DNA from: Epithemia pelagica
Lineage: Eukaryota > Protista > Bacillariophyta
Reading direction: 5' to 3'
DNA length: 64,000 nt
Assembly (NCBI GenBank): GCA_946965045.2
Contig: OX337239.1
Coordinates: 248,001-312,000 of the forward strand
Shown: piece by piece, positions 1 through 64,000 of the stretch
How positions within the stretch are numbered: position 1 is the stretch's first letter
Layout of the letters: every line of letters starts with the position of its first letter
The notes under the pieces: generated by a model
Told to the model about the DNA's origin: nothing
Database searches by the model: none
What the model saw: only the letters and a program-made list of their open reading frames with translations
Position numbers and translations under genes: made by a program

Positions 1-92
1 CTCCGATGCTTCTATACCACCTCCAAGAGCCATGAATGTACTCAAACGATAATACTTTAGTGTACCAAAGTCGTTTGTGCGACACCTGGTTG

Positions 93-545
93 TTGGAAAA
101 ACAAAATCCCAGCTTTGATTCAAAAGACATTTCCCACGTACCCAAGGTCGGCCGCCGACGGCCATGGGGATCTCTACCCCCAACTCGCATGAGGATAACG
201 GGAAACCCATGCACACCCGCGCCAATTTCCAAACATTGGAATATTTCAAAGTGTTCTCTTTCCACCAATCCTACCGAGGGTCCTAAACTCGTTGTTGGTC
301 TTTGGATCGGCGGGGCAGTCCTGTGGCGGATTGGTATCCATGGAGCTCAATTTGACCTTTGGAAAGAAAAGTCATTTTCTTGGACCTTGGATCTGGAGCA
401 TAGGTCTTACAGGATGCCAGATGACACCCGAGCTGTTGCGAGCCAACTCCACCAAGTTCACCGAGGGATTCATGAAAGTAGACTTGATCCTGGATGACAT
501 GAAGGAATGGTCCCAATACTTCCATGAAATACACACTGCAATGCG
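93..545 (-). pseudogene. Decayed, internally deleted copy of the 3' part of the BED-hAT transposase-like gene at 4301-6990
   Basis: DNA and peptide similarity to 4301-5050: IQDQVYFHESLGEL vs IQDEVYFNESLGEL; KTYAPDPRSKKM vs KAYALDPRSKKM; IELHGYQSATGLPRRSKDQQRV vs IELQEYQSAAGLPYRTKDKQRV. Contains deletions and frameshifts. Confidence 0.85.
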
Positions 546-2755
546 ATGCCAAGTTTGAATTGCACATACTATTTTCCGTTCCGTAGGATATAAAGGAAAC
601 CACACGCTTGGCGCATCACAGAGGATCGTCGCTTTTTCGTAGACAGGCATCCAAAACTATGCCGGGTTGGGGCCCTTTTGATGTCGGCATTCGTTTCGAC
701 TGTCAGCAGGAGAAACTCGGTTACCATGGATGTTTCCTTGTCCTTGGCAATCGAAGCATTTGCGGCAACCATCTTCTCATCATGGCGTGCGGTATTCTTG
801 TCCGCATAATCATCATAGTCTTCTTCTTCTTCTTGTTCCGTAACTGTGAGTTTGATAGAAAATGATGCTCCTCGTCGAGTGGCTTCCCAACACTGCCAAA
901 AAGTGAATCGCCAACCAAAAGCACACGCTCTGCCATTCCTGACAACGTTTCACTTCTGTGAAGACGCTTGTAGCGAGATACTACACATCATCGTGCATGG
1001 ACCGGATGAGTCAAGCCTTTTGGTTTCGAAGACTTCCACAGAGCCCTTGTCGAAAGATCGCTCCTGTCCTATCGCGGATCTATCGCGTAAAACCCAATCA
1101 CACTTTCGCGCAAGCCGGCATGCGATGATCGCCGGTCGGTGTAAAAGCAAGCCGAGACCACCTTTGAAAAAGCGATGGATGCCACACAATAACAAGCGGA
1201 AAAGTCTTTCTCTCGTCATCTTGTTTTCTTTTGATCCATCGACTATGGAATTTGGAATGGCTACTCAGGGCCAGGTTTCTACTGCTTGGCGTCGAGTCCC
1301 GATCAAGACAAATGATGAAACAATGGTTCTAGGCCATTGACATTGACCACACTCCTACCAATGCTGCTGCTGTAAAAAGTGTGCTAATTGAAAACTTGAC
1401 CAAGAGTTCGGTCTCGAACCATTCTTTGTCGTCCTTGACGACGGACCTATGTGATAGCGATGGTGCATGGTTAACACATCTGCATCGTGTGAACCTTTGG
1501 ACATATATTATCTTGCAGGGCTTGATGTGAATCGGTATCCTGGAGTGGTAAATGCGTCGATCCACAAGTCGAGCCAAATCACTCAAGAGAGGAATGTTTC
1601 TCTCACAGGCACTTGGTTCCATTCAAACCACCAAGCTAGTTTACAAGGAGATGTTGTTTCATTCGTTATTACCAAGGATTCATGTGTGGAGGTGCGACTG
1701 GGCAATCTTTTGTCGGTTTAGTCACCAGACCTTTGATTCACATGTCTTTCTAAAGAGCGTGCGTCAAATCCTCGTTGAGGAGGAAGAAGGAGACTTACCC
1801 ATCAACCCAGAGCAAACAGCGAATTTAAAACAGGAATCAAACGAGTCCTTTGCATGATTCTTCAGTGGTTCAGTGTGTGAGCATAAAGCTGCTCTTGAGT
1901 CGCCGCAACACCAAGGACCAAAGCAGCGATCCATTGTGCACTCAGACAAGAGCACTATGTGTGTGTGGGACAGGGCCGATTTCTTTCGAAATGGGCAGGG
2001 AATTCAAAGGACTCTATGCTTTCTAATATCTGCTGATCTGTCCTTCAGGAACCATGAAAAATGACGGAATTTGCCGCAACTAGTGGCCTCAAATTGTGCT
2101 AGTCACTCAATGACACATTTGCAATACTGGACTCGTTTGTGTTTGACCTTCTGGAACAAATATCAGTTAATACAGTATATTGCTTTCTTGACGAGATGTA
2201 CTACGCGAGACTGAGAGGTTGAAGGACCACATATTCGTGATGGGGCAAGCAAAAAGTAGCCAGGAATTCCATGATCTCCGCCAGCAGAATATGACACATC
2301 AAGATCAGAATACAGTACAACAGTACCACTTGATGCGAACTAATCTCGCTCTCGTTCTTTTCTGAAAACCGTGGACCAAACTGCTGGTGTGATGGATTTC
2401 GATTGGTCGGTCGGCTTGCGATCAGGTTCCGCACCTCTTTTGTTCTCTTCGTGGCGTGCGCGTTGACACTCAACAAAGCAAACTTGTTCATGAAAGGATG
2501 GCTTTGTATCCACAGATACCAAAAACCATCCATGTGCGTGTGTACCGTGGAGCAGTCTACGCCAACTTCCACAGAGTCTCTCGCATCGTCATGTGGGAGC
2601 GGGAACGAAACAAAGCTGGGAACGAAAGCAAGCAACGAAACACGCTCCAATGGACGAATCGGACCCATCACACCTGCGATTCAAAGGGGTGCAATGCCAA
2701 GAGTGACAAAACGCAACATCACTCGAAACGATCACCTGAACAAAGGATCATCATA

Positions 2756-3844
2756 ATGGACAAACATGAAAAAGCGTTTCTGTCAGGACTTGTGTTTGTC
2801 AATGACAAAGACAAAGCAAGTCCCATTTGGAGGCCATCCAGTTGGCCTCCACTGTTGGGAGGGAATCGGATACACCACACGTCGAATGTTGTGCATGATC
2901 CATCCTCGAACCACGTCAAGAACGTGGTGATACTCGGAGGACTCATGCTGGAAATTTCCGCCGATTACACAAATTCGGTGATTCTTCTCAATGTTCATCG
3001 TACGAAGTGGCAAGAAGGACCACCTATGAAAGAAAGACGGATCAATCATGCCTCGGTGGTATGCAATGGCGCTGTTTACGCCATTGGTGGAGACAACGGC
3101 TCATCTTACTTGGACTCGATTGAACGCATCAATGTTGAGGAGTTGATTCAACATTCATCATCATCTTCCACTAGCAGCGCGAATGGATGGACGATGTTGA
3201 ACTGTCGTTTGTCAATGAAACGAAAAGGGTGTGCCGCGGCTGTTGTACACGACAGATTTATTGTGGTGGCAGGGGGCTACAATGGAAATAATTATTTATC
3301 ATCTGTTGACATCCTCGACACGGCCTTTGGAAATTCATGTTTGGTCATATCTGGACCATCGATGGAAAAATATCGATGCTATTTTGGAATGGCTGTGATT
3401 GGTCGACGCATCTATGCTGTTTGCGGGTGGCGCTATTCGAACTCGGTCGAATATCTGGAGTTTGATGACTTGTTGGACAAGAAAGCGAATAGTGCAACAT
3501 CTGTGTTCCCATGGTCCAAGTCCTGGACGATACACAAGGATCTTAGACTGAAGTCGTGTCCTGGGCGACATGCTGTAGTCCGAGTGGGCTCCTGTCTTGT
3601 TTTTGCAGGAGACCTCACGACGAACAACAGCAGTGAACAATCACGTTCTGTGCAAGTTCTTGATGTTGTGAAAAATGTTGTTTGGAGGCTTCCGGATATG
3701 AGAGTGACAAGGTCTGGTTGTAGCATGGTGTCTTTGTTGAATGGCATTGCTGTGATCGGTGGACATGTAACACTGTCACTGGTGGACAAGAACAGTTGGC
3801 TATTTGCTCGTTTGTTGGCCATCGGCAAAGTTCCAACCGAATAA
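2756..3844 (+). CDS. Kelch-repeat (beta-propeller) protein
   Basis: Repeated Kelch motifs: VVILGG, RINHASVVCNGAVYAIGG..SIERI, RKGCAAAVVHDRFIVVAGG, RCYFGMAVIGRRIYAVCG..SVEYL, HAVVRVGSCLVFAG. Start placed at ATG 2756 (MDKHEK), within the track ORF 2456-3844. Confidence 0.85.
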   Translation: MDKHEKAFLSGLVFVNDKDKASPIWRPSSWPPLLGGNRIHHTSNVVHDPSSNHVKNVVILGGLMLEISADYTNSVILLNVHRTKWQEGPPMKERRINHASVVCNGAVYAIGGDNGSSYLDSIERINVEELIQHSSSSSTSSANGWTMLNCRLSMKRKGCAAAVVHDRFIVVAGGYNGNNYLSSVDILDTAFGNSCLVISGPSMEKYRCYFGMAVIGRRIYAVCGWRYSNSVEYLEFDDLLDKKANSATSVFPWSKSWTIHKDLRLKSCPGRHAVVRVGSCLVFAGDLTTNNSSEQSRSVQVLDVVKNVVWRLPDMRVTRSGCSMVSLLNGIAVIGGHVTLSLVDKNSWLFARLLAIGKVPTE

Positions 3845-4300
3845 GAGGAACGCGTGCGTCGAACGATAGCAAGTAAAAAAATTTTCAATCTTTGATTCCG
3901 AGCTCCAAGTATTAACGTTTAGCCAGTTTTTATTGTGGGTACTATGGGTCATCGCGTGATAGATTCGTTGTCAAGCACTCTCACTCGTGCAGAAGATGAC
4001 GCTGGCAGGTTCGAGAAACTTGTCTTTGCTCTCGTCTCACAGGTGATGGGGTCTTCACATTTGGGCAATGGATCACCGTTCTTGAAACTATACGGCTTCC
4101 TTACGTACCACTTTGGATTTCTCACATCTCTCCGACTTGATGCTATCGTTGGTACAAACGTCGTTTGTGCTACACACCCAGCGACAAGGAATTGTTGGAC
4201 ACGTATAATACTTAGTATACATACAATTCGAGAGACCGCGTGTGTCTTTCGTAGAACTATCTATCTTGTGTGTTGTGTTGTTGTTGTTGTTGTTGTCCTT

Positions 4301-6990
4301 TTACTGAAAGACAAAATCCCAGTTTTGATTCAAGAAATGGACATCCCCCACATCCCCCAGGTCGGCCACGGACGACGATTGCGGCGATGGCAATGCGGTA
4401 ATACTCAAGGTCCGGCCCGACTCGCACGACGAGGCCGGAAAGCCCAAATAGAGTCGTGCCAATTTCCACACATTGGGATACTTCGTGGTATTCTCTTTCC
4501 ACCAATCCTGAAGAGGATCGTACACTCGTTGTTTGTCCTTGGTGCGGTAGGGCAGTCCGGCGGCCGATTGGTATTCTTGAAGCTCAATCTTGACCTTGGT
4601 CGTCCACATGACTGTATCCAACCCATTCATGGCGGAAGGCGGACCCAGCTCTTCCACATCCTCTTCATATTCGTCCATCCAACTCGTGTCCATGCCGTTC
4701 ATCGTGGCGGATGCTGATTGGTTTTCCTTGACGCCCTCCGTCTCAGAGTGTTGTGGCTCTCCTCCCTCCGTTTCCCCCAGAGCCACGAGTTCGGTCAAAA
4801 TGGCGTCCCATACTCGGGTTTTGCACTCTTCGGTCAGACAGGGCATTTTCTTGGACCGGGGATCGAGCGCATAGGCCTTGTAAAAGGCCGGATGCAATCC
4901 CATGCGCTGTTGTTGCGCGCCAACTCCCCCTTGTCCTTCCTCATCCGCGGTGTGATGGTGAAAGCCATCCTTGACATTGCCCAACCGGCCTTGGAGAATG
5001 GCCCTCATTTCCTTGACCAGTTCGCCGAGCGATTCATTAAAGTAGACTTCATCCTGAATGGCCGAAAGGTTTCGTTCCATATTGGTAATAATGGGAATCA
5101 CAATGGAGGACGTGACACAGTCAGGCTCGGATAATTGTTTTTGGGCCGTCTTGAAGGGTCCCAACAAAATGGTGAGTTGATTCAAGGCACTCCATTCATC
5201 CGTCGACAAGGGTTGGGGCAACTTGTAATGGCACGGTCCACCACCATGTTTGGGTTTGGTCGTGGCCCATTGTTTGAGCATTTCCGTATCATGGTCGCCA
5301 AAAAATTTTTGAATACTCGTCTTGACTTGGAGCATGCGTTCGACCGATTCCAGCGTCGACCACCATCGCGTCACTTCGTCCCGGACCAAGGAGTGAATGG
5401 TTCCACCACCACCACCACCACTACCTGGTTGCTGTGGAACTTGCTGCATGCACTGTTCCAAGGCTTGCAGTGCGGGCGGTGATTTGTGAAAAAAGGAAAT
5501 GATGCGTCGCATCTTTTGCATGACCGACATGGAGGAGACAGGAACCGTATCGTCCTCCATATCATCATCATCGTCGTCATCGGTATATACATCATCAACG
5601 GTTCCCAAGACTTGACCCAAGGGTTGAGCATTAAAGGCCAGGTTGGCCACGAGCTGTGGTGGTACGAGTTCCAAAAACATACAGACACGAGAGAGAAACA
5701 GAGAGACAGAGACATATAGAGAGAATAGAAAAGGAATATATAGATGTGTGTGTTGTGTCAGAGAAAGAGAGAAACCTGGAGGCTTGATTCCCAACGGTCC
5801 GAGAAAAAGAACAATTACACAACAACTGTGTCGCGTACCTGAATGACATGATCCATACAATAGACATGATCTTGACGGTCACAGTCCACGACGTGGACAC
5901 CGGCCAATTGGAAATTGGCGGCCGTATCGGACACGAGGAATCGTGCGTGAGGAATCTTCCATTCCAGACATTTGGGTTGCACGTGGATGCGAATGCGTTC
6001 GGCCGATGTGGCACCATGATACTGATAGAGTCCCAGAACGGCACTTTGAATGGAAAAGTCGTCATCGATAAAGTGCGCCGTCAAACAGGCATAGGTATTG
6101 CCCCGTCGACTCGTCCAATGATCGGTAGCCAAGGCAATCGTCTTGTCGTGCAAGCGGTGTTGAAGTTTCTCGCGGCCTTCCTTGGCCAAAAAGGTGGTGA
6201 GTTCCGACACTTTGCGGGCATCAAAGTCATAATTGGCTCCCACCTTGGCACATTCGGCAATGCCATGTCGCAACGTGTCAAAGGAGGGAGTGTCAAAGAC
6301 CGATAGAGGTGTCAGAGTTTGCACATGAAACTGGACATGAGCATTCAAACACTTGAGCGACAAGTCTTCTTTGGCACGGTTGGATTTGGCCGTCGGAGGA
6401 GGACTGGCCAAGGGAGCCGTTGGTATTGTGGCGCCGGCAGCAGCAGCGGCGGTGGTGGCCGTTGCGGATGCTATCATGGGCGGAGCTTTGGATTTGCGAG
6501 GCGCCCCAATGGTGCGAATGACGGGTGATTTTTTGCCGCCCTTGACGGCCAAGGAGGATTTTTCGAGATCGACGCCCAATTTGGCCGCCGTGGCGTAGTA
6601 AAGGGCCTTGTGCAAGGAACTTCGCATGTGCTTGTCCATGGAGGAGTAGCCGCGTTTGTCAATAATAATGGAGGCGCCACAGAGATTGCACACGGCCGAT
6701 TTGACTTGAGTTTGATGGACCGTCCCATCGGGATGCATCCGTTGAACGTCCTTGGTGCCAATGTGAAAGAAATTCCAATATAAGGACATTTTTTGCGCAT
6801 CGGGCACTTGCAAACCGAGACCGGTCATGGACGGATGAGGTTTGGTCACGTCCAAGTCCATACCCGTATTCGGATCCTGAATGACAATGGGCATTCGTTG
6901 ATACTTGGCCGATGCGACGGGTAGCTTCATGGCGCGCTGATGTTGTTGTTTGCTATTGTGGTGGTTGCGATCATTTTTGCTCGTCCCCAT
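4301..6990 (-). CDS. BED zinc finger + hAT transposase-derived protein, two exons (6990-5839, 5653-4301); probably domesticated
   Basis: BED finger (YWNFF..CNLC..H..H), TDHWTS (D1), VSDTAAN (D2), CMDH motif and C-terminal hATC region (WWKEN..YPNVWKLARLYLGFPASS). The GT..AG intron 5838-5654 rejoins HVIQ|LVANLAF in frame. The SER motif reads SGR. No TIRs or TSD recognised. Confidence 0.85.
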
Positions 6991-7806
6991 TTTAGACTTG
7001 TGTGTATTGTAGAATGTTCCCTCTTTGATATGTTCCCACTGTTACGGACAGTCTCTCTCCCTCTTTTCTTGGATCCACAACGTCGCTCTCCAGAGTCTCA
7101 TAAGTCGATCATCGACAGGAAAAAATTGAAAAACCACACGAAAAAGGGGCATCGCCATTTTTTCAGAGATGATGGTTCGACGTGGCACTATACCGTGAAC
7201 TGTAGCTACGACATTTGGATCACTGTCTGGTGTGGTGTCGGGATGCTCTAGCACCTCGAGTTATAATAGCGATTGTAGCGTGCCTCCTTGAACCTCTCTT
7301 CCATAGCTAGCTGGCTATAGCGAGGTGTGTTCCGGTCGTCCACAACGAGGATTCCTTCCACGATACTATAGCATACAAAGAATACGAAAGGATGCCGACC
7401 GTTTGGCCCTTGTTGTTGTTGTTGTTGACGGTGGCGAAATGGTTGTTTCGCGGAGCTAGCTAGTACCATAGACGTGGAAGAAGGGTGTGGTACTTGGTTG
7501 GTTCCGTTCGATACTAGGTTTGTGGATCCACCGATGCTTCCCAGCAAGCACCATAGGAGGAGAATGTGCCAAATCATTACGATTGGTTCCATCCTCTGTC
7601 CGAATGGGGACCTTTTTCGTACGCGGCTTTGGTACAAGAGGTTGAGACGACGACAAAGACATGGTGAACGGGACCCCGAGTTTCGGGATTCGAACTGTCA
7701 ACTGTGAGTAGTAAGAGTCATGATAGGCCCAATGTTGGACCTGGGCAAGCGCCCAAAGCCCTCAGCAGTTTTGCTCGTGGACGCGGAAGCTGAACAAAAG
7801 TACCAT

Positions 7807-7906
7807 CTTCAGAAGTTTATATTCGTTTGCCGATGTAGTTTGTGTGTCATGTTGATTGCAACAAGACACACAAATTGCATCGGCACACGAATACATCCTT
7901 CTGAAG
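7807..7906. repeat. Imperfect inverted repeat (about 48-bp arms, 4-nt loop)
   Basis: 7807-7854 pairs with 7859-7906 with about 8 mismatches. The ORF track shows near-identical peptides on both strands (FVCRCSLCV / FVCRCNLCV). Confidence 0.8.
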
Positions 7907-8529
7907 TTGGGCATGGAGACTCAGAGCAACTTCCTCTGCTTTGGGAACTCGAACTTCTGTCGGTCTCGCTTGTGTGACGTTCCGACATGGAATTTCTACC
8001 AGTTCAGCTACGGGTGGTCCCGGACGCAACCTTCAGGGTTGTGTTTGGTATATATTCCCTGTAGATATATTCTCAGGATATGTAGTCCTTTCCCGGAACG
8101 GGACAACAAATAATAATCTCTCCCGCTCCATCAGTCTCGAGACTCCAGACCACCCAGACTCCAGACCAAAGCACAAAGATTTCATCCCATTGTGGAAGGC
8201 ACAACGGGGGCGCAGCAGGGAGCACTATATCCAAAAGTCTCTAGGAGTATGTACCGTTAGCTAGTTAGAGGAAAGCTCCTCTCGTGATTCTTTGGATAGT
8301 AGTTGAGGTAGCTTTCCCATGGATCGGGGAAATCGAAGAGGAGTATCAGATGGATTGTACCAGTATACCATCTTTCTGTAGAGGGGCACTCCCGAAGATT
8401 GTCGAACATCACAGGATTCGTAGGATGCATTGTTGATGACAAGAAAAGAGTGTAACTTGATACTCTTAGAACCAACAACATTCTCTCCGCTCTCTTCTAG
8501 ATACACTTCACTTGACGACAGTTGGCAGT

Positions 8530-9855
8530 ATGTATTCGGATTTGTTTGATCAATTGGGTGGTCGAGGAGCTGGCGGCGGTGGCAATCGCTCCTCCGAGAA
8601 CAACAACACGAGCAGTCGAGCCGCCCAAGGCCCCCCGCCCTTGGTGGCACTCAAGGCGGGCAAACTCACCTTGACGCCCTCTTCCACCACCACCGAATCA
8701 TCATCTTTGTCGTATCGCTGCGTCGCGGATCCCCGTCGAGGAGAAATTCGATTGGTCTATCAAGCCGATGCCGGTGGGTTGACCTGGCAATGGTACGATC
8801 GTCGCGACGAAACCGTGGTGGATACCTATCCTCTTTCCACCACCACGACGTCGTCATATGGCAGTTTGGACCGGGTCCCCTTGACGGGCAAACGTCACGA
8901 ACGAGATCGCATCTATGTCTGGTCGCGACCACAAGAAGAAGAACCACCCGAGACCACCACTACCAATACTACTCCTGCCATGGACTATGACATGTATTGG
9001 ATGCAAGACGAATCGACCGAACAGGAAGACGCCTTGATTCAGGAACTCAATTCCTACTTGGCCAATCCTGCCAAGGCGGCGGCAAACAACACCAATGCGC
9101 CAGGAACCACGTCCACCACCACCACGGGGAGTGGTGCCGTTGCCACGACGAGTACGGGCAATGCGGCCACGAGCACCACCACCACCAGCAACAACACTAC
9201 CAATAACAACAATTCGTTGCAAGTGGATGCCTTGTCGACCATTTTGGAAAATTTGGGCATGCCGCAGCCCACGGCCGGCGGCACCAGCAATACTGCGGCA
9301 AGTGGAACGGGCACCTTGACCTTGGCCGATTTGCAAGGGGCCATGGCGCAAATGCAGCAGCAGCCACCATCGTCAACATCACCGCCCGTGGCCATTCCCT
9401 TGACCGAAGTGGTGACACCGGCCGCCATTACGGCCTTGCTGGAATCGGACGATCCCACGGTCCGACAACGTTTGGCGGCCTTGTTGCCCTCCTCCTCGGA
9501 GGACGGCAACAATTCATCCGAGCAAACCTTGGCGGACAATTTACGATCGCCCCAAGTCCAACAAACCTTGCGAAGTTTGACGCAAGCCTTGTTGCCCGAT
9601 GATCATGGCAATGTCGATGGATTCTTGTCCGTCTTGGCCAATTTTCAATTAAATGGCAACAACAACAATAATAGTAATTTGACACCCCAAGCCATGGCCA
9701 ATCCCATTCAAGCCTTTTTGGATGCCATTCAAGAATCCGTCCAAGAGAACACTGCTACTACGACTGCACCAGCCGCAGACACGGAGGGGGGAGAGTCCAA
9801 AGAAGAAGACCAACAAGAGGAAAAGAGTGATGATCCCATGGACGAAGGCAACTAG
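8530..9855 (+). CDS. RPN13: Proteasomal ubiquitin receptor RPN13/ADRM1
   Basis: N-terminal Pru domain (LKAGKL..ADPRRGEIRL..WQWYDR..RIYVW..YWMQD) and C-terminal DEUBAD-like region (NLRSPQVQQTLRSLTQAL). First ATG at 8530. Confidence 0.9.
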   Translation: MYSDLFDQLGGRGAGGGGNRSSENNNTSSRAAQGPPPLVALKAGKLTLTPSSTTTESSSLSYRCVADPRRGEIRLVYQADAGGLTWQWYDRRDETVVDTYPLSTTTTSSYGSLDRVPLTGKRHERDRIYVWSRPQEEEPPETTTTNTTPAMDYDMYWMQDESTEQEDALIQELNSYLANPAKAAANNTNAPGTTSTTTTGSGAVATTSTGNAATSTTTTSNNTTNNNNSLQVDALSTILENLGMPQPTAGGTSNTAASGTGTLTLADLQGAMAQMQQQPPSSTSPPVAIPLTEVVTPAAITALLESDDPTVRQRLAALLPSSSEDGNNSSEQTLADNLRSPQVQQTLRSLTQALLPDDHGNVDGFLSVLANFQLNGNNNNNSNLTPQAMANPIQAFLDAIQESVQENTATTTAPAADTEGGESKEEDQQEEKSDDPMDEGN

Positions 9856-10105
9856 GTAGCCTCCTAGAACGACGATCTAGTTCCAAAGAAGAATTCCAAC
9901 CAACAAACCGAACTGGCGCCGTCGGTTGCGGTTTCCCTCGTAGAGTCATAGTCTGCCAGTAGAATAGCAACACCCAAAGGAATGTGGTCTCATTCGGGTG
10001 GTGTTGCACTCTCTCTATAATAATACTCCTATTCGAATACACCCGTTTGCCCACACACGCACACGGAACCGACTCTCTTCGAATAGCTAGTCGAGTATAG
10101 ATACC

Positions 10106-10233
10106 CGATAGAGGTTTGGACAGTGCCGCAGTTCCGTGTTGGCAATCTCGTGGGCGCAAAGGTTGGGTATCGATAGAGGTTTGGATGGTGCCGAAGTTCC
10201 GTGTTGGCAATCTCGTGGGCAAGGGTTGGGTAT
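10106..10233. repeat. 65-bp tandem duplication followed by a poly-C run
   Basis: CGATAGAGGTTTGGA..GTTCCGTGTTGGCAATCTCGTGGGC..GGTTGGGTAT starts at 10106 and again at 10171. Confidence 0.85.
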
Positions 10234-10519
10234 ATCCGCCCCCCCCCCCCCCCCCAATTCGACACCAAACTACCTATTATACTACCACCAAAAGACGAAT
10301 CCGCCATGTGACGGAAGGTGCTGGGGTAAAGACCATGGGACTCCAAGAAGTACGTTCAAGTGGTCATGGCCGCCGGAGCTAGTGCATTAGGAGTACTACT
10401 AATAGCTACCCCCTTGCGGAGAGTGAGTCGCATAGTAGAGTCCAGTCTTGGAGCGCGCCTGTCGAGCCGATGTGTTCCGGACGATAGGCTCGTTCACGAA
10501 CATACAAGACCCACTGGAG

Positions 10520-11050
10520 CTGATTTTACCGCTTACATGGTTACTTTATCCCATTGCAATTTGCAATTCATCAAATTCCAGGTACTCCACAGAGTTCTTC
10601 AGTTCTTCGCTATGTCCTGGAAGAATGACACGGATATCCCCCAACCACATTTAGACAAGATCCTACTCGGACCATGCTATGGTCGAGTGGGGTCTCACTC
10701 GGACCATGGTTTGGTCGCAGTTGGAGCTTGTCTAATTGTGGTTGCAGGATATTGCCCGACAACGGAACTCTACATGACCAGTCATCAAGTTCAATGTATT
10801 CAACGGAGTCCTTCGCCATGTCCTGGAAGGTTGACATGGATCTTGTTCTTGGTAATGCTCGACTTGACCATGGTATGGTCAAGGTGGGATCTTGTATCGT
10901 TGTGGTTGGAGGACGGTGCCAGAAAAGTCCAAGCGTTCTGCTTAGATTTTGGACACGCACCGGAACCATGTATGGCGGCTCGCAGAATTGGTCAAGCACT
11001 TTCTTCTGTGGTTGATGTTTCAAGCGGCATTGCAGCGATAAACCGCTACA
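10520..11050. pseudogene. Scrambled Kelch-gene remnant with fragments on both strands
   Basis: Minus strand: NSVEYLEFD, DSVEYIELDD, HSMVRVGSCLNVVGG. Plus strand: DHGLVAVGACLIVVAG, SWKVDMDLVLGNARLDHGMVKVGSCIVVVGG. All match motifs of the intact Kelch gene at 2756-3844. Confidence 0.75.
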
Positions 11051-11719
11051 GTTTTTATGAAGCGTTTTGGTCAATAGTAGAAAGTGTTTCAACCCGACCA
11101 GACTCCACTGCGAAAAGAACAATAGTAATAGTTTGCGGAAATGCCCAGAAGTGTCGGACTTATATTTGTCGGACACGGCCAGACTCATGCATTTTGCTCA
11201 TCGGATGGTGAGCTATCATTGGAACAGAGAGCCATGCAGTACCAAGTTTGGGTGGTGGAATTCATTGATTGCTGCTGTGAATCTACTAATGATAAAGCCA
11301 TCTAGCACCTAAACTCGACAAAAGATAGAACCCTCTTTCATGCTTTCCTTTTCTAAGTTATCTACCTACTTGTTTTGGTCTGACCATACGGTGCGTCTCT
11401 CATTCTGTTTCGATTGTCTTACTAATACTCTAGGTACATACCACACCGGTGTGTGAGGCCGTTTCTCTCTTTGTTCGTTGCGGGAAAAAGAACAAACGTA
11501 AAGAAGCCGTGCCAACGAGCGAGCATCCTGGTCGTGTGAATTGCTCCATTTGCTTCTGGGTTCCAAGCGGCAAGCATTCTTCGTGATTGTTTGGGTTGAG
11601 ACTGGGAAATGAGACAAAGCACACTTGTAGCCTGCCGTTGTACGTTTGAGCTGGGTTCACCGCACTCTCATAGGAGACTAAAGAACCATCCTTTCCAAAC
11701 AAGAGAGGCAATCCACCGA

Positions 11720-13420
11720 ATCACGGCCGGATCCACTCCAGGAGCAACATGGACTTGACTATGACTCGCTTCTTGTTCTTTCGGAATAAGCTGCGTGAGT
11801 CGACGATGCAGATTGCAGTTGGATTTTACAATACCCCAGTGATCCTTGGACTTGGAATTGTCCCCTTTGGTACTGTTGAATTGGCATGCTCCTCAGCGCG
11901 GATATTGTCGCCATTGTCTCCGCAGACGACGACTCGTCTCGTTCGGTCCCTTCTACAGGACTTGGACAAAGTACGAACGTCCTGTCGACGTGTGGACCAA
12001 CATGATACGACACCAGGGATAAAAAAAGGCCACGACACTGGAGTCACCCACGTCTTCTAATTGGGGTTCCGAATATATATAGTGATAAACACAGGGAATC
12101 ACAAGGACCGGTGGACTTGGTTCGAGTGTCAAGAGTATGGTCGTTTTATTGTTGTTGGCGTTGGCGTTGGTGAGAAAGGTCCATGGCTCGATGATAGTGT
12201 TGTAGAATGAAATCGACAATCTCGGACAATCCTTGTTCGTGTTTAATGGACGCCATGACAATGGGTGCATAGGACCCCTTGGGATACATTATTGAACTCT
12301 TACCATCTTTGGGATGAACGTTATCGTGAGAAGGATCATGATCATCATGAGAATGATGATGATCCTGATCGTGAGAACGATCATGATACTGGTGGTGGTG
12401 GTGCTTCTGATTCTTCTTGTTTGGATACTGATACCGTCGCATGGCTTGAGCTTGCTGTTCCATAAGTGGGAGATTGGCACCGACAGCGTCGGCCAAGTCG
12501 ACCTTGTTGATGACAAGCAAATCCGATTCGGTAATGCCCGGTCCACCCTTGCGTGGCACCTTGTCCCCACCGGCCACATCAATCACGTACAAGGTCAAAT
12601 CGGCCAATTCACGGGAAAAGTTGGCCGCCAAATTATCACCCCCCGATTCGCACAACAACAAGGGCAGTTTGTGGTTGTGGTTCTGATTGTTTTGGTGTTG
12701 CTGCAGTATACTGTTCGTGTTGTTGTGTCGGGCCGTCAAATCTTCGAGAGCCGAGAGATTGGCACTGACATCTTCTCGAATCGCCGCATGGGGACATCCA
12801 CCCGTTTCCACGGCAGCAATCATCCAGGCAGCTGGCAAGGCCTCGTGGCGAATCAAAAACTCGGCATCTTCTTGGGTAAAGATATCGTTCGTTACCACAG
12901 CCACTGGTGGAGTAGTAGTAGCATTGGTTTGGTGCATGTGCTGTTGTTGCGACAAGGCTCGACACAAGGCCAAGACGGTGGCCGTTTTGCCCGATCCGAC
13001 TGGTCCTCCAATGCCCACGGTAAATCCTCGTTGACGAAAATCGCGACGACTCCACATATCTTCCAGAACAGTCCTTGGGGATGTGGGAGGTGCTGCATTC
13101 TCGGTATCATTCGTGTTGTCATGATCATGGTGTTGTGGCGGTACGGACGGAGATCCTGGACCCGCATAGTGATAATGCGAACGAACACTTCCCAGACGAT
13201 AAAGAGGACTCGGGTTTCTGTGATGGCACGTCGTCAAACTTCTGCGGCTGGTTGAAATGGGTCGGAGTCCACTCGTCTTGTGGTGGTGGAGGTTGGCCTT
13301 GGGCAGTCTTTTTGTTGTTGTTGCTGCTGTCGCGATACCTGTTCGAATCGAACCGTAGCAACGTGGCGCGGACAAGAGTGGGTGCATCGTCGTTGTTGTT
13401 GCTCTGGTAATCCCTCTCCT
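11720..13420 (-). repeat. Arm 1 of an inverted segmental duplication (ureG plus downstream flank); partner about 21790-23710
   Basis: Non-coding similarity beyond the CDS, e.g. 11732-11770 GATCCACTCCAGGAGCAACATGGACTTGA is the reverse complement of about 23668-23700; 11920-12010 matches 23400-23505. Boundaries approximate. Confidence 0.8.
12146..13387 (-). CDS. ureG: Urease accessory GTPase UreG (copy 1) with N-terminal presequence and His/Asp-rich insert
   Basis: GPVGSGKT P-loop, [52 protein letters not shown]. Confidence 0.95.
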
Positions 13421-15535
13421 TGGTGTGTGTGGTTCTTCTTCTCTCGTGTTCTCTTAGTATATATAGTAAAATATCGCGTAAGACACTATAGTTGACGCCA
13501 TAAAACAACCTATAACCCAATATTCACTCACTCGCCTATATCGGCACGTGTGAAACCCTCCGACTAGATGTCCGCTTCTTAGCTCGTCTGTTCGGGCAAG
13601 ACAAACCCAATCTCACAGACAAAAAAATGAATGGAAATTTCACATCCATCGGTGGAAAGGCTGGCGTGCTATGACAGTTGGAGGATGGCAGGCGTTCTGC
13701 TCAACAAGACTCAAAATAGTGTTCTCGGTTCTCGGTGAGTCCACAGGCCACAAAATCAATGCAGGCAACAAAACGAGGCAATGACCAAACCAACACGAAA
13801 AACGGCATGCTTCGTCCCTGGGCATCTCATCTCATCTTTGTCACTGCACATCCAGCATGGTAAGTTCTGGAATGACTAATAGTTGCATTGGAATGGAATG
13901 TTTAGTTTTAGGCTCTCACTACGTTGCCATAGTGTGTCATTTGTTTGTACCTAATAACATCCATTTTGGTCGATGCTGCTGGCATCATTTGTAGGATTCT
14001 TATAGGACAAAATAGAGCTATAGACCTCAATTAGGAGTAGATAGGATAAGTGGAGGAAGCCATCCATTTTTCCTCTGTCGTCTTTAGTCGATTGTGATGT
14101 CGACCTGCTCCTCTTATTCTTTTTTTATTGCCATGAGCATGACATGTCTTTCCCAGCAGTGCAGGGGACTCAACACTCAACATACTCCATAACGGAACTC
14201 AAAAGAAATCTATTCTAAAATAGGACTGTAGTATGTCAAGTGGTTGCAAAGAGACAAGCCTACGGCAACGGCACGGTGTTGTGGAGGAGGCTTCACTTTT
14301 AAACGGACACTAACACTAGAAACAACCACACTTCTCCTAGAAAAAACAAAGAAAGGATGGCGGTAGATCAAAACACTATCTATGGTCTATATGTCAAATG
14401 TCCATGGTGTGCAGATGATGGAGAATGCATTGTGATGGTGCATGGCCATTGTCCATGTCAAAAGTCAAAAGGTGCGTGGTGAAAATAATGTGGGACAATC
14501 AAGAATGGGGAAGACCAACGGTCAAAGTGCGCACGCCTGCTCACAAAATTTTGAAAGGGTGATCCAGAAGGCCGGCGTGGTCTTTTACATTTTGACCAGA
14601 AATTTTCTTCTAAAACGCAAAAAAAGTAAAATAAAAATGGTTGGTCGCGGAGAGCGGCTGGGGGGCTAAGAAGCGGACACCTAGTCGGAGGGTTAAAAAA
14701 ATGAAGCGAAAGGTAAAATTAACTGGGCCTGTTCGGAAGACAGGGAGTTCCTCAACTGTGGGGGATGTACATATGTTGTATCCTCGCTTACGTCCACGTG
14801 GCTGTCCAACGTACCACAAACTCTGCATTTCAATTTTCAATGTTTAACCGGGTCCAGAGTCCAGAACCATTTGCGCGCGAACCATTCAAGCAAAAGGAGT
14901 TATGTAGTGTACGAATAGCAACGCGACATTTTCGTACATTTGTTGGGTCCGACCAACCGTTTTTCTTGACAATACGCCCGTCACGCTCGACACTGTCACA
15001 CGAACCGGTAACATTCTTGCCAGCACGAGTGCCATGCGCGTACACGACACACTCAACAGTGAACCAACCAGTGACCCAACACGATTTAATCTCCGTTGAA
15101 TCGCCGATACCGTGCCATCCTTAGCATGAATTTCGTCCGAAGAATCCCCTACCTGCGAATCCTGTGCCACTGGCGTTATTCTACCAGTATAAATCATTCG
15201 ACCGTTTTTCTTACCAATGAGACATCGATAACCGTAACACCTCTGCAGAGTTTTGCGGCGAACATCGCGCGTCACACACACACGTCTTTTTTTGACCGTG
15301 TGCACCTTTTGCACCCCCTTTCTATCGTCATTTGACTCTTGAGGATATTGTTCATTCTCATCTTATTGATTTCTTCCGAGAAGAAGAAGAAGAAGAAGCT
15401 CTTGGAATCGCTCTCGTCTGCGGTACACCAAAGCCAAAACAAACCACATCTCCTTGTTCCTCGTCGACTCCGGCAATTTCCTACCTATTAGTTATTTTCA
15501 CACCAAAAACAACAACGTGAGTTACAACATTCATC

Positions 15536-16915
15536 ATGTCCCAACCGTCCTCATCCTCGTCGACGACAACCACCACCAACAACAACACCAAGTATCATTG
15601 TCAATACATTTACGATCGTGTCACGGGCAATTCCTACGTGCCACGAGACGAACGATATTTTACCAATTGGGGAAATCAAGATCGACGGGTGGAAACCTCT
15701 TTGCACAATGGCGACACATCCAACCATGGCAGCAGTCGCAATCGTAGTGGTCCCCAATCCAACAAGAAGAAGAAGAGCTCTTCGAGACTGTCCTCCCACA
15801 ATGAAAATGACAATAACGACGAGGAAACGAATGATGAGGAACGGAATGCGCAAGTAGATCCCAATTGTCCGGATCGGCCCCCGCATTACTTGTGCCGCGT
15901 TCCTCTCTGTGTGGCCTGTTGTCCACGAATCTTGGAACAAAATGCGCTCTGTCGACGATTGGGTGCCATTGGCTGTCACACCTGGGTGAATCGCCGTCCG
16001 CGTCGTCGTCGTCGCCTCTTTTTTGTCGGTCTCGTCTTTAATTTTTTGGCTCTGGTCTTTACCATTGGATCCAGCATGGCCTTTTCGCGCAATCATGACA
16101 TTTTAACCACCACCAGTTTTGCCCGTACCGAAGCCTTGTCGCCTCAATATCAAAATGGCACGGCCGCCTTTGTGACGCTCAATATTGGCTTTCGAGCCGT
16201 GGCCGTCGACGATCCCTTTAATGTGTCGGGACAGGGCGCCGGCGATCACGTGGTGTTGTTCGATACCTTTTGTGGAAGCGATTACCAAGGCTTTGTCAAG
16301 GACCAATTGGGATCCAGTATTTGTGGCGATTGTGTCGAAAGTTCGCAAAGTTTTATCATGTCGTGCTTGTTTAGCATTATTTTAATTGTCAGGAACATGT
16401 TGTCCGATGTCAATCGCATGTACCCCAAGTACGATTTGAATTGTCCCAACTTGACGGGCAGTCTCATGGCAACCTTGTCCGTCTTTTTGGGACTCTTTAT
16501 CATTGCCACGTACCAACAACGCTGTTTCAATGACATTGAAACGCAATTGGAAAATGCCGATGGGGGTGGAATCTCGTCCGAGGTGCAATTTGAGTGGAAC
16601 AATGAAACCATTACCGTCGAACAAGTGAACTTTGATTGGTGGCGAGGTCCCGGATTGGTCTTTTTGATTTTGGCCACCTTTTTGCGCTTTGTCGATGCCC
16701 TCTGCAACTTTATTGTACCGACTCCCAGCATTACACGAGACGTACAAGAACAACAAGCCTATGAACAAACCTATGGACACGTCGAACGGACAATGCGCGG
16801 GGGTCGACGAGCCGTCCAATCCTCGCGACACCAACAACACGACGACAACGACCTGGAGGAGAATGCCGATGAGGACACGACACATGGTGCCACGAACACA
16901 ACCAATAAGCAGTAG
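15536..16915 (+). CDS. Tetraspan (claudin/amastin-like topology) membrane protein with Cys-rich N-terminal juxtamembrane region, paralog 1
   Basis: Four hydrophobic segments, an extracellular CGDC motif and WWRGPG before TM4. Strongly conserved with 37070-38695 (RMYPKYDLNCPNL.GSLM.TLSVFLGLF). Family label is inferred from topology only. Confidence 0.75.
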   Translation: MSQPSSSSSTTTTTNNNTKYHCQYIYDRVTGNSYVPRDERYFTNWGNQDRRVETSLHNGDTSNHGSSRNRSGPQSNKKKKSSSRLSSHNENDNNDEETNDEERNAQVDPNCPDRPPHYLCRVPLCVACCPRILEQNALCRRLGAIGCHTWVNRRPRRRRRLFFVGLVFNFLALVFTIGSSMAFSRNHDILTTTSFARTEALSPQYQNGTAAFVTLNIGFRAVAVDDPFNVSGQGAGDHVVLFDTFCGSDYQGFVKDQLGSSICGDCVESSQSFIMSCLFSIILIVRNMLSDVNRMYPKYDLNCPNLTGSLMATLSVFLGLFIIATYQQRCFNDIETQLENADGGGISSEVQFEWNNETITVEQVNFDWWRGPGLVFLILATFLRFVDALCNFIVPTPSITRDVQEQQAYEQTYGHVERTMRGGRRAVQSSRHQQHDDNDLEENADEDTTHGATNTTNKQ

Positions 16916-17495
16916 ACGAGTCCAACTTGTGTATGCCACATGCCTAGGATAGTCTATAAACTAAGAAGTCACTATATATATACAACCAATAAGCAGAAAA
17001 AGAAGCACAGTGTTATTGTCATCAATGGGAGTGACAATGATCATCGTGTCTTGCAACGAAAGTAGTTTGTGTAGGAGTAACAAAAGGCCAACCAATCGAG
17101 CCTTTGTTGGTTGGAGATTTCTACTCCGGTTCTTATTGTCGGTGAGTATCCTACTGGAGGTACTACACTTCGACAGAGAGACTCTTTATACCGTTCTGTT
17201 GCCAATCACCAGCTAGTTGTAGTTCCAAAAACGGACTCGCAAGTTGTCAAAAGTGTCTTCTTTCCATACATGATAGAGAAACAGAGAATACAGCAACCAT
17301 GTGGCCATGCAACAAAGACAGACAAACGAAATAGTTGTACAAGGGTTCTTTCTAAAGAATAGCTGGTTTCTTTATCTCTGGAAAACCGTAGTAGTTGTAT
17401 CATCATCTCACACGCCTGTGGTAAATCTGACGTATCATCATCATCATCATTCTCCCTCCCTTTTGGGGGGAATGGTATTAGCATGATTGGATCTC

Positions 17496-19465
17496 TCACA
17501 CTTCTTTGGTACGACTGCTGATGGTTTCTTTGGTACGGCTCCCTTCTCGTCGTTTTGTCGTTGAAGTCGAAGTGCGCTTCTTTGTCGTCGTCTTCTTTCT
17601 GTGATTGCCACTGTCGGTTCGGTCTCGCTGTCGTTGTTGTTGTATTTGGCGTTCGTGTCGTCGTTGGAGACGTTGGGCACGACGACGATACAAGACTTGT
17701 CCTTCGTCATGGTCGTCATCATCATAGACGGAATCATTGTCGACATCCAAATGAAAAATTTCTTGCAAGACACTGCCCGATTCTTCCAATACATTGCACT
17801 GTGGACCGACACTGTAGTCGTCGTCATCATCATTTTCCAATGGATCGTCGTCGTTTGTGGGTGTGTTCGTGGTGGTATCGTCGCACGTGTCTTCGACGAC
17901 GGAGGCGGCGGCTGTCGTTTCGTCGTGACACCACAGGCACGACCAAAGGCACGCCAAAACGCCCACAGAGGATACATCCTCGGTGCGATCGTGGTGGTGG
18001 TGGGTGGCCACGGAAAAAGTTTCCGCGTCGGTAATATCTTGATACAATTGCCTTTGTTGTTGGTGGTGAAAATCGTGTAATGGTCGTTCTGGTTGTTTTT
18101 GTTGTGGTTTTTGTTGTGTGTCTTGTTGTGGTGGATCTCTCGTCTTGTCCTCGTTGTCGTCGTCTTGTGGCGGTGGTGGTGGTTCTTCTTGATGCGGAAG
18201 CGTAATGGCCTCCACACCACCACCCGTTGTGGTGATTGTGGTTGTTTGGATGGTTGATGAGGAGGATGATTTGTCATGGACCGCTTGGGTCGTTGTCGTC
18301 TCCTTCTTCTCCTTCTCCAAGCCAGTCCTACGAGTAGTGGTAGTGTCCTTGTCCTGGTGATTGTCGTCATTATCATGGGCAGGAGTCGCATTCGAGGCAA
18401 CGGGTACAGCTGTTTGTGGATGAAATCCAGCCATGAGGGAATCGACCACTCCTTGCGTCACTGCTTGTTCTTGTTCGGTGGGTTCGGGTGGTGGATTGGA
18501 CGTGGAGGACGACGACACGATACTGCGGCTTTCGTCGTGTGCTTCCTCCATTTCTTGTTCTCCATTCGGTCCATAAAAGGGAAAGGCAATGGGGGTGGCG
18601 GTCGCTGCGGGATTGTCCTTGTCGTCATCCTCGACCTGGGAAAGAAGGTTTGTAGGGGTAGCCGTCATTGTCATGGATGAGGACGCACCTGTGGTAGTAC
18701 TATTAGTAGAGGGTGGTCTCTGTTGGTTGCTTGTAGTCGAAGAACCCTTGCTCGGATCCTTCGGGGGAGCTTCTCCTTCCAAAGAATCACTCTTGTCGTT
18801 GTGGTTGTTATGGTAATCCTTTGGAGGAGTTTCTTGTTCTTGTTGTTCTACTAGAGAGACTTCTTGGTGTGGGCTGTCGTCATCCTCGACCAAGGAAAGG
18901 GTACTAGCAGCCGTACTAGTGGTGGCCAATGTCGTATTAGAAGAAGAGAATGACCCACCCGTAGCAGAAGGTGGTGTTGTCGTTTGCTGTTGGTTGCAAT
19001 TCGTCAAAGAACTCTTGTGGTCGTTGTGATCCTTTTGGGGAGATTCTCCTTCCAGAATAGAGTCCTCCACCATCAAGCTACTCTTGTGGTTGTGGTTGTT
19101 GTTGGTGCTTCTATCTTGTTGGGGAGTTTCTTCTTGTGGTTCTATTCTAGAGACTTGGTCGGCGTCTGAAGACGACGACATGATCTTGCGGCCTTCGCCG
19201 TGTGCTCCTTCTTGATAAGAATCCGTTCCTTGTTCTTGTTCCTGTGGGTCATCCAAGGGAAACCGAATGGGGGTGATGGAAAAGGCTGCTGCTGCGACAG
19301 GGGTTACGTGGCTGTCGTCGTCCTCGACAAGGGAAAGGCTTGTTGTGGTAGCAGTCGTGGTCGATGTCCTAGAAGATGAGGATAGTGGTGTCTCTTGGTT
19401 GCTGTTAGTCCAAGAACCCTTGTGTGGATCCTTTTGGGGAGTTTCTCCTTCCACAGAGTCACTCA

Positions 19466-19507
<42 letters not shown>

Positions 19508-21287
19508 GGTCCTTTTGGAAAGTATCTTCTTCCAAAGAGTCATCCTCCAAGCTACTCTTGTCGTTTCTGTTGTTGTTGTTGTCGCTGCGGTTGTGATCCT
19601 TTTGTTCTTGGTTGTTCGGTTCGGATGGTTGTTCGGGTGGTGGATAGTAGGACGTGGATGACGACGGCACGACACTGCAGCTTTCCTCGTGTGCTTCTTT
19701 TTGAGAATGATCCATTCCTTGTTTGTTGTCATAGTGTTGTTCTAGTAGAGGTTCCTGTGGTCCATACAAGGGAATGGCGGAAGCTGTTATTGCTGCAGGG
19801 TGGTCATGGTCGTCATCCTCCTCGACAACACGGGAACAAAGGGTTGTGGTGGTTGCAATCGTCGTGGTGGTCATTGTCATATCCGTAGTAGTGGAGGGCG
19901 GTGTCGGTTGGTTGCGATTCGTCCGAGAACTCTGGAGGTTGTGGTTGTGATCCTGTGGGAGAACTTCTCCTTCGTCCAAAGAGTCACTCTTGGTGCTGCT
20001 GTTGTTGTTGTTGCTGTGATCATTGTGGGGAGTTTCTTTATCATCATCATCTCCTTCTTCTTGCTCCATTCTAGTAGAGTCATGCTCGAATAAGCTCTTT
20101 GTGTAGCAGGAGTGCTGGTGATCGTGGGATGCTGTTGCTTCCTCTTCTCCTTCTTCAGAATCCGTTGCGTCTTTTCTTTCCTCGACCAATACTAAAAAAG
20201 GGGTTGTTGTAGTGGTGGTGGTCGTGGTGCATGCCGTAAACAATGACGAAAAGGGTGACTGTGGGTTGCGATTCGTCCCAGAATCGTTGCTGCTCGGATC
20301 CTTTGGCAGAGTAGTTTCTTCTTGTCCTTGCAAACAATCATCACTCTTGTTGTTGTTGTTGTTGTGATTTTCCTGTTGAGAAGTTTGTTCTTGTTGTGGT
20401 TCTATTCTAGTAAAGATTTGGTCCGCGTCTGACGACGACATGGCACTGCGGCTGTTGTCGTGTGCTTCTGGACAAGAATCCGTTTCTTGTTGTTGTTGTT
20501 GTTGTTCTTGTTGTTCCAGTGGTCCATTATTACAGGGAAACCGACGATTGGGGGTGGCCGCCAAGACTGCGGAGGGGTCGTCGTGGTCCTTGTCATTCTC
20601 CTCCTCGACCAAGGAGGAACGGGATGTTGTTGTTGTAGGAGTGGTCGTGGAAGATGACGAACAATCCATTGAAAAAGTTTCTTGTTCTTCCAAAGAGTCA
20701 TCACTCTGGGTGTCGTTCTTCCTGTGATCCCTTTTTAGGTGAGTTCCTTCATCATCTTCTTGTTGTTCTATTCTAGTAGAGCCATTCTCCAATACGCTCT
20801 TGTCGAGGGATTGCTGGTGATTGTGGGATGCTTCTTCTGCTTCTTCATTCGTTGCTTCTTTTGTTTCTTGTTCTTGGTATGGTCCATCCAAGGGAAAGCG
20901 AATCGGGGCAGCTACAGTGGTTGCTTCGGGGTTGTTGTTGTGGTCGTTGTTGTCATTCTCGACCGAGAAACCAAGGGTTGTCGTAGTAGTAGCAGCCGTC
21001 GTCGTCGTTGTCGTCAAAGAAGAAGAAGAAGAAGAAGAAGAAGAGGAGGAGGTCCCATTCGCCGAGGGCGGTGTCGGTCCTTGTTGGTGGAAACTCGTGT
21101 GGTGATAGTGGTTGCTGCACGGATCCTTTGGGGGTGATTCTTGTTCTTGTTCTTGTTCTTGTTCTTGTTCTTGTTCTTCTTCTTCCAGAGAGACTTGGTG
21201 GTCATCCTCCTCCTCCAAGGTCTTGTCGTTGTCGTAGGAGTGCTGCGGATCATCATCGTGGTGGTGGTGGTGTTGCACGCCAAGCAT
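17496..21287 (-). CDS. 1263-aa intrinsically disordered D/E/Q/T/S/N/H-rich protein with about 7 degenerate internal repeats
   Basis: Uninterrupted 3.8-kb ORF from a true ATG. Recurring units: KSDSLEGE.PPKDP, S/T tract, SLVE.DD, P(I/F)RFP..GP.EQ, SSSDADQ..RIE. Confidence 0.75.
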
Positions 21288-21821
21288 GTTGTGTTTTGTT
21301 CTGGTTCACAAAAACAACTCCTCTGCCACAACAGGGTCGTGTGACAAACGACACACTAATACAGGGGAGTTTGCCGTGTTGTTGTTGTTGTTGTTGGGTT
21401 CGTTCCACCACCAGCGAACTGGATGAGAGAGGGGACAACCAAACCACAATTTCGAAAATTGAGAGAACGGCGCGTGTGTGGTGTGGCTATAATTTTTGCC
21501 ATGGGCCATTGGAAATTTGCACCTTTTCCGTCTCCGTTGAAGTGCCGGCTAGCTCGAAAGCGACATTCACATCAAGATCTGAGAATGGTGGATTCCTACA
21601 ATTCTCCAGAGTGGAGAATGTGTGCGTGCAAAATTTGAGAACTGTCGTGACCGTCGAATACTTATCAACCCGAGTCAGCCAGACGTTCCCGCGCAGCGAT
21701 GATTCCACCGCTGTTCGGTCGCGGGATAAGAATCGTATCTTTCGAAAGATCTTTTGCTGTTTCGTCGCATGGCTGAACACCCAGAACAAGAAGACGGAAC
21801 CTTTTTTCCAGAGCAACGACA

Positions 21822-23018
21822 ATGACAACGATGCACCCACTCTTGTCCTCGCTACGTTACGGTTCTGTTCGAACAGCTATTGCTTCAAGACTGTGCAAGA
21901 CGAGACTCCGACCCATTTCAACCAGCAGAAGTTCGGCGACGAACCACCACAGAACCCCGAGTCGACTTCTTGGTTCCGGCACGGTTCGTTCGCATTATCA
22001 CTATTCGGGTCCAGGATCTCCGCCAGTACATCCTCACGATAATGATTCCTCCACCTCCCGCACGCCAAGGACTGCTCTGGAAGAACTGTGGAGTCGTCGC
22101 GATTTTCATCAACGAGGATTTACCGTGGGCATTGGAGGACCAGTCGGATCGGGCAAAACGGCCACCGTCTTGGCCTTGTGTCGAGCCTTGTCCCAATCAC
22201 ACAATCACCACAACCACAATGCTACTTCTACTCCACCAGTGTCTGTGGTGACGAACGATATCTTTACCCAAGAAGATGCCGAATTTTTGATTCGTCATCA
22301 AGCCTTACCGGCTGCCTGGATGATTGCTGCCGTGGAAACGGGTGGGTGTCCCCATGCGGCGATTCGAGAAGATGTCAGTGCCAATCTCTCGGCTCTCGAA
22401 GATTTGACGCTACGACACAACAACATGCCGCAGCAGCAACACAATCAACACAACTCAAAGGATATGCCCATATCATCCTCCTCATTCTGTCCCTTGTTGT
22501 TGTGCGAATCGGGGGGTGATAATTTGGCCGCCAACTTTTCCCGTGAATTGGCCGATTTGACCTTGTACGTGATTGATGTGGCCGGTGGCGACAAGGTGCC
22601 ACGCAAAGGTGGACCGGGCATTACCGAATCGGATTTGCTTGTCATCAACAAGGTCGACTTGGCCGACGCCGTCGGTGCCAATCTCCCCCTCATGCAATAC
22701 CAAGCTCAAGCCATGCGACGGTACCCTACCCACAATCAGAAGATGAAGATGAATCACAATCACCACCAGTATCATCGTTTTCAGGATCATTCTCACGATC
22801 AGGATCATCATCATTCTCATGATCTGGATCATTCTCACGATCAGGATCATCCCCAAGATGGTAAGAGTTTCATGATGCATCCCCAGGGCTCCTATGCACC
22901 CATTGTCATGGCATCCATTAAACACCAACAAGGATTACAAGAGATTGTCGATTTCATTCTACAACACTATCATCGAGCCATGGACTTGTCTCGACGACGA
23001 GAAGAAGAAGAACCGTAG
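21822..23018 (+). CDS. ureG: Urease accessory GTPase UreG (copy 2)
   Basis: Same complete motif set as copy 1; the GTPase core is nearly identical and the low-complexity inserts have diverged. Confidence 0.95.
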
Positions 23019-24844
23019 AATTGGAGGATTCCTACAGGAGGTAGTATGGGAAACAGCAGCAGCAGTACATGGAAGCGCTGTGAGGGCAAAACCGGCAAAC
23101 AAAGTAACACAACAACACAAAACAAATCCCTCTCCGTTGCATCTCTCGTCAAGAAGATATCGGATATTAAAAGAATAGTCTACCCAAATTCGCATTGTGT
23201 TTGTTCGCAACACAATATGTGTCCGTTGCATCGACTTGCCATTCGGTCGCCGATCGATTGTTCGGAAGTCGGACGAATGATCTTGTGCACAACGATCGCA
23301 GGGAACCTCTGGTTTGGAGTTTTTGTGGGAGACACCACATGATTCCCGGTATTCTCATCACTAGATTCGGAACTGTGGGAAAGTCGAATGTCCTGGCCGT
23401 TTTATCCCTGATGTCGTATTATCAAGTTGGTCCACACTTCGGCAGGACGTTGGTACTTTGTCCAAGGCCTGTGGAGGGGACCGAACGAGACGAGTCGTCG
23501 TCTGCTTAGACGATGACGACGACACCCACAGAGGAGCATTCCAATCCAGCCATATCAAAGGGGACCATTCCAAATCCAAGGATCATTTGGGTATGGTCAA
23601 CTCCAATTCCAATCCGTATCGTAGACTCACACAGCTTTTATTCATCAAGAAAAAGAAGCGAGTCACATTCAAGTCCATGTCGCTCCTGGAGTGGATCCGG
23701 TCTTGATTCTGTGCATTGCATCTATTGTTTCAAAGAGGAACACTCCCTCTTCCTCTTGACTATTGTCAATTCCGAGGCAACTGATGGCACTCGAAATGCC
23801 CCTGTTCTGACACTGGGGTTACCCTCCGATCTATTACCGGCAACAGAGAAAGAAGAAAAGGGACAACATGTGGGGAGTGTCAAAGGACGAGGAAAAGAAT
23901 CTCTTTATGCTCGGACCATGGGTTGTCAGGTTCGGGCCGTACGCGAAATGCAATAGGGCGATACCACGGTGACTTGACCAACCACAATCTCATTGTTCAG
24001 TATGGAATGGCTCAAATCAACAACAACACTCGAGATGCAAGACGCTTAAGTGGGGGATTTCAAGAATCTGTGGGCGGTGCACCAGTTCCTCCAGAGTTTG
24101 AGCCACTGGAGGAGAGGGTGGAGATCAAGTATAGGAATGTGGTGACCAGCAAATAATGGTCGACAGTCGGTGGACAGAGGAGCGACAGAAGCTCCTGGAG
24201 CGTGAAGCGTCTCTGGGGGAGAACTAGAGTGGACAAACTGAACGGGAGCCAGAAACTCTCCGCGCTCGCCTACACAAACGATGGAGCCATTCATCCTGTT
24301 CTCACAACTGCCTTTGTGGTGGCAACGATTCCAAAATCAGAACTCTCTTATTCGGAAGATAAAATTGTACTCAATCAACGACATCCGAAATCTCTCCGCA
24401 ATGCACTTTTCTCTTTCTTTTCGAGAAAACTTGAGAGAAACTTTGGATGAATTTGGATGCCAGCAACTGTAGCATGTTCGAACACGAGCTTTGACCTTGG
24501 TTGAATGCATCTGCAGGATCGTGAAACGGCACGTTCTCTGGGTAACTGGTATTATTAGTGAAACATGTTAAGGATGAGCGGGTTCTACAACCGACAGTCT
24601 ATTTCGTTCCGTTGTCATGGACCCAGAACCCCGCGACAGGTGAGATTTGCTCTTAGCCATTGTCCATGTAAGAGAAAAAGATACTCTAGGACTATATAGG
24701 AGTACTACGAGAGCGGTCTCATGAAGCCTGGTACGTGAAAGGGCCCCTCTGTTCACTCGCCGACAATATCCGTAGCAGAGAACTGTTTGGCATGAACGCT
24801 CTCGTCTCAGGGCAAAAACTAGGGAGGCGCAGTACAACTAGACA

Positions 24845-25183
24845 ATGCTAGGAGTAATTTCTAATGCTATGGGGCCAAGAAAGAATGAACTCATTCAACA
24901 AACCGCGTTGGAGAAGACTGTTGCTAGTCTGCCCGTTGCAAATGCCAATGAAGGCACGAAAGGAGATAGTGGGAAACGTAAAGCCTCTTCAACTATTCAA
25001 AAAGGAAGGAAACGGACGAAGCAGAATTCACTCTCTGAGGCACTCGCAAGAACTGTGGTTAGAACACCACGCAAGAAAGACAATCGCAAACCACCCCCAA
25101 CCCCAAACGACTCGCCAATGAGAAGAAGCCCAAGACTTGCAGAGAAGGAAGTCTCAAGTACGGACAATGACGGTACCAGTTGA
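24845..25183 (+). CDS. Small basic Lys/Arg-rich ORF with RRSPRL motif (may be a truncated gene)
   Basis: 112-aa ORF from ATG with NLS-like KRK/KGRKR clusters; no domain recognised. Confidence 0.35.
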   Translation: MLGVISNAMGPRKNELIQQTALEKTVASLPVANANEGTKGDSGKRKASSTIQKGRKRTKQNSLSEALARTVVRTPRKKDNRKPPPTPNDSPMRRSPRLAEKEVSSTDNDGTS

Positions 25184-25284
25184 TCTCCGACCACGAACGT
25201 CACTGAAGGTGACAATGGAAGAAACGTCACGGAAACTATACATCCATAATCGCAGTGCATCTTGGTAAATATAAAATATGACAG

Positions 25285-27125
25285 TCATTTAGTATATTCT
25301 TTTATCAACTGCAGAAAGAAATACTTGAGATGGCGAAGATTCGCTGGAGATTTAGATTCGGATTTGTCATGAGAGTGAGCCACAATAAAAGACTCCATTT
25401 GTTCTTGGCACTTGCTTCTGGTCTGTGGTTTGTTAAGTAGTTGTCCTAGAGAACCAAATAAAGGATTGATTTCCTCCCATCGTTCTTTAGGAAGCCATGA
25501 TTGAAGGTTCAAAGAGCATTCCATGCCGTCATTGATATGAGACTCCGTCCAATTGAGAACCTTAGTTGATCGGATAACATGAATATCTGAGGGAATTCCT
25601 TCCGTCCGGCCAAATGCCGTTTGTAGAATGATTGTTCCCGTCTTGTGGCCAATTCCAGGTAAGGTCATAAGCTCAGCAAGGGAAATGTCTTTAGGAATGC
25701 GACCTTTGTGTCGCTGGACGAAATAGTCTGCGGCGTTGACTATGCGTTCCGCATTGACACGATACCGTCCTGTTTCTGCAAACAAACTACAGAAAACATC
25801 CATCCCAAAATATGTAGACACTTCAATTGTTCCTTGTGCACTAGTGATGCCCGATTGGAATAAGCGAGGGATCACTTGAGAGAGACTTTGATCTGATGTG
25901 GCCGAGCTCATCAAGATAACAATGAGACACATGAAGGCTGGGTCAGAGTCTTCATATTCCGACATATTGTTGGTAATCCATTCGGACCATGTGTCTCTGG
26001 GGGCTTCCAAACCAGACTGAAGGAAATACCGACGTAAATGGGAAAGATTATCAAGTAAAAACAGCCGGGAATCAATTGTGGATTGGTTTCTAATGGGGAT
26101 GGAAGGGCGAAACATTCTGGTCATGACAGGTTTGGTAATTGCAGGTGTCCCAGGCATGTGTCTGTCGCCATAGACTATCTGTTCCTTGGCGGAACATGAT
26201 TGCAATAAAGCATGGCAGAGAACAGTTTTTCTTTGCCGAGTCAAGACATGGGCAGTGGGGGAAAATTGTCGCTTGGTCCAATATTCATCAATGACAGGAG
26301 AAGAAGCCCAATATTCATGGGTGACAGAAGTAGAAGCGTTGTTGCTATTTGGGCCCATGGTAGATTGAGAAGCTTTGGCAACTGGAGTTGATGGAGGACT
26401 TGTATCAATAGAAGGAGGGGACGTTGTTGTATCCAGTTTCATTGAGTAACGGTCATCCTCCATCGTGCTCTTCTTAGTATGCGCAACAATGTCCTCAACA
26501 ACGATGTCGATGCTTGGACTAATACAAATAGGACACTCTGTCCGTAGGTCAAAGGAATTTCTAACCTGGATTCTGGCATTGTGTCGGGTCATCCAGGTTA
26601 GAAGATTCCATTCCACGGAAAGTTTAGTGTAGTTGTTTTGCTGATGGTAATCGGCATTGAATTTTTGAAAAGCTCTGAGACCATTGGAGGAAGGCAAAGA
26701 AAATATTGGTCGGCATTTTCCTTCAATGGAGATGAAGGGGAGGTCGTCGGTGGGGGGGTCATCTCGTATGTGACTTGGAATGAGTCATCTTCTTGGGAAT
26801 ACAGACCCGTAAACACTATTCGACAGACAGTGTTCAGTAAGCTTTCGAATGACATGCGACTGGGAGATAAACAAGGGTGGCTTGTGTTGGATGGATAGTC
26901 GACTTGTTGGTAGTGCAGACTTCCATTGTACCGGGTAAGCCACAGCAACACCACATCTTTTATGTTCTCCATTGCCAAGTCTTGTGTCGCCTTTTCCAAG
27001 GGAGTGGTTAACAAAGTTGAGTCCTCTAGCATCATGGTCATGAACGATATTGGAATATGGGTCACAGTGATGACTTGGTGACAAGTCACATCGAGGTTGA
27101 TGGTACGGTCATCTGATGCTTCCAT
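25285..27125 (-). CDS. HhH-GPD (endonuclease III/Nth-like) DNA glycosylase without the 4Fe-4S cluster; 5' structure uncertain
   Basis: ILMSSATSD, HhH motif LMTLPGIGHKTG (catalytic Lys), GIPSDIHV (catalytic Asp) and WEEINPLFGSLGQ. The C-terminal CxxxxxxCxxCxxxxxC is reduced to one Cys. The main ORF 26697-25285 begins at TTG and overlaps ORF 27125-26598 in another frame, implying a frameshift or short intron. Confidence 0.85.
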
Positions 27126-27988
27126 TGTACTTGAATATAAGATGCATGGGGTTGAGGATGGGGAAATAATAGTGGCAATGAGAAATGAGAAGGGCAGGAA
27201 AACTGAAGGTTGTGTCGTTGATGGAAAGGAGCAGAGGTAAAGGTGACAGGTGACAGTGGATTGGTGAATGTTGAGAGGTTGAGAGTTGTGAGTTGTGAGT
27301 GTTGGTTGAACCTCTGTCGTGAGTCGTCAACGTTCTACTCCTCTGGGAGTGATATTGGTAAATATGTGCAGGAAGAGTGTGAATAAATACGTAGAAACAG
27401 ATAAGAGTGAATGGTTCCTCTGAATGAAAAATTGTTGTTTGTGACTACGACAACAAAGAAGTTGCAACTAATAGTTGTAACTATGGAGGTGACAGAGGGA
27501 TGAAGTTTAATTACAAGGGGCAAAGTTGCAACTTGGACTTGTTTAGTCTAGTTGCAGACTCAGAAAAGAAACTACGACTTTCAAAGTTAGTCTAAGTTAA
27601 GTTGCAGGTTCTTCATTGGAACCATATTTAATCTAGTCAAGTTAGTACCTTAGTCGTGTTAGACTATTAGTTGCAAGTTCATTCTGTATCGTGGTTTTGT
27701 GATTTGATTAGTTTAAGTTAAGTTAATCATACATGTTGCATTAACTAGTGGGTACAAGTCGCATCACAGTAAACTGTCTAATGAATTATTAGTTGGGAAG
27801 TTAAGTCTAATGGCTGATTTTCCAACTTCCACACCCTGCTGATGACGCCCCAGAGAGCGTTGTTTGGGGAGTATCTAATATGAGTAGTGTGTGGATATAC
27901 ACCCTCAAATCCCCCTCGCTGGGGGTATACAACATGCCATCAATGTCGACCTCCACAGAACAAAAAAAAAGATCTTTGTTTTAGCACG

Positions 27989-29785
27989 ATGATGCGAAAA
28001 CGATCTCCCAAGCAAACGAGCGGCCAACCTCTCCGAAGATCGCCGCGGCTCAACCCGCCGGCTCTTGCTCTGAATGCGTCGGTTGCTTCTTCTACGGTCG
28101 GCGTTGCCGCTGGCTCGACCCAAAAACGACCTTTTGCTCCTCCCACCTCGTCGTCCCACAGCTCTGACTCTCCAGGTCCCAAGAAGACGTGTATTATTGC
28201 CCCTTCCATCGTTCTGCCGGGGAATGATACACCTTTGGTCGAGCGAAGATGCTACAGTCGGTCCATTCGCAAGAATCCCAGGCAACCGTGGGAAGTTTTG
28301 TGTGGTCGACAAAGCGGCGAGTTCGAGCAATTCGGCGGTAAACACAAGTATTATAGCGTTCCCTTGGCTCGTGGTGGATCTCTCCACGTATGGCCCAATG
28401 TCGTTCCTGTAGGGACCCTCGCGGATCTTCATCGAGAAATGAAAGAAAAGGCGCGCTATCGCCAGTACGAGGTGCAATCGGAAAACGAGCCTCGTGTACA
28501 TGCCTTGTACCATGAAGAGGCTTCACTGGCACCTCCACAACAACAACTACGAAGTGGCGATGATGACGCCGATCCACTCGCCAACCAGAAGCATTCCACT
28601 CCGGGCTACCGATATGCTTCGGTCACCATGAAGGCCCGGCCTCTTTCCGAATTACCGGAAATTTACAACTTTTCCAAGTCCATGAAGACCATCACAACCT
28701 TGGGACAAGTTCCCCAAGATTCCGGCACTTCCTGGGGAATAGGCGTCAACTTGATTTGTTACCGTAGTGGCAACGATCGTATCGGGTTTCATGCCGATGA
28801 CGATCAGAAGGAGTCCGCCATTGTCACTGTCATGGTTCACGGACCACCGAGGCAAGTCTTGGTACGGACCAAATTACCGAAGAAGAAGGACAAGGACAGG
28901 AATGATGGGGAAGATGACGAAACGGAGGAAATTCGTTTGCTTATGAGCCCGGGTGATGCCTATACCATGGATGGTGCCATGCAAAAGCACTATGTTCATA
29001 GCGTTCCCAAGGAAGTCCGTCAGGCCGGTCCAGGAACGCAACGTCTCGTGATTGTGCTTCGAGATGGGGAGACGCGCACCTTTCGCAAAGATTCGGGGCT
29101 ACCGGTGGCTAGTTTGGACCCGCCACCTCCGACAACCTGTGTGTTTGGTCCAGTGGCGAATCTGACACATGGTCAACGCCACACCCGCCGACAACTTGTT
29201 AAAATGGGTGCGCATGGGGGACGAATGCGCAGTATTAGTGGCAACAAAGAGGTTGGATCCGATGCCATTATTCGATCAGGCTTGAAGCATCCAGGGCACG
29301 AGGATGTCTCCCGACACTCCCAGTACATTTTGTATGCGGCACCCCACAGGGTAGGTGCAGGGGCCATTCTCACCTCGGCTTTGAAACAGGAATCCATTCG
29401 AGTCTTTGAAAAGCTCGAAGGAAAGGAAAACAAGTATTGTGGACTCTATAATATTGTGGGTTGCCATAGGATCCCGTGGCGTACCAAGTGGCGTGGCCAG
29501 TGGCGTAATGACACATTGCATATGTTTGTCCTGAGAAAACGGAGCTTTCCACAGAAGGAGACTGTGGATCCCTCTCCCGAGCCGTACCACCAAGAAATTC
29601 AAACTGCAAACAAAACAGAGAAAATGGAAATTGAGGAGGAGTTTCTGAAAATGCTCGATCAGGCATTTATGGAAATGCTTGAGCAGGCGTTTTTCGAGTA
29701 TGTGAAGCTTGACAACAAACGCTACTCATTACGCCATGATATCTTGACATCCAAGAACACGGATGGCGCCGATTCAACAACATGA
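27989..29785 (+). CDS. AlkB-family 2OG-Fe(II) dioxygenase fused to a C-terminal SRA/YDG domain
   Basis: ALKBH2/3-type motifs NLICYRSGNDRIGFHADD (HxD), HYVHSVPK (H) and RLVIVLR (R). These are followed by SRA-like FGPVANL..G..RRQL..GAH..SISG..GSDAIIRSG..Y..AILTS..IRVF..YCGLY. First ATG at 27989. Confidence 0.85.
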   Translation: MMRKRSPKQTSGQPLRRSPRLNPPALALNASVASSTVGVAAGSTQKRPFAPPTSSSHSSDSPGPKKTCIIAPSIVLPGNDTPLVERRCYSRSIRKNPRQPWEVLCGRQSGEFEQFGGKHKYYSVPLARGGSLHVWPNVVPVGTLADLHREMKEKARYRQYEVQSENEPRVHALYHEEASLAPPQQQLRSGDDDADPLANQKHSTPGYRYASVTMKARPLSELPEIYNFSKSMKTITTLGQVPQDSGTSWGIGVNLICYRSGNDRIGFHADDDQKESAIVTVMVHGPPRQVLVRTKLPKKKDKDRNDGEDDETEEIRLLMSPGDAYTMDGAMQKHYVHSVPKEVRQAGPGTQRLVIVLRDGETRTFRKDSGLPVASLDPPPPTTCVFGPVANLTHGQRHTRRQLVKMGAHGGRMRSISGNKEVGSDAIIRSGLKHPGHEDVSRHSQYILYAAPHRVGAGAILTSALKQESIRVFEKLEGKENKYCGLYNIVGCHRIPWRTKWRGQWRNDTLHMFVLRKRSFPQKETVDPSPEPYHQEIQTANKTEKMEIEEEFLKMLDQAFMEMLEQAFFEYVKLDNKRYSLRHDILTSKNTDGADSTT

Positions 29786-29979
29786 TGCATTTCACGCGAT
29801 ATTGAATCCTGCACGAACATAACAAATACAAATAGCTTTCCACGTCAGAATGGCTACTATGTATGTGTTGCTCTCTAGAATCTATCGTAGCAGTTTCGAC
29901 TCCTTCTCTGGTCGTCCAAACGTTGGAGCAGCAATGACTGTGGAAGAGGCGGCGAATAAGGAATCAGGCCACTCAAATT

Positions 29980-30670
29980 CTACAGGGGATTGGCTCTGTC
30001 CAAGTGGATTTGAACCAATACAAACTTGTTTCGGTACCAAACGTCCACTGTCTGAAGTCCAAGAAGCAAAAAGCCGTGAAATCGAATGGAAGAGAACAGT
30101 TCCTTGTTGTCCTCGGAGACTGAAAATTGGAAATAATCAAAGGACATGATGGGTACCAAACTTTCATCGTCGTGAAAGCCACGGGGAATAGGATCGGATT
30201 GAAAGGCGAGTTGCGCCCGATCGCGAACTCCCAAGGGAAGATGAGAATGATGCATCAGGGGTGGATTGTGTGGGGCTGCTACTGCCGGATGATGCTGTGG
30301 TGGATGCCCCGACGATCCTCCTCGCAACAAGACGCCTCCTCCTTTTTCGGATCGTTGCCGATGATTGTGACTAGTGGTAGGCCAAGGCCGTTTGGACCCC
30401 ACTGCTGTTGTCGTAGTAGTACTAGTGGTGGGCCATTGTCCACAAAAGCCTCCACTGCTATCTTCTGCGGCCGTCCAGGACAAATCATTGACTTGACAAC
30501 ACACAACGGCCAATTTTCTTTTGACAATCCACCCATTCCTTGCACAACTGGTCGGCCGGGGGATTGTTGGCCGTGTCACGCAACAACGACTGGTGGGGCA
30601 GCCAATCATCTCGCGATCGACAGACCACCACATCGTCGGCAAACGACACAAGGACGGACACGTTCCGATT
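29980..30670 (-). pseudogene. Possible decayed C3HC zinc-finger (NIPA/Rsm1-like) gene fragment
   Basis: RLPTMWW...PTSCARNGWIVKRKLAVVCC resembles the C3HC consensus RL.TF..W...P..CARRGW.....C. A 13-bp tandem duplication at about 30660-30686 breaks the frame. Weak. Confidence 0.25.
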
Positions 30671-30999
30671 CAACGTTCCGATTCAAGGCCACTTTGCGAG
30701 TGTCCGCTTGTCGTCGTGGTGCTTGTTATCGTCGAGGCAATGGTCCGAATTCCGAGCCCTTCGTTTACGGGTTGTACAAGCTTGTTTTGGAGCGTTGCCA
30801 AGAATGATGATCCGTAGGATACGGTCGTTCGGAGGAGGGAGATTTGGGTTGGAGTGGTGGTGGTGCTGCTGCTGCTGCTGATTTGTAGCAGGTCACGGAG
30901 GTGAACGGCGAAACATGACCCATTGAACTGGCCAGAACAACGAGAGAAGTCCAACAACCTTTTGCCATCAACATCATCCGCCGTTAGCTGTGGTAACGA

Positions 31000-31378
31000 C
31001 ACTTTTGGGTCGCAGGAGAATGATCGTATCTTTCTGGAGACCACAAAGCGCAAATCTTTTCGGGTGTCTCGAATCACAACGTCGAAACAGACGTAGCCGA
31101 GACAAAGAGACAAAGAAGAAGAAGAAAACCCACAAGAGACGACGGAACTTTTTTCCAGGAGAGCAACGAGGATCATGATGATGATGATATGAAGACGACG
31201 TACCCACTCTGGTCCTCGCTACGTTACTACGGTTCGGTTCGAACAGCAGGAATCGCAAGAACAACAACAAACAAGACTGGTCAAGGCCAACCATCACCAC
31301 CACAAGGCGATGAGTGGACTCCGACCCATTTCAACCAGCACAAGTTCGACGCCGAGCCACCACAGAAACCGGAACATA
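31000..31378 (+). pseudogene. ureG: Third, 5'-only ureG fragment (promoter plus presequence-coding region), frameshifted
   Basis: DNA similarity to 21715-21960 and to the reverse complement of 13200-13410 (CGCTACGTTAC.GGTTC.GTTCGAACAGC; GAGTGGACTCCGACCCATTTCAACCAGC). It stops before the GTPase core. Confidence 0.8.
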
Positions 31379-31383
31379 TTGCG

Positions 31384-31488
31384 ATCTGAGAACGAACTTG
31401 AAACAGCCAAAACAAGACGATCCTGTTCCCGCTATCAATCTGAGAACAAACATGAAACAGCCAAAACAAGACGATCCTGTTCCCGCTA
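31384..31488. repeat. 54-bp tandem duplication at the breakpoint of the ureG fragment
   Basis: ATCTGAGAAC.AAC.TGAAACAGCCAAAACAAGACGATCCTGTTCCCGCTA occurs twice, starting at 31384 and 31438. Confidence 0.85.
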
Positions 31489-33449
31489 CAGCATCTCTCT
31501 TGTCTGCGGGGCGCGCATTAGTGGTCGGGGCGTTTGGTTTTGGCCTTTCTTTTGAGTTTCGCGCAAACGGCTCTGATCGCACGTTCCCAGTTTCGTCGTA
31601 CATGGACGAAAAGGAATGCGACATGGAGCTCTTGCCCATCCGAGGGAGCAGAAACAAGTAAGTGAAGGATCCGAGGAACGAGCCGGTTCCACCGATTGTT
31701 CTTCCTCCGGTTTCGCGGACTGTTTTTGATCCGCCGGTATTTGCCTGTCGTTTGACAACACAGCTCTTCAGTATTCTCCGGTTCTGTGTCTCTCTCCTCC
31801 GGCGAGGGTTCCAACAGTACTTTGGTGTCAGCGTTCGGCGGCAGCGTCGTGGAGGATTGTGATTGCTCCACGGGAACCAGTGTTCGTCGAAGGGTTCGAG
31901 TTATTTTGACGATTGTTGGGAAAATATGACGACAAGTGGAGGACAAAGTGGACCCTCTCCCAAGCAATCACGGGAATCAGTGTTCGTCGCACCGATCGGT
32001 CAAAGCCCTTGGGACGACGGGCGTAATGGCAAGTCCTGGTGGTTATATTCCGACACCGCAATAAACGATCCCGACTGAGTCGGCAATCGTATCGCGTGTT
32101 ACAAAAACCTGAGCGACGTTGTTCATGGTGGTGTTGCTTGTTGCTGCTCGGAAGCATCTGATCATCTGATCCGCTGTGGGAAAGACGAGAACGTCCAAAT
32201 CGGCTCGACAGGCGCGCCCGCATCATTTTCCGACTCTACTGCGACTCACTCGCCGCACGGGGTAGCTAGTACACTCCTACTCCTATACTCCTATTACAAT
32301 AGACTTGTCCTCTAGTAGGTAGCCATAGGCATCTCGCGACCATGACCACACTGGCAGCTGCCAAACTTTACTGGTGGTACTTTCTTTTCCCCTCTCCCCC
32401 CGATCTTTCTTGCTTCGCTGTCTCTCGACAAATTGAAACCGCCAAGGCGGTAAAGGACGGCTGAGTTCAGTATCCGTATTCAGGAGCAGTAGTTTTCTCT
32501 ACATGATGTGCAGCGGCCATAGGTCTATTATTAAGGAGTACGAGTGAATTAAAGAGACGTGTTTCTGGTGGATGCTTGGCGGGCCTGAAATGAACATGAA
32601 ACTCTCATCACTAAGCAGACATTCCGCTGCATTTGTCTGCTTCCTCCAACGTTTTTTTTTAAGTAAGAGACCTTCATTTCATAAACCCGTGTTGTTGTTC
32701 AAAAACTGACAATGAGGATGGAACAGAAACTGGACAAACATGATGAGCGTGATGATAGTTTCCCTTTTACGCCACTCGGATCCAAAAATTACTCAAGATA
32801 CTCCCAGACCAGGACTGGTTTGCTGATGTTCATGGTACTTATGGCCACATGCGTGCGAGAGAGGGAGAATTTTGAACCAGACGGGAAAGTGGAATCAGAA
32901 AGGGAACTGGTTTGATTGTTGCATGTCTTTCTCATCTTATTCTGTCTAGTTGACCGTAGTTGATTGTTGCTTTCCTTCTCCATTTTGCTTTACTGCTGCT
33001 TTGGGAGGATCGTCGGTTGAGGTTATCGTTGTGGGGGTTGGTTTCCATATGCGCTGCTTGCTTTCACAGTAGGAAGTCTAGACTAGTAGTTTGTTTGTGC
33101 ATCATCGTACTCGTATAGTCATTTCTCTTGGTCTGTTGCTCCTCCTTGTCGTTGCTAGTTGTGGTTGTCGCTGCTCGTCAAAGAGGTTGATTGCTGCGTT
33201 GGTTGGTCCATGGATCTGTCATTCCTCCATCCTCATCTCTTGTTGTCAGCTTTTGATTGTTGCGTTTGGGTTGCGTCGGGTGTTGTTGTCGTACGGCCGA
33301 AACTAGGAGTGGATTTTTGTTTTGGGTGCTGTTGTCGCTGGTATGCTGCTCTTTTGGATAGCTTTCGTCTGGTTGTCAATTGTTGAGTGTGGTGTTGGTG
33401 TTGATGTTGTTTCGTTCGGCCGAAACGAGGAGTGGATTGTTGAGTATGG

Positions 33450-33491
<42 letters not shown>

Positions 33492-33599
33492 CGCCGCTTG
33501 TTTCCGATTTGCCTCGTATGATTGTTGCATTCGTAGTCATGTCGATTCGGTACTCCATCTGGTGTCGTTTCACAAGACAGGGGAAGCAAGGCATCCTCC

Positions 33600-34065
33600 G
33601 GCGTATTGGTGAGAAGGGATGGTTCTTGTTGCTGTTGTTGGTGAAGGAGAGTTACAGGCAATTGCCCCATCAAATCCAAAATAGCTTGAAGGTGGCAGAA
33701 GCACCAGCACACGCCTCCACATGGTTCGACTTACACAACAGTTTCCGGTTGCGTTCCAGACTCAAGAGCCAGGCCAATTCTAGGATGGATCCTGATTCAA
33801 TATTTTCCCAGAATCCCTCACACAAAAAGGATACTTCGTCCGCCAAGAGTTGTAGTTGACCATCGTCTTGCAAATTGTAGACATTGGCCCCCACTCCACC
33901 ATTGGTTGTATTCGTTGACAGTCTTTTACTACGGGTTGGTGCTTGCGCTGTGGGCGACTCGGTCATGCTCTCGTTGTTGTCGGCCAGTGGTTCCTCCACG
34001 GGTCCTGCATGTTTTGATCGCAACCGTCTCGTTGTCGTCGTGGAGTGTGGTGGGGGCATTGACAT
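33600..34065 (-). pseudogene. WAPL (cohesin release factor)-like N-terminal helical-domain fragment, frameshifted
   Basis: LQDDGQLQLLADEVSFLCEG..SILELAWLLS..RKLL resembles the start of the WAPL domain (DEV.FALDG..SL..L....RR.L). A frameshift near 33700 continues into LQAILDLMGQLP, then low-complexity sequence. Confidence 0.35.
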
Positions 34066-35723
34066 AGCACCGTCGTGTCATTCGTGTACTATTATGAGAT
34101 GTCGTGTATGAGGAGGTGTAGGAAAGGGACGAATAGGATGGAACGGAACTGCTGATGCTCGATTAATTGATTGTAGCATTCACGGTCCAACTTTGGTCAT
34201 CGTCATGAGGCAGTCCACAACCCTACCTTTCTCCGCGACTGTTGGGGAACGCCATCATCGTCCTGGTGCTGTGGACCTTCTTTGTTTGGTTGCCGCTGCT
34301 GCAGCTGTTCTTTTTGTTGTTGTCGCAGTTTGAGTCGAGCACTTTTGGTGCGTCCCAATGACGACGTGGGCTTTGGGAACTGGTTGGCATTGCCAAACTG
34401 CCCCTCTCGGTTGCGGTGGTCGAACTTTCATCTCCACCGTGTGATGACAATGACATCGACAAGAAGCCATTACTCGGATCCGACACACCATGTTCCAGAG
34501 GCCGTTGCTGTTGCTGTTGTCAAGTGTGTCTGGCCGAAACTGAATCGTTGGTAGTGGTTTGATCGTCGGCCGTGTCAGGATCCTTACTGTTGTGATGGAA
34601 TTGTAATGCCATCTTCTTCTTCTTCTTCTTCTTCTTCTTGGAAACTGACGACAACAAGAGAGATGTTTCGTCCCTAGACAATGGACTTTTATGGTCGTCC
34701 TGTTTCGTGTCGGCGTCCTTGTTGTTGTTGTGGGCGGTGGATGCCAAAAAGAGTCGCGAACGAAAGCCCTTTTTGGACGCTAACAGTTGAGCCTCAATAG
34801 TCTGATTCATCCGAGGTTGTCGTGGTTTTGGCTTGGAGTATCATGGCGGAGTGGGTATTGTCGTGTGACTAGCGAAAAGCATCCACAGTTGGTTTGGCGG
34901 GGTTCGTGGTGGCCGTTGGTTTGCGATGGCCTCGGCTGCTGGATCGAGAGGAGCTTTCCTCTTATGTACCAGAGGAATTCCCTACTCCGTTTTTGCGTTG
35001 CCCCACCGACAATACTGTTGATGTTGATAATGCCAAGACTGTGGACGATTGCGAGGATCCTTGGGACGAGGCAACGGACGACCAAAGACGATTCATCCTC
35101 ATTGTCATCCGTTTTATCAATGTCCAATTCATCTCGAGCCATCGGTTTCTGGTCCAAGTCCGTTCGTTCCTTGGGAGGCGCATCGAAATTTGCTTGTTTT
35201 CTGGTTTCTTTTACGAGTGGTTCCAAACGAACGAAGACATTTCTTGGACGGATTCTGCTTGGCCACTCGTTTCGTGTCCCTCTCGTGTTGTCGTCTTGGT
35301 AAATTGGGAAGGTGCTACTACTCGTCCTCCTCGTTTGGTTAATTATTCGAGGACTACCACAGTTTGAGTTTCCTCCCCCGAATTTTGGGAGAAGTTCCGT
35401 TCGAGTGGATCTGTTGTGTTTCGATTTTCTTTCATTTGTCGGCCTTGTCTCCAGCCAATTTTTCGAGTTCGGTCACAACTTCATCTTTCGCCGCTGTCAT
35501 AACCTCTACACCCTTAGATGTAAACGCCTTGACAATTTCCTCCAGCGCATCAGCCAAGGTGGTCCAGGGGAGATTTTCCACAGACTTTTCTTCCAAAAGT
35601 TTTTGGTACTCTTTGATCGCTCGTGTTGTTTTCTGAAAGCTATTTCCGTCTCGGTTTGTTGACTTTCCGTCCGGAGTTCGATAGATGACATTGATGAAAT
35701 CACCGTCATGCGACAAAATGTTG

Positions 35724-35799
35724 ATATTGATCATGAAGATAAGGAATCTTTAATGAACTGGGCAGTTCATTAAAGATTCCTTATCTTCATTATCAATAT
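35724..35799. repeat. Near-perfect palindrome (37-bp arms, 2-nt loop)
   Basis: 35733-35760 ATGAAGATAAGGAATCTTTAATGAACTG is the exact reverse complement of 35763-35790. Pairing extends 9 bp further with one mismatch. Confidence 0.95.
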
Positions 35800-37069
35800 A
35801 GAACGCCAATCCATGAATCGCTCGCCAAATAATTTGTTTCGTTCTTGTGACTCTTTTCGTTTACTCTTAGAAAATTTTTCGAAGACTAAACGAAAAGAGT
35901 CACAAGGACAGAGGAAACATGCTTTCCTTTTGAGCTGCTGGTACTTTCCTTCAAGATGCTGGTACTTTCCTTTGAGCTCCTCGAATTTGGGAGCGAATGC
36001 TTCTCGAAGTGCCGCCATTAGTTGAGGATTCTGCAGTCCTGCCACCAAGCGACGAGTAAACTCAGCATCGGCGGAACAACAAGCAGCCCTTGGTGGTGCC
36101 ACCAACGTCTTGTTGTCATCCGCTGTCGCTGTTGGCGCTTCCCTCATTGTGGTAGCAACCTTTCTTTTCTGTGATGGAGGAGAGACATGGGATCCTCTGT
36201 CGTTGTTGTTGTCGACATTATCTGCTGTGCTTGTTGTTCCAACAAGTCAACCCGTCGACAGAGATTCTCGGATGTCACTCTAACTGTAGTTATTCGTATG
36301 TTGGTACTATGGTTTGTTGCAACTGCCCGTTGAGCTCGTTGCTGCTGCCGATGCTGCTGCTGCTGCTGCTGTTGGGTTCCTTGTTCCTTGGTGGGTTTTG
36401 GAATCTACAAGATTCGGCGTCGTGCTGGTGGCGGTGATGGTGACACACAGTTGTTTGCCGGTGGCGGCGGCTGCTCGTTTGGTGTTGGAGTAGTGGAATT
36501 GCTATCGTCGTCCTCTTCCCTCGATCGTTTCCGTACAATGTCCAGTTCCCCTTTGGTACTACCCCTTTTCCTTGTTTGCTGTTGCGGCGGCCGACTGTTC
36601 GTCATGGTGTACGAGTATTTCATGGGGATGAGCACTTAGCGATTTTGGAGAGACTGCTGGAGCGGGGAGCTCGTAACGTCATTCAACGTCAAATTACATG
36701 CTTCAACACAAAAAACGCTTGTAGTGGTCATAGATCGATGGTTGGGAGTCGTACATTAATATCATGGATACGTCAAGGGTGAGACCTTACTCGCAAATTA
36801 CGCGGTTGGAGGTGCACCTGCAAATCATACCGTGACTGACCATTAAAATATGCATTGCTATATCATTGCCATATATATTTAACCGTTTCATCAACCGCCA
36901 TGTTTGCTCAATTGTACTTTTTACTCTAGTGTCCGTCCGTTTTCGGTACAGCTGGTCTTTCTGGAAATTCCCACCCCAGACCCCAAGCCTTACGGCCCAT
37001 CATACTGAACTCAGACGAACAGAACAAAACAGATCTATTGAATAGAATATCCATCGACACGAGAAACCA

Positions 37070-37076
37070 ATGAGGC

Positions 37077-37108
<32 letters not shown>

Positions 37109-38695
37109 GACGAATCCACGGATGCTCGTCGTCTCGACACCAGGACGGCAGTCATGGAACCACCACCATCACCACCACCACCACCAGAAACAACAAATGA
37201 CAACATTCCATCCGGCGGACCAGCAGAGGAACCACCCCAACAACGAGTCGACGATACTACCAAGCCACCTGTGTATCGGCAATACATTTTGGATCGCGTG
37301 TCGGGATATTCCTACGTGCCACGAGAGGCACGACCCGGACAAGCCCCCACCACAACCACGGCCACCACCCCTGTCAAACAAGAAGAAGAAGAAGAACAAC
37401 AACAACAACAACAACAACAACAAGAAGCAGCAGCAGCAGCAGCCCGGTCGGATGGACCAGGTCCGAAACATGATCGGCCTTGTTTGTGGAATGTGTTTTG
37501 TTGTTTGGTGCCGTGTTTGGACGAAACTCAAGAAGCACCTCCCCATTGCTTGTGTCGGGTTCCACCCTGTGTGGCTCGGTATCCAGGCTTGTTGGAACAA
37601 AATGCCTGTTGTCGTCGACTCGGTCAAGTGGGATGGCATGAGTGTTTCAAAACGCATCACGTCCGTCGTCGTCGACTCTTTTCGATTGGCTTATTCTTTA
37701 ATATCATTGCCCTCGCCTTGACCATTTGTGCCAGCTTGGCCGGTTTCAAAGACTACGACCTCTTGACCCGCACTAGCTTTGCGCGTGGACATGCCGTGGT
37801 CCAGAATTCGTCGTCGTCGTCGCAAACGAGCACTCGTACGGTGTTGACTCTGAATATTGGCTTTCGGGCCATTGCCGTGGACGATCCCTACAGTTTTGTC
37901 GGTGGCAATCAAGTCCTCTTGTTTGATACCTATTGCGACAATGACAATTTGGGATTGGGTGACAATGGTTTGGCCCTTCGAGATGAATTGGAACATGGAA
38001 TTTGCGGCGATTGTGTGCAAAGTTCGCGTGGCTTCATCTTGGCCTGTTTGTTTAACATTGTGGTGATTTGCAGGAATATCTTGTCCGATTTTACCCGCAT
38101 GTACCCCAAATACGATTTGAATTGTCCCAATCTCATGGGCAGTCTCATGAGTACCCTCTCTGTCTTTTTGGGTCTCTTTACCATGTTTGCCTACCAAGAA
38201 CGATGCTTGTTTAATATTGATGCCGAAGTGGTGGGAACCAATTTTACCAGCCGGGACGATAGTACAAATACGACACTGGAATCCTCGTTGTTCCCCGGAC
38301 TCTTTGAATCCTCCACTACTACTACTAATGGTGAGGATCCAACGCCGCTGGTGGTCACGTTTGATTGGTGGCGTGGTCCCGGTTTGACGTATTTGGGCAT
38401 TGCCACCGTGTTGCGCTTGGTCGATGCCTTGTGCAATTACATTGTGCCCACACCCACCATTACGCGGAATCGTCACGAACAAGCCGACTATGAACAAACG
38501 TACGGTCCAGTACCCACGACTGGCGTGGAAGAGGAACAGGACGACGACGACGACGACAATGCGCCACAACCAGACAAGGACGGCGGCGATAACAATCACC
38601 ACCAAGATCCGCCGGACCACAACAGCGTTGCCGTAGAAGAAGGACTGGAACCGAATGATCACAGAACATTGCCCGCTCCAGAATCAAGCCTTTGA
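37070..38695 (+). CDS. Tetraspan membrane protein, paralog 2 of 15536-16915
   Basis: Shares YILDRV.G.SYVPR, PPH.LCRVP.CVA, CRRLG..G.H, LNIGFRA.AVDDP, CGDCV.SS, RMYPKYDLNCPNL, FDWWRGPGL and VPTP.ITR with paralog 1. Confidence 0.8.
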
Positions 38696-39423
38696 CCCCG
38701 AAATGGAAGCGACGAGGAAAGGCAAGGACGACTGTTTGTCCGACGGTCACACGATATATTCAGGGTGGACCGCCGGTCTAGGATTGGGCTACTGTCTCGA
38801 ACCACACAGACAGGAACACACGCCAAAGGAACACTGTAGAATTGAGACTTGCGGCACGTTCCTTTCCAATCTGCGGTACGGTCCTTCCACAACTCCATGT
38901 ATACCTTCTATTCGCCCAAGCGGCTCAGTCCTGGACCACTCGTCCGCAGTCGTCGTCGGATCCAGCGGTGGGGGTGGTGCCATATAATGTATGTGTTCCC
39001 CTATTATCAACCCAATGCATTCCGTTTCAAGGAACAAGGAGAGAATCTAGAATTGAGAGCAACGCGGTATTCCATATTAGAAAGAGAGAGAGACTCTCCC
39101 CTGTAACAGGTCTTTCCATTCGACCAAGAATACGGTGAAGATTTCTCCTAGTATTCATGAGTAGTACGTAGTTCTCCAAGAAGATACGAACGTTCTACGA
39201 ACGGGCATGCCAACTATACGCGACCGCATCTTTGCTCTCATTTTTTCGTTTCTCCGATCTTTGGGGGTCGAGGCTCTTTTTCGACAGAAAAAGTTTCACC
39301 GCATCCTTCTCTTTCGTTCCAGTCGTCGACCATAAAACCAACAAACAACTTCTCTCATTCATTCTACCCTGTTGTTGTGTAACAGAGTGAACACAGAGAA
39401 CCACTGCTGCTGCTGCTGCGACA

Positions 39424-41352
39424 ATGGCGGAGGACCACGACACGAAGAAGGACGCTCGCATCCAAGAGTTGGAAGCACGGATTGTCGAACTCGAGCAGGT
39501 GGCCCGTCTATGGTCGTCGTCGTCACAGACAACGACCGGCCAGCCGAAAGTCACGTCCAGTACTACAACAAGGACCACCGAGAACGAGACGGCGGACAAA
39601 GGCCCTTCTCCTACTCGAACGGAACCGCCGCCCGACGAGACGACTCGACCCGACCATTTTCAATCGCAACTTTCTTCGTGGCAAATCGAACGATACAGTC
39701 GTCCCTTGTTGTTGCCATCCTCGACCACATTTGGTGGTGTGGCTGGTCAAGTGGCCTTGAGTCAATCGTCCGTCCTGGTGGTGGGAGCGGGAGGGATTGG
39801 CAGTACCGTTCTCTTGTATTTGGCCGGAGCCGGTGTGGGTCAGTTGGGCATTTGCGATCACGATTGTGTGGAAGTGGCCAATTTGCATCGTCAAGTCTTG
39901 CATTCGACACTGACCGTCGGATGGAACAAGGCCCGGTCGGCCCAGTATCGCATTCAACAATTGAATCCCCACGTGTCGTGTACCCTCTATACCAAGGAAC
40001 CCGTCCATCATGGCACTGTCGAAAGCATGATTGAACCGTACGATTGCATTGTCGATTGTTCCGACAATCGATTCACACGCTATCTCCTCAATGATGCCTG
40101 TGTCCTGGCCCACAAACCATTGGTTTCGGGCAGTGCCTTGGGAACCGAAGGACAATTGACCGTCTATTGGAACCAGAACCACAACCAAAACAACAACCAA
40201 AACCACAACAACAACAACGACGACAAGGCGCCATTGAATGCGGTCGATCAGGCCCTGCAATCATCCACGGAACAACGATCCAATCCGTGTTATCGGTGTT
40301 TGTATCCCTGTCCCAGCAACACAACGACACCTGCTGGATCGGTCCCTCCCGTCACGGGCCGTTCCTGTTCGGATGCGGGAGTCTTGGGACCCGTCCCCGG
40401 GTTGATTGGTATTTTGCAAGCCGTTGAAGTCCTCAAAGTCTTGACCCGAAACACGACAAGCATGGACAAGGACAAGGCCAGCAGCAGTACGGAGGCGTCG
40501 CCTCGTAGTACTATTGCCGGGAACATGGATCAACGCATGCTTCTGTACGATGCCATGGCCACGTCGTTTTTGAGCATTCAAAAACCACGACAGGCCCAAC
40601 CCCATTGTCTCGTGTGTGGCAAAACTCCAAGCATTCGATCCATGGCGGACAGTTTGGACAATTTGACGCGCCATTTAAAAGAAGCCGGACCCTATCAAAA
40701 AGTACTACAACAACGCCAACCACCATCCCAACCAGCAGCGTCCAACCCTCCATTTCCACAAGTCACGGCGGTCGAATACAATCGCCTGTACGAAATCAAA
40801 CGACAGCGTTCCAAACAACAACAACAAAAGGCGAGTTCCCCAACAGGCAAGGATGACACGGATCCCCAACCATCTCCACTTCACAAGAAGCAAAAAGTCC
40901 ACGAACAAAGCGACCGCACAAGTCAACAGCCACCACAAGACGACAACGACACAACGACTGCCAACCAAGATACTCATATTCTTCTGGATGTTCGCAATGC
41001 CGAGCAGTATGCATTGTGTGCCTTGCCCGGGTCGGTCAACATTCCCCTCTCCCAATTGTCGAAGCGATGGACCGAACTGGTCGCCCTGGCCACCACCAAC
41101 TCGTCGTCGTCTCCGAATGGTGGTAGTCCGAAACCCATTTATTGCATGTGTCGTCGCGGATTCGCATCCGTGGCGGCCACCAAACTACTCTTGGCCAAGA
41201 AACAGGAACAACAAGAACAAAACGGTTCATCCAACGACAAGGACGACAAACAACCCGAAACCAAGACTCTATTGAATTCGGAGATTATCAATGTCCAAGG
41301 AGGATTGGATGCCTGGCGAAGGACAGTGGATCCAACCTTTCCGAAGTATTAA
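39424..41352 (+). CDS. MOCS3: Adenylyltransferase/sulfurtransferase MOCS3/UBA4 (MoeB/ThiF + rhodanese)
   Basis: ERYSR, VLVVGAGGIG, NLHRQ, DCSDN, CYRCLYP, CSDAGVLGP and CLVCG. Rhodanese domain LLDVR..CRRGFAS..GGLDAW..VDPTFPKY. Confidence 0.95.
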   Translation: MAEDHDTKKDARIQELEARIVELEQVARLWSSSSQTTTGQPKVTSSTTTRTTENETADKGPSPTRTEPPPDETTRPDHFQSQLSSWQIERYSRPLLLPSSTTFGGVAGQVALSQSSVLVVGAGGIGSTVLLYLAGAGVGQLGICDHDCVEVANLHRQVLHSTLTVGWNKARSAQYRIQQLNPHVSCTLYTKEPVHHGTVESMIEPYDCIVDCSDNRFTRYLLNDACVLAHKPLVSGSALGTEGQLTVYWNQNHNQNNNQNHNNNNDDKAPLNAVDQALQSSTEQRSNPCYRCLYPCPSNTTTPAGSVPPVTGRSCSDAGVLGPVPGLIGILQAVEVLKVLTRNTTSMDKDKASSSTEASPRSTIAGNMDQRMLLYDAMATSFLSIQKPRQAQPHCLVCGKTPSIRSMADSLDNLTRHLKEAGPYQKVLQQRQPPSQPAASNPPFPQVTAVEYNRLYEIKRQRSKQQQQKASSPTGKDDTDPQPSPLHKKQKVHEQSDRTSQQPPQDDNDTTTANQDTHILLDVRNAEQYALCALPGSVNIPLSQLSKRWTELVALATTNSSSSPNGGSPKPIYCMCRRGFASVAATKLLLAKKQEQQEQNGSSNDKDDKQPETKTLLNSEIINVQGGLDAWRRTVDPTFPKY

Positions 41353-41890
41353 AAAGAAAACCAAGGCTTCTGACCAATACTACTACGAAGGATGGTTCGG
41401 CTGCGGGTACTACGACCCAATTCTCACAGAGTCCCCGAGGAACTCGCATCACACCCAAAATCGTCCTGTACAATGGTTTCCACAATCTACAACCACAAGC
41501 TGCGCTATCCATGATGTCGATTATTTCCCGTCTCCCCTAGATTTCCCCTCAGGTATTTTCTTTTTGAAGGCCTGTTTGGAGTTATTACGGGGTACAAGGA
41601 TTCGAAGCGAGCTATTTGAAATTTCAAATGTCAGTCTAAAGGTGTAGTTCGAGCAGGTAGATTAAGCTAGCCCACTAATGCTACTATTTTTATACAGCAT
41701 GAGCTATACGAAGATCATTTTAGCGTTAAAGTCGCTGAGAGTGAATCTAAAAGACATGTCCGAGATCCAAGAGATGAATTTTTGCCTCATCAATGATCAA
41801 TAGATTCAATGGGCATGATCTGTTCTGATTTCTGAGGCGTATAATCTGATCTTGTTGTCCTTCCATGCGCCAAAGTACAAGACTTCTTAG

Positions 41891-42175
41891 TTTGTCCTTG
41901 TACGTTGTACCTTGTACTTGGGCTCTCAACTCTCAACTCTGAATGACTTGAGTAGTGAGTAGTGAGAAGGAGAGGAAACAGAAAACAGAGAAGAAGGACC
42001 GACACTCGTCCCTCCTCGTCGACTACACCAGTAAGGGAACTCGGAACTCGGGAACCGGGCAAGTGCAGAAGTTGTTGGGCGTGTCTCTTTTCTAATGCGA
42101 AGTGCGCACTCATTCATCCTCTGAAGGATTCCAAATTCCAACTTCCAACAGTACGTAATACGTAATACGTAGTAC
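41891..42175. repeat. Degenerate 7-bp-periodic tract; continues at 52613-52920 on the other side of the copia insertion
   Basis: TTGTACG TTGTACC TTGTACT; TCAACTC x2; AGTGAGT AGTGAGA; AACTCGG x2; TTCCAAA TTCCAAC TTCCAAC; AGTACGT AATACGT AATACGT AGTAC. Confidence 0.75.
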
Positions 42176-42630
42176 TGTTGTTTTTCACTACTGTCGAGTA
42201 ACGAAAAAGAGCTCTTTTGCAAAATTGTGTGTTTCTAGATTATCGTGTGCAAGCTATGAATCGCTCCTGCTCATGCGTTGAGCGTTGACTCGTAGATTGG
42301 TGCGTTGATCGACCAAATTGGCGGTCCCAATTGTTTATGGACGACCTTGCTGCCTCTTCTGGGCTTCGTGGCTCCCTAAGTGGCGTCCGCTTACTTAGGA
42401 GCCAGTACCGTTATTGCTCTGGCCATGGGAGTCGTTGTTTAGAGCGGCATGAGTGTTACATAGCCGTCGTCCAAATCCCATGTTGAGATGCGTCGTTCGT
42501 CTTTGTTGATTTGTGATTTGTGAGAGGCGGCGGTTCAATGATGCGTTGGGCGTGTTGTGTCATGGGAATTCTGTCTCTGTCCCCATTGTCCCCCACGTGT
42601 AGTTATGCCCTTGCGTACAGTATTTGAACA
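42176..42630 (-). repeat. 3' LTR (455 bp)
   Basis: Identical by eye to 48009-48023 joined to 52173-52612, except g42626 vs c52608. Confidence 0.97.
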
Positions 42631-42637
42631 CTCCCTC
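42631..42637 (-). promoter_or_regulatory. Polypurine tract (GAGGGAG) abutting the 3' LTR
   Basis: The minus strand reads ...GTGAGGGAG|TGTTCAAAT, as expected for a copia PPT. Confidence 0.8.
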
Positions 42638-42666
42638 ACAGAGCGGTATTGTCAGGACTACCAGGA

Positions 42667-45600
42667 CTACCAGCCCATGATAGATTTGCGATGTCGCTCG
42701 AACGTATCCTTGTCCAAGGCTTTGGTGAAGATGTCGGCAGTTTGTAGCTCAGTATCACATGGTAGTATTGTGATCTGTTTCTGTTCCACATATTCTTTGA
42801 AGTGGAAGAGTTTTGTACACAGATAGCGTGTTCGAGGACAATATTTGTGGACGGTTGCTAATTTGAATGCTCCATTGTTGTCCTCAAACGCTCGGCAATG
42901 CACTCTTGGTTGCGTCGATATGACCTTGTATCCCCGCGTTTTCATTTCCTTGGTGATATGCATCAGTGGGATGACCGTCCGTAGTGACGTCGACAGACTA
43001 ATGATCTCGGCCTCGGTTGTGGAAAGAGCAATCTCAGTCTGTAATTTAGAAGCCCACACAATAGGGCAGCCCCCGTAGAAGATGATATAGCCGGTACGAG
43101 ATCGTGCCATATCCGTCCTGGGCATATCAGTTTTGTTGAAGTTCCCACAAAAATCCGCATCGGCATAGACATCGAAGTTGGCATCTTCTTGTGGATTCAG
43201 CAGTATGCCGAGAGTACGGGTCGACGCAAGATAGCGTCCGATTTGCTTGACTGCTCTTCCGTGTATTTGCTTTGGATTTGCTGCAAATCTCGCGCATTGG
43301 TGCACGGCATACGAAATGTCCGGTCGTGTACTTTTCTCGAGGAAGTTCAACTTCCCAATCACAGAGCAATAATGGAAGTGTCCGTCGAATGGGTCACCGT
43401 CGTCATCTGAGCGCATCTTTACTGTACTTGCTGCTGGTATGTCTTTTCCTTGGGCGTCCTCCGGCAATCGTAAGTCATCGAGAATCGAATCAATTAGTCG
43501 TGTCTGGGATAGATGCATCTGACCCGATTCCTGTTTTGTGATATGGACCCCTAAGAAATCTTCAACCCCGTCTTCATATGTCATCTTAAGCCCGATCTCT
43601 TCTAACTTGGCGATGATGCGATTCAGTTCTTCTGGATCCGGCCCTGTAAGAATTGAGTCATCTGTATACAATATGTATATGCTTTGGCCGTGATAAAACA
43701 GTCATTCGTCATGAGAGCTTTGTGTGAATCCTGCCTTCTCGAGCTGTTGTACCAGATGTTTGTTCCATACACGTGCTGCTTGCTTCTGTCCGTAGTAATT
43801 ACGCCGAATTTTGAGTCCATAGTCTTCAGCCTTTTGTTCACCCTTAGTGTCGAAGGTAAAAGCCTTTGGAGCCTCCATGTACATATCCGTCTCGGCCATT
43901 GCTTGGGTGTACGCTAGGACGTAGTCGACCTGTTTAATAGCCCATCCTTGCGCCAGAGCGGTCGTTAGAACATATCGTACAACAGGCCATTGGACAACAG
44001 GGGCATAGGTCTCCCAATAGTTGACCCCCTTTGTTTGTCCGGACCCATCAAAAGCTAGTCGTGATTTCCACTTGTAAATTTCCCCGGTCTCTAGCCTGCG
44101 CTTCCGCATGCAGCTCCAGACAGCGCGAGTAATATAGCTACCGGGAGGAATGTCTTTTCGGCGTACGATCTCCCACAATCCATTTTCAGTGTGATCTCTG
44201 ACTTCCTTTTGTGCGGCCTTGATAAATTCGTGGCGATCTGGTTGTTGCATGGCTTCGTGCCAATACATAACGTCAGGATTCTTCTGTGCTTGCGCCGTCA
44301 TGCTCACGATGCCTGGGAGAGCAATAGCTAGTTCCCCCAATGGATTTAGGTCGTCGCCGAGTTCTGCCATGTATTCTTGATATCGTGTTGTCGGTCTTGG
44401 CTCCCTTTGTGACCGTCGGATACCAGCTCCCTCATGCACGGGGATATTTGGTACGGCATCTCCCTCATCGTCTCTTGTCGGTGTAGCCTGATCTTGGTCC
44501 ACTATCTCCTCGTTGTTGTCTACCTCCCTCATGGGTGCGTCTAGATTGATAGCTTTTGCTTGTTTGGGTCGTGCTGTTCCGCTCGTCCGTTTGCTGAATC
44601 CCGCGCGCTGTTGCCAATAAGAGATTGGTTGGGCTTCTCCAAAACTACGACGGATAGTCTCAAAGTTGTCGTCATAGTGCACATGGAACTGTGGTGACGA
44701 TAGGCCCGATGAAAGGGACAAAATAAGCCCAATCGTCCTTGCATGTTGCGCCGAGTAAGCCAGGAAGATACCAACCCGCGATCGTTCGGACCACTTCGGT
44801 AGGCCCTTTCCAGCTTGAAGTTTGTTATCCAGCACATAACTTGGGCATCCGAAGGTATGTGCATTTCGGATGTTGAATCGCACAGGGGAACCGGAGAAGA
44901 GTTCAATCGGTGTCTTGTCTTTATGTTTCTTCATAGGAGCTTCGTTAAACATGTCTGATGCATACCGAACGGCATACGGCCATAGGTTCGTTGTGATTGC
45001 TGTGGGCCATCGTCGGTGTGCATGCAATAGCATAGTTCTTGCCGAGTCTTGTAGATCGCGTATCCGACGTTCGGCCATGCCACTCTGGAAATGAGCGTTG
45101 ACGCCACTGAAAGTCAGTCGCTGGCCTTTGCTCGCGACTGCTTTTCTAAACTCGTTGTCCGCGAAAATCCCATTGTCGGCATGATAATGCTGGATAGCCA
45201 CCCCATGGGTTTCTGCCCATGACTCGAATCTCTCCTTAGCTTCAATAGTATCAGTAGCTGAGGTAGACCGCTGTAGATGTACATAGCCGATTCCCGAGAA
45301 GTGATCCACGAAAACAGTTGCAACGCGATATCGTTCTCGCGTGGGAGTACCGCGCATGTGTGCAATATAACCAGGCGTATTCGAGATGAGCTGGTCCACT
45401 GACACGCATTGACCGGGGCGCGTCATTGTATCTAAAGTTCCTTGCGATCCCTTGACTCGCCATGGTTTCTTCGTCGCTTTGCCGTACAGGCATGCAGTGC
45501 ATGCTGGAACTGCACATGATCCCAGTCGCCTTGGTAATGCTCCTTGGCGTGCCATGGTTTGGATCTTTGCCATTGATAAATGTCCGAGTCGATGGTGAGT

Positions 45601-46704
45601 GCGAAGGAGTTCAGCTGTTGGACTTTCATGCGGCACTTCTTCTTCGTTTGGTATCACATGCACCACTTTTTCCGTATCGAATAAAAAATCTGTCGTCAAT
45701 GGCGTGTCTCGATGTGGAAAGTATTGCTCGTTGTGTTCGTCATCCATGTCCGTCCGGTCCTCGAGACTCCCTTCGTCGTCACTTGTTCTTGGTACGTTGT
45801 CTTCCTGTGTGGCGTTGTCATCGTCTTCGATCACATTTGCCTCACTAACAATCGGTGGATTGTTGCCATCTTCACAGATTTTACAACAAAAGCTTTGGTA
45901 GTGGGTCATTCCGGTGGCCGTGGAGAACTCTCCCACATTGGTGCCTCGCCGATTCAACGGAATCGTTCGTTTGCTCGTTCCTTGGTTCCATTCCAGGGTA
46001 ATTGTGTTGTCAGTGGTGAAACATCGGGTACCATGCGGCTTCGGTCGGTGATCTCGTGCCACTTGCGCCCAGTGTTGCGGGGAAAGGAGTCGATGTGACG
46101 TGGATGGAATATAGAATGACCCGGGGAGCACAATGCGGTATACTTGCCCATCGTCGTCTTCGATGTCCCATTTGATCGTCGTGGAGTACACCTTGGTCTT
46201 GTATAGTCCAGCAATTCCCTTTATTTTGCGTTGAATTGGTGTTGGAGATGTCAAGCAATCGGTGATATCGTGGGTGATTGATGCTGTGGCACAGTTGTCG
46301 ATGAAGAGAGGTTTGCTGTCCGAGTCAAATCGGACCGAATGCGCCTTGACCAGTTTGCTTGCCACCGGAGCTGCAAGTATCGTGGTCATGCACAGTCCTT
46401 TCATGAGGCTCGAGTTCCACTGTTTTCGTCGTCTCCTGGTTGCTGGCGATCTTGGCCTTGGTCTATATCTGGGTGGTGGAATGGCTGCATCAAGTATTGC
46501 CAGGCTGTTGGCCATCATGGTCGATATCGTGGTCCATAAATAGTCGATCCATCTTGCATTCGTGGCTGGAGCAGTAGTAGTTGTAGCTTCATCATCATAA
46601 CCTACTAGGACATACAAGTAAAGAGTTGTTGTCGCTAGTAAGATATAGATGAGCTGTTCGAAAGTCTTGGTGAACAGCCCGAGGAGTGACCTCGGGTCTG
46701 GTTG
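42667..46704 (-). pseudogene. pol: copia pol (protease, integrase, reverse transcriptase, RNase H) with one premature stop
   Basis: PR: LFIDNCAT. IN: HHRLGH..CTAC, VSVDQL, VFVDHFS, HADNG, AERRIR. RT: WKSRLAFDG, QVDYVLAY, YGQKQA, YTDD. RH: ADADF..TEAE..EDN..ADIFTK. In-frame TGA at 43704-43702 (SSHDE*LFYHG, where Cys is expected); the frame continues to 42667. Confidence 0.93.
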
Positions 46705-46707
46705 TCA
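46678..46707 (-). promoter_or_regulatory. Putative programmed stop-codon readthrough signal between gag and pol
   Basis: TGA CAACCAGA CCCGAGG-TCACT-CCTCGGG: a CARYYA context followed by a 7-bp GC-rich stem-loop after an 8-nt spacer. pol continues in the gag frame. Confidence 0.7.
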
Positions 46708-47964
46708 TTCTTCATCCGAGGACTCTTCTTGGGCAGGGAGATCAGCCAAAGCATTTGCCAAACGGAGTGCCGGGGTGGTTCCTTCTTTTCCCGTATCCGC
46801 GTGCGCTGCGTCATACGCTTTCTTCTTGTCTCCAGTCAATCCGCGTCCGCTGCACGTGGCTGAGGTATGGTTCTTGTTGAGAGACCATTTCTCGTGCCAC
46901 TTGCACCAATAGTAGGTCTTGCCGTTCACTTCTTTCACTTCTGGACCTCCCTCAGGCGGACCAGTGGTTTGCCAAGCTTCTTTGAGTCCCTCTTTGTCCT
47001 TAGTCTGTTTAGCCTTGCCGGTCTTGTTGTTGCTACCAGTGCTACCTTCATTGCTTTGTGCAGAACGTCCCTTTGCCATGCGTTTCACCTGGGCCTCAAG
47101 GGCAATAATCTTCTGGTCGCGCTCCGATAGGGACTGCCATTTCTTGGCTTCCACTAGTGCCTGGTACTTAAGCCGTGCCCAATCCATGAGTTGCGTGGGA
47201 GTTAGGTTCGGCGAATCTCCTTCTTTGTATGCGTTCTTGCGACGCCTGATCATTTCCAGAAAGTTCTCGTCGTTCACCGTTTCATATGCCTTGAATAGGT
47301 TCGGGAGGAGGTCGAGGGTCCGTTCCCCACGTGCACTTAGGCCCTACAATGTTTCTTTCACGTACGAGTTGAACTTAATAATGTCTCCGTTGAAGTCTGC
47401 GATATGGATGTGAAGGTCCGACAGACGCTGGCGTAGCACCATTACGGTCGCTTCGGTATCCACATGAGCCAAGGAAATGATGACCTTGAGGAGCAATGGC
47501 CCGACACCCTTGTTGTCCACGATGAATTCGTCGCGTCGGAGATTGACTTGTGCCCTCGCTTCTTCGTTTAACGATGCCATGAGACACATGTAGGACATGT
47601 AGGAGTTCTGCGTGATGCGATTCTGTCCGAGGAAGCTGTCCACGTAGTCGCGCACTTGTCGAAGGGAAACTCGTCCGTAGGCTTGAGTAAGGAGATGAGT
47701 AGGAGCAGCTGGAGGAGCTGGTCCTGCTGCAGGAGGGACCACGATATGTTCCGGAATGGAGAATGTGCTAGTCCAAGATTGCTCGACGATGCGATCTTGA
47801 AACGAATCGAGGAAAATCTTGAGTCCCTCCGCATGGAGATCGTAGAGATCTCCGCCATCAAAAAGTCCTGTCGTCGCTTGCTTGTATAACTTCGAGCCTG
47901 CCGCGGTCGTAAAGTTGATTACGTTGTTCGCGTTGGCGTTCGCGGGAGAGATTGCAAAAGCCAT
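46705..47964 (-). pseudogene. gag: copia gag with one internal TAG
   Basis: ORF 47964-47344 and ORF 47277-46705 are in the same frame, separated by TAG at 47346-47344 (KETL*GLSARG). C-terminal CxxH..H....C knuckle variant YWCKWHEKWSLNKNHTSATC. Confidence 0.88.
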
Positions 47965-47994
47965 GGTCGACGATCAGAGATGCTGTTGTTTACA

Positions 47995-48008
47995 GCGCAG
48001 AGGAAGCG
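47995..48008 (-). promoter_or_regulatory. Primer-binding site, complementary to the D-arm of initiator tRNA-Met (putative)
   Basis: Directly follows the 5' LTR end. The plus strand GCGCAGAGGAAGCG matches eukaryotic tRNA-iMet nt 10-23 (GCGCAG[C/T]GGAAGCG) at 13/14 positions. Confidence 0.6.
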
Positions 48009-48023
48009 TGTTGTTTTTCACTA
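48009..48023 (-). repeat. Inner 15 bp (U5 end) of the 5' LTR, separated from the rest of the LTR by the nested element
   Basis: TGTTGTTTTTCACTA is identical to 42176-42190. Confidence 0.93.
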
Positions 48024-48451
48024 ACTCCATATCAGACTATGTAGGTAGTTTTGCTCACAATTTTATTTTACTGTAGGATTTTTATTGTACGAGCGGGAAG
48101 TAGTTTTCAACCGAAAATCGTGCGAATCGCGCGAAAACGAGCGGGGCGAGCAAACCAAGGCGAAAAAAGCGCACCACGAAAAACCAACACGAAGCAACCA
48201 ACGGAACGAGAAACGAAACCAACAAGGGTAACAAAGTAGCGACACAGGACAAGGAAGAAGAAGCAAGGTTGTGTGAGAATAAGCATGTGATGCAACAATA
48301 AAACAAAGACCATCGCAATGCAACAACTTACCGGTATCTAGAGACCAACCAACTGTGGGAGACATCGATAAGTGTCTGTCATCGAAGAAGCAAAAATGAG
48401 AAGATGAAGGACAATCACAATAGAAACAAAAAAAGACTCACCAATCAGCCA

Positions 48452-51400
48452 CTAGTGGGACTTTTTGGATCCCTTGTGCTTCTTCTTTTTCGACTTCTTC
48501 GAAGTCGTGGTGGCAGGGTTGGTGTATTGAAAGGGTAGCTGCATTCCCCCAGTCATCATAGGAGCAGCCATGGCATTCGGCTGAACAGCAAAAGAATTGA
48601 GTAGGGGTTGTTGTTGCTGTATGGAGGGGAAGAGCTGTTGTTGCATCATCTGTTGTTGTTGCTGCTGCTGCATCATCCACCACATCATTTGTTGTTGGTT
48701 AAAATTGAGGTGGGGAGGAGGAACGACTTCCACCACGTCGTCATCCGAATCAGAATCGGATGAGGATGGAGATGGAGGAGCAGTTTTTTTCGTTGATGCC
48801 GTGTTAGGCGTCGTTGTCGGCTTCGCCGCCACCGTCGTCGTTGGCTTCGCCGCCACTGTCGTCACCATCGTCGTCGGCTTCGCCATCGTCGTTTCCATCG
48901 TCGTCGGCTTCACCTCCGGACTCTGCTTCGTGCTGGGGACCAAGGGAGGTGATCCCCAACCACCCTTCTCTACCACTACCACGTCGTCGTCGCGTTTACC
49001 AGGAACTGGGGGGCCAAACTCATCGACATTGACTGCGTTGACAACACCAATTGGAACCTTGGGCGAAGCAGCACCAAGATCACGTCCTAGTAGAAGGTAT
49101 TAAGAAGCAACTTGAGTGAGAAACAGAACGAGGCAACAATGAAACAACAACCAAACTTACCATTTGGAGAGGGAGCCTTTTTTCGCCCTTGTACCAATTC
49201 GCTTTGAGAGCTTTTGCGAACGAATCCGTCGTGAATTCTTGGTACCGAAAACTTGCACGGTCAGTTTTGTGACGGCCAAAGGCATTGACCATGTGTTGTG
49301 GAACGCCCGCATCTGCCACGTTGGAAATACCAGTACGGCGACCAGTACGAGCGGTTGCACGGTGCCACTCCGGGTGGCCGCACCTCTTGAAGAGGATCTT
49401 TGCATTGTCGTTGGGCCAGTTCTTACCGAGAGCGCCCGAGGGGCGCATGGGAACAGAAGGTGACTTGCCTTCGGCAAGGGCCTTCTCGTACGTTCGCTTC
49501 GCTTCAATCGTGGTGTCGCGGACCATCTTCGTTCCTCCCCACCAATTGTCATTGGGTGACGGACGTTCTTTTCGTTCCTTTTCCGTTGCGATATTCAAAA
49601 AGAGAAGCCCTGTCCAGCCAGGTGGTAGTCCGTTCTGGATCCAGTGACGGAGAATCTTGTACGTGCACATGTCATCGTCTGGATCATCAACGATCATGTT
49701 CGGCACACGTTCTTCGTCCGATCGCAGAGTCGGGTTTGAAAGCGAAAGCTTCGCCGTCTTCTCGCGCTCACACTCGCGTAGTTTGTATGCCGCGAGACCT
49801 GCCACATCGCCATACTCTTGCGGGAGAGCAGTGATGTGGATCACATCAGTGATCAACAACCGGTAAATCTGGGTGACGTGAGAATCAGAACGCATGTCAG
49901 AAACTTGCCAGTCGATCCACCAATCAACATGAATGGTTGAAACTTACCTCCATACCACGAGTTCCCCAACAGCGAGAGCAAAGGTACACTACCATACGCA
50001 GACAGTCCAATGCAATCTGGAACGGACTCATTGGCGGTTGCGCCTTTGTTCGCAACATGACGTCGTCGTTGAATTCAATCAACCCCTTGTTCGGACGACG
50101 ACCGTAATCTGGACGACGTTCGGCTTCCTCGCGAAACTGGTTTGCACAGTACGCTTGGAAAGACCCTTGCATGCTTTGCATGTGAGTCATGCTATACTGG
50201 ATGCCATGCGAACGGAAGATCGCAAAGATTTGGTCCAAGATTTTTTTCACAACGTTTGGTTGGTAAGCCTTTCCCTCCTTGGTCTTCAGATTGGAAACAA
50301 AAACAACCAACGCATCATTCAGAACTTGTTCTTTGTCTTCTGTTTTCGAGCCACGGAGCATGGGAAAAAGCCGAAAGAGTCTCTTCTCTGGGTTGTCGGG
50401 GTCGACGACGTATTCAGTGAGCACGTAGAGGGCAGGGTGCTTCGAAAGGATTTGGAGGAAGCGCTCGAAGGAACGGGCTTTATCTTTTTCATAGCCCACC
50501 GTATTCATTGACAACTGTCGAAGGTTCCTGGTGGCATCCCCGAAGATGGACCTCGACAAGGTGCAATACGAGGCCAAGGCGGCAAGATCGTTGGGGGAAT
50601 CGAGCACTCGGGGCAGGGAATTCGACGACAACTCGGCCAGCGTAATCTTGTTTGACTGGTGGTCGAAAACCAGGGGGCGGCGTTCACAAGCAGCCTTGGC
50701 TGCAACAGCAAAGGAAGGTTCATTGGCAGCTCGTGGAGGCGGAGGAGGAAGTTCCACGGTGGGATCGACGACAGCACCAGATGGATTGACACTGCCATGA
50801 GGCCGCCTGAATACGAACAATCAACCAGTGAGAAGAAATTGACACAACAATGCAGGAACACAAAGCAATGACAACAATGCAACAAACTTACGGCGCGGAC
50901 GGGTTGGTTGATGAGTCTTCCTGGTTGGTGGAAGTAGGTGGATGCGGGAAGACAGCAGCCGACAACCTGTCAATGGAATGAGAAAACCAATCAACAGGTT
51001 AGACCAATGGTTGCAATCAACAAACGAAGCAACAATCAACGATAGAAACAACAAACTTACCGATTTGGAATGGATGGTGGGTCTTGTTCCTCATTGTTGG
51101 AAGGACGGGGAGGTGGTTTCTTGTTTGGTTGGATGCAACCAAGAGGCTCTCCGGTTCGTTTTCCAAGCACCGACGGAGGTGCTTGGTTCTCTTTATCGGA
51201 ACAATCCACAGGAGGATCGGAAACGGCGGAAGCGGCCGCTGCAGCGGCTCTTGCATGGCGACGAGTCTTCATGGCGGCCTTTCGACTTTTGGATTCCAAC
51301 GGATTATGAAGAATGAACGAGTAGAAACGAGTGTGAGATTTTGAAATGCCAAGTGCGACCGGGAAGAATTTGGGAAGAAAAGGAAGACCACCATGGCCAA

Positions 51401-51665
51401 AATGGCGTTCCATTGCGTGAAACAAGCCGAAATCGCAACAATCAGACGTAAAAACTTACCATTTGGAAGAGCGTTTCATGATCCATGGGTCACTGGAGAG
51501 ACTGTGCTCCTCAGACTCTCCAGTGCACTCAAGGAACCTCGGAACGTACTCGTGGTTCCAATTCCACATGTTGTCATCCTCGAAGACGAACATCATCGAG
51601 GTGGAGGAATCCGAAGAGCTGGATGAGTCATCCTCGCTTGTAGTTACTAAGTCTATAATATTCAT
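48452..51665 (-). CDS. Multi-exon tyrosine recombinase, Crypton/DUF3504-like
   Basis: Exons 51665-51460 (uncertain), about 51286-51061, 50966-50892, 50806-49948, 49868-49161, then a low-complexity last exon. All five donors are GTAAGT, and phases agree across introns 2-4. Motifs: ALVVFVSNLKTKEGKAYQPN (Crypton-like), WGTRGME|IYRL (Arg), KTAK (Lys), RTGR (HxxR position), FGRHK (His), FRY (Tyr). First and last exon joins are uncertain. Confidence 0.85.
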
Positions 51666-51720
51666 GGCTACAAACAATGGTTTAGATAGGATGGAGCCGT
51701 CGAAAGCACAATCTCATCGT

Positions 51721-51793
51721 CTTCCTTCCTTCCTTCCTTCCTTCCTTCCTTCCTTCCTTCCTTCCTTCCTTCCTTCCTTCCTTCCTTCCTTCC
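51721..51793. repeat. (CTTC)n microsatellite, about 18 units, upstream of the recombinase gene
   Basis: Perfect CTTC repeat. Confidence 0.97.
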
Positions 51794-51957
51794 TGGTTTT
51801 CGAGAACGAGAGGGAAGGAACGTCAACGAGATCGGGGGGCCTAAGTAATAGTCACAACGGATGGTTTGAAATTTTGCTACTAGTGCCCCTGTTGTAGGCT
51901 GTCTCAGCGACATTTCGGGCAATGTCTAGTTTGTTAAATAACAACGGGGCGGTAGCC

Positions 51958-52166
51958 ACTACCTACATAGCTAGATATGGAGTAAGCATATTAATTCCCT
52001 TGTGTCTGGCCGTCCTTTCGCGTCGGGCGCCCGGCTTGTCGGGAGAATGCCTCGTCGGGAACACGTCTCGACGGGCATTCGCCCTCCTTGACGTGTTCCC
52101 TCCTCGTCATTCTACCCTTCGCGCCGGGCGACCCTCCTTAAAAGGACTAGACACCGGAAATTAATA
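51958..52166. other. Internal complementary region plus 180-nt multi-helix terminal hairpin of the Crypton-like element
   Basis: 51958-51983 is complementary to the left terminus 48024-48049 (23/26). 51989-52076 pairs with 52081-52166 through seven nested helices. Confidence 0.85.
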
Positions 52167-52172
52167 TCACTA

Positions 52173-52612
52173 CTGTCGAGTAACGAAAAAGAGCTCTTTT
52201 GCAAAATTGTGTGTTTCTAGATTATCGTGTGCAAGCTATGAATCGCTCCTGCTCATGCGTTGAGCGTTGACTCGTAGATTGGTGCGTTGATCGACCAAAT
52301 TGGCGGTCCCAATTGTTTATGGACGACCTTGCTGCCTCTTCTGGGCTTCGTGGCTCCCTAAGTGGCGTCCGCTTACTTAGGAGCCAGTACCGTTATTGCT
52401 CTGGCCATGGGAGTCGTTGTTTAGAGCGGCATGAGTGTTACATAGCCGTCGTCCAAATCCCATGTTGAGATGCGTCGTTCGTCTTTGTTGATTTGTGATT
52501 TGTGAGAGGCGGCGGTTCAATGATGCGTTGGGCGTGTTGTGTCATGGGAATTCTGTCTCTGTCCCCATTGTCCCCCACGTGTAGTTATGCCCTTGCGTAC
52601 AGTATTTCAACA
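52173..52612 (-). repeat. Outer 440 bp of the 5' LTR
   Basis: Matches 42191-42630 with one mismatch; ends in CAACA followed by the TSD. Confidence 0.97.
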
Positions 52613-53002
52613 TAGTACGCACGAGCAGCATACAGCGCTCGTCTTCTATTATTGCTTATTGTAAATTGCAAAGTCGAAGTTGCTTGCCTTTCTGACGACA
52701 AGAAGCAAGAAAGACAAGAGACAAGGACCAGAACTTGGGGGGTACAGGGTACAATATAATATTATCGTCTATTGGTTGCTGATTGCTGATTCCCTGCTGA
52801 TGGCTCGGCGGATTCGGGGATTCTAAGTTGTAAGCAGTTTGCAGTCTGAATCTGAAGTCCATATCTGTCTTATTTGCAACACAGATCACAGAGGGACGAA
52901 GTGTAGAGGGTTAACCTCGATTTGTATCTCCTTCCAGTTGTTGTTTTTTTGTTTGGAGATCATTTACACACATTGTAAAACATCTCGTGAAGAATCTCGA
53001 GG

Positions 53003-56000
53003 ATGGAGGTTGATGAAGAGAGCATCAGTGCGATGCAACAACAAGAACAAAATCGAAGCAGTATTGACGAAAACAACAGTCACATTGAAATTGCCAATCT
53101 GGAGAATGAAAGCGTTTTGTTGGATCCGGCCATGAGCGTCAACGACGAAAGCACCATAGGGAGCACTCTCCCGTCCTACAGAACACAAACTCGACAAAAC
53201 GGAGAGGAACTGGGCCAGGATGAGTCTGTATCATCCCCTGTTTCAAGAAATGCATCCTACGGAAAGCCACTCATGTTTCAATCGCTTGGAATGTATGGCC
53301 GTGAGGGTGAATCCGCGAGTCTGAATGAATCTTTGGACCGCTTAATAAATACAAAAGGTCATCGAGAATTGGTCCTCATCTCGGGAACTAGCGGCACTGG
53401 TAAAACAAGGCTGGCACATTCCACGAAAGAGTTGATACTCCAGAAGACCACTGATGGACTCTTTGTTCAAGGAAAATTCGATGCAAGCTCCAACGGAAAG
53501 AATAACCCGTTCTCAGGCATCACAGAGGCAGCTTCTCAAATCTGTTGCAAAGTACATGAAATGGAAATGGATGATCCTGACTGGTTCAGAACGTTATGCG
53601 AAAGACTCAGACATGAGATTGGACCCCAGCTCGAACGCCTGATCAAAGGTATAGTTCCAGTTTTGGGCGATCTTTTGAAACAGGACGGTTCCCCGACTGT
53701 TGTGGAACAAGATGCTTCACCGACTCCAATGAATGACACGAGTCAACACCAACTCTACTATGCTTTTGCGCGTTTCTTGCGCATCGTCTCCGCCAAGTTC
53801 AAACCACTTATTTTGGTTCTCGATGATCTTCATCGAGCATCTCATTCTGCACTGAAGCTGGTCGATGTCATCATGACTGTTCACGAGAATGAAACCCCTT
53901 TGTTGGTGGTGGGAACATATCGGTCAGATGAGATTGATGATTCAAATGTGGTTGATGAAGCAAACGAGCTAACTCTAACTCGATTGATCACTGAGTTGAA
54001 AAGGAAGAGTGTTGATGACCAGGACTTCCAAGTAGAGGAAATTGCGATCACAGATTTAGACTACGAATCTGTGAGACAAATTGTTTATGCCTTGTTCGAC
54101 CATCATGATCCAACTAACATCAATGATTCCTTGCGAACCACAGAGTTGGTCCATCGCTGTCTTGTGAATACTCATGGAAACCCGTTTTTTCTACTTCATT
54201 ATATGAAGATACTGTGGGTTCGGCAGCTGCTGCGATTCAATCAGTCTCGTAACGTTTGGGAATGGGAAGAAAATGAGATTTTCCACCAAGAATGGGTCCG
54301 TGCAATGCAAGAACAAGAACAAACTCGAAGTAGCACCGGCGAAAACAACAGTCCGATTGAAAGAGTGACTATGAAGAATGAGAAAGTTTTCTTGGATCCA
54401 ACCATGAGGAGAAACGACGAAAGCACTGTAGATAGCACAATCACATCCTACGGAATACGCACTAAGCAAAACGGAGAGGATTTTCTTCCTGATGGTGCTG
54501 CGGCTACCCCAAGTCGAGAACAGCAGGAATCAGTATCAACACGAGTTTCACGAAAGGAACCCTACGGAAAGCAGCTTCAGTTCAGTTCGCTTGGAATGTA
54601 TGGCCGTGACGAAGAATCCGCAAGATTGAATGAATCGTTGGACCGCGTAATGAATACCAAAGGTCACCGAGAACTGGTTCTTATCTCTGGAACAAGCGGA
54701 ACTGGTAAAACAAGGCTGGCGCATTCCACGAAAGAGTTGATGCTCCAGAAGACCACTGATGGACTCTTTGTTCAAGGAAAATTCGATACAAGCTCCAACG
54801 GAAAGAATAAACCATATTCCGGCATCACTCAGGCTGCTTCTAAGCTCTGTTGCAAAGTACATGAAATGGGAATGGATGACCCGGAGTGGTTTGGGGCGCT
54901 CTGCGAAACTCTCAGGAGTGAGATTGGAAACCAGCTCGAACGCCTCATCAACGGTATAGTTCCAGTTTTGGGAGACCTTTTGGAACAGGACGTTTCCCCG
55001 ACTATTGTGAAACAAGATGCTTCATCGACACCAATGAATGACACGAGTCAACACCAACTCTACTGTGCTTTTGCACGTTTCTTGCGCATCATCTCTGCCA
55101 AGTTCAAACCTCTGGTTTTTGTTCTCGACGATCTTCATCGGGCATCTCATTCTGCACTGGAACTGATCGATGTCATCATGACTGATCACGAGAATGAAAC
55201 CCCTTTGTTGGTGGTGGGAACATATCGATCAGATGAGATTGATGATTCAAACGTGGTTGATGAAGCAGACGAGCTAACTCTATCTCGAATGATCACTGAG
55301 TTGAAAAGGAAGAGTGTTGATGACCAGGACTTCCAAGTAGAGGAAATTGCGATCACAGATTTAGACTACGAATCTGTGAGACAAATTGTGAAGACCTTAC
55401 TTGATCTGAACGAACCATCAATGGACAACACTGATGCCTCACGAATCTCGGAGTTAGCCCACCTATGTCTCGTGAAAACTCATGGAAACGCTTTCTTCTT
55501 ACTAAATTTTATGAAAATTCTGTGGCTTCGGCAGCTGCTGCAATACAACCAGTCTCGCAAGGTATGGGAATGGGAAGAAAGTGACATCAACCAGGGCACG
55601 AGTATGACTGATAACGTGGTACATCTTCTAAATGCCAGATTGGTGGAGCTATCTCAAGAATCCTATCTTACCAAGATTCTTCAACTTGCTTGCTGCTTCG
55701 GGTCGACGTTTTCTGTGTCAACAATGAAACTAGTTTGGACGAACTTGCATGGACTTCCACCGGACCAGCGGTCGGAAGTTGTATTGGAAGAGGGACTGAA
55801 TGCTCTTGAAAACAACGATCTAATCGTACTGACCAGAAACGCGAACGACTTGTCGGATAGACCAATGTACGTTTGGTCTCACGACAAAATCCAAGATGAA
55901 GCCGTAAAGCTTTTCCCTGATGAAAGCGATCGAATCGCCTTTGGGAGCGAAGTAGCTGAAATTATCTTGAGACGCCTGGATCAACTAGAAAAGTCAGAAA

Positions 56001-57853
56001 GAGATTCCGCGATGTTGCTGGCAGTTAAACTTCTGAACGACGATTGCTCGAACATGGTGAATGAAATCAGCTGGCTCACGTTGGCCGAGCGAAATTATGA
56101 AGCTTGTGTCAAAGCTATATCAATGTCTCATTTCCACGCTGCAGCAGACTACGCTGAAAAAGGGATCGCCTTACTGCCGCAATCCTCCTGGACAACACAC
56201 CCAGACCTGACTCTGAAGCTTTACTCAATCGGAGCCAAGGCGCAGAATATTATTGGAAATGTTCGCAAGATGGAACGGTACTTCATAGAAGTTATGAATC
56301 GTGCGGGTGTGAATGTTGAAGATACTTTTATCGTGCGGTACGCCTACGCTGACAGTTTCATGACAAGAGGCGAGATTAAACAGGCAATCGCTATTTTGAC
56401 GGACACTCTGAGCCTCTGCAACTGCCGGTTCCCGTCAATGACGATCGCTATATACTTGGGTATCATTTGGAAGATCTTCCGAATCAGAATGACAAGGAAT
56501 CCGGTCGAAATGTCAAATTTGTCCGCAATGACTGACACCAAGAGAATCGAAATGATGAAGTTTCTGGACAAGTTGGCGACTTGTTTGTACATGAACCATG
56601 AACCCCTCCTACCACTGATCGTTTTTCGAAGCTTGGATTACACCCTCAAGTATGGATACTGCGACTATTCTCCGGTTGCCTTTGCAGCCATGGCTATCGT
56701 TTTGACAGGTGTCGTGGGTGACTTTAAACGGGGTTGTGAGTTCGGTGAACGAGCATTGGCACTCATGAGGAAGATGAAAGGTGAAGAAACCAAGGCCCGT
56801 ACATTGTTCTTGGTTAATGCTTTGGTGTTTCCATGGACGAAAAAGGCAGAAGCCCTTCTTGCACCTTTGACGGAGGCATATGAGATTGGACTTAAGACTG
56901 GGTAAGTGCTCACCGTACATTCCAAAGTTCGTTTGCCTCCTACTCTCATGTTCTCCGGTCTGTATGGTATGTGAAGTGACATCGAGAGTGCCACCTGGGC
57001 AGTGCACAATCGAATGATGTTGAAATATATCATCGGCCGTCCTTTAAGAGAAATGGAGAAAGATCTTCAATGGTATTCGAAACGAATGCGAGACCTTAAA
57101 GGCAATCATGCTTTCTGGGTTCGTTCGGTTTCGAGGGTAATTCGGCAAGTATACCTCAATCTCATGGGTCTTGACAATACGGAGGAGCCAGCAAGCCTAG
57201 TGGGAGAGGCCAACGATGGGAAGAATAGCAAACGCTGCCTGGAACATCCCTTTCTCAAGCCGGGGTATGAGGCCTACGAATGCATGATTATGACTTTCTT
57301 TGGATACTATGTAAGACAGGCCAATTGGACCGTAGACCACCAGGGAATGGACGAGTTTTCCAAAACAAACGTTGCGAATCCTGATCAAATGTGGGCGAGT
57401 TTCTTGAAAGCTGTGTGCCTGTACGCTGCCTTTCGGATCACAGGTGATAAGAAGTACCTCAAAATGGGAAATCAGTTCCGATCCAAGATCAAGCAATGGG
57501 TGAAAATGGGCAACCCGAATGTAACGCAATACGATTTGCTGCTGGATGCCGAATCATGGGCAGGGAAAGGAAAACAGCACAAGGCACTTGAATGTTACAA
57601 GGCCGCCATTGATGAGGCCGAAGGTCGCAATTGCCATCATGACGCTGGTCTAGCATGTGTACGACTTTGCGATTATCACCTCAGAATCACAAAGAATGTG
57701 GACGAGGCACGGATTCATTTCGAGAAAGCTCGTATGAACTGGTCGAAATGGGGTGCCCATGGCGCAGTGGAACAGTTGGGAAGAAAGTACAATTCTCGTT
57801 TCAAACAGTTGCCCCCCGAAGTACATTTATCCATTGCTCCATCAGGAAAATGA
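53003..57853 (+). CDS. Large STAND/AAA_16-like P-loop ATPase with tandemly duplicated NTPase module and helical (TPR-like) C-terminus; two exons (53003-56901, 56977-57853)
   Basis: Two copies each of MYGR, ISGTSGTGKT (Walker A), VQGKFD, LVLDDLH (Walker B), GTYRSDE, THGN.FF and WEWEE. The 75-nt intron 56902-56976 joins LKTG|DIESATWAVHNR in frame; its AAG acceptor is inferred from frame. Confidence 0.88.
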
Positions 57854-57970
57854 GGAGAACTCATGTCATGATTCAACGTTCGCAGTCAATTTATTTCGTA
57901 AGGCTTGGATTCCTTAAATACCATTAGTCGTGCATATTTATTGGACAACCTTTCGTATTTCGCCACTCTC

Positions 57971-59068
57971 CTAGAGAGCATTCGCACGAGGAGGGCAGTT
58001 TCGTGGCGGCGGTGTGCGCCACAGTTTGTCGGACGAGGCAAAGATCAAGGTCCGCACCGCGTGCGAGGCATATTCGACCACGGTCTGTCCTATGGATTCC
58101 TCCTCGTTGGTGTCCAACAACTTGTCGCAGTCGAATGACGCAGGGTCGGGAAGCTGGAGATCCACTCCATGGTGGCGACCAGCCTCTTGCAGTGCCTTCG
58201 TTTGGTCCATCCAAGCCTGCCGTATCGACTCCCACTCTGGTCGGTCATGATGGTGGTTCCCTGGTGGGGCATGCACTTGCAGCCGTTGCTGCAGAGTGTG
58301 TTCAAACCAGAGTTTGCGTGGTTTTTGCAACTCGGCGTGCAACAGGTCGCTGGGAGTAATAACATCCGATGCGCTACTACTACTGCTCCAGTCGGTGGGG
58401 ACCGTCTTGGCAACAACGCCGCCACCACCACCACCACCACCACCACCACCACCCACAGTCTTGGTTCGGACGGGCGACGCAAATTGGCCTGCGACGACTG
58501 AACTAGTGGACAGGCGATTGGATCCTAATTCTGGTTGCCAATCTTCGAGCTGGTGGGAGTCCATCAACGGCCAAACTTCAATAAAGGAAATGGAATCCAG
58601 CGGATCAAAGGTAAATTCCATGTACCAGCAGTTCGTCTTGTGCTCCTCCTCCTCTGAGTTGGACAAACAAGATTGAATCTGGACCAGGCAGCGGCAATAG
58701 GGTTGTTGTCGAAACACCTTGACGTTGCGTTGGATCCGCACCGGATTAGTACTGGGTGATGTTGTTGCGGCCGCCACAAAGAGATCCATGGCAATCAAGG
58801 CATCTCGGCCATTTCCCGACAAGTGCTGTCGAGACCAATCCCAACGCAACACGTGTTGCGACAAGTTGGGCCTTGTTGTTGCTGTTGTTCTCAATGGGTT
58901 GGTCAGGAACGTGTCCAAGTAACAATCACATTGCTCCACGTACGACTGGGCCTCCTCCGGGTCCATGAGAGACAATGACGACGACGAGGAACCGACACTG
59001 TCAGTTTCGCAAGTACCGATTGGTTTCGTCCAGGATGAGGAGGCATCTTTGGATCGACACTGACCCAT
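57971..59068 (-). CDS. Hypothetical protein with N-terminal MGQCRS acylation motif; possible NTF2/SnoaL-like domain
   Basis: Open 365-aa frame with host-like composition. MGxCxS fits myristoylation plus palmitoylation. The fold guess is weak. Confidence 0.6.
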   Translation of the reverse strand: MGQCRSKDASSSWTKPIGTCETDSVGSSSSSLSLMDPEEAQSYVEQCDCYLDTFLTNPLRTTATTRPNLSQHVLRWDWSRQHLSGNGRDALIAMDLFVAAATTSPSTNPVRIQRNVKVFRQQPYCRCLVQIQSCLSNSEEEEHKTNCWYMEFTFDPLDSISFIEVWPLMDSHQLEDWQPELGSNRLSTSSVVAGQFASPVRTKTVGGGGGGGGGGGGVVAKTVPTDWSSSSSASDVITPSDLLHAELQKPRKLWFEHTLQQRLQVHAPPGNHHHDRPEWESIRQAWMDQTKALQEAGRHHGVDLQLPDPASFDCDKLLDTNEEESIGQTVVEYASHAVRTLIFASSDKLWRTPPPRNCPPRANAL

Positions 59069-59992
59069 CTTGCAGCTTTGTTTCAAAGTCTATGTAGATA
59101 GGCTCTTGTGTTTGACGTTCGAAGAATGGCGGATTCCCTTTTTTGTAAGGGACAAAAAGATACCCGGTCAGCGTCCATCTTGGATCTTGGCGATTTGCGC
59201 GCTTGCCAGGTACATCACGCGCGCGATGTGGGGCGTCGCTGGCGTACAAAGCTCATAACTCGGGACTAAGAATCTCCGTCCAAGACTCAATCGATGGTGT
59301 GTGGCCATGGCACAATGGCACGGCGAACGAGAACGCCAACGTTGTTGGAGGCCTCTTTTCTCTTGTTACAGAAAATTGTTGGTGATGCAGCAGATCTGGA
59401 ACCTATATCTACTCCAAATGCCACAGATTCTTCAACCTGGTTCCATTGGATCATTCCGAACAAAGGTAGGTGATGATGTGAGGGACTCTCTCCGGTCGGG
59501 CTATCAAGATGATTCTCAAAACATTAGAATCGTGATTGGCTATGATGTAGCATGGACTTGCAGCACCGATTTCGTTGGTCGGTTGTCATGTTGTATGAGA
59601 CGGGCATATTCCTGAATCCTTCGAATTCCATGGATTCTCGCTCCTGTTTCTGTCACCTTTTTCTGCAGGTGGATGGCAGATATAGATATGATGATGGAGT
59701 AGATGATGAAGAAGCATGTTGTCCTATCGCTGTTGCGATTGGCGGACCCGAACGGAACACTTGGAATCTCGGAATTGGAACGTACTAGCGACTGATACTT
59801 GAATGTATGTGGGTTCTGATCGGTGTTCGCTTTTTCCAGCATCACAATCCATCGAGACTAGAATGAGAACTCTCACTGACTGTCGTTATTGTTTGTCCGA
59901 AAGGATGAATTGCCGAGGCTTTTTTTACGGCACACCAAGGATGATTTTTTGTGCTCACAATCCTGGATTGTTCCCCAACACACACACACACT

Positions 59993-61620
59993 ATGAAACC
60001 GTATCATCCTCCACTAGCCAAAAGGAGATTGTGGTTTGGGATGGCAACCATGAGCCTCCTGTTGGCTGGTTGTACCGTCCACAGTTTCCATTCTCCACCT
60101 CTGGTGTCTCCATCCATAAGGTTTCGTAGTTTCGTAGTACTGCAATCGACCGCTCCTACTCCTCCCTTGCTGGAGTTTGACAACCACAACCACAAGATTC
60201 CGGAGAACCACAACCACCACCACCAGAAGGATTCCAAGAACCCGACCACCGAGAATGACAACGACCACCACAATACGCCTGCGATTCTGGCCGGCACTTC
60301 CCCCAAAACCCTCAAATTGCGCCAACGGTTGGACCAACTCCGTTCCACTCGGGAGGATGATAGGCGACCCATTGTCGTGACGGGTGGCGCCGAATCCGTG
60401 GCGTCGGTCGTGGACCATATCGTGACACAGTGTCTACCACCCGACCAAACCCACCACGTCCATCGACTCGACATGCGACAAGCCATTTCCTATCCCCGAA
60501 CCATTCTCGGTGACGCCAACAACGACGACGAGTCTCGAGGCAGCGGCAGCAAAGGAGTGCTGGATCTAGTGGCCAATCTTGCCAATGCCACACTTGTCCT
60601 TACCAACTTGGATGCGCACGCGTCCCTGTCCAGCCCGGAAGAATTCACGGCTCGCACCGAGCTTTGGGAGGCTGTCGAACGACTCCTTTCCAATCAAACC
60701 TTTTACAGTCGATTCGAAACGAGAGAAAAGACATTTGCTCCTCGTATAGTGGTGACAGGCGCCGAGAAACCAGACTTTGTCACGGATCCTTTCTCGTCAA
60801 GATCCCCCCTCCTCAAGCCCGAACGCAAGATATGGACGCCATTGCTTCGGCCAAAGTTCGAACCATGGAGACCAAGTACAACTTGTCCAAGGTTGTCTTG
60901 GGACGGGAAGCCCTTCATCGACTATTGGATCATGAGTGGCAGGGCGATGAAGCCGAATTGGATCAAGAGCTCGAACTTGCCCTGGATCGACTGGCGGACG
61001 ACCAACGCAATCGTCTGGACGTTCCCTCGGTCCTACAATCCAAGCACATGATGGCGGAAACCTGGGAGGAATCCTCGCGCCATCGTCTCCTCTACGAATT
61101 TCCCCAATTACGCCAACTGATTCATTCTCCGTGGGTCTTTGATCATACTTTACGGTATATTGTCACACCTGCCTTTGTGCTGGTCCTGGCGGCGCTCTTT
61201 CTCGGTCCACAAACCAGAGAGGAGAATGCGACACGCACGCCATTCGACTTTCACCCCACGACGAGGAATTGTTGTTGTTTGGGACCGACTCGCAAGGTGA
61301 TCCAACACGAATGAATTTGTTTGAATTCATGAAACGCATGCGCAAAGTGGTTCGCGTGGGCATTCAGGAGATTGGTTATGGCTATCTTCCCTTGGCGTGG
61401 GCCTCCCTGACGGCCTATTGGTTGGGACTGGGACTGTCCGAACTTGGTCTCACACTGACTCGTCTTCCGGCTACAGTGTTTGGTGCTGCGGCCAACACTC
61501 TGGAGTGGCACTGGTTGCCTGCGGTGGCCGCCAGTCCCTCGGTGATTCAGACGGTCCAATCCGTCTTGGTGTTGGGGGCGATTCCTCCGGGTGACGCTCT
61601 TTCTCATGTTGTCGGCAGCA
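59993..61620 (+). pseudogene. Plastid-targeted homolog of the cyanobacterial sigma54-interaction-like AAA + polyferredoxin membrane protein, frameshifted and internally deleted
   Basis: Signal peptide plus VHS-F cleavage motif. LRQRL..PIVVTG, KIPPPQAR, EALHRLLDHEWQGDEAEL, FLGPQTREEN and EIGYGYLPL match the family from memory. Frameshift at about 60795. The Cys-containing Fe-S segment expected between GPQTREEN and GYGYLPL is absent. Confidence 0.65.
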
Positions 61621-62236
61621 TCTTCCTCCTTATACTCGGTATCCTAGCTAGTAGGGATCTAATAGGAAGGCTTTTCTCCTTCATCGTTGACGTCAATGGC
61701 ATTGTGGAACGCGTACTGCTTCTCGCTACAACAGAGGCGGTTTGGAACAAATCTTCTTCGATTGCCTACGAATCCTACAAAGAAGTTTTAGGAATCAAAA
61801 CTCTAAATGTGTCCATTGTCGTGAAGGAGAGCAAATCGATGAAGAAAGCTCCAGGCCTGCGAGTAAGACCTGCATCGTTGTGCATATCGCAGAAGAATTC
61901 CTTAGAAAAAAAATTCCCAACAATTCTGCGCAGCGAAGATGTACTAGGAGTACTATTATACGAATCTTTGGCAGCAAATGCACAACAGAAAGATGTTCAA
62001 GTCGTTTGAAGAATAAACGGCAATTCCTAGGAATACTGAAAACTGCTCTGGTGCAGCTCTTTCGCAAACCGTACATGCAAAACTACCATCGAGAAAATGG
62101 TCGCACAGGTGGACAGGAAGCAAGCCAATTGCTTCTGTCTCATGGAAAATGCATTTACAATGGACCAACTTAAGCCGCAACAACAATGATGTTTCATGCT
62201 CATGGATCTCACATCCCTTTCCCACGGTTTTCTTGT

Positions 62237-63492
62237 TTACGACATCATTCCAGTGGGTGCGTCAACAAGTTTTGCCCATTCTCCGGAATCAAGAGCTTCT
62301 TGAATGTACTTGGCAAGTTTCAGGGCTGACGAATACTCTCCTTGCTCCGATTGCAGTCGAGACTGGAATTGAGAAAGTGACTCTTGAGGACAAGAAATAC
62401 TCTCAACAAAGATACTCCCAGGTACACAAGGACAATCCGGAGTGACTCTGAGCACTGTCGTAACCTCAGTGTTTTTCCAAGGCATTACACACACAACCTT
62501 TTGAAACAAGTGGTCTTCCGGGTCTGATTTATTTCGGCATACCTCCGCTCGGCAAAATTCTCGAAGTTGCAAAACTTCTTCGTGGCGCATTTTATAGGTT
62601 TCAAGGCGACCCAGGGCTTGATGAACAAGGAAACGAATCCGGCGCTTTGGTTACTTTGATTGTGAGGCTGAAGAATTCCGGGACAAAAGTCTTGAGCACT
62701 GGGGATCAGGTCATTCAGTGGTGGTAGGTACAGGTTTTCTTCGTTCGAATCACTGACAAACTCCGCGTTCACAATACGAATACGAATACGCTGACGATGA
62801 TGAGACTCGAGAGTCGCCTGGAGTTTGTATTTTTGGAGAAGAAGGAGTTTCACGTGAACAAGAACATGGTCCTCCTTTATCTTTTCTTCCTCAATTGACT
62901 CGATTTTGATACCGGATAGCTCCTCTAGAAGAAGTCGACGATGGCTGTATTCTGATTTGATAGTACAGAGTTGGTTCAATTGCTGTTGAAGTCGTTCATT
63001 TTCTTTTTCAAGGACTTCTGTCTCTTCTTTCGATGCCAATTTTGCGTCTAGTTTCACATTTTCTTTCCCAATGGCTACCGCCTCCTTCTGTAATGCTTCA
63101 AGGTTTGACTGCAACTCCGCCTTTCGTTTATGAAGAGCCAACATCAATTCCTCTTGTTCGGCCAATCCACGTTGGATAGTTTCTTCGTCGAACTCCTCGT
63201 CGTCTTGAGCGAGAAGTGAATTTTGAAACTCTGAAGAAAAAGAATAGTCATTGTCATCCATCGTGCCTTTGCATTGAAAGTTGTGCAACAGTTCACGCAA
63301 TTCTTCCTTTCGATGCTGCAGCAAGCGGTGGCCATCCAGTTGTGGAGACAATGGAACCGGTCGCAACCACTGGTCCACGACCGTACCATAGTCAATGCGT
63401 GTCACGGCAGCTTCGCAATCATTGACTCCATAGGCCGTTACCACTTCTTGTTATGCGGCCGCGACTGTTGCTGCTCGAGAACTCAAAATCAT
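62237..63492 (-). pseudogene. Coiled-coil protein with C-terminal RWD-like region, disrupted by a stop and a frameshift
   Basis: ATG 63492 is followed in frame by TAA (AAA*QEVV). A long heptad coiled coil follows. The frame switches near 62650 into RFLVHQALGRLETYKMRHEE..VLRVTPDCPCVPGSIFVESI. Confidence 0.45.
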
Positions 63493-64000
63493 GGTCGATT
63501 CGTCCTTACTCAGCGACGATGATGATGTTGCCTCCCTGACTGATCAGGTTGGATTGATTATTGATTGTGGACACGGATCGACACCCCCTTTGTGACACGG
63601 ACGCTTGTTCCATGCACGAGTCGTTGACTTCCCTCCCATGTGTTGCTGGTCCACGCACTGTCTTGTTCGCCATGGCACCTTCCTCCCGCCTTCATCACCA
63701 CCACCAACGTCACAGCCAATTGCTTTTCCCAATGAATCCCTTCTCTTGCTCGACTCCACCCATAATGCAGTAGCAATCCTCGTGTCTTTCGATACCTACC
63801 GAATACCGAACCAAGGGTATTCGTACGATACGTGCACAGGCGGAGCAATCCAGTGCCGTTGGGGGGAAGTTACCGGGTCTCGAATTCGAGCAACAGAAGC
63901 GAAACCATGTACGACACTGGGACCTTTTGGCTACTCGCTATTCTCCTTTTTCCACAACTGTCTACCCAACCGCAACCAATAGCTCACAAGGATTGCCCAA

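Follow-up and report, generated by a model that had tools for sequence, protein, structure and literature searches.

Cryptons are less well understood than any other class of eukaryotic DNA transposon and are classically modelled with a double-stranded circle. They have been described without terminal or structural features (PMC3212892, PMC13465315, PMC12130899), and reviews and surveys up to 2026 give them no structural features beyond direct repeats of 4–7 bp. CryptonS-1_PTri of the diatom Phaeodactylum tricornutum measures 4671 bp and has the terminal direct repeat CTGTAAG (PMC3212892). Active Cryptons excise cleanly and yet gain copies, and clean excision versus rising copy number is the question posed by their mechanism (PMC9977147). 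DIRS-1 cannot do without its internal complementary region (ICR), and a trinucleotide flanks DIRS elements (PMC7192593). An internal region that pairs with the ends of its element was previously known only from DIRS retrotransposons; here we describe one in an element that encodes only a recombinase. Integron attC and CTX-phage attP(+) are folded single-stranded substrates of bacterial tyrosine recombinases. Folded substrates of this kind are mentioned alongside bacterial tyrosine-recombinase elements capable of forming a circle out of a single strand (PMC9345347).

Results

The element and its integration site

The window, the whole stretch of DNA analysed, comprises 64,000 nt of Epithemia pelagica (assembly GCA_946965045.2, contig OX337239.1, positions 248,001–312,000 of the forward strand). 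It contains a mobile element of 4.15 kb at about 48022–52173, whose gene is read from the minus strand. The element sits in an LTR of a copia-like retrotransposon, 12 nt in from that LTR's inner edge, and the retrotransposon has RVT_2 and gag_pre-integrase domains between its LTRs. Other sites in the same assembly carry eight more full-length relatives (family 1) and two mini-copies. In the alignment of copies, similarity stops at 48021 and 52172, that is, at the ends of the element. The following features define the site:

42176–42591, minus strand: sister LTR of the host Ty1/copia-like retrotransposon, with the unoccupied target site at ~42180–42200
48019–48024, minus strand: left TCACTA; CTA at 48022–48024 (TAG on the gene strand) is the conserved trinucleotide at which crossover is placed, and TCA at 48019–48021 is target DNA
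52168–52173, minus strand: right TCACTA; TCA at 52168–52170 is the element's own (the same in copies L001 and L008), and CTA at 52171–52173 is the crossover trinucleotide

The sister LTR is 99% identical to 48009–48020 plus 52174–52573. The defined ends and this empty site bear out the view, first taken in a sequence-only reading of the locus, that the element is a discrete mobile unit. That reading had also proposed TCACTA as a 6-bp core. The direct repeat is real (48019–48024 and 52168–52173) and a single TCACTA is left in the empty site, but the conserved crossover core is 3 bp (TAG), not 6. Every copy ends in ...GGAGTTAG and starts with TAGT..., and TAG (gene strand; CTA on the plus strand) is all that both ends have in common across the family-1 copies. 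The window copy has 6 bp of element/target identity around the crossover, and its extra TCA is, on comparison of the termini, target/element homology. Paralogues of the L008 flank supply a second empty site, and the mini-element L001b forms with L001 a head-to-tail pair with one common TAG. The terminus and empty-site sequences place integration firmly as a site-specific crossover at the TAG trinucleotide (CTA on the plus strand). Long terminal repeats were not found in the element (repeat search and end comparison), nor were inverted terminal repeats, the Y/Y′ pairing described below being the sole inverted match between the two end regions.

The recombinase gene and its product

48452–51665, minus strand: tyrosine-recombinase gene, about 860 aa, with the ATG at 51665 and the stop codon at 48452–48454

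GTAAGT intron donors at 51459, 51060, (50891), 49947 and 49160 give at least four introns in the window copy, the exon ends upstream of 50807 being approximate. L001, L008, L007 and L002 share the 49947 intron at the corresponding position, and intronless relatives align continuously across it (49947–49870); the distant relatives L012–L014 are intronless. The catalytic region is divided between the exon at 49948–50807 (box-I Arg in GTRGME) and that at 49161–49869 (K, RxxR, H, Y), and the C-terminal tail is Q/P-rich. Arg (GTRGME), Lys (EKTAKLSL), RTGRR, GRH and the Tyr of FRYQ are aligned across the family, in which Arg or some other residue takes the place of the HxxR His.

Searches by sequence gave little. 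Pfam returned nothing above cutoff for the exon pieces (exon 4 had a weak QRICH1 match) and no domain for any element ORF on either strand, weak Phage_integrase matches in 9 of 65 family members were all below cutoff, and PDB sequence searches, whether queried with a single exon or the family profile, found no recombinase. In profile comparison with hhalign, the family matched the DUF3504 protein P0127 at 97.9% probability (E = 3e-13) and a bacterial integrase at 89.8%; DUF3504 is Crypton-derived.

An earlier AF2 model of full-length P0039, built with 10 sequences, had a pLDDT of 42 and matches that were not significant. Modelling residues 325–725 of P0039, a relative 25–29% identical to the window exons and not the window protein itself, with an alignment of 65 sequences yielded a pLDDT of 92 and a pTM of 0.83, and this model has the two-domain tyrosine-recombinase fold (core-binding plus catalytic). 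Its best 50 PDB matches are tyrosine recombinases (XerH, Tn1549 Int, IntI, XerA, a staphylococcal integrase, Cre and its variant Tre, and Flp), as well as QRICH1 and two other DNA-bound proteins, phage SroF among them. Match probabilities were mostly 0.9–1.0, lower for Flp and SroF, and the TM-score reached 0.6 (Cre); the IntI–attC structure, 2a3v, is also among the fold matches. This modelling indicates that the element protein is, by predicted fold, a tyrosine recombinase. The intron-containing tyrosine recombinase without reverse transcriptase (RT) noted from the sequence is thus upheld by the GTAAGT introns, the fold of the relative and the lack of RT in the copies. No RT or other domain turned up in full-length relatives from other diatoms (858–1027 aa) either, and the RVT_2 close by is part of the host copia element.

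The internal complementary region and the terminal hairpin

Within the element, an internal region is complementary to both termini side by side:

48025–48049, minus strand: Y, the 25 nt inside the 3′ end (gene orientation), complementary to and co-varying with Y′
51717–51795, no strand assigned: (CTTC)n microsatellite separating the start codon from the hairpin/ICR, differing in length among copies
51958–51983, minus strand: Y′, the ICR segment that is complementary to the opposite element end (48024–48049)
51984–51988, minus strand: ICR core, AAGCA on the plus strand and TGCTT on the gene strand, a conserved altered junction core
51989–52076, minus strand: X′, the inner hairpin arm, with CCCGAC(G/A)AG motifs about 16 nt apart
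52081–52167, minus strand: X, the outer hairpin arm and element 5′ end (gene orientation), with (C)GAGGAGGG motifs

The left-end pairing joins 48021–48049 to 51958–51986 and is complementary at 25 of 29 nt (86%; repeat search), which confirms the internal reverse complement of the left end that had been reported first. In the window the left-end 26-mer occurs only at 48024–48049 and, inverted with three mismatches, at 51958–51983; 100 shuffles gave no match, and none was expected by chance. At the right end, the 8 nt of pairing noticed earlier (TATTAATT) are real but are a small part of it. The pairing of 51989–52076 with the right end at 52081–52167, pieced together from the local alignment given below and the repeat 52041–52076/52081–52116 (repeat search), makes the whole right end (51989–52167) a single imperfect hairpin of ~180 nt, with a predicted DNA fold of −51.6 kcal/mol and z = −7.7. 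The left-end complement directly adjoins the hairpin. Some 320 nt separate the hairpin from the start codon downstream, and Rfam has no match to it. The first reading had missed this hairpin of right end and ICR together with its conserved CGAGGAG/CGACGAG motifs.

When 51900–52060 was aligned locally with the reverse complement of the predicted circle junction, the match ran from 51958 to about 52036. Since the hairpin X/X′ is followed by Y′ (25–40 nt, complementary to Y), X′ and Y′ together copy the circle junction in inverted orientation with slight changes, and this copy is the ICR. An inverted junction copy had been recognized from the sequence, and both of its parts match; its core, then taken for five unrelated bases, is instead an invariant variant, since the ICR reads CTTACTCC in all lineages where the exact junction complement would be CTAACTCC. 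Just past the CTTACTCC position the ICR is one base shorter than the junction complement. In the predicted fold of all lineages, with the pairing derived by hand from their sequences, a T.T mismatch precedes the AG of TAG and a one-base bulge comes just after TAG.

Joining the termini in sequence establishes that the crossover site of an excised circle would lie in one arm of a ~260-nt imperfect palindrome. The natural junction at L001:3308–3575 has a predicted fold of −66.3 kcal/mol (z = −8.1), and modelled junction hairpins range from −58 to −95 kcal/mol; the junction itself has no dyad symmetry. No direct copy of either terminus was found in the window by repeat and motif search.

Copies and covariation

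The same assembly holds a divergent family 2 (L009–L011) with the same layout and unrelated end sequence. Its Y/Y′ is complementary at 24 of 29 positions; with two copies to compare, we left its exact crossover bases unassigned. All nine full-length family-1 and three family-2 copies are 4.1–4.6 kb long and lack RT, L001 exceeding the window copy by about 310 nt at the (CTTC)n microsatellite. Among family-1 lineages coding identity is 65–69% (down to ~65%), versus 79–89% at the termini. The mini-element L001b (383 bp) has kept hairpin, ICR and 3′ end and nothing else, and L006b is a second copy of its 5′ part, ended by the contig end.

Covariation of the ICR with the termini in other copies, the check proposed at the outset, was found at 11 of the 25 Y/Y′ positions, each with at least two Watson-Crick pair types. 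Own-copy Y/Y′ pairing was the maximum among 5040 permutations (2 ties), and for the X end against the ICR it was 1 of 720 permutations, in a test that excludes L002 (5′ end unalignable). In L005 the Y/Y′ pairing reaches about 39 nt. Absence of the complementarity from other copies had been named as grounds for refuting the first reading; it is present in all copies of the two families, so that the reading withstood this check. From these comparisons we conclude that selection has kept the Y/Y′ and ICR complementarity.

Three near-identical copies (the window copy, L001 and L008) have an identical 3-nt mismatch in Y/Y′, so that the termini are evidently not re-copied from the ICR in each cycle. 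Templating of the termini from the ICR was rejected on this ground, and also because the termini keep TAG and the ICR keeps the variant core. In L007 the exact complement of X stands in for a patch of X′. Across copies the inner hairpin hardly varies and therefore carries little weight for or against pairing. About half of the mismatches are G.A on the gene-sense strand, arranged as tandem GA/AG in the CGAGGAG/CGACGAG motifs, which are conserved in family 1 and family 2. These motifs can also be read as GACGAG direct repeats on one strand, which would be candidate protein-binding sites in duplex DNA. The distant relatives L012–L014 have the same motif words clustered beside or within a hairpin upstream of the gene, and ICR candidates in these single-copy relatives were too weak to count.

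A strand test by wobble pairs gave 32 G.T versus 27 A.C, with no bias toward either folding strand. Metagenome contigs scanned with the 16-mer GGAGGGTCGCCCGGCG yielded chance matches in unrelated contigs only, none of which fit the end profiles. Covariation of this kind is also expected from one protein binding both copies, or from gene conversion between inverted copies.

Discussion

Class of the element

The element is an autonomous member of a diatom DNA-transposon family that encodes only a tyrosine recombinase (Crypton-like). It shares with Cryptons the lack of RT or any other transposition enzyme (in the window element, the copies and the full-length relatives), short direct repeats at both ends of which one comes from the target, without terminal inverted or long terminal repeats, and introns in the recombinase gene, taken as a sign of DNA-based movement. 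It shares with DIRS1-like elements the internal region complementary to both termini and the same trinucleotide (TAG) at each end, one from the target. The DIRS1-like ORFs for RT/RNase H, methyltransferase and gag were not found in the element, and the split direct repeats of Ngaro, PAT and VIPER (A1 ... B1 A2 B2) are absent, the internal junction copy being inverted. Because of the recombinase fold, the absence of room for RT, the introns and the link to DUF3504, we classify it as a Crypton-like DNA transposon with a DIRS-style ICR.

Proposed mechanism and alternatives

Taken as a whole, the explanation we favour, by somewhat better than even chances, is a Crypton-like transposon whose ICR module acts by within-strand pairing. 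Judging from the predicted structure, our best inference is that this pairing would act in a single-stranded intermediate. With the element single-stranded or extruded, the ICR module would pair with sequence of its own strand and set both termini side by side on the ICR. TAG would then be flanked by the T.T mismatch and the one-base bulge, and the recombinase could join the ends at TAG (excision or circularisation) or take the folded junction as an attachment site; the altered core would prevent the ICR from serving as a second crossover site. We also considered, and rejected, a protelomerase-like cut at the palindrome centre, as the integrated ends do not lie at the dyad; because junction and ICR have different cores, a Flp-like inversion between the two seems unlikely.

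It is also possible that only the double-stranded circle is used, a reading we think unlikely though deserving of real weight. The ICR would be a second site for recombinase binding, inverted and dead at its core, and would help together with the GACGAG array to assemble or orient the synapse like the lambda Int arm or Tn3 res accessory sites, and the two copies would stay alike through one protein reading both or through gene conversion. This would suit motifs that recur in direct orientation on one strand at a spacing of about 16 bp, an inner hairpin conserved in sequence and not merely in pairing, an ICR core whose conserved difference from the junction core would block crossover between the two sites, and the replaced X′ patch of L007, as gene conversion would give. 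However, the complementary stretch of 25–40 nt is longer than a usual recombinase-binding element, and the junction lacks dyad symmetry of its own. Complementarity kept while 11 of 25 positions vary among lineages, and the whole sequence between families, fits pairing better, and GA opposite GA in both arms of one strand breaks the symmetry of a duplex palindrome and suits a fold.

We consider it improbable that the family is a DIRS-type lineage without RT/RNase H, copied through cDNA by an RT acting in trans, with the ICR completing and circularising single-stranded cDNA. The ICR and the flanking trinucleotide are DIRS hallmarks (PMC7192593), the distant relatives L012–L014 have no introns, and the genome is rich in RT-carrying copia elements. 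Yet the sequence-only reading's proviso that full-length relatives might carry RT/RNase H did not hold, with no RT in 12 full-length copies of two families or in the full-length proteins of other diatoms. The GTAAGT introns (four or more in the window copy, that at 49947 also retained in four others) argue against passage through spliced RNA; a transcript including arm X would need to start at the element's first base; there are no inverted terminal repeats, and the ICR is on the 5′ side rather than near the 3′ end. DUF3504, to which the recombinase profile is linked, is reportedly unmatched by DIRS and Ngaro recombinases (PMC3212892). A recent origin as a "deleted DIRS" likewise appears unlikely, because 12 full-length copies of 4.1–4.6 kb lack RT, coding identity among the family-1 lineages falls to ~65%, and the diatom relatives lack RT too.

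A regulatory hairpin (promoter, 5′-UTR structure or small-RNA source) with a secondary match to the far end would agree with strong conservation about 320 nt from the start codon. We rate it very improbable, as it would leave unexplained both the co-varying complementarity to the element's very end, 3.9 kb away, and the retention of hairpin, ICR and 3′ end by a non-coding mini-element, and the hairpin has no Rfam match. A chance inverted repeat or one-off rearrangement, such as the remnant of an inverted partial copy, could not have been excluded from one copy alone and can be dismissed given the empty shuffles and a structure that recurs, co-varying, in all copies of two families.

Within-strand pairing leads to a wider proposal, which we advance tentatively as falling short of even chances: the family would excise or integrate via a folded single strand, with the ICR holding the termini or forming the attachment site in the manner of integron attC or CTX-phage attP, and would move by copy-out; the ICR design would be part of the recombinase module, before or independent of reverse transcription, and the family a Crypton-like link to DIRS. 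If the folded-strand reading is true, these elements would be the missing Crypton-like link to DIRS retrotransposons. In any case the ICR, a DIRS hallmark explained by cDNA completion, can exist without any RT, which bears on the proposed origin of DIRS from a Crypton-like ancestor. The diatom family supplies a conserved cis module (TAG core, terminal hairpin and ICR), and this module, the natural 383-bp mini-element and the covariation make the transposition mechanism directly testable. In genome annotation, the module is a structural signature with which such elements can be found and delimited.

Comparison with known systems

The element resembles CryptonS in having a tyrosine recombinase as its sole enzyme, no RT, introns, a length of about 4–4.7 kb and a diatom host, and also in a C-terminal region without known domain and a family profile linked to DUF3504 proteins. 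It differs from Cryptons in its ~180-nt terminal hairpin and ICR and in reading RxxR for HxxR; no published description of a hairpin or ICR in Cryptons was found in the literature searched, which excludes Repbase reports and subscription journals. With DIRS-1 of Dictyostelium (PMC7192593) it shares two adjoining internal segments complementary to the termini, one trinucleotide per end, the same kind of recombinase and frequent insertion beside other copies. Unlike DIRS-1, it lacks RT, RNase H, methyltransferase, gag and inverted terminal repeats, and its gene has introns. Its ICR adjoins the 5′ terminus, with which it folds into a hairpin, whereas that of DIRS-1 is near the right LTR, and its ICR core differs from the junction, whereas the DIRS-1 ICR is exactly complementary.

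The predicted fold resembles attC and CTX attP in that the stem of an imperfect hairpin would serve as the recombination site, in its mismatched or bulged core bases and in placing the exchanged strand in one arm only, so that after integration the other arm would persist unaltered within the element. The attC and attP systems belong to bacteria and draw their single strands from conjugation or phage, whereas the diatom hairpin is far longer, its fold is predicted and the enzyme is element-encoded. The strand-biased circularising integrative elements of Vibrio (SEs; PMC9345347) likewise use tyrosine recombinases; they differ in being bacterial, in having several recombinase genes and in that no ICR or terminal hairpin has been described for them. 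SEs make a circular copy of one strand while the donor site stays occupied (PMC9345347), a possible way for an element such as that of Epithemia to gain copies.

Structure of the right end and of the internal complementary region

The element (about 48022-52173, gene on the minus strand) had been described from its sequence as carrying an internal complementary region (ICR) matching both of its ends. In the window copy, a repeat finder returned arms at 48021-48049 and 51958-51986 (29 nt, 86% complementary) and a second inverted pair at 51981-51999 and 52156-52174. The left-end 26-mer had one further match in the 64 kb, inverted and with 3 mismatches, and none in shuffled sequence. When 51900-52060 was aligned to the reverse complement of the predicted circle junction, the right-end match, previously taken to be limited to 8 nt, ran on to about 52036, and a repeat at 52041-52076 and 52081-52116 (repeat finder) prolonged the right-end pairing. 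The right 180 nt thus make up one long imperfect hairpin. These alignments and the shuffle comparison bear out complementarity to both ends, with an ICR of about 120 nt, not about 40 nt. Its parts and the outer hairpin arm are as follows (Y is the 3' end in gene orientation).

51958-51983: Y', complement of the left end, adjoining arm X'
51989-52076: hairpin arm X'
52081-52167: hairpin arm X

As single-stranded DNA, the right-end hairpin was predicted to fold with -51.6 kcal/mol (z = -7.7). No Rfam match was found in the element.

Ends, target site and copies

Searches with pieces of the protein yielded six relatives first and two more later, all in ENA assembly ERZ21939226 (L001-L008, family 1). 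At every locus, the limits of similarity to the window element lay no more than a few bases from 52172 and 48021. Read in gene orientation, each copy starts with TAGT(A/G) and ends with GGAGTTAG, with unrelated flanks. The insertion site of the window copy is an LTR of a Ty1/copia-like element, and the sister LTR (42176-42591, 99% identical) presents the empty site with a single TCACTA. At L008, paralogous flanks revealed a target that has only TAG in common with the element. The common ends together with these empty sites place the crossover core at TAG (CTA on the plus strand) instead of the 6-bp TCACTA of the sequence-only reading; in the window copy, target and element match over additional bases, hence the 6-bp repeat. 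The base preceding TAG in the target is usually a purine.

The host retrotransposon is young, since its LTRs are 99% identical; the recombinase element is inserted in its 5' LTR, 12 nt in from the inner edge, and both have the same orientation. The host and other neighbouring features of the window are listed here.

42176-52573, minus strand: host Ty1/copia-like retrotransposon, gag start at 47964
43705-46617: RVT_2 and gag_pre-integrase domains of the host
53003-56905, plus strand: 1300-aa ORF just past the LTR, with two AAA_16/AAA_22 ATPase regions and an NPHP3_N-like start
39424-41352, plus strand: MOCS3-like gene
17496-21287, minus strand: 1263-aa ORF with no Pfam match
18-21 kb and 33-37 kb: strongly negative AT skew (-0.2 to -0.38)

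The MOCS3 homologue has its nearest named relatives among raphid pennate diatoms (Epithemia, Entomoneis, Amphora and Nitzschia). Another contig, in an ENA assembly, carries an 89%-identical copy of the gene, perhaps from a second haplotype or else paralogous; some contigs of that assembly may therefore be allelic.

L001 and L008 were 96-99% identical to the window copy and occupy other sites. The diverged lineages (L002, L003, L004, L005/L006 and L007) were 65-69% identical to it in coding DNA and 74-89% in the termini. Full-length copies measure 4.1-4.6 kb each, differing in length mainly through a (GGAA)n run; this microsatellite, (GGAA)n/(CTTC)n, separates the ICR from the start codon and ranges from ~75 to ~390 nt in near-identical copies (window 51717-51795; L001:3800-4187). 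Two mini-copies accompany full elements.

L001:2970-3352: L001b, 383 bp, comprising hairpin, ICR and ~90 nt of 3' end and nothing else
L006:7873-7973: L006b, the first 101 nt of a second L001b-like copy, 96% identical

L001b is a non-autonomous mini-element lying head to tail with L001, with one TAG common to both. L006b begins ~59 nt past the end of L006 and is truncated by the contig end. Their positions beside full elements suggest that insertion occurs next to existing copies.

The 98.7% identity of L010 and L011 across 4522 bp (L010:3580-8101) delimits a second family within the same assembly, to which L009 belongs as a diverged member. Family 2 has a ~205-nt 5' hairpin with CGAGGAG/CGACGAG motifs, as in family 1. 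This hairpin is immediately followed by a segment that is complementary to the 3' end (L010, 24/29) and unrelated in sequence to its family-1 counterpart. The same two motifs occurred upstream of the ORF in intronless distant relatives from other samples, inside a ~160-nt hairpin in L013/L014 and interleaved in a predicted long stem in L012; these are single copies, so their ends cannot be set.

The recombinase gene

Pfam searches of the exons gave nothing above threshold and only a weak QRICH1 match. The family alignment contains the box-I Arg, Lys, RxxR in place of HxxR, His and Tyr. Across the whole family, the HxxR His is Arg or another residue (RTGRR, RSARR, RTCRR; window exon 49161-49868, minus strand; protein alignments A1 and A2), and all full-length members have a long Q/P-rich tail. 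An AF2 model of a relative (P0039:325-725, 65 sequences) reached pLDDT 92, and its best 50 PDB matches were tyrosine recombinases (XerH, Tn1549 Int, integron IntI, XerA, Cre, Flp and others), apart from QRICH1 and one DNA-bound phage protein (SroF). Weak profile matches included proteins that pass Pfam DUF3504 or Phage_integrase, and in hhalign the family profile scored 97.9% with a DUF3504 protein and 89.8% with a bacterial integrase. Crypton recombinases are the reported source of DUF3504, which the recombinases of DIRS and Ngaro are reported not to match (PMC3212892).

We found no RT, RNase H or other domain in any ORF of the element or its full-length relatives. This, with the structural matches of P0039, upholds the original description of an RT-less element with a recombinase: it is a mobile diatom element encoding a tyrosine recombinase. 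A profile search of 1.84 billion representative proteins returned only 126 relatives, the named ones being from the diatoms Entomoneis paludosa (transcript, 1027 aa) and Cylindrotheca fusiformis (858 aa).

The gene's introns are alike (TTG/CAA-rich, GTAAGTTTG...; 76-88% in pairwise comparison over 16-24 nt) in the following stretches.

48289-48312
49130-49153
50845-50891
51014-51055
51435-51455

This likeness may reflect the usual intron style of the genome or a related origin. Relatives from other samples have no introns.

Covariation of the ICR with the ends

One stretch of Y' reads ATGTAGGTAGT in the window copy, ATAAAGTTAGT in L002, ATGAAAGTAGT in L003 and ATGCAGGTAGT in L004/L005, and each variant is met by a complementary change in the 3' end of the same copy. 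Among seven lineages, 11 of 25 ungapped positions had at least two Watson-Crick pair types. Assigning each ICR to the 3' end of its own copy gave the maximum of all 5040 permutations, with two ties, explained by a 3' end that is identical in two lineages. When the outer 24 nt of the 5' terminus were compared with the ICR, the own-copy assignment was the best of 720. In L005, pairing reaches about 39 nt. The proposed covariation of ICR and termini thus holds in the other copies.

The window copy, L001 and L008 have the same 3-nt mismatch (TCTAGC against TCAGAC), so the ends are not copied anew from the ICR in each round of transposition. Instead, the complementarity is inherited and kept by selection, and occasional conversion possibly adds to its upkeep. 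Both families combine a terminal hairpin with an ICR, and selection acts on the complementarity of that ICR to both ends.

The ICR core, once regarded as unrelated bases, reads CTTACTCC in every lineage (exact junction complement, CTAACTCC), and the ICR is one base shorter than the junction complement just past the core. In a fold derived by hand from the sequences, GGAGT/ACTCC forms five pairs, followed by a T.T mismatch, two pairs over the AG of TAG, a T.G or T.A pair, a single bulged base 1-3 bases on, and a continuous stem. A T facing a T likewise occurs in family 2, at the third base counted from the 3' end. The ICR core is thus a conserved variant of the junction core.

Predicted folding of the hairpin on the two strands

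The consensus hairpin fold has 55 pairs, of which 7, mostly near the terminus and apex, persist despite changes in both partners; the inner hairpin is almost invariant. Mismatches between the arms are not random. In a two-arm alignment without credit for wobble pairs, G.A on the gene-sense strand accounted for 114 of 235, as tandem GA/AG, and G.T and A.C were equal (32 vs 27). The sense strand folded 3-9 kcal/mol better than the antisense strand in 6 of 7 lineages, in part owing to this tandem G.A pattern. At L007:3420-3630, arm X lacks an 18-nt piece, and X' has in part been swapped for the exact complement of X (CCCTCCTCG instead of CCCGACGAG), which looks like conversion or hairpin-templated repair.

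We infer that ICR/end pairing acts within one strand, where it would juxtapose the two ends for the recombinase. A duplex accessory site is the chief competing explanation: the hairpin motifs can also be read as GACGAG direct repeats ~16 nt apart, which could be a protein-binding array in duplex DNA.

Comparison with Cryptons, DIRS and other systems

Cryptons are described as having no TIRs or long repeats and as bounded by 4-7-bp direct repeats (PMC3212892), as in CryptonS-1_PTri (4671 bp, repeat CTGTAAG; PMC3212892, Additional file 1); papers of 2025-2026 describe them as without conserved structural features (PMC12130899, PMC13465315). Our literature search found no description of an ICR or terminal hairpin in Cryptons. 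Active Chlamydomonas Cryptons excise cleanly, yet rise in copy number (PMC9977147), and Vibrio SE elements with tyrosine recombinases form their circle from one strand only (PMC9345347). Retrotransposition of DIRS-1 requires an 88-nt ICR, of which 33 nt are the complement of one terminus and 55 nt that of the other, and a trinucleotide flanks DIRS elements, one copy being target-derived (PMC7192593). The window element is a Crypton by operational definition; it has the ICR and the trinucleotide in common with DIRS and departs from the DIRS definition in RT and ITRs.
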